Assembly: GCA_002269645.1 (NCBI GenBank)
Contig: NIVC01003177.1
Span: 50,002 to 114,001 of the forward strand
Source of the DNA: Macrostomum lignano
Lineage: Eukaryota
Reading direction: 5' to 3'
Length of the DNA: 64,000 bases
The translations under genes and the position numbers were made by a program. The number at the start of each line of letters is the position of its first letter. The first letter of the stretch is position 1. The notes under the pieces were generated by a model that was not told where the DNA came from, ran no database searches, and saw only the letters and a program-made list of their open reading frames with translations. Of the stretch, positions 1-64,000 are shown piece after piece.

Positions 1-235
1 AATCGGCCCTAACCACAGCCGAATAGGTGGCTTTCACGCCTGGCGAGTCATGGCACGGCAGCAGGCTTCGGGCGTGTATGGCCTGGCACTGGCTAAACAG
101 ATAGGGCAAATGCTTGCCGCTAGTCTGCTCAGGGGCCAGCCATTGCAGGGCGCTGCACTGGGGGCTTGTGCTGTAGTTCACTTGGACGCGAACGACGCTG
201 CAATGGCATTGTTGATTTTTATTGTAAATTAAAGC

Positions 236-266
<31 letters not shown>

Positions 267-270
267 GGTC

Positions 271-318
<48 letters not shown>

Positions 319-330
319 GGTTAGTTGGTC

Positions 331-389
<59 letters not shown>

Positions 390-430
390 CAGTTAGTTAG
401 TTAGTCAGTCAGTCAGTCAGTCAGTCAGTC

Positions 431-472
<42 letters not shown>

Positions 473-3339
473 CTAGCTAGTTAGTTAGTTAGTTAGTTAG
501 CTGTTGCATAGCTATTGCAATAGTCAGTTTCACACAAATACATGGTGTGCAGCCGTCCTGAGCTTCTCATTACAACCTGAGCTACCTATTGCAAACTGTG
601 GCACCGTAACCGTGGCACGTAACAACAGGTGTGGCATATCATTTTTATCTATCTAACTAACTAACTAACAAAGAGAATAATAACAGTTATTCTCTAATAA
701 AACACTTAAGCTTTAGTGAACTGTTGAAAAATTCAAGCAGATAAGAATTATAGAGTTAGCCCAGTTTCAGTAAGTTCTAGTCCAGTGTTGAAGCGAATCA
801 ACTTATGTGAAGTAAAGGCAGTTTTGTCTTATCGATCGCACTAAACTAACCTGTCTACAACTGCCTAAATAGCGATAACGAGTTACGAGCTGCAGTGCGC
901 TCAACAAATCTATAAGCCTACTTGCGATAGTTTTTAGTAAGAAATTGCCATTTCCCAAATCAGCTAGGCAAACTAGAGATCCTCTCATCTCCTCTCCTCT
1001 CTCCTTCCTCCCCTCCTCTCTCCTTCCTTCTCTCCTCTCTCCTTGCTCCTCTCCTCTCTCCTTCCTCCCATCCTCTCCCCTTCCTCCCATCCTCTCTCCT
1101 TCCTCCTCTCCTCTCTCCTTCCTCCTCTCCTCTCTCCTTCCTCCTCTCCTCTCTCCTTCCTCCTCTCATCTCTCCTTCCTCCCATCCTCTCCCCTTCCTC
1201 CCATCCTCTCTCCTTCCTCCTCTCCTCTCTCCTTCCTCCTCTCCTCTCTCCTTCCTCCCTTCTCTCTCCTTCCTCCTCTCCTCTCTCCTTCCTCCCATCC
1301 TCTCTCCTCCTCCTCTCTCTCTTCCTCCTCTCCTCTCTCCTTGCTCCTCTCCTCTCTCCTTCCTCCCATCCTCTCCCCTTCCTCCCATCCTCTCTCCTTC
1401 CTCCTCTCCTCTCTCCTTCCTCCTCTCCTCTCTCCTTCCTCCTCTCCTCTCTCCTTCCTCCTCTCCTCTCTCCTTCCTCCCCTTCTCTCTCCTTCCTCCT
1501 CTCCTCTCTCCTTCCTCCCATCCTCTCTCCTTCCTCCTCTCCTCTCTCCTTCCTCCTCTCCTCTCTCCTTGCTCCTCCCTCTCTCCTTCCTCCCATCCTC
1601 TCCCCTTCCTCCCATCCTCTCCCTTCCTCCCTCCTCTCTCCTTCCTCCTCTCCTCTCTCCTTCCTCCTCTCCTCTCTCCTTCCTCCCATCCTCTCTCCTT
1701 CCTCCCATCCTCTCTCCTTCCTCTCCTCCTCTCCTCTCCTCCCCCCTCCTCTCTCCTTCTCCTCTCCCCTTCCTCCCATCCTCTCATCTCTCCTTCCTCC
1801 CATCCTCTCCCCTTCCTCCCATCCTCTCTCCTTCCTCCTCTCTCTCTCCTTCCTCCCCTCCTCTCTCCTTCCTCCCCTCCTCTCTCCTTCCTCCTCTCCT
1901 CTCTCCTTCCTCCTCTCCTCTCTCCTTCCTCCTCTCCTCTCTCCTTCCTCCTCTCCTCTCTCCTTCCTCCTCTCCTCTCTCCTTCCTCCTCTCCTCTCTC
2001 CTTCCTCCCATCCTCTCTCCTTCCTCCCATCCTCTCCCTTCCTCCCCTACTTCCTCCTCTCCTCTCCCCTTCCTCCCCTCCTCTCTCCTTCCTCCCCTCC
2101 TCTCTTTCCTCCTCTCATTCCTGCCCTCCTTTCCTCTTTCTCCTTCCTCCTCTATTCTCTCCTCTATCCTTGCCTGTCCTGTTATGTCTCTTCTCCCTTT
2201 GTTTCTCTTTCTCCTCCATCTCTCTGCAGTACCCAAATGCACAGAAATGTAATTCGTGACTGTATTTTGTGCAATCCCTTGGAGATACAGCAATGTTCTT
2301 TTTAATATTTAAGCTTTTCATAATGATAATAAAAATGATCGATATATGTCTGCCTCACCTGCCAACTGAAGCTTGCCCAGGCAAAGCAATCTCTAGCCTA
2401 GATCCTTTAAAAGAGTCTGGTTGATGCAGCACAAACTTGAGCTCCTGAGATTTGGCATTTTCTTCTGTAGTGTTGGATAGAAGCTTTGCTGATTTTATGG
2501 ACAAATCGCGAGTGTCCAAGCACTAAAAGGAAGTTTTTAAATAGAAAAAAACTGTTATTTACAAGATATATGCATACATAATTTAGGCTATTTTATGTTA
2601 GAGACAATTAAAAATAGCTTAATAATAAGTGTTAGAGCTTAGATAAACTCAGAATTAAGTTAAGTATTTGACTTTTTGTTGAAGGATGCCAAATTTTAGA
2701 TTTCGTTGAAAATTTAGTAGTACAAAAATTGGAATTATAACTATATAAAAACTTATTCCAACAATGCTTTATAATAACTTATTGTATTTAATTTAATTAG
2801 CCTACTAACAATCCAACTGGAAATACAATGAACCACAAGAAATATAAACTATCAACTAGTTATATTGTACACAAGCTATTATTTATTTTAAAATTTATGA
2901 TTTTAATGTAAACCTTGAAAATAAATATTTTAGGAACTATTTATTTTTGAAGCAATTGTTAGAAAAAAGCAATAATACCAAAGGACAATGAAGCTAAAGT
3001 TAAATGCCATTAACAACTTGAACTAAGAATGCAACTAATGGAAAGCAAAGGCAATATAACTTATATTATAATATAAGTAGCAAAAGATAAAAAACTGAGT
3101 TTTAGGCCTATATTATTTAATTTCTGTTGGATAACAAAAAGAAAATTTGTTGATTACTATTAGAAGCACAAAGCAGCACTTTGGTGTTTACTTACAACAG
3201 TAGCAGTTTCTTCTACATTTTCAAGATGAAGAACTACATAACCAGAGATAGTCCTGGTATCAAAATTAATTGTCCAGTCAATGTCATGGTTCGCTGTTTT
3301 CCAGTTATTTAGATTCGATTGTGATGAATGATCGGTCAT
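1..3339 (-). CDS. LTA4H: Leukotriene A4 hydrolase / M1 aminopeptidase, 5' part (exons 3339-3196, 2522-2359, 197-<1); gene continues off the left edge
   Basis: Manual translation gives [39 protein letters not shown]... | [10 protein letters not shown]...[17 protein letters not shown] | [61 protein letters not shown]. This matches the LTA4H [27 protein letters not shown] signature. GT-AG introns have consistent phases (0, then 2). Confidence 0.93.
236..500 (+). repeat. (TTAG)n microsatellite with TCAG/CTAG variants, in LTA4H intron 2
   Basis: Directly visible tetranucleotide array. Confidence 0.97.
977..2220 (+). repeat. ~1.2 kb pyrimidine-only (CT-rich) degenerate minisatellite in LTA4H intron 2
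   Basis: Recurrent CCTCTCTCCTTCCTCCTCT-like units. It explains the S/P/L- and R/E/G-rich ORFs in the track. Confidence 0.95.
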
Positions 3340-3682
3340 TATTATTTTTTAAGTAAATTAGGAAACAATTGCGGGTATCAAGATGCAGGGAAATGTTTTT
3401 AAAACATCAATCTACTAACAACACAGTGCACACGACGGCAATCCGTAAGAACAATGTACTTAACTTTTTTCGTCTCAAAAACGACACATCGTGTCCGAAA
3501 TCAAATTTGTGCGATGACATGATAGCGATCTAAGAACGCAAAAAATATAACGACCTTCTAAACCCAGACCGACGAACAATTACTGCGATTACACTGCACC
3601 ACTACCATTGATTAGAAACCTTAAATAGCAGCTGAATATGAATAAGAATATAAAAATTCATTATGAATATATGATGACTTGA

Positions 3683-6600
3683 TGTTGTGAGTTTGGTTTG
3701 GCGGTTTTGGGGTGGGCCTGTGCTGTGGGTTGGGGCACGCTCATATTTGCCTATGTCTTTATTGATCGAAATGTATGCGCGTACTTTGTGCGTGACTAAT
3801 ATCAAAATATGTATATCGACTAATTTTGGCTTTTGAGCCCTCGTGTATTTTGTTATCGTCCACCAAATATTGCAGTAGTTGACTCTGTTTAAGTGGCGAC
3901 GAAGCTACGAATGAGTCTTATAGGCTCAATAGGACCCTTTGAAGAGGGCACGGAGACCTGGCAGCAATACCAGGAGCGTTTAGAGCAGTTTTTCGCTGCA
4001 AATTAAATCAGCAATGAAAAGAGACGAGCCGTGCTGCTGAGCATCTGTGGCAGGGACACCTACCAGCTGATATCACCTGCTGTCACCGGGACTGCCGAAG
4101 GACACAACTACGACGCCATCTGTGCTAAGCTGAAGGAGCATTTTGATCCAACCCCACGAGAGATTTTACGGCGATTTAGGTTCTACAGCAGAAGCCGTCA
4201 GGCAGGCGAGTCGGTGGCAGAGTTCTTGGCTGAGCTCGGGACTGCAATTTCGGCGTTGGCCTCAGCTGCAGCATGCTCTGCAGGGACCGGCTAGTCCTAG
4301 GGATCAGTGATGATTCCATTATCGGAGGCTCTTCACAGAGAAGGAGCTCTCGCTGGACATGGCGGTGTCGCTGGCACAGGCGCACGAGTCAGCCGCTCAA
4401 GGCAACCTGCTGGTAGCTAAGGCGCCGGCTCTGACACGGTGCACGCTCTTCACCATTCTGCCCGGCGAGAGGCGGCCAGTGGGTCGCCAGCGAAGCGTTG
4501 CTACCGATGCCTGTGTCCCAGCGCCACCTGGCTGCCAAGTTCCCGTTCATCAATAGTAGGTGTTACGCATGCTCGAAAACCGGACATATCGCTGCTGCGT
4601 GCAAGGCAGCGCCGCCTGCTCAACGGGATGAGAGATCGGCTGGGCCTCAGCGAGCTTCGAATCATCACGTCGACTTGACCGTCCAAGAGCTGCAGTCGGA
4701 GGAGGCAGATGAGGAAGCTTTCTCGCTGCACGTGATGGCCGCCGCCGTACGCGGCAAGATTCCCCCAATCAAGACCACCATCGACATCGACGGCACGCCA
4801 GTCTTCATGGAGGTCGATACTGGGGCGTCTGTGTCACTCATCTCTGCGAAGACCTATAACGAAGTACTGCGAGGATGTCCCAAACTCGAGCGAATCAACA
4901 CGCAGCTGCGGACGTACTCCGGAGAGCTGGTGTACCCGTCCTCGGCCAACTTCGAGTTTGCGCGCAGACCGAGGTCGCCAGCAAGGTGCTGCCGCTGCTC
5001 GTGATCGACGTTGCCGGCTCGAATCTGGTTGGCCACGACTGGCTGGCCGAACTTCCGCTGGACTTGCGCTAGGCAGATGCAACAGCATCCGTCAGGGCAA
5101 CCAGGACTCAAGAGCCTGCTGGACAAGTACGCCGAAGTCTTCGAACCGGGCCTTGGTCGATACACGGGGCCCTCGGCGCGGCCGAGGTTCTTCAAGGCCA
5201 GAAACGTCCCCGCTTGCTCTGAAGGAGAAGGTCGAGGCACAACTCAAAAAAGAGATCAAACAGGGAGTGCTGAAGCCAGTGAGCAGCTCGGACTACGCGT
5301 CTCCGTTCGTACCCGTTTTAAAGACAGATGGCTCAGTCCGCATATGTGCCGATTTTAAACAAACGGTGAACATCGACGTCCAGCCTGACACGTACCCGGT
5401 GTGGAGGATCGAGGAGCTCTTCGCAAAACTGGCTGGCGGAAAGAAATTTACCTCGCTTGACTTGTCGCAAGCGTACTCGCAGCTGCCTCTGGACGAGGCC
5501 TCGCAAGAACTCTGCACCATCAACACCAGCAAGGGGCTGCTGCGGTACACGAGAATGCCGTTCGGAGTCGCTCCCGCTGTCGGCATTTTCCAGCGCCAGA
5601 TGGACTGCCTCCTGCAGGGCATTCCCCACGTCACCTGCTTTGTTGACGACCTGCTGGTTACCGGTGTGGATGATGACAGCCACCTGAAGACGCTGGAGCA
5701 GGTCCTTGGGCGACTGCAGCAGAGCGGCCTCCGGTGCGGACAAGTGCAGTTTTATGCAGCAGAGCATCAGCTACCTCGGGCACCGAATCGACGCCGAAGG
5801 GCTGCACCCTCTCCAGGACAAGGTTCGGGCGATCCAGGATGCGCCACCGCCCCGCGACCAGACGCAGCGGCGCAGCTTCCTCGGGCTGGTAAACTATTAC
5901 GGCAAGTTCATGCCCAATCTGTCAACTGAACTGGCGCCGCTGAACCAGCTGCTGAACAAGGTCGCCCCCTGGCGATGGGAAGTTGTGCAGGACGAAGCGT
6001 TTCGCAGATACATACAAGTCGCTACTCAGCCAGGCACCGGTGCTCGCGCACTTCGACCGTCAGAAGCCGTTGGTGCTCGAGTGCGACGCCTCGCCTTACG
6101 GCATCGGCGCCGTCATCAGCCACCGAATCGACGGAGTCGACAGACCGATCGCCTTCACCTCTCGCACGCTACATGAAGCAGAGACCCGATACTCACAGCT
6201 CGATAAGGAGGCCCGCTCGCGATCATCTACGGAGTTAAGAAATTCCACATGTACCTGTACGGCCGAGACTTCACGCTGGTGAGCGACCACAAGCCGCTGC
6301 TCGGGCTGCTGCACCAGTCCAAGCCGATACCAGCACTGGCTTCTGGCAGAATCCAGCGGTGGGCGCTTCTCCTGGCCGGCTACCAGTACTCCATGGTCCA
6401 CCGAGCGGGCAATCCAGCGGTGGGCGCTGCTCCTGGCCGGCTACCAGTACTCCATCGTCCACCGAGCGGGCAAGTCGTTGCTCCGAGCCGATGCGCTGAG
6501 TCGGCTGCCGCTGCCGGAGAAGCCGAAGGAAGTGCTAACTCCAGATGAAGTCGTCCTACTCATGGACTTCCTGAACGAGGGACGGCTCGGCACATCCGGA

Positions 6601-7359
6601 CGTGGACTCGGACAGACCCGGACAATTGTCCCGAGTTCTGCAGTTTCACCGAAACTGGCTTCTGGCCGGAACGGCCGTCGCCTGAGCTGCAGCCGTACTG
6701 CACGCGGCGACCAGCCGCTCGATTGCCTCGTCCAGCTTGGACCACCAGAAAACGCTTCGAGCCAGCGCCTTTATTTTCGTGGCGCCCTGGTGCCCCTGGT
6801 GCAGACAGTGCAGCAGCGCCTCCCGACCGGCCTCAGGAACTACGACTCGGCAGCCCCAGAGCAGACAGCCGTCTTGGGTGCTCAGCTGGTCGCCGCGTGC
6901 ACCGAGTGCCAGGAGATGCAGAAGTCGCCAGGTCCGTTTCCACTGCAGCCTTGGGCGTGGCCAGACAAGCCGTGGTCGCGCCTGCACATTGACTACGCCG
7001 GGCCGGTCCAGGGCCGAATGTTGCTCGTTGTCGTGGACGCCCACTCCAAGTGGATGGACGTACATGTGATGCCTTCGACGTCGTCGACTGCGACTATCGA
7101 GAAACTGCGGTCGAGTTTCGCAACTCACGGTCTGCCGGACTTGATCGTCTCCGACAACGGTCCGAACCTGGTCAGCGCGGAGATGGAGACATTCCTGAGC
7201 AAGAAAAGCATCCGGCACGTGCGCACGTCACCGTATCACCCGGCGTCCAACGGCCAAGCAGAGCGACCAGTTCAGACTCTGAAGCGTTCGCTGGCCAAGC
7301 AGCAAAGCGGCTCCCTGGAAGAGCGAGTCTCCCGGTTCCTCCTGACGTACCGAGTGTAG
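3683..7359 (+). mobile_element. Decayed Ty3/Gypsy LTR retrotransposon (gag-PR-RT-RH-IN), 3'-truncated
   Basis: PBS-like TGGCGACGAAG at 3894-3904. gag ATG at 3911 (MSLIGSIGPFEEGTETWQQYQERLEQFFAAN*, stop 4004-4006). CCHC knuckle CYACSKTGHIAAAC, protease MEVDTGAS, RT LDLSQAY/FVDDLL, RNase H CDASPYGIG/DHKPL, integrase LHIDYAGP/SDNGP/YHPASNGQAE. Many frameshifts; ends abruptly at FLLTYRV* with no 3' LTR. The 5' LTR start (TGTTGTG, 3683) is tentative. Confidence 0.93.
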
Positions 7360-7792
7360 AGTATTTCATCTACTTTAAAAATCTATAAAAATTGTTAACA
7401 TGCTACTTATACAGTAGTATAGCAAAGGCACGTACAAAAATAAGTATTGAACCATGGCTACATTTGTATTAACCAATCAGAAATGCGAAAAGTTGGTTGT
7501 TATTTTTAGTAACCAACCAATCACTCGTGACCCACAATTGTCAAGTTAAATCCCATTTGCGATTCATCATTGGCCACGTGCAACCTACGTTTGTCTGTTC
7601 AAACCCCACCTACGATTCGTCATCGTCTTCTGAATTCTAAGGCCCGAAGCTATAGGCTTAAAAAGGCCGAACCCATCATTAATGAAAAATTATAAATTCC
7701 CATTGCTCATTAATTAATTAACTTTCATTTATATCATTTATTCAGGCTCTCTTGACTGGCGCTGACAAACAGCTGGTGGCTGACCGCCTGTA

Positions 7793-7981
7793 CAGTGGCG
7801 TAGCCAGGATTTCCTTCTGGAGGGGGGGGGGGGTCACAGTCAGTCACAGGCTCACAGCGGCAACCGGGGGCAGGCGGTGCTAGGCCTCTGCGACGGCGGA
7901 GGGGGCCTGAAAATTTGGCCCGGATCAGCCGGCTGGGGGAGTCATGACCCCCATGACCCCCCCACCTTGGCTACGCCCCTG
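7793..7981. mobile_element. 189-bp MITE with terminal inverted repeats
   Basis: Left CAGTGGCGTAGCCAGG; right end reverse-complements to CAGGGGCGTAGCCAAGG. No clear TSD. Confidence 0.75.
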
Positions 7982-8685
7982 CCATACTGCGGGAAGCGAC
8001 GTGCGCATAAAGGCAATCGAAACGTCGACTAGGTAATTAGAATTTAAAAAGATAATTTTTTCACTAGCCTTTACGAAAATTAGCTAATTATTGTTATATT
8101 GATCTTAGAAAGAAAATAAAAATGCCGTCAAATTTTCTGCCTAATTTAGGTTGCCACAGGCGCGAAACCGGCTGAGGCTAGCCGCCGCCGTCCGCTGAGC
8201 GATGCCGCAGCCTCTGGCGGTGGCGGCGAGAATCCGACCATGCAGAAAGTACGATCGAGCAGGGCGATTTAATTTGTGCTTACTGGCCAAACGGCAAAGA
8301 AAGTTGGTGGCCAGCCATGGTTTGCCTGCCACCTAGAGGAGAAAAATCTCGCCGAAGTGGCCTGCACGTGCAATTTTTTGGCAAGCCGCCAACGCGGGGC
8401 TGGATTTTCAACTGGCGGCAGTTCGACGCTCAAGCGACGATCACGGGCGACAGCAAGTCCTTTAAGATGCCCCTAAGCAGGCAATCTCGGCTGCGAATCT
8501 TCCAAAAAGGCAGGAAAGTCTCGAAAAAGATTTATGAGGCCTTCATTGCCGTCTGTGCATATACATTTAAAGAACATTATTAACATTTTTATAATCCTGT
8601 ATCTATATAATTCTATAATCCTACATTCTTTATATCCTTATATCTTTATTACATCATATCCTTTTGTTCTTTGTCCATTTGTGTC

Positions 8686-8935
8686 ATTTGTCCAACCAGA
8701 GGGTCATCTGTCCAGTTCGTGTCATTCCTTTATCTGCTTAGTGCCATTTGTCCAACCAGAGGGTCATCTGTCCAGTTCGTGTCATTCCTTTATCTGCTTA
8801 GTGCCATTTGTCCAACCAGAGGGTCATCTGTCCAGTTCGTGTCATTACTTTATCTGCGTATAGTGTCGTCATTTGTCCAACCAGAGGGTCATCTATAAGA
8901 GCGTCATCTGTCCAGTTCATGTCATTTCCTGATCC
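8686..8935 (+). repeat. 60-bp tandem repeat, ~3-4 copies
   Basis: Unit CATTTGTCCAACCAGAGGGTCATCTGTCCAGTTCGTGTCATTCCTTTATCTGCTTAGTGC. Confidence 0.93.
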
Positions 8936-9381
8936 ATAGGAGCACCCCAGTGACTGTCTCAAAGAAGTCCGATAGTGCGGTGTTGAAACAGCAGCTTTAG
9001 TATCGCGGTACATGATCGCCATAATGTCAGAGACAAGTTGCTTTGGCAAAAATACATACATAGCTATGCTTTAAAATTAATGTAATTCCAGTCATTTCGA
9101 TGCATTTTTTACATCTATCTATCTATCTATTTTCAATTTTACACTGTCAAAAAAATTATTAAAATTGAGCACAAAGGGCAACTGCGATAGGATTCGATCT
9201 GGCTTAATAAAGGTGGCTCTCTCATTGATTGATTGAGTGCTGCTCTCGAAAACGAATGGTGGCTGCTTGCATAATTTCGCCTGAGTGCTCCCGCAAGCGC
9301 GAAAAATTAATTTAATTACCCCGCCGAGAAAACGCTTTCTTCATCACAGCGTTTTCATCTATATTTCATCTATAGATATAC

Positions 9382-9577
<196 letters not shown>

Positions 9578-10521
9578 CCAACGAATCAAAAGTTCAACTC
9601 TATCTGACAAGCACTTTATACCCCTGATATCTACAGCAGACTGACTAACTAGATTTGCAGCTTTTCTTCCTGAATGTACTTGAGAGATGCAACAAGATCT
9701 AGCATCAGTTTTTTTTCTTTTTCGCATCTATCAGTCACAGAAATATTTATAAGCCAATTATTCTTCCATCAAAATCCTTAGCAAACCCATGAAGCATCAT
9801 GCATTCGATGCCAGTCACAACCCAAATGCACTGGAGAGTCGCGCTCTCGATTCTCTCCAAAAACGCATGAATTCTAAATATCGAACGCACATTTCGGTGT
9901 ACAGAGAAGCCACCTTTCACGCAGCCGTCTCTGCATTCGTGTCTCCCAAAAATCCTCCGAGAACCTCTCCCATCCATCCAGAGCAGCAATGCCCCGCACT
10001 CCAATGGAGGCAGGGCTTGGAGGCATGAAAAAGCATGGCTTGGGGATAAAAAACAGAGCGAGAGAAATTCGCTAGCCAGAAGGATTTCACGCGGTTCTTT
10101 ATTTCCTTGGCTCCTAATTGCACCTCGCAAGTTTAATTCATTGTTTTAATAAGGTAAGGCATTGTTTACTGTAAACCTTTGTTTTCTTTAATTAGACTAA
10201 TTATTACTAAAATTAATATACTAATATGGTAAATTCAAAATTACATTTTCACTTATGAGGCATAGTATTATTGTCACGAGACAATTAATTGGCATCCAAT
10301 TAACTTCCTCAGACTTTTGTTAGTGTACACCAACTCTGCTTTGTAAGCATTGGCTTAGTTCTTTAAAATATGGAAAGAAAACCATATCGACCAAATATTT
10401 AGACTGCTACATGTGATTCCGGATTAAGCTACTTAGTTCAGTTAGTAGTATACACGAGTTTTGAATTGTATCGAGTATAATTTTGTCGCTCTTTGCATTT
10501 AATCGTCATGCAGCAGTTACC

Positions 10522-10809
10522 ATGGCGACACTCCTGCTAGCATCCGGGATTCTGCTAACGCTCCTGTTGCCGTTGGCCAGTGCAGCACCCCTGCCAGAAA
10601 CGTTGGCAATAATTCGACGCACAAGTTTAAACGAGCTGAGCAGCGACATCGAGCTGCTCAACCGGATGGAGCAGCAGAGGCGACTCCGGCAGCAGTCCGA
10701 GGCGCCCGTGCCGTTCTTTTTCATGCTGAAACGCCGACCTGGTCAGCGTACATTGATTGGCCTGAGCAGCGACTACGACTGGCTAAACGACAATTCCATC
10801 GGTCGATGA
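10522..10809 (+). CDS. Secreted neuropeptide precursor (95 aa), single coding exon
   Basis: ATG in ACCATGG context. Hydrophobic signal peptide MATLLLASGILLTLLLPLASA, basic cleavage sites RR/KRR, and C-terminal -SIGR* (Gly amidation donor plus basic residue). Confidence 0.8.
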   Translation: MATLLLASGILLTLLLPLASAAPLPETLAIIRRTSLNELSSDIELLNRMEQQRRLRQQSEAPVPFFFMLKRRPGQRTLIGLSSDYDWLNDNSIGR

Positions 10810-11639
10810 TTTGGCGCATTGGCTCGATGCCAATTCTCAGCGTGAATAACTGAATTGTAGAAGGGAGCTGCGCTTGATTTTCTTAGAAATAGGTCGGAAG
10901 CCGGTAAGGAACGTGTGTTTGTCGTATTGGTATAGCCAGTGCATTTAGTATGGGGTCGCTATATCGCATAGCGCTGAATGGGGTTCTGCCATAGACAATG
11001 CGATTTGAGTTGCGACAAATTATACGTTTCTTACCGTGCCACCAGCCCATTTTCTGTATACGCTCGCGAGTACATTCTCCTCCTTTTCCCAGTGTGGCTA
11101 TGGAAAATGTTTGTCAACTGATGAAAATCATTTCGAGCAATAAATTAGAAAAACTGAATTGAACATTTGAATTATATTTATCTATCGAAAGTATCAATGG
11201 TTTTTTGACGCATGTTATTATTTGCTAAAGTGAATCAACCGTTAAATCCTTTAATAGCGATTTAAATATTTGAAGCGAAGACGTACCCAATTTTTTGTTA
11301 AAATGACAGATAACTTACTCCAGCAAATTTTTAAAACAATTAAGGTATATTCATTTTTTGAACGAAAGAGATTTTTTCGTCAGTAAAAAATCTTATTTTA
11401 TCACTTGTAGTAGATAAAGCGAGGATACTGTGTACTTTAAAACTGACAAAGCGATAAGACATAAACAAAAACCAAAAGAATTTGAAGAGAAGTGTTTTTT
11501 AACGGTTTTGAACACAGAGACGTCAGAGCAACGTTTATTAATGTGTCAGTAGCCTCACTATTAACCAATGAATAACCTTTGACTGTGGGAGCTGTTCCCG
11601 CATGCCTATTATTTCTGTGGCTGTCTGGTGCACCTTTAT

Positions 11640-11800
11640 TAGCTGCCTGATGCCCCCTCTGTAGCTGCCTGATGCCCCCTCTGTAGCTGCCTGATGCCCC
11701 CTCTGTAGCTGCCTGATGCCCCCTCTGTAGCTAAGCTGATGCCCCCTCTGTAGCTGCCTGATGCCCCCTCTGTAGCTGCCTGATGACCCCTCTGTAGCTG
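11640..11800 (+). repeat. 22-bp minisatellite, ~7 copies, between the convergent neuropeptide and GPCR genes
   Basis: Unit AGCTGCCTGATGCCCCCTCTGT. Confidence 0.93.
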
Positions 11801-11895
11801 TCGCCCGTCCCATCTTGCAGATCATCAGTGAGGAAAAGTCTCAAAGAAAGTGAGAGAGGAGAATTCTCGCAGATCCCATACTTCAGTTTCACAGT

Positions 11896-14800
11896 TCATT
11901 CTAGCGTCAGGACGGGCTCCGGCTCCGGAACGGCTGTTTGCTTTGGAGCGGCGCCGGTGTTCGTTGTTTGACCGTTGCCAGCCAATCGATTGCGACATCG
12001 GCCGAACAGGCTACGCAGCTCGCGTCGGAAATTCTCGTTCAGCAGGCCGTACAGCAGCGGGTGAGCGCAGGCGGCAACGTGCACTGACAGCAGGCAGAGA
12101 CCCTGGGCTGCCGTCGTTGACAGAAGGGACTCGTCCGATACATCCGACTGGGGATCGTTGGCCAGTAGAGGGTCGGACACCTGTGACCGGGGTTATTAAC
12201 GGAGTTAATTAATTAGTTAACTACCTGTGAAATTTCAAGCTTGTGTGAAGCTTTTGGCATTTGAAAGTGAACAAAGTTTTTAGTTTTAGATGATATAAAA
12301 CTAGAGGCAACAAACAAAGGAATGAACACTTTGAACATACTACATGAAGGCTTTGACCTTGTACAGTCACTATTATTATTTTTCCAAGTAAAAATTTTGC
12401 TTAAACCAAAAAAGCATTCGCCCTAGAAGTCAGCTATCTAACCTAAGCTATCAGCACCCCTATGAGTTTCGGTTCAAAGCACCTGAGCAACCCCCCATGA
12501 GCCTTGACATCTCAGCAATTCGCCTAATAAGCGAACGATCGGTAGCGAGCAGTTGCATGCGCGCCCATTATCTCCTGGTTTCTATACAACTAAATCAACA
12601 TTAAATGCGACTTTGAGAACATCTTTTAAGATCCGCAAAGCTAGTTGAAGAACCAGCAAGCTTCCGAGCAGCTCCAGACACAGGTTAGACCCCATCGGGG
12701 CTGCCACCGGTGCTGGACTGTCAGGCGTGGGGTGGAAGGTTCGCTGGCTACGGACACGAACGCTGGAATTACGGGTCAGCTGGGAGTGATCCTAGTGGAC
12801 CTGGTGGCAGGCTCGCCTACATGCCCTCAACCCACTCGCGTCTTGACGTGACGGCGCCTGTCCGGTGGCGGGCGGGACAATGACAGGTGGCTGTGCCATG
12901 TTGCAGCCAGACTGTTCCCGTAGGTCCAATGACCAGGTGACCCAGCTGGGCAGTCAATAACAACAACAACAAAAATGCTACTTCAGACACATTGATATCA
13001 GACTAATATTTCAGTCCAAGCTAACAAAAATCCAGCTAGCATTAACAAACCTGTTTGCCTTCGTTCAGTCGCCAGAGCCGCACGTCCTGCGTCAGATTAA
13101 ATATGGACAGCGGCAGCCAAGCCAACCCAAACAGCGTCGCCACGCCCGCTAGCAAAGCGTTCGCTCGCCGCTGTCGCCGTTTCTCCTGGCGCCGCCTCAG
13201 AGGTCCGAGCACGGCCAGACGGCGGGCCAGACGGGCGCGAATCAGAGCGGCGGTGAACAGCAGAGCCGCCAGCGGCAGGGCGTACTGAACGCACAGACAG
13301 GCGCCGCTGTAGGCCACTTTGAGCTCGCGAATCAGACTTCCAGAGGTTGCTTCACCGCAGGCTAGGCCAGATGTACCAGCGCCCTGGTCAAGCCGCAACA
13401 GGTCCCTGGTGAGTTCGCCAAATAGCAGTGCGGGACTGGCGGCTGCCAGAGCGGCCAGCCAGATTGCCGCGATGGCAATGCGACTGCCGCGAGCGGCCGG
13501 GCCGAAGGCTGATACGGGCCGAAGCACCGCCTGGAAAATGAAGTGCATCGCGAGACAATTACATGTAGAATTAGTCGCTTCGCAGTTTAGCAGTACTTTC
13601 AAGACACTCGATAAAACTGCATTGTAACACGATTCAGCCAAAATCTGTCAAGAGAAGAAGATCGCGCTGCTATGCACACAGCTGCCATTACATGTAACTG
13701 TTAGCTGGGGTATTTGATTTTATGATGTTATGACAGTCTGCACTGCTTCAGTAAAAAGAATTGAATTGGACAGACTTTGAGCTTGATTCAAGCTGACAAT
13801 ATTTTTGCAAAATTTCGATCGCATTGCATAGCCGTGTCATCGGATTTCATTACTCAAATTTCATCAATCTAGCAAAGTAGATAGCAGATTCATAGCAGAA
13901 GCTTATTTTGATGAAAATGGGATTCATTCTAAATGGCATGTTTTCTAGTGGCTTTGACACTGCCGAGTTTTGAGAGAAATGGCCCAGACACATAGCTCTA
14001 TTCTTTCTAGATTTTCGACGGTTTTACCTGTAGCACCGATAGTAATTCAAGGAAGCTTGCACCATCTGTTTAGTCCAATTTCGTGCACACCCATGTAAAA
14101 ATTAGTTATGCACTTACAGAATAGTAAATCGAAGGCAGCATAAGAGCGAATCGATGACACAGCCCTTGATGACGTCATCGATAACGCCGCAACACCTTGG
14201 TCGTGTTAACACCGTATTTGAACTGTTCAAAATTATTCCGACTAATCTGGACTAGAAAGCAACAAAATGAATTATTATCATTAAATATTAAAGAGCTGCG
14301 ATCATGACAAAGTCGTCCCACGGGATGTCCGGGCCCGGGATTAATGCGCTTCTTTAGATAGTTTGCCAGAACCAGATTAAGAGCCAGATTTTCACAATAA
14401 ATAGTTCCTCTGCTACTTTGATTCAGTACTAAATTGATACCCGAATAAAAACGTGAGCTTTCAATGCATGCACTGCATCGAAATCCAAGTTATGGTCGTG
14501 AATAGCTTTCAGAGAACACTTCTATTCAAGCTATACGCTACTGTACAAAGTGCCGCAAAAGTAGGGATTTAATCGAATAGTTTAGGAACTCGATGTAGTC
14601 TGGGTCAATAATTTGTGCTGCCAGTCAGCTACGCTCGTTATCATTCGTGCATAGCTAATAGCTTTCAATAAACTTTTGGTTTTCGATTCCTCGAATCTTT
14701 TCATCCCCTTGTAGTGTTACTCAACATCACGTTGCGACACATTGTGCGTCATCGCGTCCTAATTAGCATACTTATCAATTGCACTTACCCGGCACCTGTC

Positions 14801-15361
14801 GATAGCAATAGCTGTAATCGTGAAGGTTGACACGAACAAATTCACTCCGGGCAAAGCGTTGACCACTTTGCATAAAACCAGGCCAGATGTCCAGCTGTGA
14901 TGCGGAAAAAACAGTCGACGAATATTGCAAGGCTGTGTAAGAACGCACAGCAGAAAATCGGATGCGGCCAAATTAGTCACGAGCCAGTCTGTCGCGCTCA
15001 GAGCAGTGAAAGGTGACTGACGAAGTTCGCTTTTCAGACGTCTTCGACGCAGAAAAGCGACCAGAAGCAGCAGAGCGTTGCCAAGAGCGCCAAAAATAAC
15101 TAAGCACCCGAGCACCACCAGTAGAGGTCGGAGACTGTGCAACTCTCTGAGTAGATCTCCGGCCGTCTCTGCCATTAGACTGCGAATTTCATTGGCTTCA
15201 GCCGTGTGGTTTAGACACTGGTAGAGCCGCAGCAGCCGTGTGGGGTCCATGCCATCTTCACCGACTCGCGAATCCGGTGTCCCGAGAATGCGGAAGCACG
15301 ATGTCTTGTTCATATTCAACGCTTGCATGGCTTTCATGCTGAAAATCGACGACATGATCAT
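11896..15361 (-). CDS. Rhodopsin-class neuropeptide GPCR, NPY/NPF/PrRP-receptor-like (~445 aa; exons 15361-14789, 13530-13051, 12180-11896)
   Basis: TM1 GALGN, TM2 NLAASD, TM3 LCK...VSTFTITAIAIDRC, TM4 IW, ECL2 Cys, TM6 FGLAWLP, TM7/H8 HPLLYGLLNENFRREL. Both introns are GT-AG and phase 0, giving one open frame. The exact start Met is uncertain. Confidence 0.9.
12655..12972 (+). mobile_element. Possible 3' fragment of a non-LTR retroelement in GPCR intron 2
   Basis: GC-rich island in an AT-rich intron ending in a (CAA)n tail. No recognisable protein motif. Confidence 0.3.
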
Positions 15362-18199
15362 AATGCCTAGATATGCAGCTTGAGTCTTTGTAAATACGAC
15401 TCGTGTATTCTTCTCATCCGTAAGTTACAATGATGGAATCAAACAGAGTGTTACTATAGCAATTGCAGGAGGATTGTGGGCACATCTATAGTCTTACAAC
15501 CAACCTCTGATGGCAATTCTGCCCATTCACAGTCCCTGTGCCTTGGAGGTTGGCCCACATTTCATGGGTATGACTCGCACGACAATCTCCCGACCGATTT
15601 TTTGTACAAAACCCCCAAAATGAATGACCTTACACTGAAATTGTCCAGATGAAACTGAATAATGAAAGTCGTATCTATTGATGTAATTTTGAGATAACAA
15701 AATCTAACCATGTCTGAGTTCACGGAGGACTTCTTAAATAAGATGATGAGTGCGCATCTCTGCATCCTATAGTAGAGCTGCATTAGCACTTGGGTGCTTT
15801 GCTATGGCCATGCAACCTTTTGCAGCAGAACCAATCACTGATTTCTCCCTATCTGCCGATGATTTCCCAGCTCAATAGCCAGCTCATCATTCACCTTGTC
15901 GAATAATAGACTGAAGAATTTCGATTAAGAAATGCAAAAATCTCAGGAAAACTATAACTTTCCGTGATTCAATCAAAATAGAAAGCATGATGGCTGCACA
16001 TCACCTGATCAAAAGAGTTCATATATGAGCGTTTGCTCGTTAAGTTAAAATTTGCAATCATTATTTTTGAAACAGACGCCCCGAGTGACTTAATACCAAC
16101 GGATCCATATATTTATTAATACTAGAGCTGCAAAACTAACTCAGTCTTGCGAAGGTGTTCATGAGTAATTACTCGCTCGATCAGAGGTCCTTTAAGTCAT
16201 GAACTTCCTTTAATCACAATGCATCAATAGTTTTAGAACCGCGCCCTTTGGGTCCTAATTGCAGGAAGGAGGAATCTAAGAAGTCGAGTTTTAATGTATA
16301 CTTTTGCCGTACATAGCGTCATGACTCTTGAGTGTTACTTGCGGGGATGCAAAAATTGAGACTTGCTAATTGAAACTGGGGAATTTCCTTGATGTCTTGT
16401 CAGTTTGATTCACTTCTGCTAAAATTAACAAACTATTTGAAATTAAAAGAGATTGGTAATTTTCCATTTAGCTAATTATCATGTATAAAAAAATCATTCT
16501 AGCATCCAGTTCAAGGGCAGGGCGGATATTACTCTTAATTCTTTCCCACTTCTTTTTATCTCAATATTGAAATTAAATTGAGCCGATCGAAATCTTGATT
16601 TGATGAGAATTATTTAATAAATCTCCGGGAAAGGAAATCAATAGGCAGACCAGCATGTTGTATGCTCGTACAGTCCTCAAGGAGCTGCAAAAGCTTATTC
16701 TTTGAATTCGGATATTGTAATAAATGATGGCTGCTCATTGCTGACTGACTGAAGTGTTACCTGCAACACTCTGAAACCACTCTGCAGCGATGCAGTAACA
16801 AAGACACTAATTTCAAAGCAAGCAAAACGCAAAATATTACGAGAAAAAATTATTCAAAATCAAAAGACGATAATATAGGGCAAAAGTTCACCATTATCTT
16901 ACTTGATTATGTATAGCAAAAAAAAGAAAATAAGATAATAGAGGCTAGATGACAATTTGAATCCAGTTCAATTTTCAGAAAATAGTTTTCATCGTATCGA
17001 CTTTTTAAAGTTATACTGATTTTCATACTTTAAATTTTGAAGATTGAATTAAATCAATTTTTCGAAATCTGCAATAAGACGATTTGAACTTTTGATCGAG
17101 CTTGTGAATCGTCCGCCCCCAAATTCCCTCCTTCCTCCAGTCAAAGCCGGGGGGGGGGTGGCTCGACAGGATTGGAGTGGAATATTCTATTGCATAAGGG
17201 CCCACGCATTCGAGAAATTTCCTCAGAAAAATATTTCCCATCCAATTCCACGTGTCGTTAAACGTGTCGGAAAATTCCACTTTCCGAAGCATTGCATTTA
17301 AACATTAAATGCAGCTACCCGTATTTTTCGTTTTCTCCGTAAATGTCCTTGGTCCGTATATGAACTGAATTAAAGTTCGTTGAGACCTTACACAATAGAG
17401 TGCTAGACTAAAAGTTAGTTACAAAAGAGACAACTTTATAAAAAACTTCTTTAAACAGGAATGTCTCTCAATCATTCTTTTTCATTATGTTTGAATAGTA
17501 CAGAAAAAAGCAGCAGCTACTTAATAAATTTTTTGATTTCATTAATTCAAAATTCGATTCATCTAAATTACCAGTTTTGACGCTGAGAAGCCAATGATTA
17601 AGGGAGAGATGCTGAGATGCCATTGATCAACGTGAAGGTGCTGAGCTGCAAACGCTGGAAAAAGAATAAGCTATAAGATGCTGGTCAAGAAATAATCGCC
17701 AAGATTTCAAGGCTCACGAGAGGATTTGCTGAGATTCAAGTGTTCAAAGGAGAATTCTGAGACGCAAAGACTCGAAGGGGAATACATATCGTTTTTTAAG
17801 CGTAAAGAGTTTGATAATAGGGCTACTCGATCTTCTGCTTTAAACATCCTCATCTCTCATGTACACGGCTTTTACATGCCGAGTTTTCTGAAAATGTGTT
17901 TTCCTTCCTTTGCTCTTTGCGGTAAAACTGGATACGGTAACATCTGACTCGACGAAATTCGATATAGAATTTCAGGATAATATCTATAGAAAATCAGCTT
18001 ACCCTATAGAAAGAGTTTTAAAACTTAGGGTCAACGAGTTCGGGAATGGATTTAATTGGAAAAACTTCCAATGCATTTTATTGCTAAGAAATTCCTTAAA
18101 TTCATTTTTTAGTTCGTGTTTATACCAACTGGGAAAGGCGAATTTTGTAGTTACCATCGATATAAGCTTTTGGCTCTAATAAATATTTTTGTTTGAAAT

Positions 18200-20690
18200 A
18201 AAAACCAGACTGTTCATCCGGGTTGACCTCATTAAAACGAGTAGTTCTCATGACACTCAATTTAGTCATAAATAAATGACGAAGAAAAGAAGCAATACAT
18301 AAGCAATATTTCAGATTGAATTTTAATCAGATATTAAATAAACCAATCCAATCTCTCAATACTGGTACGGCTATGATGAAATCTTTCAGGAGAATCTATG
18401 TTACGAGATTGTGATGAGGACGCACTTTTTCCCAAATCCCGCGCTAGCACATAGGCTCTAAACTTACTTGCCTACTAACAGTGAGCAGTGGGCATTTTTA
18501 TCCTTTTTCTGCGAATTTTCATAGAATCTATACTAGATATAATGTCTGGTCATACTAGTAGTCATAATAACATAGGCGCAGCTTTTTGGGTCATAAATCA
18601 TCGCTTTCGAAGCTGATCTGACAGCCACCTGCGCCTCACTCAGTGTTGAAGCGGGCGCCAGATGGTCTGAGCGGATGCGGGCGGTAGCTTTTTTCTCATC
18701 ATTTTGACAGGCCATCAAGATTTATGAGGTCAGAGCCTATTGTTCGGATTCACTCAAGCGTGTGACAGCTTTGACAGCTATGCGTTTTACCCCTAAAAGT
18801 ACCTTGGGATTAGCGATTAGCGATTTCTCTTCATTATCTTCACTTTCTATTTAATAAGAGCTTTCTAATGTATATTTTTTCATTAATTTCTGTCAATCCT
18901 ACGCGAAAAGTCATAAATCATTTTGTTGCGATTTTGAGTGATTTATGGCCGCACCTGTCATCTTTTTACGACCCTGTGGGAACTGATAGGATCTCCCGGT
19001 CACGTGATTCTGGGTAGCAACAAGCTTAGCCAATCAGAAAATTCGGCGCTCATTTTAACAAAACGGCTCAGCCAATCAGAATCGACGTGTTCCGTTATAA
19101 CAAACTGCGGTCCAGTTGGCGGCTATTTAAACCGGAGTTTTTGCCCCGCTCGGACGCAAATTCTTCTTACTTTGGCTCGGGCCCAGCGCGCAACTTCTGG
19201 TTCCCGGAGCACGACCGTCGTTTCTTGATCCCCGGATTGCAACTTCCCCCATCATCATCAAGGACGAGTCCCCCGGTCGACAGCAGCGAACATCCAGTTA
19301 AGAGCATCACCTGCTAGCTAACAGCGAAGATTGTGACAGCATCATCCCGAGTCTACAGCTGCAGAGCATCGAGCCGATTCGGTCACTGTGGAATACCTGG
19401 TCTCCGGGTGTTGAGTTTCTGATTGGTTGGGTGAGAGGCTACCTAGACTTGCTTGATTGGGTGATCCCTTTTCTGTCCCCTGTTGCAGTAGCTGAATTAG
19501 GCGCACACTTTTGCTCATTTTGTTCAGTAGTGCTGTTGCTGAGGCAGGAATCATTCAATAATACTGCCAGTAGTTTAAGACTCCAATTCAATCTAAAGTG
19601 TGAAGTGAATTAAGGAGAAGGTTAAATCTAACAGTTATCTTTGTCGGCTTTATTTCTTTGTTCGCCGATGGCTCAGATGAGTAGCTAAGCTAGTAGGCGC
19701 CGGTCACAGTGGACCAATGGCAAGGCAGTTCTCAGTCGACCAATCTAACAAATCAGTGAGCAAAACTGCCAAGAGTGCAGAATCGGCGCCAGAGATGTAC
19801 TTTGTGCACTCTAGGGTAGCCAAGCGGCTCGGGTAAATGAATCATGCGGTCTCTGAAGTTCGAGTTAGCCTATCATCAGCGCTATGAGAGGCTAGTTGGC
19901 GCGTTGAAGGCTAAAAGTACATATCTTCGTATTTAGCAATGTAATAGTACATGTAGCTACCCCATAGACTCGCCACCGCAAGAATCCCCTGCACAAGTCC
20001 CCTCTGTACCTGCATGGCCAACGCGATCTAGTCCCAGCAGTGTCCCTTATCATCGGCTATGACTTCGAGATTGACAGCAAAAAGACACTAGTTGGCAGGT
20101 AAGTGCAAAGCCCCTTCTAGTCGGAAGCCCGATTTCGAGAGTCCCGGTGTGGTGAGCCAGGGCGCACGGGCTGGTGGCAGCAAGTTAGTTGATCTGTGGA
20201 TTAGCTAATTTCTACTTTCAAAATTCTCCCTGCTCGTCTCTCGCTGTCCCTCTCTTAGCTATAGGACCTAGACTGCTCGCCACACGATCAAGCTACCATG
20301 GGGCTGACCATCTGACAGGAGTGGGGGGCCAGGTCTCTAATTGATTTATTTCTGAGCCTGAGGCCCGAAGGCTTCCCTAACAAGGAGCCCGAAGGTCGAA
20401 ACCCATCAATAGGTTCGTTTTTATAAGGCATTCAGTGCTTAGTATTCGAACTTTAATTCCTAAAATATCTACTTAAAGTAATACGTTTTTAAGGAATTGT
20501 TTATTTGAAATCCAAATCAACTTTGACCTCCCTGAAACCTTATGAAAGGTAGAAATATTACAAGAAAATTTTTACACATAGGACATAGGAGCTATCGATA
20601 GTGAATCTCGTAGGTTTTTCACGTCAGTTCTACGTCTTTTACGTCTTTGGTTGCGTTCGAGCGATTTGGGGCGGGGGGGTAGTCTAGATA
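18200..20690. repeat. Gene-less relic of the 3' flank of the duplicated gene unit, split by a ~2 kb insertion (~18409-20430)
   Basis: 18220-18408 and 20430-20630 align in order with 21770-22200 (GGTTGACCTCATTAAAACGAGTAG...TTTCAGGAGAA...TTACGAG | ...AAAATATCTACTT...GAAAGGTAGAAAT...TTTTCACGTCAG). Confidence 0.75.
18409..20430 (+). mobile_element. Unclassified ~2 kb interspersed insertion, non-coding, with LTR/promoter-like part
   Basis: Interrupts the duplicated flank. Contains paired CCAATCAG boxes and TATTTAAA (~19030-19130) and a purine tract at ~20317-20328. No ORF with TE motifs seen. Confidence 0.4.
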
Positions 20691-22462
20691 ATCTTTTGAT
20701 ATATATTCGTACGCATCGGGGTACACGTCCACCGCTCGGTTGCCACGCTCCACGGAGTTGGTCGCAAACTTCGGGTGCGCCCGATGCTCCTCCCCGCTGG
20801 CGGTCTCCGGCCCAGGCCCGCACCGCGCTCATTAATTTTTGCCGCCTGGGTGCCTTTGCCTGTCAGCCGCCTTGCTCGTCTCGACGACTCGCCATTGTCT
20901 GATCTGAAATGAGACTGAGGCTTGCTGCTTTCTTTTAGCTGCAGCCTTTCTGTTTTATCACCTCTATTGGATTACTTTCCTCCAGTCCTTCTATTATTCG
21001 ATGCCACAGCCTCCTTTTTCGTTCTTTAAGCTTTCGGTGAAGTTTTTTTTGCGTCTAGTGTTCTCTTAGCTTTGGCTACGCCTCGCCGAACTTTATACTT
21101 CCTAACGACCTTTTCAACTGCCAAATATCTGAACCCTATAGGTGCCAATGATCGACCGGGAGAGGCTGTATCCGTCCACAATAGATTGACAGTAGAAATA
21201 CCAAGTCATTTTTCCGTCTGTGTTTTTTACGAAAGGGCAGATTTACTGTAAAGGGTCGATTCCCACTGACAATATGTTTTTGGGTGGAAACAAAATTCTT
21301 AAACACAAGCAAACACAAAGAAAATCGCCGTCAAGATTTCAACAATTTCGCTACCTGTTAAAAGGGCGTATATGTCATCAGGATGACGAATTAATGCTCG
21401 AGAGACTACTAGTCGAGGATGTCCATCAGTTAGGGCTTGTTCATTGTCGGGGCTCGATCAGAAAACTTAACGAAGTTTTCTCTCGTGATAATTCTATTGT
21501 CAGGTCAAAGGCATTTCCTTTGTATCAGAAAGTTTTTGCTTGCAAATAGCTGAAATTCCTTCCCTATTACGAGCAATTAGAACTTCGAGCTTCTACCAAT
21601 ATGGCACAGCTCGACGAGTGATGAAGTTAGCGATGCAAGCAGTAATCAGTAATCAGTCTGAAAAATCAATTGCTGAGTTGCTGAGTGGCAAAGCAGTCAT
21701 CGGTAAACGCGTCTGAATCTCGCGCCACGACCCCCTAGTTCGATTCCGTGCGCGCTGTTTATCTAGGTTGACCTCATTAAAACGAGTAGTGCTATGACAC
21801 TCTTAACAGTCTTCAATAAAAAATGAAGAAAAGAAACATAGTAGCAATATTTCAGATATATTTCTTCTTTTCTTTCAGATTGCATTTTGAATCAGATAAT
21901 AAATAAACCAATTTAATCTGCCGATGTCCTACCGTTATGATGAGACCTTTCAGGAGAAGCAATGTTACGAGCTAGGTTAATGTTTCAAAGAGCTTTCGAT
22001 TTTTATTTTCGAATTTTAATGCACATTTTTAAAATATCTACTTTAAGTAACAGCTATAAAATAATTTTTATTTAACATCCCAAAATCGGTTTTGACTTCT
22101 TTGAAACCCAACGAAAGGTAGAAATAGTATGAATTAACGTATTTGCAAACACAGGAGTTGTCGATATAGTCAATAATTGGTTTTTCACGTCAGTTAGGGT
22201 CGGATATGTGATATTTAAACAATTAAGGAGCAGATCGAGATGCGGTGCGTTCGCGCTATTAAGTATCAATACTAAAAGCAAAATTCAAAATAAATTTTGA
22301 CGCACCTTCGAGAAATATTTACTGCATAGTCATGTGATTATTTATCATCCACATACATTAGATATGCATACATTTAAGAGAGTCGAGTCGCTCGATTCTG
22401 GCACAAGTTGACAGCTAAGCGTGTTGATCCTCCGAAATTTGATCTGTTAAATCGCAGGTGGA

Positions 22463-25400
22463 TCACTGCTTGGCTTTTTCTTTCTGAAAATTCAAATAAA
22501 CAACTTGTGATTGATTTTTGCGTTACTATAAGCAAGAGATTCTGTTGATGTCGCTATGATGTGCCAGCGGCCCAGGCTCGATTCCAAATGCAGTCACATT
22601 AATTCGAGGCTAAATTGGAATCTCGGCTTGGCTCTACTCGTGAGACTAACGTCTTTGAGGGCACACCCCCAAGGCACAGTGAAGTGTACATGCCTTAACG
22701 ATAAATAAAGTTAGGGCCGCTGTACACTCCTGTGTGTGTGCCTGTCCGTATGACTGCGTACGTATCCGCGCGCTTGTGTGCCTGCTCAGGGGAGTCGGCG
22801 GAATGGGCAGTAATGCCTCTCGCTGTTTGTGTGACAATGCCACACACACAATGCACACAGCCCCTGCCTCTAAAAATATTTAACAGTTTAAGGTCAATTC
22901 GACTGGAAGCACCAATTGCGTCCAATCAATGTATATTCCTTGGGGCTCCCTGGGATAACGGGGATAAGAACAAGGATTTCGTATGAACTGAAGACTGCAG
23001 AATGGTTTTTACGGGAGTACGAGATTTGCTAGCAGGAAATCTGCTAGCCGAAGTTTGCTAGCCGAAATCTGCTAGCCGAAATCTGCTAGCCGAGGTTTGC
23101 CAGCCGAAGCTTGCTAGCAGGAATTTTGCTAGCGAGGATTTAGCTAGCCGAAATCTGCTAGCGGGAATTTGCTGACCGAACTTCTTGCAACCGGTGTCAA
23201 AAGATTGCTTGTTTTCTGGCAATAGTAATGCGTGGTTTTGGGTAAAAAATCCAGAAAAGTGGGTAAAAAATCCCAAATATTTTATAACTTAAAGCATCAG
23301 CATCATTTCAAGTGCTTGGAAAGTCAGTTTGTCATTGTGGGGAACAGAATACTCTCAAGTTGCAATCAGATAGCTCGTGGTTAGGACGGTAGTTGAATTG
23401 CTTACTAAACTGTCATGGCTAAACGTTAGCAGAGAAGGCTATAAAAAGTTATTCCAAAACACTGTAAATTTGCTATGTACATTGAGCCCTATCACCTGAT
23501 CCTTGGTCTGGGGGAGGGGAATGAGTTGGATGAGTCCGATGAGCGGCACAACAGAAAAAGCAGACAAACTTCACTTGCCTACAGTTTCTGTCCTGATTGA
23601 GGTACAAAGTTGAGACTTTATTTAGACAAAGAATGACTCAATGAAGAATTGTATCAAGTTTGAAGTCAATCGCTGTACGTGGAGCAAACTTATGGCAGCT
23701 GAAAGTTAGTTAATTTTAAACCCCTTTCGCATATCTGTCCAGTGGCCAGGAAGGAGAGAGAGGCGGAGGTTGGGGTGGCTGTCTCGCTGACGAAAGGCAG
23801 ACTAACTTTAAAAGTACACAGTGCCGTTCAGAATTTACTTCGAGACTCGAAACTTTACAGGATTGTGTCCAAATAGTTGAAAATTGATTGTGTCCAAGTT
23901 GAAGAGGATTGGTAAAAGTGGAGCGACGCTATAGAGGATTTAGTGAAATTCTTGCGAAACTGGACAAGCAAATTGTCTCTAGCTAATTACAACTTCCTGA
24001 GTTCGGCTAGCCCAATTGCTGCTTGCCGGTTTTGGTTGGATTCTCGCTAGCAAATCTCGGCTAGCAAAATCCTCGCTAGCAAAATTCCTGCTAGCAAGCT
24101 TCGGCTGGCAAACTTCGGCTAGCAGGTATCGGCTAGCAGATTTCGGCAAGCAAATTTCTCGCTAGCAAACTTCGACTAGCAGATTTCCTGCTAGCAAATT
24201 TCATAGACTTGGTTTTTACATCTCTTTCACTAACAATATAACCTCTTACCTCTTTAGAATTCCCAGACAGAGCGATAGCCAAGATCCCTGCGGCTGCAGT
24301 GGCAATTCCAACTCCAACTGCAGCTCCCAGGGCTCCTTTTTCCTGCCATGTCATTCCGTCCTCATCCGGGCTGGCCTTGGCTCGAATCCGATGCGTGCCG
24401 TTCCAGCAGTTGTCAGTGAACAGTCCATAGTCGCTGCCGCACGAGTCGAACAGGTCCTTCAGAGAGACGCCGGGATCGACCTTGCCAACCTGCCGGATCA
24501 GTTCCCAATCGCGAATGTCTCGTCGAATGATTTTAACGATTCGGCATTCGCCTTCGCGGTATCTGGCCCGATAGCTGATGTCGTCGTTCGGACCACCTGG
24601 AGCCGGAGGTGTTACAGCAATAAATTGTAACAATGAGCACCTAGAATTTGCCCTGGTAAGTGCCTCACTCGTATTACCAGCGTTCTATGCAGTTTTTTTG
24701 AAGGTCGAATCCCTACGAGATGACATTACAATTTTTTAATACCAAACTGTCAATATCTGATTGTCAAGGCTTCAGTTATACATCTACATACTTCTATATG
24801 CTTGTTGAGTTCATTTTTTAAACCTCTGGAAGTAGGAAAGGCGAAAGTTCAGTGTGCTCTCTAAATGCATTTTTGCAACAATGCACTGCATCGCTTAAAA
24901 ACTAATCATCAAAGAGCGTTAACGGTTCTCCATTTGTTGCGTTTTTTTCATACTACAGTAACAGTTTCCTCCATTTGAGTTGATGAACTTACAGAGCCCC
25001 TTTGAACCAAGCAAATGCAGAATTCGGCTGTCAAATTACTGTTCGTCGAACGTGGGGTTTACCACCAGATAATCCATATTAAACTTCTGATTATCTTTTA
25101 ACCTAAAGTTTGATCTAGGTAGTGCTCCATATTGATTAGTTAAATGAGTTACACTCTCATCGATGTATCAGGGCTACATTTTGTGAGACGGAAACACCAT
25201 ATACATAAAAATTAATATACAAGTTCATTATATGCTAGGTGTTTTGGGTCGCAAAATCCACCCGTACCGTAGATGTTAAGGATCAAGACCTAGGATTATA
25301 AAATTCAAAGTCTAAAAGGACTGTTACAGAATGAACCATTATTTTTTATTAGTTGATTTTACCTGCTTTTTGGCAACTCTGTGCAATTAGAATTGGTCAT

Positions 25401-25733
25401 GGCTCTAAATAAAGTTCAAAGAATAAAAGTTTAAACACGCATAAGGCCATAGCAAAATCCAAATCAAATCAAGTATCAAACCGTGCCACCATCCTATAAA
25501 TGCGACGGAAATAACGACGGATATGCTACCCGAAACTCACCCTTCTCAATCAGATAGAGCCCACCGTTCTTAGTAGTAACAACAGCCGCCTCGTGAACAA
25601 AGCCGTGAAGGGCACCGGACTTGTTGCCCGCAGAATACAATGGTCGCTTGTAGATGCCGACTTTAATGACCACTTGGTCTAGGTCGATGCCGCTGTGCTT
25701 TCTACGAAGCTGTCGTTTCCTCTTGTCCGCCAT
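22463..25733 (-). CDS. Permuted papain-fold (LRAT/PPPDE-like) tail-anchored protein, paralog 1 (exons 25733-25541, 24596-24250, 22483-22463)
   Basis: VIKVGIYKRPL...FVHEAAVVTTKNGGLYLIEK-GGPNDDI...DYGLFTDNCWNGTHRI...GALGAAVGVGIATAAAGILAIALSG...KEKAKQ*. GT-AG introns, phases 1 and 0, identical in all three paralogs. Confidence 0.85.
22557..22875 (+). mobile_element. tRNA-derived SINE, 5'-truncated, in paralog 1 intron 2
   Basis: B box GGCTCGATTCC, conserved body (GGGGAGTCGGCGGAATGGGCAGTAATGCCTCTCG) and ...CCCCTGCCTCTAAAAA tail. Confidence 0.88.
23013..24210. mobile_element. Mutator/foldback-type non-autonomous element with long inverted arrays of a ~15-bp GCTAGC-centred repeat
   Basis: 9-bp TSD GGTTTTTAC at 23004-23012 and 24211-24219. 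Array 23025-23170 is the reverse complement of 24045-24200. The paralog 2 site carries a single GGTTTTAC (empty site). Confidence 0.85.
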
Positions 25734-28700
25734 CGTCTATGCAAGATCAAATCTAATATTTTATGATTTTCCTTGTCTCTGAAGATTGAGGTCGGAGAGC
25801 TTGATATAATGATATGTTAGTCCATGCTTTCCTGTAGTTAATATCGTTTGGAAATTGGCACAGAACTGGTGACTGGTTTTCATGGTGCGCTTTACCAATT
25901 TCCTATTAATTCTCTAGTTGGCTTCTTTAACGGACAATAGTAAAGCGGTATTAAAAGTTGCTGACTATGTTAAAGCGTCGGTAGCTATAGCGGTAGGTAT
26001 ACAACTCAAACTGTTTCTCAAGCGTCAATCCAGCTATGTATACATCTAGCAGTTAAATAAAACTAACAAAGCAAAGAAACTGGGCCGTCAAAATGCTAAG
26101 CTAGTGAGCTACTGATACTAACAAGTAGACAATCTACACTTATTTCAAAAAGTTCAAAAATAAAAACACGGTAGATTAAATAGAAACTGTGAATTAGTAA
26201 TTTTTAACAACGCAAATTCAAGTAACAATTAATATAGTCACAAAATTTTACACTTGCGTACAGCTAATGTACGAGTAGATGATTCAGATAAAAGGGTTCA
26301 TGAAAAGCACTAATAGCTGTAGGCAGCTTTCAATAAGTACATCGCTTTCACTTGGGTGAGTGCATGCGGTACCCCAAAATTATTCCGAGCACACATCCGT
26401 TGAAAAATATAGATTGGCTTTAGAGGCATATTTACATGAGCGAGATGCTAATTTTGCTTAGTTGCGATCAGACTGTCACAACACTAATATGGCAATGGCA
26501 CAATAAAGTTATTTTTAAGGGAACTGTACTGGTCATAATTTCGGTATTGCGCTGCTAAAACAACCGAGTCTGAGTGAGCCTCTCTCACCACCGTTGCATC
26601 TGGGAATCTGTGCCAGATGTATAGTTGCCGCAGCCGCACTGCATTTACGCTTAGACTGATGTGGCTAACGTTCCATTTGGGTAACTGGTTGCGAAAAAAC
26701 ATCCAATGCTAGCTGCTATTACTGCTGCTCTGAACTAGTCCCTGACGATTCCCAATCTATCACGTAGATCTATCACGAGTGGCTTGCAAGACCCTTTGAT
26801 TGTCAACCAACTCCGGCCGCCACAATGTCCTGAAAAAGGACATTGGAGCTGAAAAATATGTTTTGGTCTACTGACGCTGGAACAACCGATAATCGACTTG
26901 TCGTGATCAACAATATTGATAAAGGCGTGATAAACAGCTAAACGTCGACACCACCGACATCCGTTTATCTCGGCTGGTGTACAGCACAAACTGTGAGTTG
27001 GCGACACTGACAAAGTACAAGTCATTGCAACCGTTTTTCCAGGTCAGCAGCGGCTCACTGAATGAGGTCGGCAAAGTTAAAACGCTACACCTGACAGACT
27101 TCATTTTTTATGGCTTACCTTTACCGCCGCGGGTAGCTGCATGCACTCCACCGGTGATTGCAGATGCATGCGGGTTGTGTTCAACATAGGCTAGCATGCA
27201 CTGAATGCATTTCATTTGTGCTTGCGCCCTGTTGCTGACCGTTCTAGAACTGTTGCTGGTAGCTCGAACCTCAAATGCGGTGGTTGTTTGGTCGGTTAAA
27301 CAAAAAACTGCTAGTTTAAAAAACTGAGGTTCAGTTCTTGTCTGCAGTGGCTGCTGTAATCTTTGAGAAGACCAAAAAATTCAGCAGAAAAGTGTCAATG
27401 AGCGCATTGTAGGTGAGGTTGCGCACGCCTGTCGCATCGTCCCAATACAACGAATGGATAACACGCAGCTGCTGGATCAACGGAGCGTCGAATGAATGCT
27501 GCGACAAGAGTGTGGAATGCCACAGTGCAATCATCGCCAGGGCATCCCCCGCAACGACACCCCTTTGGTTGATAGGGTTGCCGCCCTTGCTGCTGCTATA
27601 ACATTAGAGACTAGGGTTAACATGCGTATATATTGTCTGATTTATAAGGCATTTGGTTGATATTGACTAAAAAATAATAAAATTGTTGTTTCTTTGCTCA
27701 CCATGGAAGCGGTAAAGAGAGCGATGAGGCTTCGCCACAGTCCAGTTGTGCGTCGCTTCAACGACCAGCTGGCCGTTGTCATCGTCGACGCCGCCGTCGA
27801 ATCTTCGCCATCATAACCAACCGGCTGCTTTTGTATCTACGACACATGCTTGGCCGCAAAATGTTTCTTTGGTGCATCAGCGCGCATCACGGTGGTTTAG
27901 CTACATACATGTACATGACACTTTTTTGCGTAGGCGAAAGTTTCTATTTGTGGACGCTGTCACTGTTGCCAAGCCGTTGGTCACCGCAGCTAAATAATCA
28001 CACCTCGTATACTGGCTCGTTCACTCCGACGAACGAACTGACTGTTGATTTATCACTACATGGTCTGCCCCTTCCTTTCTTCATTTCTAAAACTCCCTTT
28101 TCCTAAAAAAGCAGTAGCTCTAGTCAGGTACGACAGTGTAACATATGCAGCCCTGACTGTAACAAATTGTGCCATAGACGTTAGAACAGATCGTAGTCCG
28201 ATTTCGGCTGCAACAGTGCAAATGCACCATTTGCTGTTTTACCAACACCTGAAGGCCCCCCCCCAAAGACGGCGGTGGGCCTTCTCTACGAATAAACCTG
28301 CAGACTTCCTTCTGTCTGGACACCAGTACCCATGTACATAATGCCCTCTGGCGGCGACGGCACTGCCAGCTGTACATTCAGGCTGCTGTGGTTGATGTTG
28401 CTGCTGCTGTTACTACAGCCATTCTTTAGCGGTGTTGGTGGTGTTGTTGCTGTGAAAGAGGGTGGCTGGTGGGCGCTCGCACACGCCACACAGATCGCCG
28501 CGCTAGGGACACTCTTAATTTCAATTTGGGTCCAGTTGCACATGGCCTTCCAATCAAATCGCAACAGTTATGGAGTACTGCGATGCGAAAAAATGCATGA
28601 AGGCTGGTTTTCCTCTGACTGATATTGTTGTCGCTAGTCAGAGGAGTGTACGGCTCCATAATGTGGGTTCTGGATAGCGGGAAACTCGTTATTACTGGCG

Positions 28701-30387
28701 CCTATTTTTTGTGTTATATTGAATTGTAGTATGCTTTTTTAGTTGTTTTAGTTGTTATTGTTGTTGTTGTTGGTATTGGTGTCTTCATTGTGATTCTGAT
28801 TGAAGAAAGTAGACAATGATTTTTTAAAATTTTTTGAGGGAGAAATATACAAACTTGCATAGATTGCGATGGGGACAGGAGGACAGGTCCTAACCCCACT
28901 CACTGATCGCCGATTGAGTCGCTCAATTCGACAGCTTCAGGCAGACACGAGCATCATTTTCAGCGCTCCGGGCTGCTTCAATTACGACGTATGCCAGTTG
29001 CAGCACAGACATTCCACGGCATGCGCGACAATTTTCTGGCTTTTCACCAATGGAGGCATCCGTTGCATCGTCGGAATGGCAGTAGTATTCTGGGGCGTCC
29101 TATAGGAAGCGGCCGCAGCGCCTTCTTGAACAGCCGCCTGTTAACGACGTGAACAGAAGGAGCGACGGATGCAATTTGATTTGGGGCATGAATGCACCAG
29201 CAACCAAAATATTTTCGTCATCAAAAGCAGCACCAATAAAAACAAAAATACTCTCACCTGACTGTGGCAAAAGAACAGTGCTTTGGCTGCTGAGCCTACT
29301 TGGCGAAACTGTTGGTGACTGTGGCTGCTGCTGGGCGCAGCAGCAGAAGCGACTTAATTCGGTCGCAGTGGCGGCAGTAGTCCTACAATCCCCGGCAGCG
29401 GCAGCGGCGGCGGAGCATATGGCTTTCTCCTGGTTAATCAACGAGCACTGAACCTAGCGGTTGAACGAGCATAGCGCATTATATGATTCATATATTTATG
29501 TATAGAAAGCGTGTATAAGCCTACTAATTACTATAGCGGGGATCGTATAGTCTATGGCTGCTGAAAAAAGTCTCAAAGAAGAGCTGTGCATCTTTAGTAA
29601 GACTATGCTACAGGCAGCGCCACTTCTGCCCAATAAATTGTCTATGGTCAAATCTATGCTGTACATCTTGTTATAAAGTTTAAAAGCTCTGTCGATATTT
29701 TCAGGGAACGTAAAGAACGAAAAGTACAATTATAAGGAACGCTGTACACCCTGTGTGAGAGTGTGTATGTCGAGTGCGTACTTTCGTACAATATTGGCAA
29801 CGAAAAGAAGCTACATGTACAAGAAGCAGTAATTTCAGATTGGAATTTTAAAATATATTAAATAAACCCATTCAATTCGCCAATGGCCTACACTGTTACC
29901 ATGAAATCTTTCAGGAGAATCAATCTACGAGCTTAGGTTAAATTTTTAGAGGATTTTTTTCTCAAATTTCCATGCGTCATTCCTAAATTATCCACTTTGA
30001 GTAACAAGTTTGAAAGGAATTTATTATTTTAAATCTGAAACAAATTTGATCTCTTTATAACCCTATGAAAGGTAAAAAATATTACAGGAGGTATCGATAG
30101 TCGATAGTTGTTTTTTATTTAAAATGCAAAATGTTGGTTTATGTCAGTCATGTCAGTTATTTGACATCAATAAAAAAAATTAAAGCACTGCGAACAGAGG
30201 ACACAATAATTTGAAGGTCTGAAGTACCATCGATAAATCATTAATGTATAGTCATGTCTCTATTAGAACCACATAGATTACACATGTATACATTTAAGAG
30301 AGAGTAGAGTCGCTCTACTAGACACAAGTTTGCAGCTAAGCGTGTTGATCCTCCGAGTATTTTGATTTGTTAAACCTTATTTGTTGA

Positions 30388-33059
30388 TCACTGCTTTGCC
30401 TTTTCCTTCTGAAAATTCAAATTTGTGGCTTGTGGTTATATTTTCGCGTTTACTACAAGCAAGAACCATACGACGGGAGTGCTGAGGTGTCAATAATCAA
30501 GACATAGTTCTGTTGTCTTTAGCATTATAAACCCGACAGATTCACAGGAGGCCAAGCTAGGAGGTCAAGGGCTTAAGCTGCGGACCCCTAAATAGTAGAA
30601 TGTCTTCTGCTATTACACTAGCAGGTTTGGCACTAGAAGACCTACTGCGAATTCCAGTCAGCACTGCCTCTAAAGCTCTCGATATATCTATATACTCGTA
30701 CCTCGAAAAGGCTTAAAATACATGTATGTCAATCGAACCGAAAAATCCAATTTTCCTGCTGATATGACAAAACAAGCAAAACTTGCTACTGGATTGAATA
30801 AACGATAAATAGTTGGTCGGGAGGAGTCAATTACAGTGGAGGTGTAGCCAAGTGGTCTGGCGCTGCGCTCTGATGTGCCAGCGGCCCAGGCTCGATTCCA
30901 AATACAAGACACATTAATTTAGGGCTGAACTGGAATCTCACCTAATTGGCTCTACTCGCACAGTTAATGCCCTTGAGGGCCAACCCCCAAGGCACAGTGA
31001 AGTTTACATGCCTAACTATAAATGTACGCATCTAAGCGCTTGTGTGCCTACTCAGGGGAATGGGCAGTAATGCTTCTCGCCGATTGTGTGACAATGAGAC
31101 AGAGTGCGCGAGGCTGCACACACAGCCTGCCTCTATAAATCTTGAAAAGTAACTTTGAGGTCAATTCGACTGGAAGCACCTGTTGTGTCCCACCGAGGTG
31201 CAATCCTTCGGGCACCCTGCGATAAAAGGAATAATAATGAACTAAATGAACTAATGTGAACTGAAGACTACTAATGGTTTTACATCCGTTGCCTCACTTC
31301 TTTAGAATTCCCAGACAGAGCAAAAGCCAAGATTCCTGCAGCTGCAACGGCAATTCCAACTCCAACTGCAGCTCGCAGGGCTCCTTTTTCCTGCCAGGTC
31401 ATGCCGTCCTCATCCGGGTTGCACTTGGCTCGAATCCGATGCGTGCCGTTCCAGCAGTTGTCAGTGGCCAGTCCGTATTCGCTGCCGCATGAGTCGAACA
31501 AGTCCTCCAGAGTGACGCAGGGATCGACCTTACCAACGGAACGGATCAGTTCCCAATCGCGAATGTCTTTTCGAGTTATTTTAACAATTCGGCATTCGCC
31601 TTCGCGGTATCTGGCCGGAAAGTTGATGTCGTCGTTCGGGCCACCTGGAGCCGGAGGTGTTACAGCAATAAATTTAACAGGGAGGACTAGAATTTCCCTT
31701 TTACCGTATCATGGCGTAACACCCTCATTCTATAAAAAAATTTTAAAGGTCGAATCCTGCGAGATGAGAATATTCCAGTTTTTTAATATCAAACTGTCAA
31801 TCATCTTTGCATGTTAATGCATGGTAATGCATCTTAATGCATGGTAATGCAACAATGCACTGTATCGTTTACAAACGAATCATCAAGGAGCGTTAATTGT
31901 GCTCCATTTTTGCGTTTTTAGAGTTCAGTAGCATTTTTCTTTAATTTTGAGTTGATGAACTTACAGAGCCCCTTTTGAACCCAGCCAATGCAGAATTCAA
32001 CTGTCAAATTACTGTTCGTCGAACGTGGGGTTGGTTTGCCTCCAGATAATCTAGTAAACTTCTGATTATCCTTTAACCTAAAGTTTAAGCTAGGTAGTGC
32101 TCCATATTGATTGGTTGAATGAGTTACACTCATCAATAATGTATCAGGGATACACCTTGTGGCACTGGAATGCAATACACAATAAATTTTTACGCTCGTA
32201 CAACGGACGTTGTAAGTGAATTATATGCACGGTGTTTTGGGTTGAAAAAGATATTGGTTCTTTAATAATTAAGGCCTAGGATTATAACATTCAAAGTCTA
32301 AAATGACTGTTAAAAAATGAACCATTATTTTTTATCAGTTAATTTTACCTACTCTTTGGCAGCGGGGGCCGTAGCCCAGCGGTAGCGCAGCTGCTCTGGT
32401 GTGCCGCAACCCAGGCTCGATTCCAAGTGCAGCCACATTAATTTGGGGCTGGATTGGAATCTTGGCTTGGTTCGCTTGTGCAATTAACGGCCTTGAGAGC
32501 CAACCCCCCAAGGCGCAGTGAAGTGTACATGCCTAACGATAATATAAAGTTAGGGCCGCTGTACACTCCTGTGTGAGTGTGTGCCTGCGTAACGTATCCG
32601 CGCGCTTGTATGCCTGCTCAGGGGAGTCGGCGGAATGGGCAGTAATGCCTCTCGCCGGTTGTGTGCCTATGTCGCTTAAAGTGCGCCGGGGTGCACACAA
32701 CCCCCTGCCTCTAAAAAAAAATACTCTTTGGCAACTCTGTGCAAATAGTTTGGTCATGGCCCTAAATATAAAAGTTCAAAGCAAAAGCTAAATCAAATCA
32801 AATATTAAACCATGCAACCATCCTATACATGCGACGGAAATGACGACGGATATGCTACCCGAAACTCACCCTTCTCAATCAGATAGAGCCCACTGTTCAC
32901 AGTGGTAGCAACAGCCGCCTCGTGATCTAAGCCGAGTAGGGCCCCGAACTGGCCCAGAGAATACAATGGTCGCTTGTAGATGCCCACTTTAATGACCACT
33001 TGGTCTAGGTCGATGCCGCTGTGCTTTCTACGAAGCTGTCGTTCCTTCTTTTCCGACAT
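30388..33059 (-). CDS. Permuted papain-fold (LRAT/PPPDE-like) tail-anchored protein, paralog 2 (exons 33059-32870, 31644-31298, 30408-30388)
   Basis: MSEKKERQLRRKHSGIDLDQVVIKVGIYKRPL...DHEAAVATT...YLIEK; EYGLATDNCWNGTHRI; hydrophobic C-terminus; KEKAKQ*. Exon 2 is 347 nt, as in paralogs 1 and 3. Confidence 0.85.
30838..31140 (+). mobile_element. tRNA-derived SINE, older diverged copy, in paralog 2 intron 2
   Basis: A box TAGCCAAGTGG, B box GGCTCGATTCC. Same downstream flank (GGTCAATTCGACTGGAAGCACC) as the SINE at 22557. Confidence 0.85.
32362..32721 (+). mobile_element. Full-length tRNA-derived SINE with 12-bp TSD
   Basis: A box TAGCCCAGCGG, B box GGCTCGATTCC, A-tail. TSD TACTCTTTGGCA at 32350-32361 and 32722-32733. 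The equivalent site in paralog 1 (~25360-25380) is empty. Confidence 0.92.
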
Positions 33060-33579
33060 GTTTATGAACGCTCGTAGGATCAAATCTAATATTTTACGTT
33101 TTGTTTGACTCTGAAGATCGAGATCTGTTAAATAGCTTGCGCGGTTGCCGAATTTTGTAGGCAAAAAACTGTCTATGGCACAGAGTGCTGCTTATTTACG
33201 TCTCACTCACCCAACCGCCTGACCATGTCCAAATAGTTCGCACGAAAGCCAGAGTACATGTAGCAAGAAAATAAAAGTTAGCGCCGAGGCCTGGAAGCAA
33301 GTTCTGAGCTTATGCTTCAGACCATAGACTAAAATAAACAGAAAAAATATATTTATACCCCGATTGGCCAACATTAACATTGTACATTTTAACCACAAAG
33401 AAATGTTGATTTGATGCATTTAAGAATGAATTTAAGAATTTAAGAATGAGTGGTTGTCTCTACTAATCTTTAATTTTTATCTGAAACATTTTCGAGTTTA
33501 ATATTTGCAACAACTGTGACGTTGACAGCGTCGGTTTTAAATCATAGTATAGTCTTGCTGAAGTCAAAGCTGTCTTTAG

Positions 33580-35730
33580 GTGGTAGAGAGGAGAGGGGAG
33601 AGAGACGGCAGAGAGAAGGAGAGAGGTGGCAGAGAGAAGGAGAGAGGCGGCAGGGAGAAGGCAAAAGAAGGAGAGGCGGCAGGAAGAAGGAGAGAGAAGG
33701 AGAGAGGTGGCAGAGAGGAGAGAGGCGGCAGAGAGAAGGAGAGAGAAGGAGAGAGGTGGCAGAGAGAAGGAGAGAGGTGGCAGAGAGAAGGAGAGAGGCG
33801 GCAGGGAGAAGGAGAGAGGTGGCAGAGAGAAGGAGAGAGGTGGCAGAGAGAAGGAGAGAGGTGGCAGAGAGAAGGAGAGAGGCGGCAGGGAGAAGGAGAG
33901 AGGCGGCAGGGAGAAGGATAGAGGCGGCAGGGAGAAGGAGAGAGGCGGCAGGGAGAAGGAAAAAGAAGAGGCGGCAGGGAGAAGGAAAAAGGAGAGGCGG
34001 CAGGGAGAAGGAAAAAGAAGGAGAGGCGGCAGGGAGAAGGAAAAAGAAGGAGAGAGGCGGCAGAGAGAAGGAGAGAGGCGGCAGGGAGAAGGAAAAAGAA
34101 GGAGAGGCGGCAGGGAGAAGGAAAAAGAAGGAGAGGCGGCAGGGAGAAGGAAAAAGAAGGAGAGGCGGCAGGGAGAAGGAAAAAGGAGAGGCGGCAGGGA
34201 GAAGGAAAAAGAAGGAGAGAGGCGGCAGAGAGAAGGAGAGAGGCGGCAGGGAGAAGGAAAAAGAATGAGAGGCGGCAGGGAGAAGGAAAAAGAAGGAGAG
34301 GCGGCAGGGAGAAGGAAAAAGAAGGAGAGAGGCGGCAGAGAGAAGGAGAGAGGCGGCAGAGAGAAGGAGAGAGGCGGCAGGGAGAAGGAAAAAGGAGAGG
34401 CGGCAGGGAGAAGGAAAAAGAAGGAGAGGCGGCAGGGAGAAGGAAAAAGAAGGAGAGGCGGCAGGGAGAAGGAAAAAGAAGGAGAGGCGGCAGGGAGAAG
34501 GAAAAAGAAGGAGAGAGGCGGCAGAGAGAAGGAGAGAGGCGGCAGAGAGAAGGAGAGAGGCGGCAGAGAGAAGGAAAAAGAAGGAGAGGCGGCAGGGAGA
34601 AGGAGAGAGGCGGCAGGGAGAAGGAAAAAGAAGGAGAGGCGGCACGGAGAAGGAAAAAGAAGGAGAGGCGGCAGGGAGAAGGAAAAAGAAGGAGAGGCGG
34701 CAGGGAGAAGGAAAAGGAGAGGCGGCAGGGAGAAGGAAAAAGAAGGAGAGGCGGCAGGGAGAAGGAAAAAGGAGAGGCGGCAGGGAGAAGGAAAAGGAGA
34801 GGCGGCAGGGAGAAGGAAAAGGAGAGGCGGCAGGGAGAAGGAAAAAGAAGAGGCGGCAGGGAGAAGGAAAAAGTAGAGGCGGCAGGGAGAAGGAAAAAGA
34901 AGGAGAGGCGGCAGGGAGAAGGAAAAAGAAGGAGAGAGGCGGCAGAGAGAAGGAGAGAGGCGGCAGCGAGAAGGAAAAAGAAGGAGAGGCGGCAGGGAGA
35001 AGGAAAAAGAAGGAGAGGCGGCAGGGAGAAGGAAAAAGAAGGAGGGAGGCGGCAGAGAGAAGGAGAGAGGCGGCAGAGAGAAGGAGAGAGGCGGCAGGGA
35101 GAAGGAAAAAGAAGGAGAGGCGGCAGGGAGAAGGAAAAAGAAGGAGAGGCGGCAGGGAGAAGGAAAAAGAAGGAGAGGCGGCAGGGAGAAGGAAAAAGGA
35201 GAGGCGGCAGAGAGAAGGAAAAAGAAGGAGAGGCGGCAGGGAGAAGGAAAAAGAATGAGAGACGGCAGGGAGAAGGAAAAAGAAGGAGAGGCGGCAGGGA
35301 GAAGGAAAAAGAAGGAGAGACGGCAGGGAGAAGGAAAAAGGAGAGGCGGCAGGGAGAAGGAAAAAGGAGAGGCGGCAGGGAAAGGAGAGAGAAGGAAAGA
35401 GGTGGCAGAGAGAAGGAGAGAGGCGGCAGGGAGAAGGAAAAAGAAGGAGAGGCGGCAGGGAGAAGGAAAAAGAAGGAGAGGCGGCAGGGAGAAGGAAAAA
35501 GAAGGAGAGGCGGCAGGGAGAAGGAAAAAGAAGGAGAGGCGGCAGGGAGAAGGAAAAAGGAGAGGCGGCAGGGAGAAGGAAAAAGAAGGAGAGGCGGCAG
35601 GGAGAAGGAAAAAGAAGGAGAGACGGCAGGGAGAAGGAAAAAGGAGAGGCGGCAGGGAGAAGGAAAAAGGAGAGGCGGCAGGGAAAGGAGAGAGAAGGAA
35701 AGAGGTGGCAGAGAGGAGAGAGAAGAAGAG
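33580..35730 (+). repeat. ~2.15 kb purine-rich minisatellite (GGCGGCAGGGAGAAGGAAAAAGAAGGAGA-type, 18-29 bp variant units)
   Basis: Directly visible. Source of the spurious 400-780 aa ORFs. Confidence 0.96.
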
Positions 35731-36907
35731 AAGCACTTGCCCTCCCGCAATTATAAAATACATACGAAGTCATATTTTTGCTAAGTTTCGAACTAAAAGT
35801 TTTGAGTATCACTTCCCCGCCTTTTGAAGCAGCCATCAGCAACAATGAGTTCGTACTAGGGTCACGCGTGGACACCAAGGACTTTGCTTCCGCTTGCTCT
35901 TTGCTCGGTTAAAACAAAACAGATTACGGGACTGAATTGTCCCCTGCTATGTAATGTGCCAAGTACATTTTTATTGTGCTCGGATAAAATCTTAAGGAAA
36001 CCATTGCTCACCAAGGTTTCATGCCTCCCTACCTCCCGCCAATCAGAACAGCCATGGGGTGGATGCTTTCTCAGATTTTAAAGGAAACTCAGATACACAC
36101 AATTACCCTCATATATCTCTCTCTCACTTTGAAGGTCTTTCGACTTGGATTCTGTAATCCTGTGTGAGAAGCTTTCCAACAACAAGTTGCATACGTACAT
36201 GTAGTTCTTTAATTTTTTAGTTCTTCTGTTAGAGAATTTTAGACCAATGGGATTCCCTATTTTGTATCAAAGAAAAGATCGCAATATGTTACGGATTGCA
36301 TTTTAATCAGATATTGATTAAACGCATTAAATCTGGCGATGCTTACCCATTCATTATTATGGGATCTTTCAGGAGAATCAATGGTACGAGCTGGGTAAAC
36401 TTTTTTAAAGAGCATTCTGTTTTTTATTCTTGATATTCAATGCGTCATTTCTCCAATATCTGCTTTGCGTAATATTTTTGAAATGAATCGTTTATTTAAA
36501 ATCAAAATCGGCTGACATCTTTGAAAATTGAAATATTGTGAAAGGTAAAATATTACAAGATCATTTTTGCAAACAAGGCAGTTAACGGCAGTCCATCGTT
36601 GGTTTTCTTGTCAGATAAGTAAGGATGCAATTTTTGAGCGATTAATAACCAATATAGCACGAGATGCGGTGCGTTGGCGCTTTTTTAGTATCAATAATAG
36701 AGAAAAAACAAAAAAAAACACAACGAACGGAGGATTTACTAATGTGAAATATGCATCGCATAGTCATGTCAGTATTAGATTACACATGCACTATACATAT
36801 AAGACAGAGGAGTCGCTCGATATCACTTCAGAGACCGAAACTGGCACAAGTTTGCAGCTAAGCGTGTTGATCCTCCGAGCAATTTGATCTGCTAAACCGC
36901 AAGCTGA

Positions 36908-38774
36908 TCACTGCTTGGCTTTTTCCTTCTGAAAATTCAAATTGGTAAGAGCGTATAGCTTGTGAAATATATTATTAGCAATAACTATATGCCAGGTGTC
37001 GCTTCATGAACCTGAAAAATTCAGCAAAACATTTTGCACGCTTTTTTAGTGTACTGTATCAATCTTCATCAGACTCCTATCTCAAGCTGACAACAAATAC
37101 CAGTAAGTTCCGTGGACGACGAGTAAATAAGCAGGAGATGCAGAAGAAATCGGTGAAAGAGATGATTTAGATTGAACTCTGAAGCCATATGGACAAGTGT
37201 TTGATGAAGACAGAGCCCGCCTTCGTGACGCACACGACGACAACGGGCAGAATTTATTTTTTTTATTAGAGGCAGAGGGGTTGTGTGCACCCTGGCGCAC
37301 TTTAAGCGACTTAGGCACACAACCGGCGAGAGGCATTACTGCCCATTCCGCCGACTCCCCTGAGCAGGCACACAAGCGCGCGGATACGTACGCAGGCACA
37401 CACTCACACAGGAGTGTACAGCGGCCCTAACTTTATATTATCGTTAGGCATGTACACTTCACTGCGCCTTGGGGGGGGGGGGTTGGCCCTCAAGGCCGTT
37501 AAGAACGGGCAGGAGGATTATGTCCATCTGGTGCGACTAAAGAACATCAAAAGACCCCACATCAAAAGCGAGCCAAAGGTGGAAGAATTAAAAGTAAGAA
37601 AGAAAGAAACACCGTTGGCGTCCCATCCAATCATTGGTATCATTAAAATTCTAGGAGATAAATGAATGATGATGGGATTTCATGTGACCTCAAGGCTCTG
37701 TAATGGGTTCTACATCCTGTCCCCTGTGAAGTCTCACCTCTTTAGAATTCCCAGACAGAGCAAAAGCCAAGATCCCTACGGCTGCGGCAATTCCAACTCC
37801 AACTCCAACTCCTACGGCTCCTTTTTCCTGCCAGGTCATGCCGTCCTCATCCGGGTTGCACTTGGCTCGAATCCGATGCGTACCGTTCCAGCAGTTATCA
37901 GTGGCCAGTCCGTAGTCGCTGCCGCACGAGTCGAACAAGTCCTCCAGAGTGATGCCGGAATCGACCTTACCAACTGGCCGGATTAGTTTCCAATCGCGAA
38001 TGTCTCGTCGAGTGATTTCTACAATTCGGCATTCGCCTTCTCGGTATCTGGCGGGAAAGTTGATGTCGTCGTTGGGCGAGACACCTGGAGCCGGAGATGT
38101 TACAGCAATAAATTTAGCAAGGAGGGAGCACTAGAATCTACAGTGGTATCTGGACGTAACACTCGTATTCTATAATATAATTATGAAGACTGAAATTGAC
38201 GAAATCATTTTTTGTAACCAGACACTACATCGTTTGAAAGCTGTTCATCAAAAGACGTTAATTGTGCTCCATTTCGTCATTTTGTATTTTAAGCTAGGTA
38301 GTGATCCATATTGATTGCTTAAATGAGTTAAAGCAAGTAAATCAAGTACTGTATCAGTGCTACATTTAGTGGGTCAAAAAGGCCATAATGCACGTAAATT
38401 AATATATTAGTGTGTCATATTAATGGTCTTTTGGGTTAGGTCAAACATTTGAACAACCATAAGCCCAAACTGGTTTATTCAAAGCTAAACCAAATAAAGT
38501 TTCTAATCTTATTGATGCGACTAAAATATCTGAGAACTCGTTTCTAAACTACGAGCGTAAGCTATGATACCTGAAACTCACCCTTCTCAATGAGATAGAG
38601 TCCACCGTTCTCAGTAGTAGCAACAGCTGCTTCGTGAACAAAGCCGAGAACGGCACCAGACTTGCTGCCCACAGAATACAATGGTCGCTTGTAAATGTCT
38701 ACTTTAATGACCACTTGGTCTAGATCGATGCCGCAGTGCTTTCGATGAAGCTCTCGTTTCTTCTTGTCCGCCAT
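36908..38774 (-). CDS. Permuted papain-fold (LRAT/PPPDE-like) tail-anchored protein, paralog 3 (exons 38774-38582, 38084-37738, 36928-36908)
   Basis: MADKKKRELHRKHCGIDLDQVVIKVDIYKRPL...FVHEAAVATTENGGLYLIEK; DYGLATDNCWNGTHRI; GAVGVGVGVGIAAAVGILAFALSG; KEKAKQ*. A 3-nt insertion and a 3-nt deletion keep exon 2 at 347 nt. Confidence 0.85.
37254..37505 (-). mobile_element. tRNA-derived SINE, 5'-truncated, in paralog 3 intron 2
   Basis: Reverse complement of the SINE body and tail; opposite orientation to the intron-2 SINE of paralogs 1 and 2. Confidence 0.88.
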
Positions 38775-40022
38775 CGGATATGTAATATCGAGTTCAATAT
38801 GTTATGGTTCTTTTTCTCTGAAGATTGAAAGCGGAAAGCTGTGTTAGTTTGTGCTTTACTAGTCAATATCGCCTGGAAATTGCATGCTTTTAGTTCCCTT
38901 TTACACAGTTGAACCACCCCCCATGGAAAGAGGGGTCGGCGCTGTTAGATAGTGTACGTACACTAGCACTAAAAATAGTACATATGCACATAAAGCTACA
39001 TGCATATTTAGATCGAGAAAAGCAGACAAGGAGACGAAAGTCAAGAAATTTCATTGGAGTACATTGTTCGCGTACATTTACGCTCGTACATACAGACAGA
39101 GACAGTCAGAAGTAAGAAAGAGAGCAAGCAATATGTTCGTGCTTCGTAAAGCACATAAACCTAACCTACTCGCCTATTTCAGATATGCTAGCACAGTAAA
39201 TGTTATAATCTGACGTGTTTGAATCAACATAGACATTCGTTTGATAATAGAAAAAAAAGATAAGAGACTCGCGCCTAGTATTAAGTTAAATTAATGGCTT
39301 TATTAAAAACGTGTTTACATGTATTTCAAAACGTTTTGCAATACTCTTCAGAAATTGGACCACAGATACGATTAAAAGACCCTTAGTTACTGATACTACT
39401 TTCGATTGGGCGACTGTCAGGAGTTTTTTGGATTATTTTGTTCGTGTCAAGAAATTAATTTTAGATGTAGTCGTACGAGTATAAGCACCAGGGCGCCAGC
39501 ACCAGGGGCGCCATATGCATATAGAGGACCGCACTAAAGCCCTGAGAATTTTCAAAGCAAAAATGCTTTTCAAAGAACGTTACCCACCATTAAAATAATT
39601 CTAAAAATATTTTACGCTTTTGAGTTATAAAATCAAACTTCTGTAGGAAACATTCACAATATACTAAATCTCTAAGATCTTATTATACTCATATTCATGC
39701 ATCTAGAATAGTTCATCTGTTGCGCAAGTTGTTATACAAGATGACAGTAAATAGGTTAACGGGTGCAAGTTCAGTAAGAAAACTTCATAATATGCGGCGA
39801 GAGTAGTGCAGTATGATATTATGCAATCGGTTTTAAGGTTACACGGTGCAGAAGGCAGGTATTCCCGTTGTGTATGAAAATCGGCCACTCATTTACGAGC
39901 GTAACAGCAATAGCGACGAAAAATCATTTTAAGAGTATTACATAACTTTGCTGAGAGTTTAATGTCTATATATTTAGAAATGTCAAACTTTAAATAATCT
40001 GAGAGCTCTCAGTCAACCAGCG

Positions 40023-40870
40023 ATGGCAGCCAAACCGACAAGAGAGTTCAGACGAAAACACTCCAGTGTGGACCTGCAGCAGCAGATTGTGATCAGTCTT
40101 GACCTGTACAACCGGCCTCTGAACGGCAAGGGAGGCAAGTCGGTCACCTTATTCGGGTTTGTTCACGAAGCAGCAGGCTCTAAAGGGCGTTAATTGCGGG
40201 AGCAGAGCCAAGGTGAGATTCTAATTTAGCCCCAAAAATTAATGTGACTGCACTTGGAATCGAGACTGGATCGCTGGCACATAAGGATTGCAGCGCTAGA
40301 CCAGTGAGCTACGGCTCCCCTCTTGGCTTTGGTGTTGGGCTGTTCTGCACTTTTAGATGTAGGCTGTATAGTTTTCCACTTCGAGAGTAACACTGAAGCA
40401 TCCAAGTGAGATTATTAAAATACAACGCGCACTTTGCAGGCGTCAGCAAAGACTTTGACATCGACTATCCAGTTAGGTATCGCGAAGGCGAATGTCGCAT
40501 TGTAGAAATTTCCAGACGCGACACTCACGACTGGATGCATATCAGGAAAGCGAAGTGTTCAACCGAGCGTCACACTGGAGGACCTGTTCGACTACTGCGG
40601 CAGCGACTACAATCTGCTGGCGGACAACTGTTGGAACGTTGGCGTCCACAGGATGCGGACCACGTCCTGCCGTGGCGATCGGTTTGTTGACCATGGCCCT
40701 GTCGGACAGTTCTAAGGAGAAGACGGTAAGGCTAAATGATCACTTTCTTTAAGTTAAGCAAAGTTGATCTCGGTTAGCGCGTAGCTGAAGCTGTTAGGTG
40801 GTAAAATTAAATATTGTACACCTACATGTTATACATCTTTCAGAGAAAGAAGAAAAGCACACTCAACTGA
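40023..40870 (+). pseudogene. Inverted, more divergent fourth paralog of the LRAT/PPPDE-like family, disrupted
   Basis: MAAKPTREFRRKHSSVDLQQQIVISLDLYNRPL...FGFVHEAA is cut by a SINE head, then TAA. Exon 2 (40440-40725) reads RYREGECRIV...[frameshift]VTLEDLFDYCGSDYNLLADNCWN...[frameshift]AVAIGLLTMALSDSSKEKT. Exon 3 (40844-40870) reads RKKKSTLN*. Confidence 0.82.
40176..40320 (-). mobile_element. SINE 5' (tRNA-like) half inserted in the pseudogene exon 1
   Basis: Reverse complement of the SINE head (plus-strand CTTGGAATCGAGAC...GCTACGGCTCCCC). Confidence 0.8.
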
Positions 40871-41907
40871 TTGTGGGCGCGCAGCTCTTGTGAAACTGTT
40901 TAACAAGTGCGACTGACTGCTTTGATATTTAAACTGAGTTGTAAATAACGGCAAATATTCAATACAAGCAAACAAGTCTTGTTTAAATTTTTTTGTTATA
41001 TTTTGTTACATTGTCAATTTATTTGATTATATCGTTTTACTTATTGTTGACCTCATATTATGTAGCAATCCTTTTAGTTTCATAATTGTGCTTGTTTGTG
41101 TTAAATTGTCTTTAACGATATGACACAATCATTTATTTGAGTGAAAAACTCGTTTCCAATAAACAGCACGACTTTAAAAAAATTAGGCTTTAGTTACAAT
41201 TTTGGCTTTTAAGTTAGCTAGTTAGAGTATAGCTGCACCCTGCGGCTATTAACAATATTTCTGGGCTTTGTAACTTGAGTTAGTAGCCTGAGTCAATGCT
41301 TCTACGAGCCCGTAAACTTTTTCAAGTTTTCAGGGAATTCGGGAAATGCTACTGTTTGCATGGATTTTAGCTACAATACTTTTATTTTCTTTGTCAAAAG
41401 ATTTCTTCTATTTAGATTTAGATCATTCGAGTCCTTTTATACTGCTTTGAATCGAAGTGAACCGCAAATGAATCCTGGGTAGAACTTAGTAAAGTACGCA
41501 TTAGGGCTGATAAATTAAATATTTTTAGTGTAACTTTTCATTGAAGATCATATTTTGCGATTGGTATTATACTACTTACATAGCCGAGTTAGTGGTTAAT
41601 AATAATTAGAAATAACGTTATATTTTGTACCTATAATTGATAGCCAATAAATTTGACAGGTCCTAAAATGATGCCACAATAGGGGGCTTCGCGTATACAG
41701 AGAGAAAACGCACAATACGTGTTATTAGAAAATGATATTAAACATTACATAGAAATCGGCATAGCTGAAGATAAAGGACAACGGGTATCCGTAAGGATAG
41801 CTACAGAACATATTTAGCAATGACGTGCAAAAACATTGCGTCTTAGTTTGAGCTTTAGCTTATGCAAGGGTATGAATCGCCACAACAGACAGGCTGAAGC
41901 TTTGTTG

Positions 41908-43000
41908 TCATTTATTACCGCGCAAGCCCAGCTGTGGCCCAAGCACCGCCAGTGATCTTTTAGCCGGAGCTAGGCTGTCAGTAACCCCGGCGTGACCTCG
42001 TTTCCTAGCCATCCTGTTGTCTCCGTCAGCAGCTGGGTTCTCAGCTGACGGCTTGCGCACCACCAGAGCCCGCTCTTTGGCCTCCTCGCTGTGACTGTAC
42101 GGACAGCGGTGCCCCCGATCGCATCGGCCAGATAGGAAGCGTCTGCACAGCGGTATCCGTTTTAAACCGCTGCTTCTGCTAGCGGAATTAGTTGCCGCTT
42201 CTATCGGGGTCACGTGATGCGCTAATACGGCTAACTTCTTACGCTCGGCTTTATGGTACTCGGTTACAAATACGGATTCGTGCTCAGCTGATGCGGCCGC
42301 AAAACTTGGCAATAGATTCGAGGAACTACTGGCTTGTTGCTGCTGCCGATTGCTGTTTTGCTGCTTCAAGTCTGTACTATTCAATTCACTGTCTTCGAGT
42401 TCGACGTCTATTTCAACGAATCCGTCGCTTTGATTGTCGTCTGTGTCCTCGTCGCTGGGGCTGTTGCTATGGTCAGAGGCAGACTGAATCAGACCAAAAC
42501 TGTTGCTGCCGCTAATAAGTTTGCTGCTTCGTTTCTCTTCCGTTGATTTGCTTTCCTCATCTTCAGCTGTTGCAGTGTCTGAATTTTGCTCTGGGGAGGA
42601 ATGTTGAACATATTTAATAACTTAGACTACTTGATAATCACGAGTAAATTTATCCAATGTACATTTAGCTACCAAAGTAAAAGGACGATACTTTTTTCAA
42701 TATTTCTTTTTTCCATTTTACCTGTGTTATCTGCAACAACTCTGGGGCGCTTTTATAATGACTCTGAGGGCCGTAGAGTCGAAATTTTAAATTTCACACC
42801 CAGAACATAAAATTTAGAAAATATGAAAAGCAAAAAACACATCTCGCTTACCATCATCATATTTAGCATCATCAAAGTCTCCATCACTGTCGCCTGAAAT
42901 TTCGCTCGATTTTTGTTTTGTACTTTTATAATTTTTCACTGCCTCAGCAGCCTCGGGAGCATCGCCTTCGCTCTCGCTGCCGCTACTATAAGCTACTAGC
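41908..43000 (-). CDS. Acidic/Ser-rich protein with one CCCH zinc finger (exons ~43000-42852 and 42590-41908); start not found
   Basis: SSGSESEGDAPEAAE...DGDFDDAKYDD, phase-1 intron (G|GTAAGC...CCCCAG|AG), then EQNSDTATAEDEESK...LCRRFLSGRCDRGHRCPYSHS (C-x7-C-x5-C-x3-H)...GNK*. Confidence 0.72.
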
Positions 43001-43071
43001 GCGGATGCCAGTTTGACGATGAGGCGATAAGATAAATTAATTAAATCGATTATATAAAATAGAAAAATAAA

Positions 43072-44294
43072 TTAACGCTTAGTAACGGACGCGATAATTG
43101 GCTTAGGCCGGTCGCGAAAAACCAGCTTGTTGCGTATGACGCCAACAATTTGATTGCCGCGAATCACAGCCAGTGGCTTCTCAAGCGGCACCGATTTGCC
43201 CTGGATTAAGGGAATTAAGAAAAAATGAAATTTATTACAAATATTCTGGTTAATTTTAAATGTCAATCACGAATTATAGATTAAGATTAGCTAGAAGATA
43301 AATCTCTCACAATTATTTAACTAAAAAAGCAGCGCGTCTATTCTTTTTTCAGTAGTTTTTCTGCGCCTTGTTACTTAAATTTAATGGGACAGCTAAAATT
43401 TCCTTTCCTTCCTCGGGTTCAAGATAAACAACAAGCATTCGGGTTAGATAAAGCCTAGGGCAGGCCCATTCAGCTCGGCCAATGAGAGAGCAGTAAGGAG
43501 AGAGGTCAAAATCAGACGGACGAAGCTCAGCCTAGGGGGCAGGACCAATCTAGCTCAGCCAATGAGAGAGCAGTAAGGAGAGAGGTCAAAATCAGACGGA
43601 CGAAGCTCAGCCTAGGGGGCAGGACCAATCTAGCTCAGCCAATGAGAGAGAAGTAAGGAGAGAGGTCAAAGTCAGACATGAGGAAAGCCTAACTGTTTAT
43701 CGGTCTGGCTGGGGACTGGGGCGCCGCGCCACCCCCTTTTCCTTTTGCTCGCTATGCACCCGCACTGGATTTGGATTTTTCAATTTTTTCCGGCAATCTT
43801 CAGTATTGAATTTATTTCTGTTGAAATTAATTACAGCCTAAATTAGTGGGTCTGCTTTTAGAAAGCCGATGGCGATTTTTTCAGCTTTATTATCCTGTAG
43901 ACTTAACGGATTTTTAATTTTAGTAAGGCAAAAACGCTAAATTTGCTACTGACAAAAGTAGACTAGTGCATTTTTTGCAAGCGACATATCTTACCTACCT
44001 ATTCTAGTATGTGATGTCCATAAATAAGCATTTGACAAGCGAGGTAAGGATAGTTATTACTAGAACTCTTAATTAATTAATTACCTGCAATAAATGGTGA
44101 CCAACAATAAGCAGAGGCTGTCCAGAATGCCGACTAAACAGCAGATCGCCAATAAGTCCGCCGCGAAGTTTTTCTTCCTGATCAATGAGATTATCTTCGG
44201 CTAAAGTGCGACTTTCAAAACTGCCTTGCAATTCAATGAGACTCCAGCAGCCTGTTTGGTTGCCGGATTCCAGCTGTGGCAGCTGCACAGTTAG
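43072..44294 (-). CDS. CHTF8: Chromosome transmission fidelity protein 8 (exons ~44294-44085, 43200-43072); initiator not visible
   Basis: VQLPQLESGNQTGCWSLIELQG...LIGDLLFSRHSGQPLLIVGHHLLQ|GKSVPLEKPLAVI...KLVFRDRPKPII matches the Ctf8 WxLxELQG, LIVGHHxLxGK, LEKP and RPKPII motifs. Phase-0 GT-AG intron. Confidence 0.92.
43453..43680 (+). repeat. 80-bp tandem repeat, ~2.7 copies, in the CTF8 intron
   Basis: AATGAGAGAG recurs at 43481, 43561 and 43641. Confidence 0.9.
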
Positions 44295-45074
44295 CTGCTG
44301 AAGTTGAGCATTTTTAGCAATTTGAAGTTGAAATTATATTGTAAGCCTGGAAATTTCATGGCCAAATTTCATATATTTTTTCTTCGAAACCCTGTCTATA
44401 AAAACAAATCTATATTAGACAGGATCAAAGAAGCAAATATTTTGCAAAATGTTAAGTCAAACAAATCCCTTAATTTCGTATATCAAAGAATTAATAAAGA
44501 AATTGAGGAGGCTGCTGAGGATCACTGGGTTAGAAAATTTGCAAGCCATTGTAAATTTTACAATTAGATGTCTTTTTTATGCTGAGCCAAACCTCTCTGC
44601 ATCCAATTAAACAGTTGTTTACAGCTACTTGGCTGTTGTGGCAAGTGGAACAGACAGATTAGTAGTGCTGCAGAAGAATTTCCTGACCATCAAGTGCTAG
44701 TAGCCTTGATGGCATTCTCAAAAGTCTAAGAACCTACTTTATAGGAAGAAACTTAAGCACTAGTAACAGGTACAAAAACTACATTTTTTATTTCAACACA
44801 AGTTCAAAAGAATTGTTCAAATTCAAGGCTAATTTACTTGAATTTTAGATGGTTTCTATCTACTATACTGGTTCTAATTCTTTAGTTTTAGGAATGGTTT
44901 TCAACTTGTTTGATTGCTATAGGCTTACAAATGTGTTCACTAAAAACCATTTTCAGATTCATAAAGTATCAATCATTTATTTTGCAAGAAGTTCTAAGAA
45001 GTATTCAGAGAATTTTGTAAGGGGATCAGGAGTATATACAAAAAGAGTACATGCATTAGAAGTACATGCTAAAA

Positions 45075-48000
45075 GCAAGCACTATAACCCTCTAATCTCA
45101 GTAATACCCAGACTAGAAAAGTAGTACATGTACCAGTAGACTACCAATAGGCTACCAGAACAAGTAATGGGCACCACTAAATTTATTTTTAGCACCACTA
45201 ATTAGCGCTGTTGCTAACTGACAGAAGAAAAAATTAGTGATTGCTAATAGCGGGCACTATTTCTATTTTGAATTTAGCACAATTAGCGCCACTAATTAGC
45301 GCTGTTGCTAACTGACAGAAGAAAAAAAATAGTGATTGCTAATAGCAGGCACTATTTCTATTTTGAATTTAGCACAATTAGCGCCACTAATTAGCGCTGT
45401 TGCTAACTGACAGAAGAAAAAATTAGTGATTGCTAATAGCGGGCACTATTTCTATTTTGAATTTAGCACAATTAGCGCCACTAATTAGCGCTGTTGCTAA
45501 CTGACAGAAGAAAAAAATTAGTGATTGCTAATAGCGGGCACTATTTCTATTTTAAATTTAGCACAATTAGCGCCACTAATTAGCGCTGTTGCTAACTGAC
45601 AGAAGAAAAAATTAGTGATTGCTAATAGCGGGCACTATTTCTATTTTGAATTTAGCACAATTAGCGCCACTAATTAGCGCTGTTGCTAACTGACAGAAGA
45701 AAAAAATTAGTGATTGCTAATAGCGGGCACTATTTCTATTTTAAATTTAGCACAATTAGCGCCACTAATTTTGAAATGTGCTAATTAATAAATACATTTA
45801 ATATAAACTGTCATTTCATATGTATCTATGCATTTTTGCATATTTTTAACTCATACATTTTAAACAATTTATTTTTATTATCAATCCTAATAAAAAATCC
45901 TCAAGCCGCTGAACTATCAGAGCAACAGTTGGTAGAAAGAGTTCCTAAATTACAATGCTGTTTGCCTTGAAAAACATCAAGTGCCCTTGCTATAGTGGCC
46001 ATGACCTTCTTATACTAGTGCCCTGTATATACTAGTGTCTTATACTAGGTACTAGTGCCCATCACTGACCAGAACACTACCAGAATGCTACAAGAATGCT
46101 ACTCAGACTTATACAAAAAGGTAAAATACTTATACTTCTATGGGATTATTAAAAGAGAAGTTTAGTACTAGTACAACTTTGGTAGCATCAAAAGATTAAA
46201 TTAAGGACCTGCAACAGTATTAGTATCATGCTATAAAGATTGCAAAAGACAGAAGAAACAGACCTGTCACAACTTGGTGGCAGCAGCAGGATTTCATTTA
46301 AAATTTCATATGTAGATAACTTTCTTAACATTAAATTTCCAATTTTAGGGAAGGAAAGCTTAGACAAAGAAAATAAAATTCAATTGAGTGTTTGTTGACA
46401 ATAATTTGCAGAGTGAAAATAAAGGAAATGAAGAATTGAACAGTGAAGATACAAATAGAGTGACTGACTCAGATGATACATCAGAAGAGGAAGGAGAATT
46501 ACAATTAGAGATGGAATGTGCTCAGCTAGAGAAAAGGTTATAATCTGAGACCACAAGGCAATAGAATGACTCAGCAAAAAGGTATGATAAGATTTGTATG
46601 CCAAAGGTGCTATATGATATATTTAGAACAATAAGAACGAACAAATGGCCATTAAAAGCAATGTAGATCAGTTATAACTTCATTGAAATAATGTTTACAA
46701 ATAGATAGCATATTAATAAACAATTGACATTAATATTCTAATGTTAGAAAAACCACAATCAAAATAGGCAAAGGCAAAAACATGGCATATACTATAAACT
46801 AAAAACAACTTTGTCTCTCACAATGCTCATCTACTGCATCTTGGGCTATAGCTAAACTTTTATTACTGCTCTGTTTGCTAAATTCTTTGTTTGCCATATC
46901 TATTGTCTAATAAAATCTATTATATTCTATCATCTAAGGCTTACACAACTGTGGAATGTTTTAATAGCATGCCTAAATTCTCAAATTGGTTGCTCTATAG
47001 ACCCCCCTTTTAGGCCATAAACAATGAAAAGCAAGTTTTCAATAGCTTGATTTTCCTACAAAAGATTAAATTGCTTGTTCCTAGGCTCAATCCATAGTCC
47101 CAAGTATACACTATGTATGCAAAATTTTTTTTTGCTTTGCACACTGCACACAAAGTGGGGTAAGATTGCAAAAGGCAGCTATAGAGGCTTTGAGTCTGAT
47201 TCTAAGAAACAATGTCCAATGAAGTATTACATTTTTAACGAAAGATAGCAGATAAACAATACTTATATAAGTTACTATTAGACAGAATAGTAGTCACATG
47301 ACTGCTCTCAGCCAATAGTGACTTACATGTGTGTGTTGCCAATAAAAATGGCCAAGGTTGCGCATGTATAACCTAAATAATCATATATTACCATGTAATA
47401 ATAAAAACATTGCATCTTTCATACTTACTTTAGGCCTTAAAATAATTATTTAAAAAAGTATCACATATTTTTTTTAAAAGCCTAAAAAATCCTATGAAGT
47501 ACAGGCCAGCTATAGTACCAAGTTTATAGCCCTGATAGTAGTAGAATGCCAAAAACTTGAAATTGTCACTATTGTCCAACATGCCAAAAAAACTTTTTCA
47601 ACTCCTTGCTCCACACCATGCATGCAATACTAGACTGCTTGGGACCTTGTTGCATGCAAGAATTTTCCCAACTAAATAGCATCTTTAGGAGTATAGGGCT
47701 CAATTGGCTTGAAAAATGCTATAATAATAGTTATTTGCTTATAAAATTTGACGTTGTACATAAAACAAATCTGTAAATACTATTATAATCTGCTAAATGC
47801 AATGTTTAATTTGATATATTACTCAAGAAAATATCTTACAAAATAAAAATTAAAAAAATAAATAAATAATCAATCTAAATATACTAAATTAAAAATCAAA
47901 GTGTCAAATCTGCTAGGGCCTAACCTAAGCATACCCCACCTTGGAACATAATGATATCATCCAGTTTTTTGGCTGCCAGCCTATTAAATACAAACTCCCT

Positions 48001-48400
48001 TTAACTGCTACAACGCCCTATAATTTATTATAAGTTATACAAATATAAATATATAAGTTTCCTTATTTACAAAAGGAGTATATGTATATGCATTAAAACT
48101 TGAAATTACCATACTAAAAGTAAAAGCAAGCACTTTAACCCTCTAATCTCAGTAACGCCCCGACTAGAGAAGTAGTACATATACCAGTAAGACTACTCAG
48201 GCTATCAGGTAACGAGAATGCTACCAGAATATTATTTAGACTCATACAAAGAGAAGGTAGAATACAACGATAACGATAACGATAGGACATAGGGGCCTAG
48301 GATTATTATTAAAAGAGAAGTTTAGTACTAATACAACTTTGATGGCATCAGAGAGATTAAATTAAGGGCCTGCAACAGTATTAGCATCAGCAGTTAAAGA
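45075..48400 (+). repeat. Two copies of a dispersed AT-rich repeat (45075-45150 + 46083-46250, and 48125-48400); the first is split by an insertion
   Basis: GCAAGCACT.TAACCCTCTAATCTCAGTAA...AGTAGTACAT and GAATGCTAC...ATTAAAAGAGAAGTTTAGTACTA...CCTGCAACAGTATTAG occur twice, in the same order. Confidence 0.75.
45195..45770 (+). repeat. 94-95-bp tandem repeat, ~6 copies
   Basis: GCGCTGTTGC recurs at 45205, 45299, 45394, 45488, 45583 and 45677. Confidence 0.95.
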
Positions 48401-48724
48401 TTGTGAAAGACAGAGAAAAAACACCCATGGCATACATTTTTAGAAAAAATTCAAATAGCTAATAAATGTATTTTCATTTTTGGTTATCAAAACTGCTATT
48501 AAGTCCATTGCTATAATGCCATTGGCTTTTGGAACTTAAGGCAACAATAGCCAGTTGTAACGATGTTGATATTTATTTCTGAAAATATTCTAGTGTATTA
48601 ATGCCTTTTTAGTATTATATTATTAATCTAACTACTATTTATTAAACAAATCTTAAATTTATTCTATATTTATACATAAAATTTGTTTTACTGTATCATT
48701 CATAGAAATACGGGTATTGCATTA

Positions 48725-49098
48725 GGGTCTCCCTAAAACACGCACCGCACCACCCCGACCGCTACACATTATAACATTTTTGTCAATGCAGTATTTTGCT
48801 TGCAAAGAAAACTATTTGTTGTAAGAGTAACAGAATAATTAACTTTATTTATTACCTTAAATATTATTATTATTTTTCATATTCTCGTTTGCATTATTAA
48901 ATTAATTATTATTTTAATAATATTATTATTAATATCACTTATTATACATCGAATTTAATATTTCAAAGTAAAAAAACTAAATTTTATAAAAGCTTAAAGC
49001 TTAACATAAAACGCATTTTGAAATGTCTTCAATTATAGTCTAATTTGCTTTAACGTGTAGCGCTGTGGGGCGGGGCGGTGCGTGTTTTAGGGAGACCC
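48725..49098. mobile_element. Mutator-like MITE (374 bp)
   Basis: ~45-bp TIRs starting GGGTCTCCCTAAAACACGCACCGC. 9-bp TSD ATTGCATTA at 48716-48724 and 49099-49107. Confidence 0.9.
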
Positions 49099-49137
49099 AT
49101 TGCATTATTTATAAGTGGGTTATATCGCATTTTTGTT

Positions 49138-52100
49138 CTCTACCCGGGAAAAAAAAACATGCTAAACTTTCCAAGTCAACCATGTACTTGGATGACATTG
49201 TTGACTTACCAAGTTTGCAAAGTATCATTGTCATGTACTTAAAAAGTATGCAATGTTTTTACCCAACTTCAATCGACTTTCCAAGTTTGCAAAGTACACT
49301 TCCGATGTCTATATCCAAGTACTTAGAAAGTATCCAAAGTAGAGCCTACTTGGTTCGACTTTCCAAGTTTGCAAAGTACACTTCCGATGTCTACATCCAA
49401 GTACTTAGAAAGTATCCAAAGTAGAGCCTACTTGGTTCGACTTTCCAAGTTTGCAAAGTACACTTCCGATGTCTACATCCAAGTACTTAGAAAGTATCCA
49501 AAGTAGAGCCTACTTGGTTCGACTTTCCAAGTTTGCAAAGTACACTTCCGATGTCTACATCCAAGTACTTAGAAAGTATCCAAAGTAGAGCCTACTTGGT
49601 TCGACTTTCCAAGTTTGCAAAGTACACTTCCGATGTCTACATCCAAGTACTTAGAAAGTATCCAAAGTAGAGCCTTCTTGGTTCGACTTTCCAAGTTTGC
49701 AAAGTACACTTCCGATGTCTACATCCAAGTACTTAGAAAGTATCCAAAGTAGAGCCTACTTGGTTCGACTTTCCAAGTTTGCAAAGTACACTTCCGATGT
49801 CTACATCCAAGTACTTGGAAAGTATCCAAAGTAGAGCCTACTTGGTTCGACTTTCCAAGTTTGCAAAGTACACTTCTGATGTCTACATCCAAGTACTTAG
49901 AAAGTATCCAAAGTAGAGCCTACTTGGTTCGACTTTCCAAGTTTGCAAAGTACACTTCCGATGTCTACATCCAAGTACTTAGAAAGTATCCAAAGTATAG
50001 AGCCTACTTGGTTGACTTTCCAAGTTTGCAAAATCCGTACATACACATTTTTTACCAGCAGGATAACAGCTTTTATTTAGCTGACATCGCTCCCGCTCAC
50101 AAAAAATGATTATTTGGCTATTCCTCGGAATTTTTGTATTCCTGAATACAGCTGAATACAGCTACAGCAATACATCCCGAAGCTATAGGTGTCTGTATTT
50201 TTCTTTGGGAAGATTTATGAGCTTGGCTAGCTGCATCATCAAAGCTAGTTTTCCGTAAAAGGCAAACATTCTTTTGGATTGCATAATTTACATGAAAAGA
50301 CTCTATAAATACATTTACACAATTGCACATTGCAAGACTTTAATTCTTTTACTAATCTATTATGATAAAAATTTTAGGAAGTTTTGCTAAAATATCAGTA
50401 TTTACTGATTCTTGAGTGTTTGTTTCATTAACAAATGAAATAAATATTACGTCTTATATTGTTTGGGGCAAATGATTATTATCTAATTTGTTTAAACTGT
50501 CAAAATTTGAAACGAAAATTCTAATTTTCGCTTTCGCATAGGTTTGTGTAAAAAATTCTTTTATTTGTCCTTTTATCTTTCTTTTCAAACTTAGGCTTTA
50601 GTTAGATAGGCCTTTTAGCAATTATTTGTTGCCGATTTTATTTCATATAGTAGTTGATATACCTTGTCGCTCAACAATTGGCTGACTATAGTTATTGTAA
50701 TTGACATTTTATATGGCCCAGTAGGCCAGCCTACCCACTATGCCCTATAGGCATAGGCCTGCCTTCTTGGCTTCTTTAACTAGATCTAGAAGTTTTTTTA
50801 GAAGGCTAATATTATAGTCATATGGGCTTAGTATATTACTGATACTGACTCAGAATATAAATATAGATAAAATTTTAAAACTGACTTTTGTGAGTTGTGA
50901 CTTAAGAATTATTGTCTTGATCTGCATAATGGTTAGTATATATATAGGAAAAATCATCTGGCCTCCCTTATCTAACCTTGACCTTGTTTACAGTTTTGCC
51001 TTTTAGCTTCTGTTTTTAATCTTCAGTTTCAGATTTAATGTCATTGTAAAAAGTGCAAGAAATGCTTAGAGTAAAAAATACTTTGTTTTTTTTTTTACTT
51101 TTAGACAGCTGGACTAGAGTTATCCAGGCTATGTTATTAATTTTGATTGCAAATTTTTGACTTTTATTATTGATAATAGATTAGTAGTAATAATATTGTT
51201 TTATTAAGTCTTAGGATATCTGTTGATTAGGCCCAATTATAATTATAATCATTCTAATAAATTGTCTTTAGCTTATTAGAAATATAATATAAGCCTAGTT
51301 AGTTTTTAATTATAAGCCTGGAAGTATTTAGACTTAAAATTTTATTTTTAGTTTATAGAATATTTTTATTTTTTAGTATATTTGATGATTTAGATTTTAA
51401 GATCAGAAAATTAAGCAATTTATAATAAAAAATATTTAAGTATATTTATAAACTATGTTATATTATTGGTCTATTAAGGACAAGGCCTAAATTAAATTTT
51501 TATTTAAAAGCAAAGTAATAGGGGCCTATTTTTGTTTGGAATATATTTAGATTTCAATACTTTCTATATTTTATAATCTCTATAAAAATATTTAAAGACT
51601 TATTTATTACATTCAAAAAAGACTGCTATTAGTCTCAAAATAGTAATTATATTATAAAGTGCATTTACTTAGCATTTCTTTAGATTCAGAACTATTACCT
51701 GGGTAAAATTTACATGGTTTAATTTTTTGTGAAATATAATTATTCATATTCACTTAAATTTCCATTTCAGCTACCATCTACAAATGTCATCATCAACATT
51801 TAAAAAACCTGCTAAAAACAATGAAGATTTGTTAGCTATATAATTGTCCATTTTTTATGCTGCTTTTTCTTTGTCTTGCATTTTTTCTGCCTGTGATCAT
51901 CTGAATAATTTGTTAAGTTGCAACTTTTATGTGCATCAATACTTTGAATACAATATAACAGTACACTTTACAATTATTTTGAAGCTTCCTATTGCTTGTT
52001 GAATTTTTTCTTTAACAAGTGAAATTCTGAATGATGGAATTATTTTTTGTTCTTTGTAACTTTTGCAAGTCCATGGTATGAGTATCAACATTTTGCCAAG

Positions 52101-52814
52101 TGCTCTATAGATAAATTATATATTTAATAGGTTCACACTTGGAACCATATACTTTCTCGTAAATAAGTCACCTTAATCACTTTGAAATGTGATAAGTATT
52201 TATAGCTCTTGTGAACATTGCATACTTGGAAGGTACCTGAAAAGTGACTTAAGAAAACATTGCATACTTGGAAAGTACTTGAGAAGTGACTTGAGAAAAC
52301 ATTGCATACTTGGAAAGTACTAGAGAAGTGACTTAAGAAAACATTGCATACTTGGAAAGTACTTGAGAAGTGACTTAAGAAAACATTGCATACTTGGAAA
52401 GTACTTGAGAAGTGACTGGAGAAAACATTGCATACTTGGAAAGTACTTGAGAAGTGACTGGAGAAAACATTGCATACTTGGAAAGTACTTGAGAAGTGAT
52501 TGGAGAAAACATTGCATACTTGGAAAGTACTTGAGAAGTGACTGGAGAAAACATTACATACTTGGAAAGTACTTGAGAAGTGACTGGAGAAAACATTGCA
52601 TACTTGGAAAGTACTTGAGAAGTGACTGGAGAAAACATTGCATACTTGGAAAGTACTTGAGAAGTGACTGGAGAAAACATTGCATACTTGGAAAGTACTT
52701 ATTGAGTGTACTTAGAAAACTTAGAAAGTACTTAGGCGGTACTTGCCACGAGGTTGCATTGTTGACTTACCAAGTACTTAGCAAGTTTGGTTTGTTTTTT
52801 TTTCTCGGGTAGTG
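49138..52814. mobile_element. CACTA/EnSpm-type non-autonomous element (~3.7 kb) with large subterminal arrays
   Basis: Termini CTCTACCCGGGAAAAAAAA and (reverse complement) CACTACCCGAGAAAAAAAA, with TT on both flanks. Left 82-bp array x~9 (49273-50030) and right ~42-bp array x~12 (52215-52700) share the CTTTCCAAGT motif in opposite orientations. No intact transposase ORF. Confidence 0.8.
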
Positions 52815-55800
52815 TTCTTGTCTCGCTGGGCTCGTGTGTGCTGTTGGTGGTTTGTCCGCCGCGTTGTGCCTATCCGCCATACTTAGTACTTACTACCAAT
52901 AATTTAACAGCAACAGTAAACTCCTGTCTTCAAAATAAATAATATAATACGGTTAAATACAATCAGTCGAAGTTAAAATTCTAAACTTTCTTGCTACGTA
53001 GACTCATTTATTGATAAGTGCATAGCCGTCAGCACCGAACAAGAAGGGTCGCGTCACACAGTCTTCAAACGAAGTTTAACGGCTAACGAAACGAAGTATT
53101 TAAATAAGGAACTATAAAACAAGTACTGTATGAACTTGATGGAGAGCAATTCATCCTGTAGGGTCGTTCGCAAATTCTAGAAGGAGCAAAAATTTTAACA
53201 ATTTTCCGAACATTTACTATTGTTACTGCCATATTCAAAATAATAGGACACTTTTATCTGTGAATAAAGATAATTTTTGGGTTGAACTTTATCATGCAAA
53301 AGTGTTTTTAATCATCTGGCGGTATTAAGCGATAATTAGCGATGAAAAAATTCAAATTCAATCATTTCACCGATGTTAATTTTTGATACTACAAGATGTC
53401 TGTAGCTAAAACAAGTTGTTGTTGTGTTGAAACCTTGCTATATTACATTTAAAATGAAAGCTTATATAAATTTAATTTAAGAATTTTTTAAAGCTCAATA
53501 AACTGCACTATAAAAGATTTTATAGACGCTTAACTGGACGCCTAGCATTTCCGGTGGGATAGCCTCTTTGCGTCTCACAAAATGTATTTTTCAGCTGACG
53601 TCTAGAATGTGCGCTTAAAATGATACATTTTGATGCAGATAATTAGAAAAACATGTCTTATTATCTTTTTGTAAAAAATTGTTATGAAATAGAGCACTAT
53701 TATTGATAAAAATAATTAAAAGCAACCATGCATCGCAATTAACTCCTACTTTGAAGCACAAAATAAATATCCTGTAACCACACTAGCATTCTCCATGGAG
53801 CACCTTTTGAGCTGAAATTTTACACAGATATCCAGTAAAGTAAACTGAGCAAATGATTTTTTTTGTTTTTTGAAAATACTTCAATTTGGCTATGTATCAG
53901 TTAGTTCATTGGACATATTTATTATATTTTTATTAAAATCCTTGTAACCAAGCTACAGAGAAACATGTGCAAAACTGGACCTTGAAATTTGACCTGAATG
54001 ATCAGCAAATGTGTATCTCGAAATGATTTTTTTTGTTTTCATCAAGTCATTCTATGCTAATTTTTTCTGAAGGAAAAGATACCATATATTTAGAGTCAAT
54101 AGGGGAAGCATTTAAACTTATTCAATAGTCATTAAAATTGCAACTATATTATTATAATATAGTAATACTATTATACCTGTATTATATAGTAATATTAACT
54201 TCTAAGATGCCCTTATAAATTTAAGTAAAGACAACAGGCCTTAATTAATTAATCAGCATTTTGAAGAAACTGACCTTATACAGATGGGCCCCAAGCTAAG
54301 AAATGAATGTAGAGCTTATTTCGTGTAAGGTATAAAAATCACTTTATTATAATAATAAATACTCCTAATAAATTGGTTAAATTAGTTATTTACCTTGAAT
54401 TAATTTAATTTAATAATTAAATATATAAATTTGTTTCACTTCTTACTGCATTTAAATAGAGTACCTCTCTACTATACTATAGAAGTATAGTAAAAGTATG
54501 GTAAAAAAGTATAGTAAAAAATTTTCTTTAGTTTAATCCCAGCTTGCCTCAGTTTTTTAGTCTTAATACGAGCTAGATAGTAAGTGTTGATTAATTTGCT
54601 CCATCACCTTTTGCCACGGAAACAGCACATGTCGGACATGCAACACTCTTCCTGATCCCTGGATCCAAGATGACTGCTTCTGCTTCTTCAATGCTTGAAA
54701 ACTGAGCTCATGGAGCTTTAGGTTATGCTGTCAGAGTGCTGCTGCCGGTGCTGTGTGTGTATGTGTGTGTCTTCTGTGGGTAGGTTCCCTGTCCCTCAGT
54801 TTAGCCACTGTTGTGGGCTAACTGGAGGAATTGCCGTTGTCGGTGCTGCAGGTGGCACTGCATGGTAGTATTGACGCTGTCAGTGACGCTGGCAAAGGCT
54901 TGGACGAAGCTAGGTGCCGTCATTGTCAGAAGGACATGCGTGTGCTGCTTAGACCAGTGCGCACATTCGACTGGACTCGTATCTGGTGCAGTCTGGTGTA
55001 TTCACTGAGATTGTGTGGATCTGCCTCCTCGCATCACCTCAACCAGGCTCAATTTCTTTTGTAGAATTTTCGTGCGCTGCTTAACTGCATCTTGTGCCTG
55101 CTGAGTGATGCCAAGAATTGTGCCACACAATAATTTGGCCCATAAACTACTCGTATATTATACATATGTATGCACAGCACACACACACGCTGTTCATTCA
55201 TATTAAATGTACTAGTTAATGGAATTCTCATCTCATGAGCTCTAGTCTATGGACAAACCTGAAATTACTAGAATATCTAGATAGATCTAAACTTCTTTGA
55301 GCAGCGCGCTGCGCTGCGATCAAAATACATGTAGATTCTTTAGCGCAACTAATTAATAGTGTAGTACAGTCTACAGCCTGAAGTAGCCTGTGTAAGATGC
55401 GGAGGGATGATTTTTGCATAGGAAGCCACTACGGTAAGGTTGATGGAACTATGGGGAGGTGAGAGATTCAAAGCGAGGGACGGAAGCCATGCATAGTTCG
55501 ATCATAAGTTTAATTTTTGCATGAGTCTGGGGATGCATTAACGAGAGGCGGACGAGAGCATAGAAATAAAGCGGGCTAAAAATATTAATACACAAAATTA
55601 CATGTGCTAGCTAGTAATTTCAGAATGGTCAGCGACTCCTCCGATTTGTATCCGCGACCGCGTGCCCACAAATCCCCCGGCAGACCCTGTCGCAGTTGGT
55701 GGTTGTGCACAGAATACAATGTTAACTTTCGAGCTTCTCTGCAAAAAATGCGTGATGCACTCAATATGCGTGCTATAGTCTACTTCTTTGATTAGATGGC

Positions 55801-57194
55801 TGGGTTTTGCCTTTTCACTTGTGATCATCAAAAGCTTGGGCGTCATTGCTACTGGTGTTTCAGTGTGCGCATTATGTCTGGTTATCATATTATGTGCATG
55901 TGCAGTGTCTTTTACCTACATTTTTGTTTGTCTCTGTTTCCTGCATGCTCTTTCGCATTTTTACACCTCGCACATCCTCATTTTTCTCAATTAACAAGTG
56001 AAATCTTTTCTTAAAGACTAATTGCTATTTTAGTTAAGCTAGTAGGTTTTTGGTAATTAAATAATTCAATTTTGTCTATTTTCCAAAAAGTTTCAAAAAA
56101 TGAATTAATTAAAATAAATTTGAATTATTTTAAGTTAATTGGAGTAAAATGTCTAATAAGTAACTATAATTTTTTATTTTAAGTACATGTAGCTTTGGTA
56201 TAAGTATTAATGTAATAAGTACTTAAAGTAAAATCAAGCAAGTTATAGTTTTCAGAAATTATGCTACAAATAATCAAATATATACTAGTATCCGAATTCC
56301 TTTATTAAGGAACATGCAGTCGATATTAAATCCACAATGTGCTTTTTGGTGTTCAAGGATAGTTCCCTGACTTTTTCTATTATTAGTTAGATTTTATTAT
56401 ATTTAATGTAAAAAATGAAAACAATTCTATTAACCATAAAAATGAACATTCTTTATTTGTCGAATCATCTTAACTTTGAAAAGATACATAGTGAAAACTT
56501 GATTTTTAATTCAACCTTTCAAGACTTATTTAGACTTCTTAATTCAGTGATTAGTTAAACTGATCGAAGTCCTTTCGAGTGCATGCTATAATAATTTCGC
56601 ACTTTTTCGCACACGATAATTTTAAATGTCTGGGATTTAGAGCAGAGTAACAAAATGCTGTGCTCAAAAACATTTCCTTTGTCAATTTCTTGTTCTTTTA
56701 TTTTTGCAAAAGAAATTTAACTGCATATTTAAAATAAAAATAGAAGAAAATTTTATTTTCTCTTTAATATTTTTGTCGTTTATTTTCCGCAACAAAGAAT
56801 AACAAATAGCCTTGATTTCTTGTCAATTTCAAGTTTTCTTGTGGTTTTAGTAGCAGCTTCTTACAGAAATTGTCGAAAGAATTTTTTTTGTACGATTATT
56901 GGTCGATGTATAAACTTTTTTTGCAATAACAAAAAGTTGTGACCTAGCTTTGAGAACGACCCTGTACGTGACGTTCCAGTAGGTTCTTGTGAATTTGAAT
57001 CTGCCACAAACTTTCCGCGAAGCGCATCCCGATTTAAGCAAAAACCTAACAGGAAATTGCATAAAGATCTTTCAATAGGGTGCCTGCGTACTATCTGAAG
57101 AGATTATTTACTACACAGTTTCTGTATTGCTCCGTTAATAGCTTATTTGATTTAAAGTTCTGGAAATAGCGTGCCTGCAATTAGTCTCTATCAG

Positions 57195-57894
57195 GGGCCG
57201 ATTTCATAAAAAAACTACAAGTGACAAGTGACAAGTCGGCAAATGACAAGTGACAAGTGTCAAGCGTCAACGATTTTGGTTTCATAAACATCACGCGTTA
57301 CTAGTGTTAAAAATAACTCACTTGTGTGTCTATGGTTGAACCACCTTATAAAATCGATTGAGCCTTTTGACAACAGACCAAAATCTTAGTAGGAGTTATG
57401 TCTTGCTTTGCTTTGACGGATTTGCTCAAAAGACGGCCTCTGTGTTCTTCTCGGTCTGTAATACTTTATTTACTGCAATGAAAGACAAAGAGGAAGCGAA
57501 GCTGAGCAAGTAAAGGTGTCTTCTTAAGTTAAAACTCTTTGCGCAGGTCCTAGAGCCACTAGGAGCTCTAATTCTTCGTCTTCGCTATCGGACATGAAAA
57601 GATAAAACATAAAAAAACGATTTGATAAAAGCTACAAGTGTCACAGCGACTTGTCAAAAACACATGACAAGAGGAAGTATTTTTCCACAGAAGCTATCAT
57701 CCAGCTTAGTGCATGTCTATGGACGAAAATCCCGAAGAAACGCTTAATTGTAATTTGTCAAATTTCGCTTGTCACTTGTCACTTGTAACTTGTCGATTTG
57801 TCAAGTTGTAGTTGTTTTTATGAAACGCATTATTTTTTGGAATTGTCACTTGTCACTTGTAATTTGTCCGACAAGTGCTTTATGAAATAGGCCC
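57195..57894. mobile_element. PIF/Harbinger-type MITE (700 bp)
   Basis: TIRs GGGCC(G/T)ATTTCATAAA, 3-bp TSD CAG (57192-57194, 57895-57897), inverted subterminal ACAAGTG repeats. Confidence 0.85.
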
Positions 57895-58809
57895 CAGGTA
57901 CATTTCTTCTTTATTCAAGCCAGAATTCTTTTCCTATTAACTAAAAATAGCTGTTTCAATCACGGGAGTCGCATAATTAAAAATTGATAGTTTATCCCGT
58001 ATTTAACTCGAATTTAAAGAATATCAGCAGAAAAGAATTTTATCTACAGAAGTACACTGTTGTAAATACAGCAAAGAGAGATACACGCATGTATACGCCT
58101 CTTTCTGGCTAAACTAAGTTTTAACTCAAAGCACGCACGCTATAGCTGTGTCATATGTATGGGATCAAAGAGGTTTTTGTAAATTAATTATTTTTAAAAT
58201 CGGTCAGCTCACGTAAAATTTTAATTATAATTTTTACCGAATTCTAAAAAAATCCAGAAACAAAAGAGAAGAGAGCTGGAGAGCTAGGGAAGAGCTACAT
58301 GTAGGAGAGGAGAGAAGAGAGAGGAGAAGAGAGGAGAGATCGACTTAGCAGAGACACAACATTGAGCGGGCCGCCGATCATGCTACTGTGAGCTGTTTCA
58401 AAGGACCCGAGAGGGCTGGATATAGAGAGGCGATCGCAGGCCGCATGTGGCTCACGAGCCAGAGTTTGCCGACCCAGCTGCATACAGTACGCGGGATCGG
58501 CATGGTCCAAGTGCAAGTGAAGCTCTCATTTCAATGCAAGAAAATTCTCTGTCAAAGAGAAAGTTACTACTGCGATTTAACTATCTCATTTGATTGTATT
58601 CCGACAGCTAACGGAAGCAAGTAAGTATAAATCTATTCATACTACTGCATTCACATGGATTTATTAGCAGCGAATTACGTTGATTAATCCTAGAATTGAA
58701 TTAGCTGATTTCACTTCTCTAAATATATCTCTCCCTTGCCAAAATTAAAAAAGCTTAAAGGATGTTGCCTACTGCAGCTACATGCCTGTGATTAGCTTCA
58801 ACAGCAAGG

Positions 58810-61736
58810 AACTTTATATTAACCTGACTGTAGCTTCATTCAATGCTCGCACTCTCTCTGCCGACTGGAGACTGCGCGAGCTGACCAAAGCTGCCTCTGA
58901 CCTCTCCATCTCTATTCTTTCAATCCAAGAGCATCGCCGCAGGCTTCCTGAAGACCTCGAGGCCAGTCTGTACAATGGTGGAGGTTCACAGCCTCACCTG
59001 CCTCTGTCCAAGGCGTGGGGGGCATTGGCTTCGTGCTCTTCCCAGAAGCCTCCCGGTCGCTCGATCCTCTCGATCAACTGTTTATCTGAGCGCATCGGTC
59101 ATGTCTCCTTTGCTCTGAAGGACAGGCACCTCAATGTCATCTGTGTGCACGCGCCAACTGCACCAAACACAGCTTCAGACCCATCTACAACTGAGAGCTT
59201 CTACGACCAACTGAACGCCCTTCTTGACCAGCTGGCCTCCCGGGACCTCATCGTTGTCACCGGCGACTTCAATGCTCCCCTCCCAGTTGACGGCCGACTG
59301 GTGAAAAATCGTTGCGGCTCAGCTAATGCCAACAAAAGTTTCCTCTGTGACTTCATTCATTCTCGCGACCTGATGGCGGCGAATGGCTGCCTTCGCCAAC
59401 GCCTCAGTGTTCTACCAAATTTCCATGGCCCAAACGGTCGCGCAACACCCGCCTCGACTGGATTCTCTGCCCAATGTCACAGAGAGCTCGTCTGCGGGCC
59501 ATTCGTAACATCACCCTGAAATGCATCCCACCTGACCACACTCTCCTGTGCTGCAGACTGGACCTTCGCTGGCACCGCTTCAGGAGGCCGACCAGTCCCC
59601 TGCCCTACTGGGGTGCACTCAACAACTCTGAAATCAGATCGCACTTCCTGCGACAAATCAAAGACTCGGGGTTCCGCCTTGACAGCAGCTATGACAGCTT
59701 TTCCGCCTCTGCGGCAGCAGTGCTCCCCCAGGAGGCAACCGCGGCAATCGGGTGCACACTAGGACTCTCACCCGATGTCATCAGAGCCCGGCAAGACATG
59801 CAAGCCGCAGTTGACCGACATGGCACTGCCAGCATTGCTGCCTCCACCGCGGCTGAGGCACTGCAAGCTGCCCACATCCAAGCTTCTGAGCTGTCTACCC
59901 AAGAAGCTGTGACGGAGATCAAGGCTGCCACTGACAACTGCCGTCATGCTGCGGCCTGGCGCACCATCAACCGCCTCACAGGGCGGCGAGCCGCGCCGAA
60001 TGCTATCATCAACGCTGACTCCATCGAGCACCGCCTACAACTGATTGCGGGCCACTTCCATTTTGTGCTCAATGCCCCAGATCCCAGCGCTACTCTTCGC
60101 CCGCTCGCTGACTCTCCACCTGCCTGCCCATCCGACTTCAATTAATATTGCGCTCCGATCTCCATGGATAAAGTCTCCAAGGCCCTAAGAACCATGCGGG
60201 CTGATGCAGCAGCGGGAATCGATGACATCCCACCGCGTGTCCTGAAGACGCCTGAGCTGCTGCTTGTCATCACCGGAATTCTCAACTGCTCCTGCTGCAT
60301 GGGTGGGGACTCAACTGCTAGTGCCTCAGAGCGATGGAGAACTTCTAAGATCGTGGCCATCCCAAAGAAGAGCAACTCTATAGCGGCCTCGACAACCTGC
60401 GTGGCATAGCTCTAGAGTGCACTCTGGCCAAAGTCCTCAACACCATCCTTCGAAGTCGCATTCAACCATCGTCAACCAGAGGCTTCTCAACATCTAGAGT
60501 GGCTTTCGACCTGGACGGTCAACAGCAGAACAATTCGCTGCGATCTGGTGCATCATTGACACCTGCGAGACTCGCCAAAAGGCGGTGTCAATTGTTTTTG
60601 TAGATTTCTGCAAAGCTTTTGACTCGTCAGCCGGGCGGCCATTGCCTGGCTCCTCCAGCAGCATGGAGTTCCTCAGCTGCTGGTTCAGGCGATCATGGAC
60701 CTCTACAGCTCGTCCAAGGCTTTTGTCCAGACTGAACATGGCCCTACATCTGAATTTGCCACCACCTCCGGGGTCCTGCAAGGTGACACCCTATCACCGC
60801 TTCTATTCGTTATCCTGATCGACTACGCCATGCGGCTGGCTCTGGCGCGACGAAGACGGCTATGAAGTGGTGCCTCGCCGCAGCTCCCACTTTCCCTGTG
60901 TCAAGCTGACCTGTCTCGCCTACGCCGACGACTTGGCGCTGACCTGCTGCAGCCCCGAAGCTGCGCAGAGGGTGGTGAGTCGGCTGGCTGACGAGGGGAA
61001 GCGCGTGGGGCTCCACATCAACCACGGCAAGACAGAGGTGCTGCATGTTGGCATTGCCAACTCTCCACCGCTGCTTCTACCGGACGGCAACACCATCGCC
61101 CCGTGCAACCAGTTCAAGTATCTGGGCGCCCTGGTCCCTGACCCGGATGCCATTGTCAACAACCGCAAGCAGCTGGCGTGGAGGGCCTCCCACCTTCTCC
61201 GCTCCATCTTCAACTGCCGGCTCGCCACCGACAGCCTGAAGGTCGCCCTCTTCCGCTCGGCAGTTGAGGCGGTGCTGACCTACGAGCTGGAAGCTGTTCC
61301 CATGACTGCCACTCATGAGGCGAGCTTGGAGGCCTGCCATCGTCATCTCCTGCGCGATGCCCTGGGCATCCGGTTCCCCGAGCGCGTGAGCAACGCTGAG
61401 CTGACGGCCCGGACCCGCATTCTGCCCCTGGGTCGCACTTTGGGTCGCACTTTGCAGAGGCGACGCCAGATGTTGATCGGCCACTGCCTGTGGGCCCTCA
61501 CACAGGGCACCGGGCCCCCGCTCGCTGACCTGCTGCTCAGCCCGCCTTGTGGGAGACTCCGCCGGGGCCAGGCGCGCTGCACCACTCTGACTGACACCTT
61601 TCTCACTGACTTGCAGGCTCTGGGCCTGACCCCTCAGTCTGCAGCCAGGCTGGACTCAGCTGTTTTCCACCAACGGGTACTTCGCTGGCCCCTGCGCCAG
61701 CGTCTGTTTAATAATAATAATAATAATAACAATAAC
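58810..61736 (+). mobile_element. Decayed non-LTR retrotransposon, RTE/RTEX-like (APE endonuclease + RT)
   Basis: ASFNARTL, IQEHR, VHAPT, GDFNA, PDH (APE); FVDFCKAFDS, LAYADDL, GLHINHGKTEV, FKYLG (RT); C-terminal RRRQMLIGH; (AAT)n tail at 61710-61736. Several frameshifts and stops. Confidence 0.92.
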
Positions 61737-62568
61737 AGCAAGGAAATTCAGCATTTCACGGATCACTACTGTACCTACTGATACGAGTAATATGGGATTC
61801 GCATCTGCTACGCTCGTATCAGCCTTACAGATCTAGAGAACTTTAACGAGATTAAAGATTCGAATTAAAATATCAAGGTCATCCTAGTTGACTAATTGAT
61901 CACGTGCTAAGAGTTAGTTGCTGCATAGGTCCAGTGGGTTGTGAGTTTTGGGTTTTGCTTCTATTTTTCTGCCGAAACTGCCACTGCCAAGCATGAAGCA
62001 CGTGATACGTTTAATATAATGATCGAGCTAATTTGTAGCAACTTCAACAGGCATTTGGTATTTTCGGTGCATAGAAAAAAATAGTTTGTTTTCGATCGAA
62101 CACAAACGGAAATCAACGATTAATGATGGAAGTTGGTTGCAGAAGCTAAATAGCGCGGTCGAGTTGCAATAATTAACCCTAATTGTTCTTTCACATATGA
62201 AGCTATTATAGTCAGGAAATTGATTAGCCCGAATTTTGTTGCTTTTTATCCCGACAGAAAATTAAACACTGCACGAAAGCGCAAAAAAATTAGACCCGTT
62301 TTAATGACGCAGAAAATATTTTTTGTTTCACAAATTGCCCTGTTTACACGCGAAACAACGCAGATGTCATAAATTTTGAGCGGCCTCTGCAACGGGTGTA
62401 TAAATATAGGAATGGAAACTGTCAGGCCGGAGCCAAGCGATCCTGTTCGTTAAACATAGGCCTTTACCTTTTGAACGAATTTCGGCAGTCAAGTAAGTTC
62501 AATATCGATATTTCTCATGTCAAGATTTGCATTAGGTAGCTTCGACCATAGACCAATTTAAGGTGGCT

Positions 62569-62929
62569 GGAGGCAGGGGTTGTGTGCGGCCTGGCGCACT
62601 TTAAGCGACATTGTCAAACAACCGGCGAGAGGCATCACTGCCCATTCCGCCGACTCCCCTGAGCAGGCACACAAGCGCGCGGATACGTACGCAGTCATAC
62701 GCAGAGGCACGCACTCACACAGGAGTGTACAGCGGCCCTAACTTTATTTATCGTTAGGCATGTACACTTCACTGTGCCTTGGGGGTTGGTTCTCAAGGCC
62801 GTTATTTGCACGAGCAGAGCCAAGCCGAGATTCCAATTTTGCCCCAAATGAATGTGACTGCACTTGGAATCGAGCCTGGGCCGCTGAGACATAAGAGCTC
62901 CAAGAGCGCCAAGTAGACCACTAGGCCCC
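62569..62929 (-). mobile_element. tRNA-derived SINE, near full length
   Basis: Reverse complement reads GGGGCCTAGTGG...GGCTCGATTCCAAGTGCAGTCACATT...body...CCCCTGCCTCC. Confidence 0.9.
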
Positions 62930-63744
62930 GTCGACCAATTGTCTAATTCCTAAGTAATAAGCTAGGAATTCGGGTTAATGTTTGGTCGACCACAGATACT
63001 AAATACCCTAGATTGTTCACAATTAGCACAATCTTCTAGCGTCAATTTGACTTGCTACTGATCTCTTTCCAGTAGCATATAGGCGTATATTTCCTTTTTA
63101 TTTTTGTCTTGACAAAAAATTGGAGAAAATGATTGTTAGCTACTTTTGTCCCTTCGCCGCTTTCAACTCTTTTATATTTCGCCAAGCCTGACAGTGGATC
63201 AAAATACACTAGTGTGTGGAGCTATTTGAAGTGTGTTGCTTTTTACGCTCATAGCACTGAGCAGAGAGCAGTCTTGCTAGAGATGGCTTGTAATATATGT
63301 TGGTCTAACCAAAGAATATCGGATGATCGGATAATCGGAATTCATTGCATGATTGGAATTCATGGAATGCATTTCTGGTTGCTCGATACTCTTTGGCTTC
63401 AACTTACATAGGCTAACTATAAAAGCGAACTTTGCTTATAGATATATATTTTAACTTTTGACTCAATTTCAGAAGCCCTAACTACGTGAATTTTTTAAGC
63501 AGAATGAATCGAATGCTAGCTTGCGGAGTTGCTCTCATCGTGCTGGCTTGGTAAGTTATATCTCTCTCATCCCAAAGTATTAGGTCTGCATATGCACCCT
63601 TTCATTGCTTCTCTAATACGATTCTCAATCGATGTTAAACAGCTTCAAGCCTACTGAGGTTAACTCAATATTATTTGATTGACGCGCAGCGGGCACCCTG
63701 GCCCGCGCAACGTCTTTGGTGATATTGTCTCAAGCAACCATGCA

Positions 63745-64000
63745 TTTTATTAGAGGCAGGGGGGTTGTGTGCACCCTGGCGCACTTTAAGCGACATTGGC
63801 ACACAACCGCGAGAGGCATTACTGCCCATTCCGCCGACTCCCTGAGCAGGCATACAAGCGCGCGGATACGTACGCAGGCACACACTCACACAGGAGTGTA
63901 CAGCGGCCCTAACTTTATTTTATCGTTAGGCATGTACACTTCACTGCTGCGCCTTGGGCGTTGGCTCTCAAGGCCGTTAATTGCACGAGCAGAGCCAAGC
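63745..64000 (-). mobile_element. tRNA-derived SINE, head runs off the window edge
   Basis: Reverse complement of the same SINE body and tail. Confidence 0.9.

What the first reader, a model, noticed from the sequence alone, without database searches (positions are those of the whole stretch)
22463..40870. Tandem family of uncharacterised tail-anchored permuted papain-fold enzymes (3 intact + 1 pseudogene)
Seen: ~185-aa proteins with His in [FL]-[VD]-H-E-A-A-V upstream of a Y-x-L-x-x-D-N-C motif, then a ~20-aa hydrophobic helix and a basic KEKAKQ tail in its own 21-nt exon; no signal peptide. Splice sites, phases and exon-2 length are conserved while introns diverge. Established: His-before-Cys with YxLxxxNC marks circularly permuted NlpC/P60 enzymes (LRAT/PLAAT acyltransferase-phospholipases, PPPDE/DeSI isopeptidases); PLAATs carry C-terminal membrane anchors. 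Inference: a locally expanding, membrane-bound lipid-modifying or isopeptidase family, possibly for defence or stress.
Basis: partly seen in the sequence, partly recalled or inferred. Interest (0 to 1): 0.72.

Follow-up and report, generated by a model that had tools for sequence, protein, structure and literature searches.

The report
Tail-anchored LRAT-like thiol enzyme gene cluster
A flatworm (Macrostomum lignano) locus holds three intact tandem genes and one dead copy. They encode small membrane-anchored proteins that look like very distant relatives of the PLAAT/LRAT lipid-modifying cysteine enzymes; this is a real but modestly novel family, and its activity is untested.

Summary
Three 3-exon genes on the minus strand (A 22463-25733, B 30388-33059, C 36908-38774) encode 185-186-aa proteins. 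All have GT-AG introns, a 347-nt exon 2 and a 21-nt last exon encoding KEKAKQ. A fourth copy (D, 40023-40870, plus strand) is a pseudogene.

The window is Macrostomum lignano. GenBank already lists near-identical 184-186-aa "hypothetical proteins" from an RNA-seq-guided annotation. dN/dS among the copies is 0.27-0.48.

No Pfam or PDB sequence hit exists. An exhaustive HMMER scan of 1.84 billion proteins found only 9 clusters. His47, Asn127-Cys128 and Tyr121 are nearly invariant, and position 63 is always polar (E/H/D/Q).

Profile-profile alignment to PLAAT proteins lines up His/His/Cys with His47/Glu63/Cys128 (P 4e-4; 0 of 200 shuffles reach the score). The AF2 model puts Cys128 at a helix N-terminus.

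Foldseek gives no significant PDB hit. Its best sub-threshold hits are picornavirus 2A H-box/NC proteins. The only significant hits are two uncharacterised mimivirus proteins.

The C-terminal anchor plus basic tail mirrors PLAAT3.

Verdict: a divergent, Pfam-less family of the permuted NlpC/P60 superfamily, closest to LRAT/PLAAT. The substrate is unknown, and nothing supports a defence or stress role.

The parts
22463..25733 (-). Gene A (186 aa). Exons are 25733-25541, 24596-24250 and 22483-22463. His47 codon is 25595-25593, Glu63 is 25547-25545 and Cys128 is 24408-24406. The anchor helix (residues 156-174) is 24324-24268.
   Evidence: It is 98% identical to GenBank M. lignano protein P0001.
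30388..33059 (-). Gene B (185 aa). Exons are 33059-32870, 31644-31298 and 30408-30388. It carries LDHEAAV instead of FVHEAAV.
   Evidence: The closest GenBank protein is P0003 (exon pieces 98% and 93% identical).
36908..38774 (-). Gene C (186 aa). Exons are 38774-38582, 38084-37738 and 36928-36908.
   Evidence: It differs from GenBank protein P0002 at one residue.
40023..40870 (+). Pseudogene D. The exon-1 remnant is 40023-40174 and the dispersed-repeat copy is 40176-40330. The exon-2 remnant is about 40439-40725, with a frameshift and a deletion. The terminal-exon remnant is 40844-40870 (RKKKSTLN plus stop).
   Evidence: The same lesions occur in contig NIVC01000029.1, where it is not annotated as a gene.
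22463..22483 (-). The 21-nt terminal coding exon of gene A (KEKAKQ plus stop). The equivalents are 30388-30408 in B and 36908-36928 in C.
   Evidence: Pattern search. The same C-terminus is present in the RNA-seq-guided GenBank proteins P0001-P0004.

Best explanation
Genes A, B and C encode tail-anchored enzymes of a divergent, unnamed family in the circularly permuted NlpC/P60 (papain-like) superfamily. The closest known family is LRAT/PLAAT (H-box/NC).

Shown:
- A globular domain of about 140 residues with no signal peptide is followed by one C-terminal hydrophobic helix and a 12-residue basic tail.
- His47 lies on a beta-strand. A polar residue (Glu63) lies on the next strand of the hairpin. 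Tyr121-x5-Asn127-Cys128 is conserved, and Cys128 sits at the N-terminus of a helix in the model.

Inferred:
- The protein is inserted post-translationally into an organelle membrane, with the domain facing the cytosol.
- Cys128 is activated by His47, which is oriented by Glu63. It attacks an acyl ester or amide at the membrane surface to form a thioester acyl-enzyme.
- The acyl group then passes to water (phospholipase A1/2-like) or to an amine or hydroxyl acceptor (acyltransferase-like), as in PLAAT enzymes.

The substrate is unknown.
For: Gene models and constraint:
- Near-identical annotated proteins come from an RNA-seq-guided annotation (PMC5730564, read).
- dN/dS is 0.27-0.48.

Residue conservation:
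- Across 14 homologs, H47, Y121, N127 and C128 are invariant.
- Across 17 homologs, His is kept in 16, Cys in 15 and Asn in 17. The third position is always E, H, D or Q.

Profile-profile comparison with 14 PLAAT proteins:
- With the 14-sequence family alignment the score is 25.2 and P is 0.006. H47 aligns with H23, E63 with H35 and C128 with C113. None of 300 column shuffles reach it (maximum 22.2).
- With the 17-sequence family alignment the score is 31.7, P is 3.9e-4 and probability is 36% over 91 columns that exclude the anchor. None of 200 shuffles reach it (maximum 19.8).
- Single-sequence yardsticks give PLAAT3 24.9, DeSI-1 22.4 and E. coli YaeF 11.2.

Structure:
- The AF2 model built on 14 sequences has a core pLDDT of about 88-95.
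- Its element order is b1, b2 (His47), b3 (Glu63), b4, a short helix, b5, a2, a3 (starting at Cys128).
- From my own knowledge of the PLAAT3 structures, this is the PLAAT3 order.
- The top Foldseek hits, although sub-threshold, are Aichivirus 2A (PDB), a pithovirus 'lecithin retinol acyltransferase', and kobuvirus and parechovirus polyproteins (BFVD).
- Those 2A proteins are H-box/NC homologs of PLAAT3 (bioRxiv 10.1101/2024.04.06.588386, abstract listed).

Other support:
- UniRef calls paralog P0007 an 'LRAT domain-containing protein'.
- The anchor has a Kyte-Doolittle mean of 2.2-2.4 with a 12-residue SGNSKEKEKAKQ tail. PLAAT3 has 2.08 with a 10-residue MFSRNKRQKQ tail.
- The PLAAT C-terminal helix is required for membrane targeting and function (PMC10760033).
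Against: - No member reaches any Pfam model. LRAT PF04970 does not appear at all, and one member touches PPPDE PF05903 at E 0.08.
- HMM-to-sequence search of the PDB finds nothing.
- Foldseek finds no PLAAT, LRAT or DeSI structure among its top 50 PDB matches, and nothing at E <= 0.001.
- The hhalign probability is only 6-36%.
- The PLAAT profile was built from close vertebrate sequences. The PPPDE control had only two near-identical sequences, so the LRAT-versus-PPPDE contrast is weak.
- The His-Cys distance in the model could not be measured.
- Two relatives on contig L001 have lost the Cys, so catalysis is not universal in the family.
- No expression, localisation or activity data were found.
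Confidence: 0.55

Rival explanations
1. PPPDE/DeSI-like (C97) enzyme. The same permuted His-Cys domain would act on protein-linked modifications at a membrane. Candidate reactions are ubiquitin or SUMO isopeptide cleavage, or S-depalmitoylation as reported for Cln5, rather than action on phospholipids.
For: - The Y-x-L-x3-N-C motif is shared with PPPDE. DeSI-1 aligns to the family profile over this motif with score 22.4 and P 0.009.
- One family member gives a weak Pfam Peptidase_C97 hit at E 0.08.
- PPPDE-like Cln5 is a cysteine-based S-depalmitoylase (PMC9012467, abstract listed).
Against: - The DeSI-1 alignment covers only 25-26 columns around the NC motif and never reaches the His strand. 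With the 17-sequence profile its score falls to 18.5 (P 0.049), within the range of the shuffles.
- DeSI structures 2WP7 and 3EBQ are not among the top 50 Foldseek PDB hits.
- PPPDE places a non-polar residue at the third triad position (PMC3142127). This family always has a polar residue there.
- The architecture of a C-terminal anchor plus basic tail is that of PLAATs.
- Caveat: the PPPDE control profile was thin, with only two sequences.
Confidence: 0.2
2. Not an enzyme. The conserved His and Cys would be structural or binding residues of a small membrane-tethered adaptor, or of a different fold that only mimics the H...NC pattern.
For: - There are no significant hits to any characterised enzyme by Pfam, PDB sequence search or Foldseek PDB.
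- Two tandem relatives on L001 lack the Cys, and one also lacks the His, yet keep intact ORFs.
- Picornavirus 2A H-box/NC proteins, the best structural neighbours, are reported as structurally plastic (title of bioRxiv 10.1101/2024.04.06.588386).
Against: - His, Asn-Cys, Tyr and a polar third residue are the most conserved positions. This holds across cytosolic anchored forms and forms with signal peptides, which is hard to explain by disulfides or packing.
- The collinear alignment of all three triad positions with PLAAT beats every shuffle.
- Cys128 sits at a helix N-terminus in the model.
Confidence: 0.15
3. A domain exchanged with giant viruses. The family would be a eukaryote-Mimiviridae shared module acquired horizontally in either direction. 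Its role in the animal would relate to virus-host membrane conflict rather than housekeeping lipid metabolism.
For: - The only significant structural matches are Tupanvirus A0A6N1NL70 (E 9.5e-6, 130 columns, 20% identity) and Moumouvirus A0A2P1EKP2 (E 3.8e-5, 136 columns, 21% identity).
- The family is extremely patchy: 9 clusters among 1.84 billion representatives.
Against: - The scan of IMG/VR viral contigs found no relative.
- The animal genes and the related metagenome contigs have introns, and the M. lignano genes lie among ordinary host genes.
- The viral sequences could not be retrieved, so homology rests on two model-to-model matches.
- This reading concerns origin and does not exclude the enzymatic mechanism.
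Confidence: 0.1

Closest known systems
PLAAT1-5 / HRASLS phospholipase A-acyltransferases and LRAT (Pfam PF04970, PROSITE LRAT domain)
   Same: - The order of catalytic residues is permuted: His on a strand, a polar residue on the next strand, then Tyr-x5/6-Asn-Cys at a helix start.
- Size is similar, at about 160-190 aa.
- There is no signal peptide.
- A single C-terminal hydrophobic helix is followed by a short K/R/Q-rich tail.
- The profile alignment is collinear.
   Different: - It does not hit PF04970.
- The motif is NCW/NC[IMH] rather than NCEHF.
- The third residue is Glu in the M. lignano copies, whereas PLAAT3 has His.
- The His-to-polar spacing is 16 residues, not 12.
- It lacks the N-terminal GDLIE strand motif.
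- There is no significant Foldseek match to PLAAT structures.
Picornavirus 2A H-box/NC proteins (kobuvirus, parechovirus)
   Same: They are the best, although sub-threshold, structural neighbours in both the PDB and BFVD. They have the same H...NC motif logic and are known PLAAT3 homologs (bioRxiv 10.1101/2024.04.06.588386).
   Different: They are viral polyprotein segments without a tail anchor. Foldseek E-values are only 0.28-0.6 and TM-scores are at most 0.4.
PPPDE / DeSI (Pfam PF05903, MEROPS C97)
   Same: A permuted His-Cys domain with a Y-x-L-x3-N-C motif. There is a weak motif-level profile match.
   Different: The alignment is limited to the NC motif. PPPDE lacks a polar third residue and a tail anchor. 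There is no Pfam or Foldseek match.
YaeF/YiiX/poxvirus G6R (MEROPS C92, Pfam PF05708)
   Same: A permuted Cys-His-Glu triad, with Glu about 15 residues after the His (PMC3142127). Here the His-to-Glu spacing is 16 residues.
   Different: There is no profile signal with E. coli YaeF (score 11.2, P 0.64) and no Pfam hit. The Tyr position relative to the Cys differs.
Uncharacterised mimivirus proteins A0A6N1NL70 (Tupanvirus) and A0A2P1EKP2 (Moumouvirus)
   Same: These are the only significant structural matches: 130-136 aligned columns, rmsd 4.0-4.8 and 20-21% identity.
   Different: They are much longer proteins (535 and 366 aa). One is named an F-box/FNIP-repeat protein.

Membership tests
LRAT/PLAAT (PF04970) | The sequence matches the family HMM above the curated threshold. 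| tested here: not met
   No PF04970 hit for genes A-C, nor for any of 14 family members at E <= 10.
LRAT/PLAAT (PF04970) | A permuted catalytic triad: His on a strand, a polar residue on the next strand, and Cys in an N-C motif at a helix N-terminus, preceded by a conserved Tyr. | tested here: met
   - H47, Y121, N127 and C128 are invariant in 14 sequences.
- Position 63 is E, H, D or Q in 17 of 17 sequences.
- Cys128 starts helix 128-139 in the model.
- hhalign pairs these residues with PLAAT3 H23, H35 and C113.
LRAT/PLAAT (PF04970) | Statistically supported homology to family members. | tested here: inconclusive
   - hhalign P is 0.006 and 3.9e-4, but probability is only 6% and 36%.
- None of 300 and none of 200 column shuffles reach the score.
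- UniRef names paralog P0007 an 'LRAT domain-containing protein'.
LRAT/PLAAT (PF04970) | Three-dimensional similarity to solved PLAAT or LRAT structures, with His and Cys adjacent. | tested here: inconclusive
   - Foldseek against the PDB gives nothing at E <= 0.001. PLAAT entries are not in the top 50, and the top hit is the H-box/NC protein Aichivirus 2A at E 0.28.
- BFVD rank 3 is a pithovirus 'LRAT' at E 0.16.
LRAT/PLAAT (PF04970) | A C-terminal membrane anchor (PLAAT1-5 subgroup). | tested here: met
   A 19-residue window with Kyte-Doolittle mean 2.2-2.4 ends 12-13 residues before the C-terminus. PLAAT3 has 2.08 and 10 residues.
LRAT/PLAAT (PF04970) | Thioester acyl-enzyme and phospholipase or acyltransferase activity. 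| not testable with these tools
   This requires biochemistry.
PPPDE/DeSI (PF05903) | The sequence matches the family HMM above the curated threshold. | tested here: not met
   One of 14 members hits at E 0.08, and none of A-C does.
PPPDE/DeSI (PF05903) | Profile homology extending over both the His strand and the Cys helix. | tested here: not met
   The alignment to DeSI-1 covers only 25-26 columns at the NC motif. Scores are 22.4 and 18.5. The control profile was thin.
YaeF/YiiX C92 (PF05708) | Sequence or profile similarity to a family member. | tested here: not met
   hhalign against E. coli YaeF gives score 11.2 and P 0.64. There is no Pfam hit.
Tail-anchored membrane proteins (topological class) | No signal peptide, and a single transmembrane segment within about 30 residues of the C-terminus. 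| tested here: met
   AF2 predicts helix 148-175, at low confidence. Membrane insertion itself was not tested.

The most novel reading that the evidence does not exclude
These genes represent a previously undefined family-level branch of permuted papain-fold thiol enzymes. It would be shared patchily between marine or aquatic invertebrates and Mimiviridae giant viruses. It would exist in tail-anchored forms, forms with signal peptides and Cys-less (pseudoenzyme) forms. Its substrate or role would differ from known PLAAT/LRAT and DeSI enzymes, for example organelle-membrane remodelling in virus-host conflict.
Probability: 0.2. Interest if true: 0.55.

Novelty: new variant of a known kind. Interest (0 to 1): 0.35.

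Why it matters
If the assignment holds, M. lignano carries a Pfam-invisible, lineage-restricted set of PLAAT-like membrane-anchored thiol enzymes. M. lignano is a regeneration and stem-cell model in which transgenesis is available.

PLAATs rupture organelle membranes, make N-acyl-phosphatidylethanolamines and serve as picornavirus host factors. A distant invertebrate branch with structural matches in giant viruses would widen the known reach of this enzyme type. It would also justify a new family model for annotating currently 'hypothetical' proteins.

The value is incremental. The fold class and architecture are known, and no phenotype or activity is attached yet.

Tried and rejected
- **Pfam and PDB sequence searches.** Pfam scans of A-C and of 14 homologs gave no meaningful family. 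phmmer and hmmsearch against PDB sequences gave only chance hits: ISWI, TM1112 and a TetR regulator.
- **First AF2 run.** With 4 near-identical sequences it gave pLDDT 44.5 and was unusable.
- **Second word-index search.** Run with the family alignment, it added nothing new.
- **Viral contigs.** The IMG/VR scan found no relatives, after a first attempt failed for lack of conserved stretches.
- **Expression data.** No paper or held supplement mentions the four BOX15_Mlig gene ids or links Macrostomum to LRAT.
- **tRNA-derived SINE idea.** For the dispersed repeat, ARAGORN finds no tRNA, so this was left open.
- **YaeF/C92 as closest family.** I considered it because of the Glu third residue and rejected it on hhalign.
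- **Conserved intron position.** In relatives L011-L016 an intron follows the LVHK codon, one base from the M. lignano position. L017 splices elsewhere and L008-L010 have no intron there, so this is not a firm shared character.

Full report
**1. What is in the sequence**

Reading the minus strand of 22400-25900 shows a three-exon gene. A pattern search for the KEKAKQ-stop micro-exon finds exactly three copies, at 22463-22483, 30388-30408 and 36908-36928. All three are preceded by TTGAATTTTCAG.

| Gene | Exon 1 | Exon 2 | Exon 3 | Protein |
|---|---|---|---|---|
| A | 25733-25541 | 24596-24250 | 22483-22463 | 186 aa |
| B | 33059-32870 | 31644-31298 | 30408-30388 | 185 aa |
| C | 38774-38582 | 38084-37738 | 36928-36908 | 186 aa |

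All introns are GT..AG. Intron 1 interrupts the Gly codon after LIEK in phase 1. Exon 2 is 347 nt in each gene.

Introns differ in length: 944/1225/497 nt for intron 1 and 1766/889/809 nt for intron 2. They align only in patches, mostly at about 69-79%. Nei-Gojobori estimates give dS 0.19-0.28 and dN/dS 0.27-0.48, so the copies are under purifying selection and are not very recent duplicates.

A six-frame motif scan and tblastn with all family members find only one further locus, D at 40023-40870 on the plus strand. D is dead for three reasons:
- Exon-1 homology ends at 40174, where a dispersed repeat starts at 40176. This creates HEAAGSKGR followed by a stop.
- Exon 2 is frameshifted.
- The segment between DNCWN and the hydrophobic helix is partly deleted and shifted.

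**2. Source and prior annotation**

The word-index protein search returns only four proteins, all Macrostomum lignano "hypothetical proteins" of 184-186 aa. They are 81-98% identical to gene A and all end in KEKAKQ.

The window is collinear with two contigs of assembly GCA_002269645.1:
- NIVC01000029.1, at about 92-95% identity. It holds the B-like and C-like genes.
- NIVC01001413.1, at mostly 90-97% identity. It holds the A-like gene and a second gene.

That assembly is known to be redundant because of the hidden polyploidy of the DV1 line. Its annotation derives from a genome-guided RNA-seq transcriptome (PMC5730564). The annotated proteins therefore give indirect RNA support for both splice junctions, including the 21-nt exon.

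The D locus is 99.7% identical in NIVC01000029.1, carries the same lesions and is not annotated as a gene there. So the array and its dead member predate the divergence of these two genome copies. "Locally expanding" is not what the data show.

**3. The wider family**

An exhaustive HMMER scan of 1.84 billion representative proteins with the M. lignano profile found only 9 clusters at E <= 0.001:
- The query group itself.
- Three more divergent M. lignano paralog groups (P0005, P0006, P0007).
- Five unnamed clusters from ENA and Logan assemblies.

UniRef names P0007 an "LRAT domain-containing protein". A metagenome scan added 11 short eukaryotic contigs. Several have introns. In L011-L016 an intron follows the LVHK codon, one base from the M. 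lignano intron-1 position.

Three relatives (L008, L009, P0012) have N-terminal signal peptides and no C-terminal anchor. Contig L001 carries three tandem intronless paralogs. Two have lost the Cys, and one of those has also lost the His.

Residue conservation:
- In the 14-sequence alignment the invariant positions include H47, Y121, N127 and C128.
- In the 17-sequence alignment His is kept in 16, Cys in 15 and Asn in 17.
- The residue 16 positions after the His is always polar: E in most M. lignano copies, D in P0007, and H or Q elsewhere.

**4. Is it a permuted papain-fold enzyme?**

Direct searches fail. There is no Pfam family for A-C or for any of the 14 members, apart from one Peptidase_C97 touch at E 0.08. 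There is no PDB sequence match either.

*Profile-profile comparison.* The human PLAAT3 sequence I supplied was verified as 100% identical to 4FA0 over residues 1-134. I used it to collect PLAAT proteins and aligned 14 of them.
- hhalign of the 14-sequence family profile against this PLAAT profile gives score 25.2 and P 0.006 over 88 columns. H47 pairs with H23, position 63 with H35, and Y121-N-C128 with Y106-N-C113. None of 300 column-shuffled PLAAT profiles reach that score (mean 13.0, sd 2.5, maximum 22.2).
- With the 17-sequence family alignment the score rises to 31.7 (P 3.9e-4, probability 36%, 91 columns that do not include the anchor). None of 200 shuffles exceed 19.8.
- Single-sequence yardsticks against the 14-sequence family profile:

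| Yardstick | Score | P |
|---|---|---|
| PLAAT3 | 24.9 | 0.0033 |
| DeSI-1 (verified against 3EBQ) | 22.4 | 0.0089 |
| E. coli YaeF, C92 family | 11.2 | 0.64 |

- The DeSI-1 and single-PLAAT3 alignments cover only the Y-x-L-x3-N-C motif.

So the superfamily signal is real but weak. LRAT/PLAAT is favoured over PPPDE only modestly, and C92 is not supported.

*Structure.* AF2 with four close sequences failed (pLDDT 44.5). With the 14-sequence alignment it gave mean pLDDT 71.6, with core blocks at 88-95.

The element order is strand 21-30, strand 47-54 (starting at His47), strand 59-64 (holding Glu63), strands 77-79 and 82-86, a short helix 89-92, strand 96-101, helix 110-117, and helix 128-139 starting at Cys128. 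A long low-confidence C-terminal helix follows. A nucleophilic Cys at a helix N-terminus, packed against a sheet carrying the His, is the papain-like arrangement. From my own knowledge of the PLAAT3 structures, the element order is also that of PLAAT3. This was not tested here by superposition.

Foldseek results:
- Against the PDB there is no hit at E <= 0.001. The best are Aichivirus 2A (E 0.28; six chain entries among the top 25) and a Josephin-type clippase.
- Against BFVD there are two significant hits, both to uncharacterised mimivirus proteins: Tupanvirus A0A6N1NL70 (E 9.5e-6) and Moumouvirus A0A2P1EKP2 (E 3.8e-5).
- Next in BFVD come a pithovirus "lecithin retinol acyltransferase" (E 0.16) and kobuvirus and parechovirus polyproteins (E 0.3-0.6).

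The picornavirus 2A proteins are H-box/NC homologs of PLAAT3 (bioRxiv 10.1101/2024.04.06.588386). Their repeated appearance at the top of two independent libraries is consistent with a remote LRAT-like fold, but it is not proof. I had no access to model coordinates.

**5. Architecture**

The N-termini are strongly charged and hydrophilic. The only hydrophobic segment is a Gly/Ala/Val/Ile-rich stretch (19-residue Kyte-Doolittle mean 2.2-2.4) that ends 12-13 residues before the C-terminus, followed by SGNSKEKEKAKQ. PLAAT3 has a comparable segment (2.08) followed by MFSRNKRQKQ.

The more distant M. lignano paralogs P0006 and P0007 also end in a hydrophobic segment, while the non-Macrostomum relatives do not. 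In PLAATs the C-terminal helix is needed for translocation to organelle membranes and for function (PMC10760033).

**6. Most likely mechanism**

*Shown:* conserved genes under constraint, a tail-anchor architecture, and a conserved His, polar residue and Tyr...Asn-Cys constellation in permuted order.

*Inferred:* the domain faces the cytosol on an organelle membrane. Cys128, activated by His47 and Glu63, forms a thioester with an acyl group taken from a membrane lipid. The acyl group is then released to water or to an acceptor, as in PLAAT/LRAT enzymes (the general mechanism of permuted NlpC/P60 enzymes is in PMC3142127 and PMC10318531).

I put this at 0.55. The rivals are:
- A PPPDE-like isopeptidase or depalmitoylase (0.2).
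- A non-catalytic or differently folded protein (0.15).
- A reading centred on exchange with giant viruses, which concerns origin more than mechanism (0.1).

No evidence was found for or against a defence or stress role. No expression data could be located.

**7. Novelty and score**

The genes are already in GenBank as hypothetical proteins, and one distant paralog already carries an automatic LRAT label. What is new is modest: a coherent, Pfam-less sequence family in a known superfamily, with anchored, signal-peptide-bearing and Cys-less members and two structural matches in Mimiviridae. I rate it a new variant of a known kind, with interest 0.35.

Noticed in passing
window 23018-24205 (inside intron 2 of gene A): A foldback-like element. 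Its inverted arms are about 120-190 nt, are built of 14-nt GCTAGC-containing subrepeats and are 92% complementary, with about 870 nt between them. It accounts for the extra length of A's intron 2.
   Followed up: partly
window 22559-22662, 30835-30981, 32364-32501, 40176-40330, 62838-62895: A dispersed repeat of about 100-150 nt, 77-91% alike between copies. Copies sit in introns of A and B, and one truncates exon 1 of pseudogene D. ARAGORN finds no tRNA in it.
   Followed up: partly
window 33597-35731 and 989-2163: A 2.1-kb purine-rich minisatellite (58-nt period, about 32 copies) lies between genes B and C. It produces long spurious ORFs on both strands. A CT-rich 19-nt array lies near the window start.
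   Followed up: no
window 4498-7359 (+) and 58782-61781 (+): Broken retroelement ORF pieces. One set has gag-protease, reverse-transcriptase and integrase Pfam hits (LTR type). The other has endonuclease and reverse-transcriptase hits (LINE type). Only separate ORF pieces were examined.
   Followed up: no
window 13042-15361 (-) and 41908-42384 (-): Neighbouring host genes: exons of a rhodopsin-family GPCR (7tm_1, E 2e-10 and 7e-13) and a CCCH zinc-finger ORF.
   Followed up: no
window 45189-45770, 49273-50032, 52214-52700, 43458-43677: Highly regular tandem arrays with periods of 95, 82, 42 and 80 nt, at 95-98% matches, in the AT-rich right part of the window.
   Followed up: no
L001 1362-2042, 3120-4097, 5428-5898: An ENA metagenome contig of unknown eukaryotic origin carries three tandem intronless paralogs of the family. 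One keeps His and Asn-Cys. One has Asn-Phe in place of Asn-Cys. One has lost both the His and the Cys and has a long low-complexity N-terminal extension.
   Followed up: partly
L008 933-1448, L009 421-918, and protein P0012: These relatives of the family have N-terminal signal peptides and no C-terminal anchor. The same domain is therefore apparently used outside the cell in some organisms.
   Followed up: no
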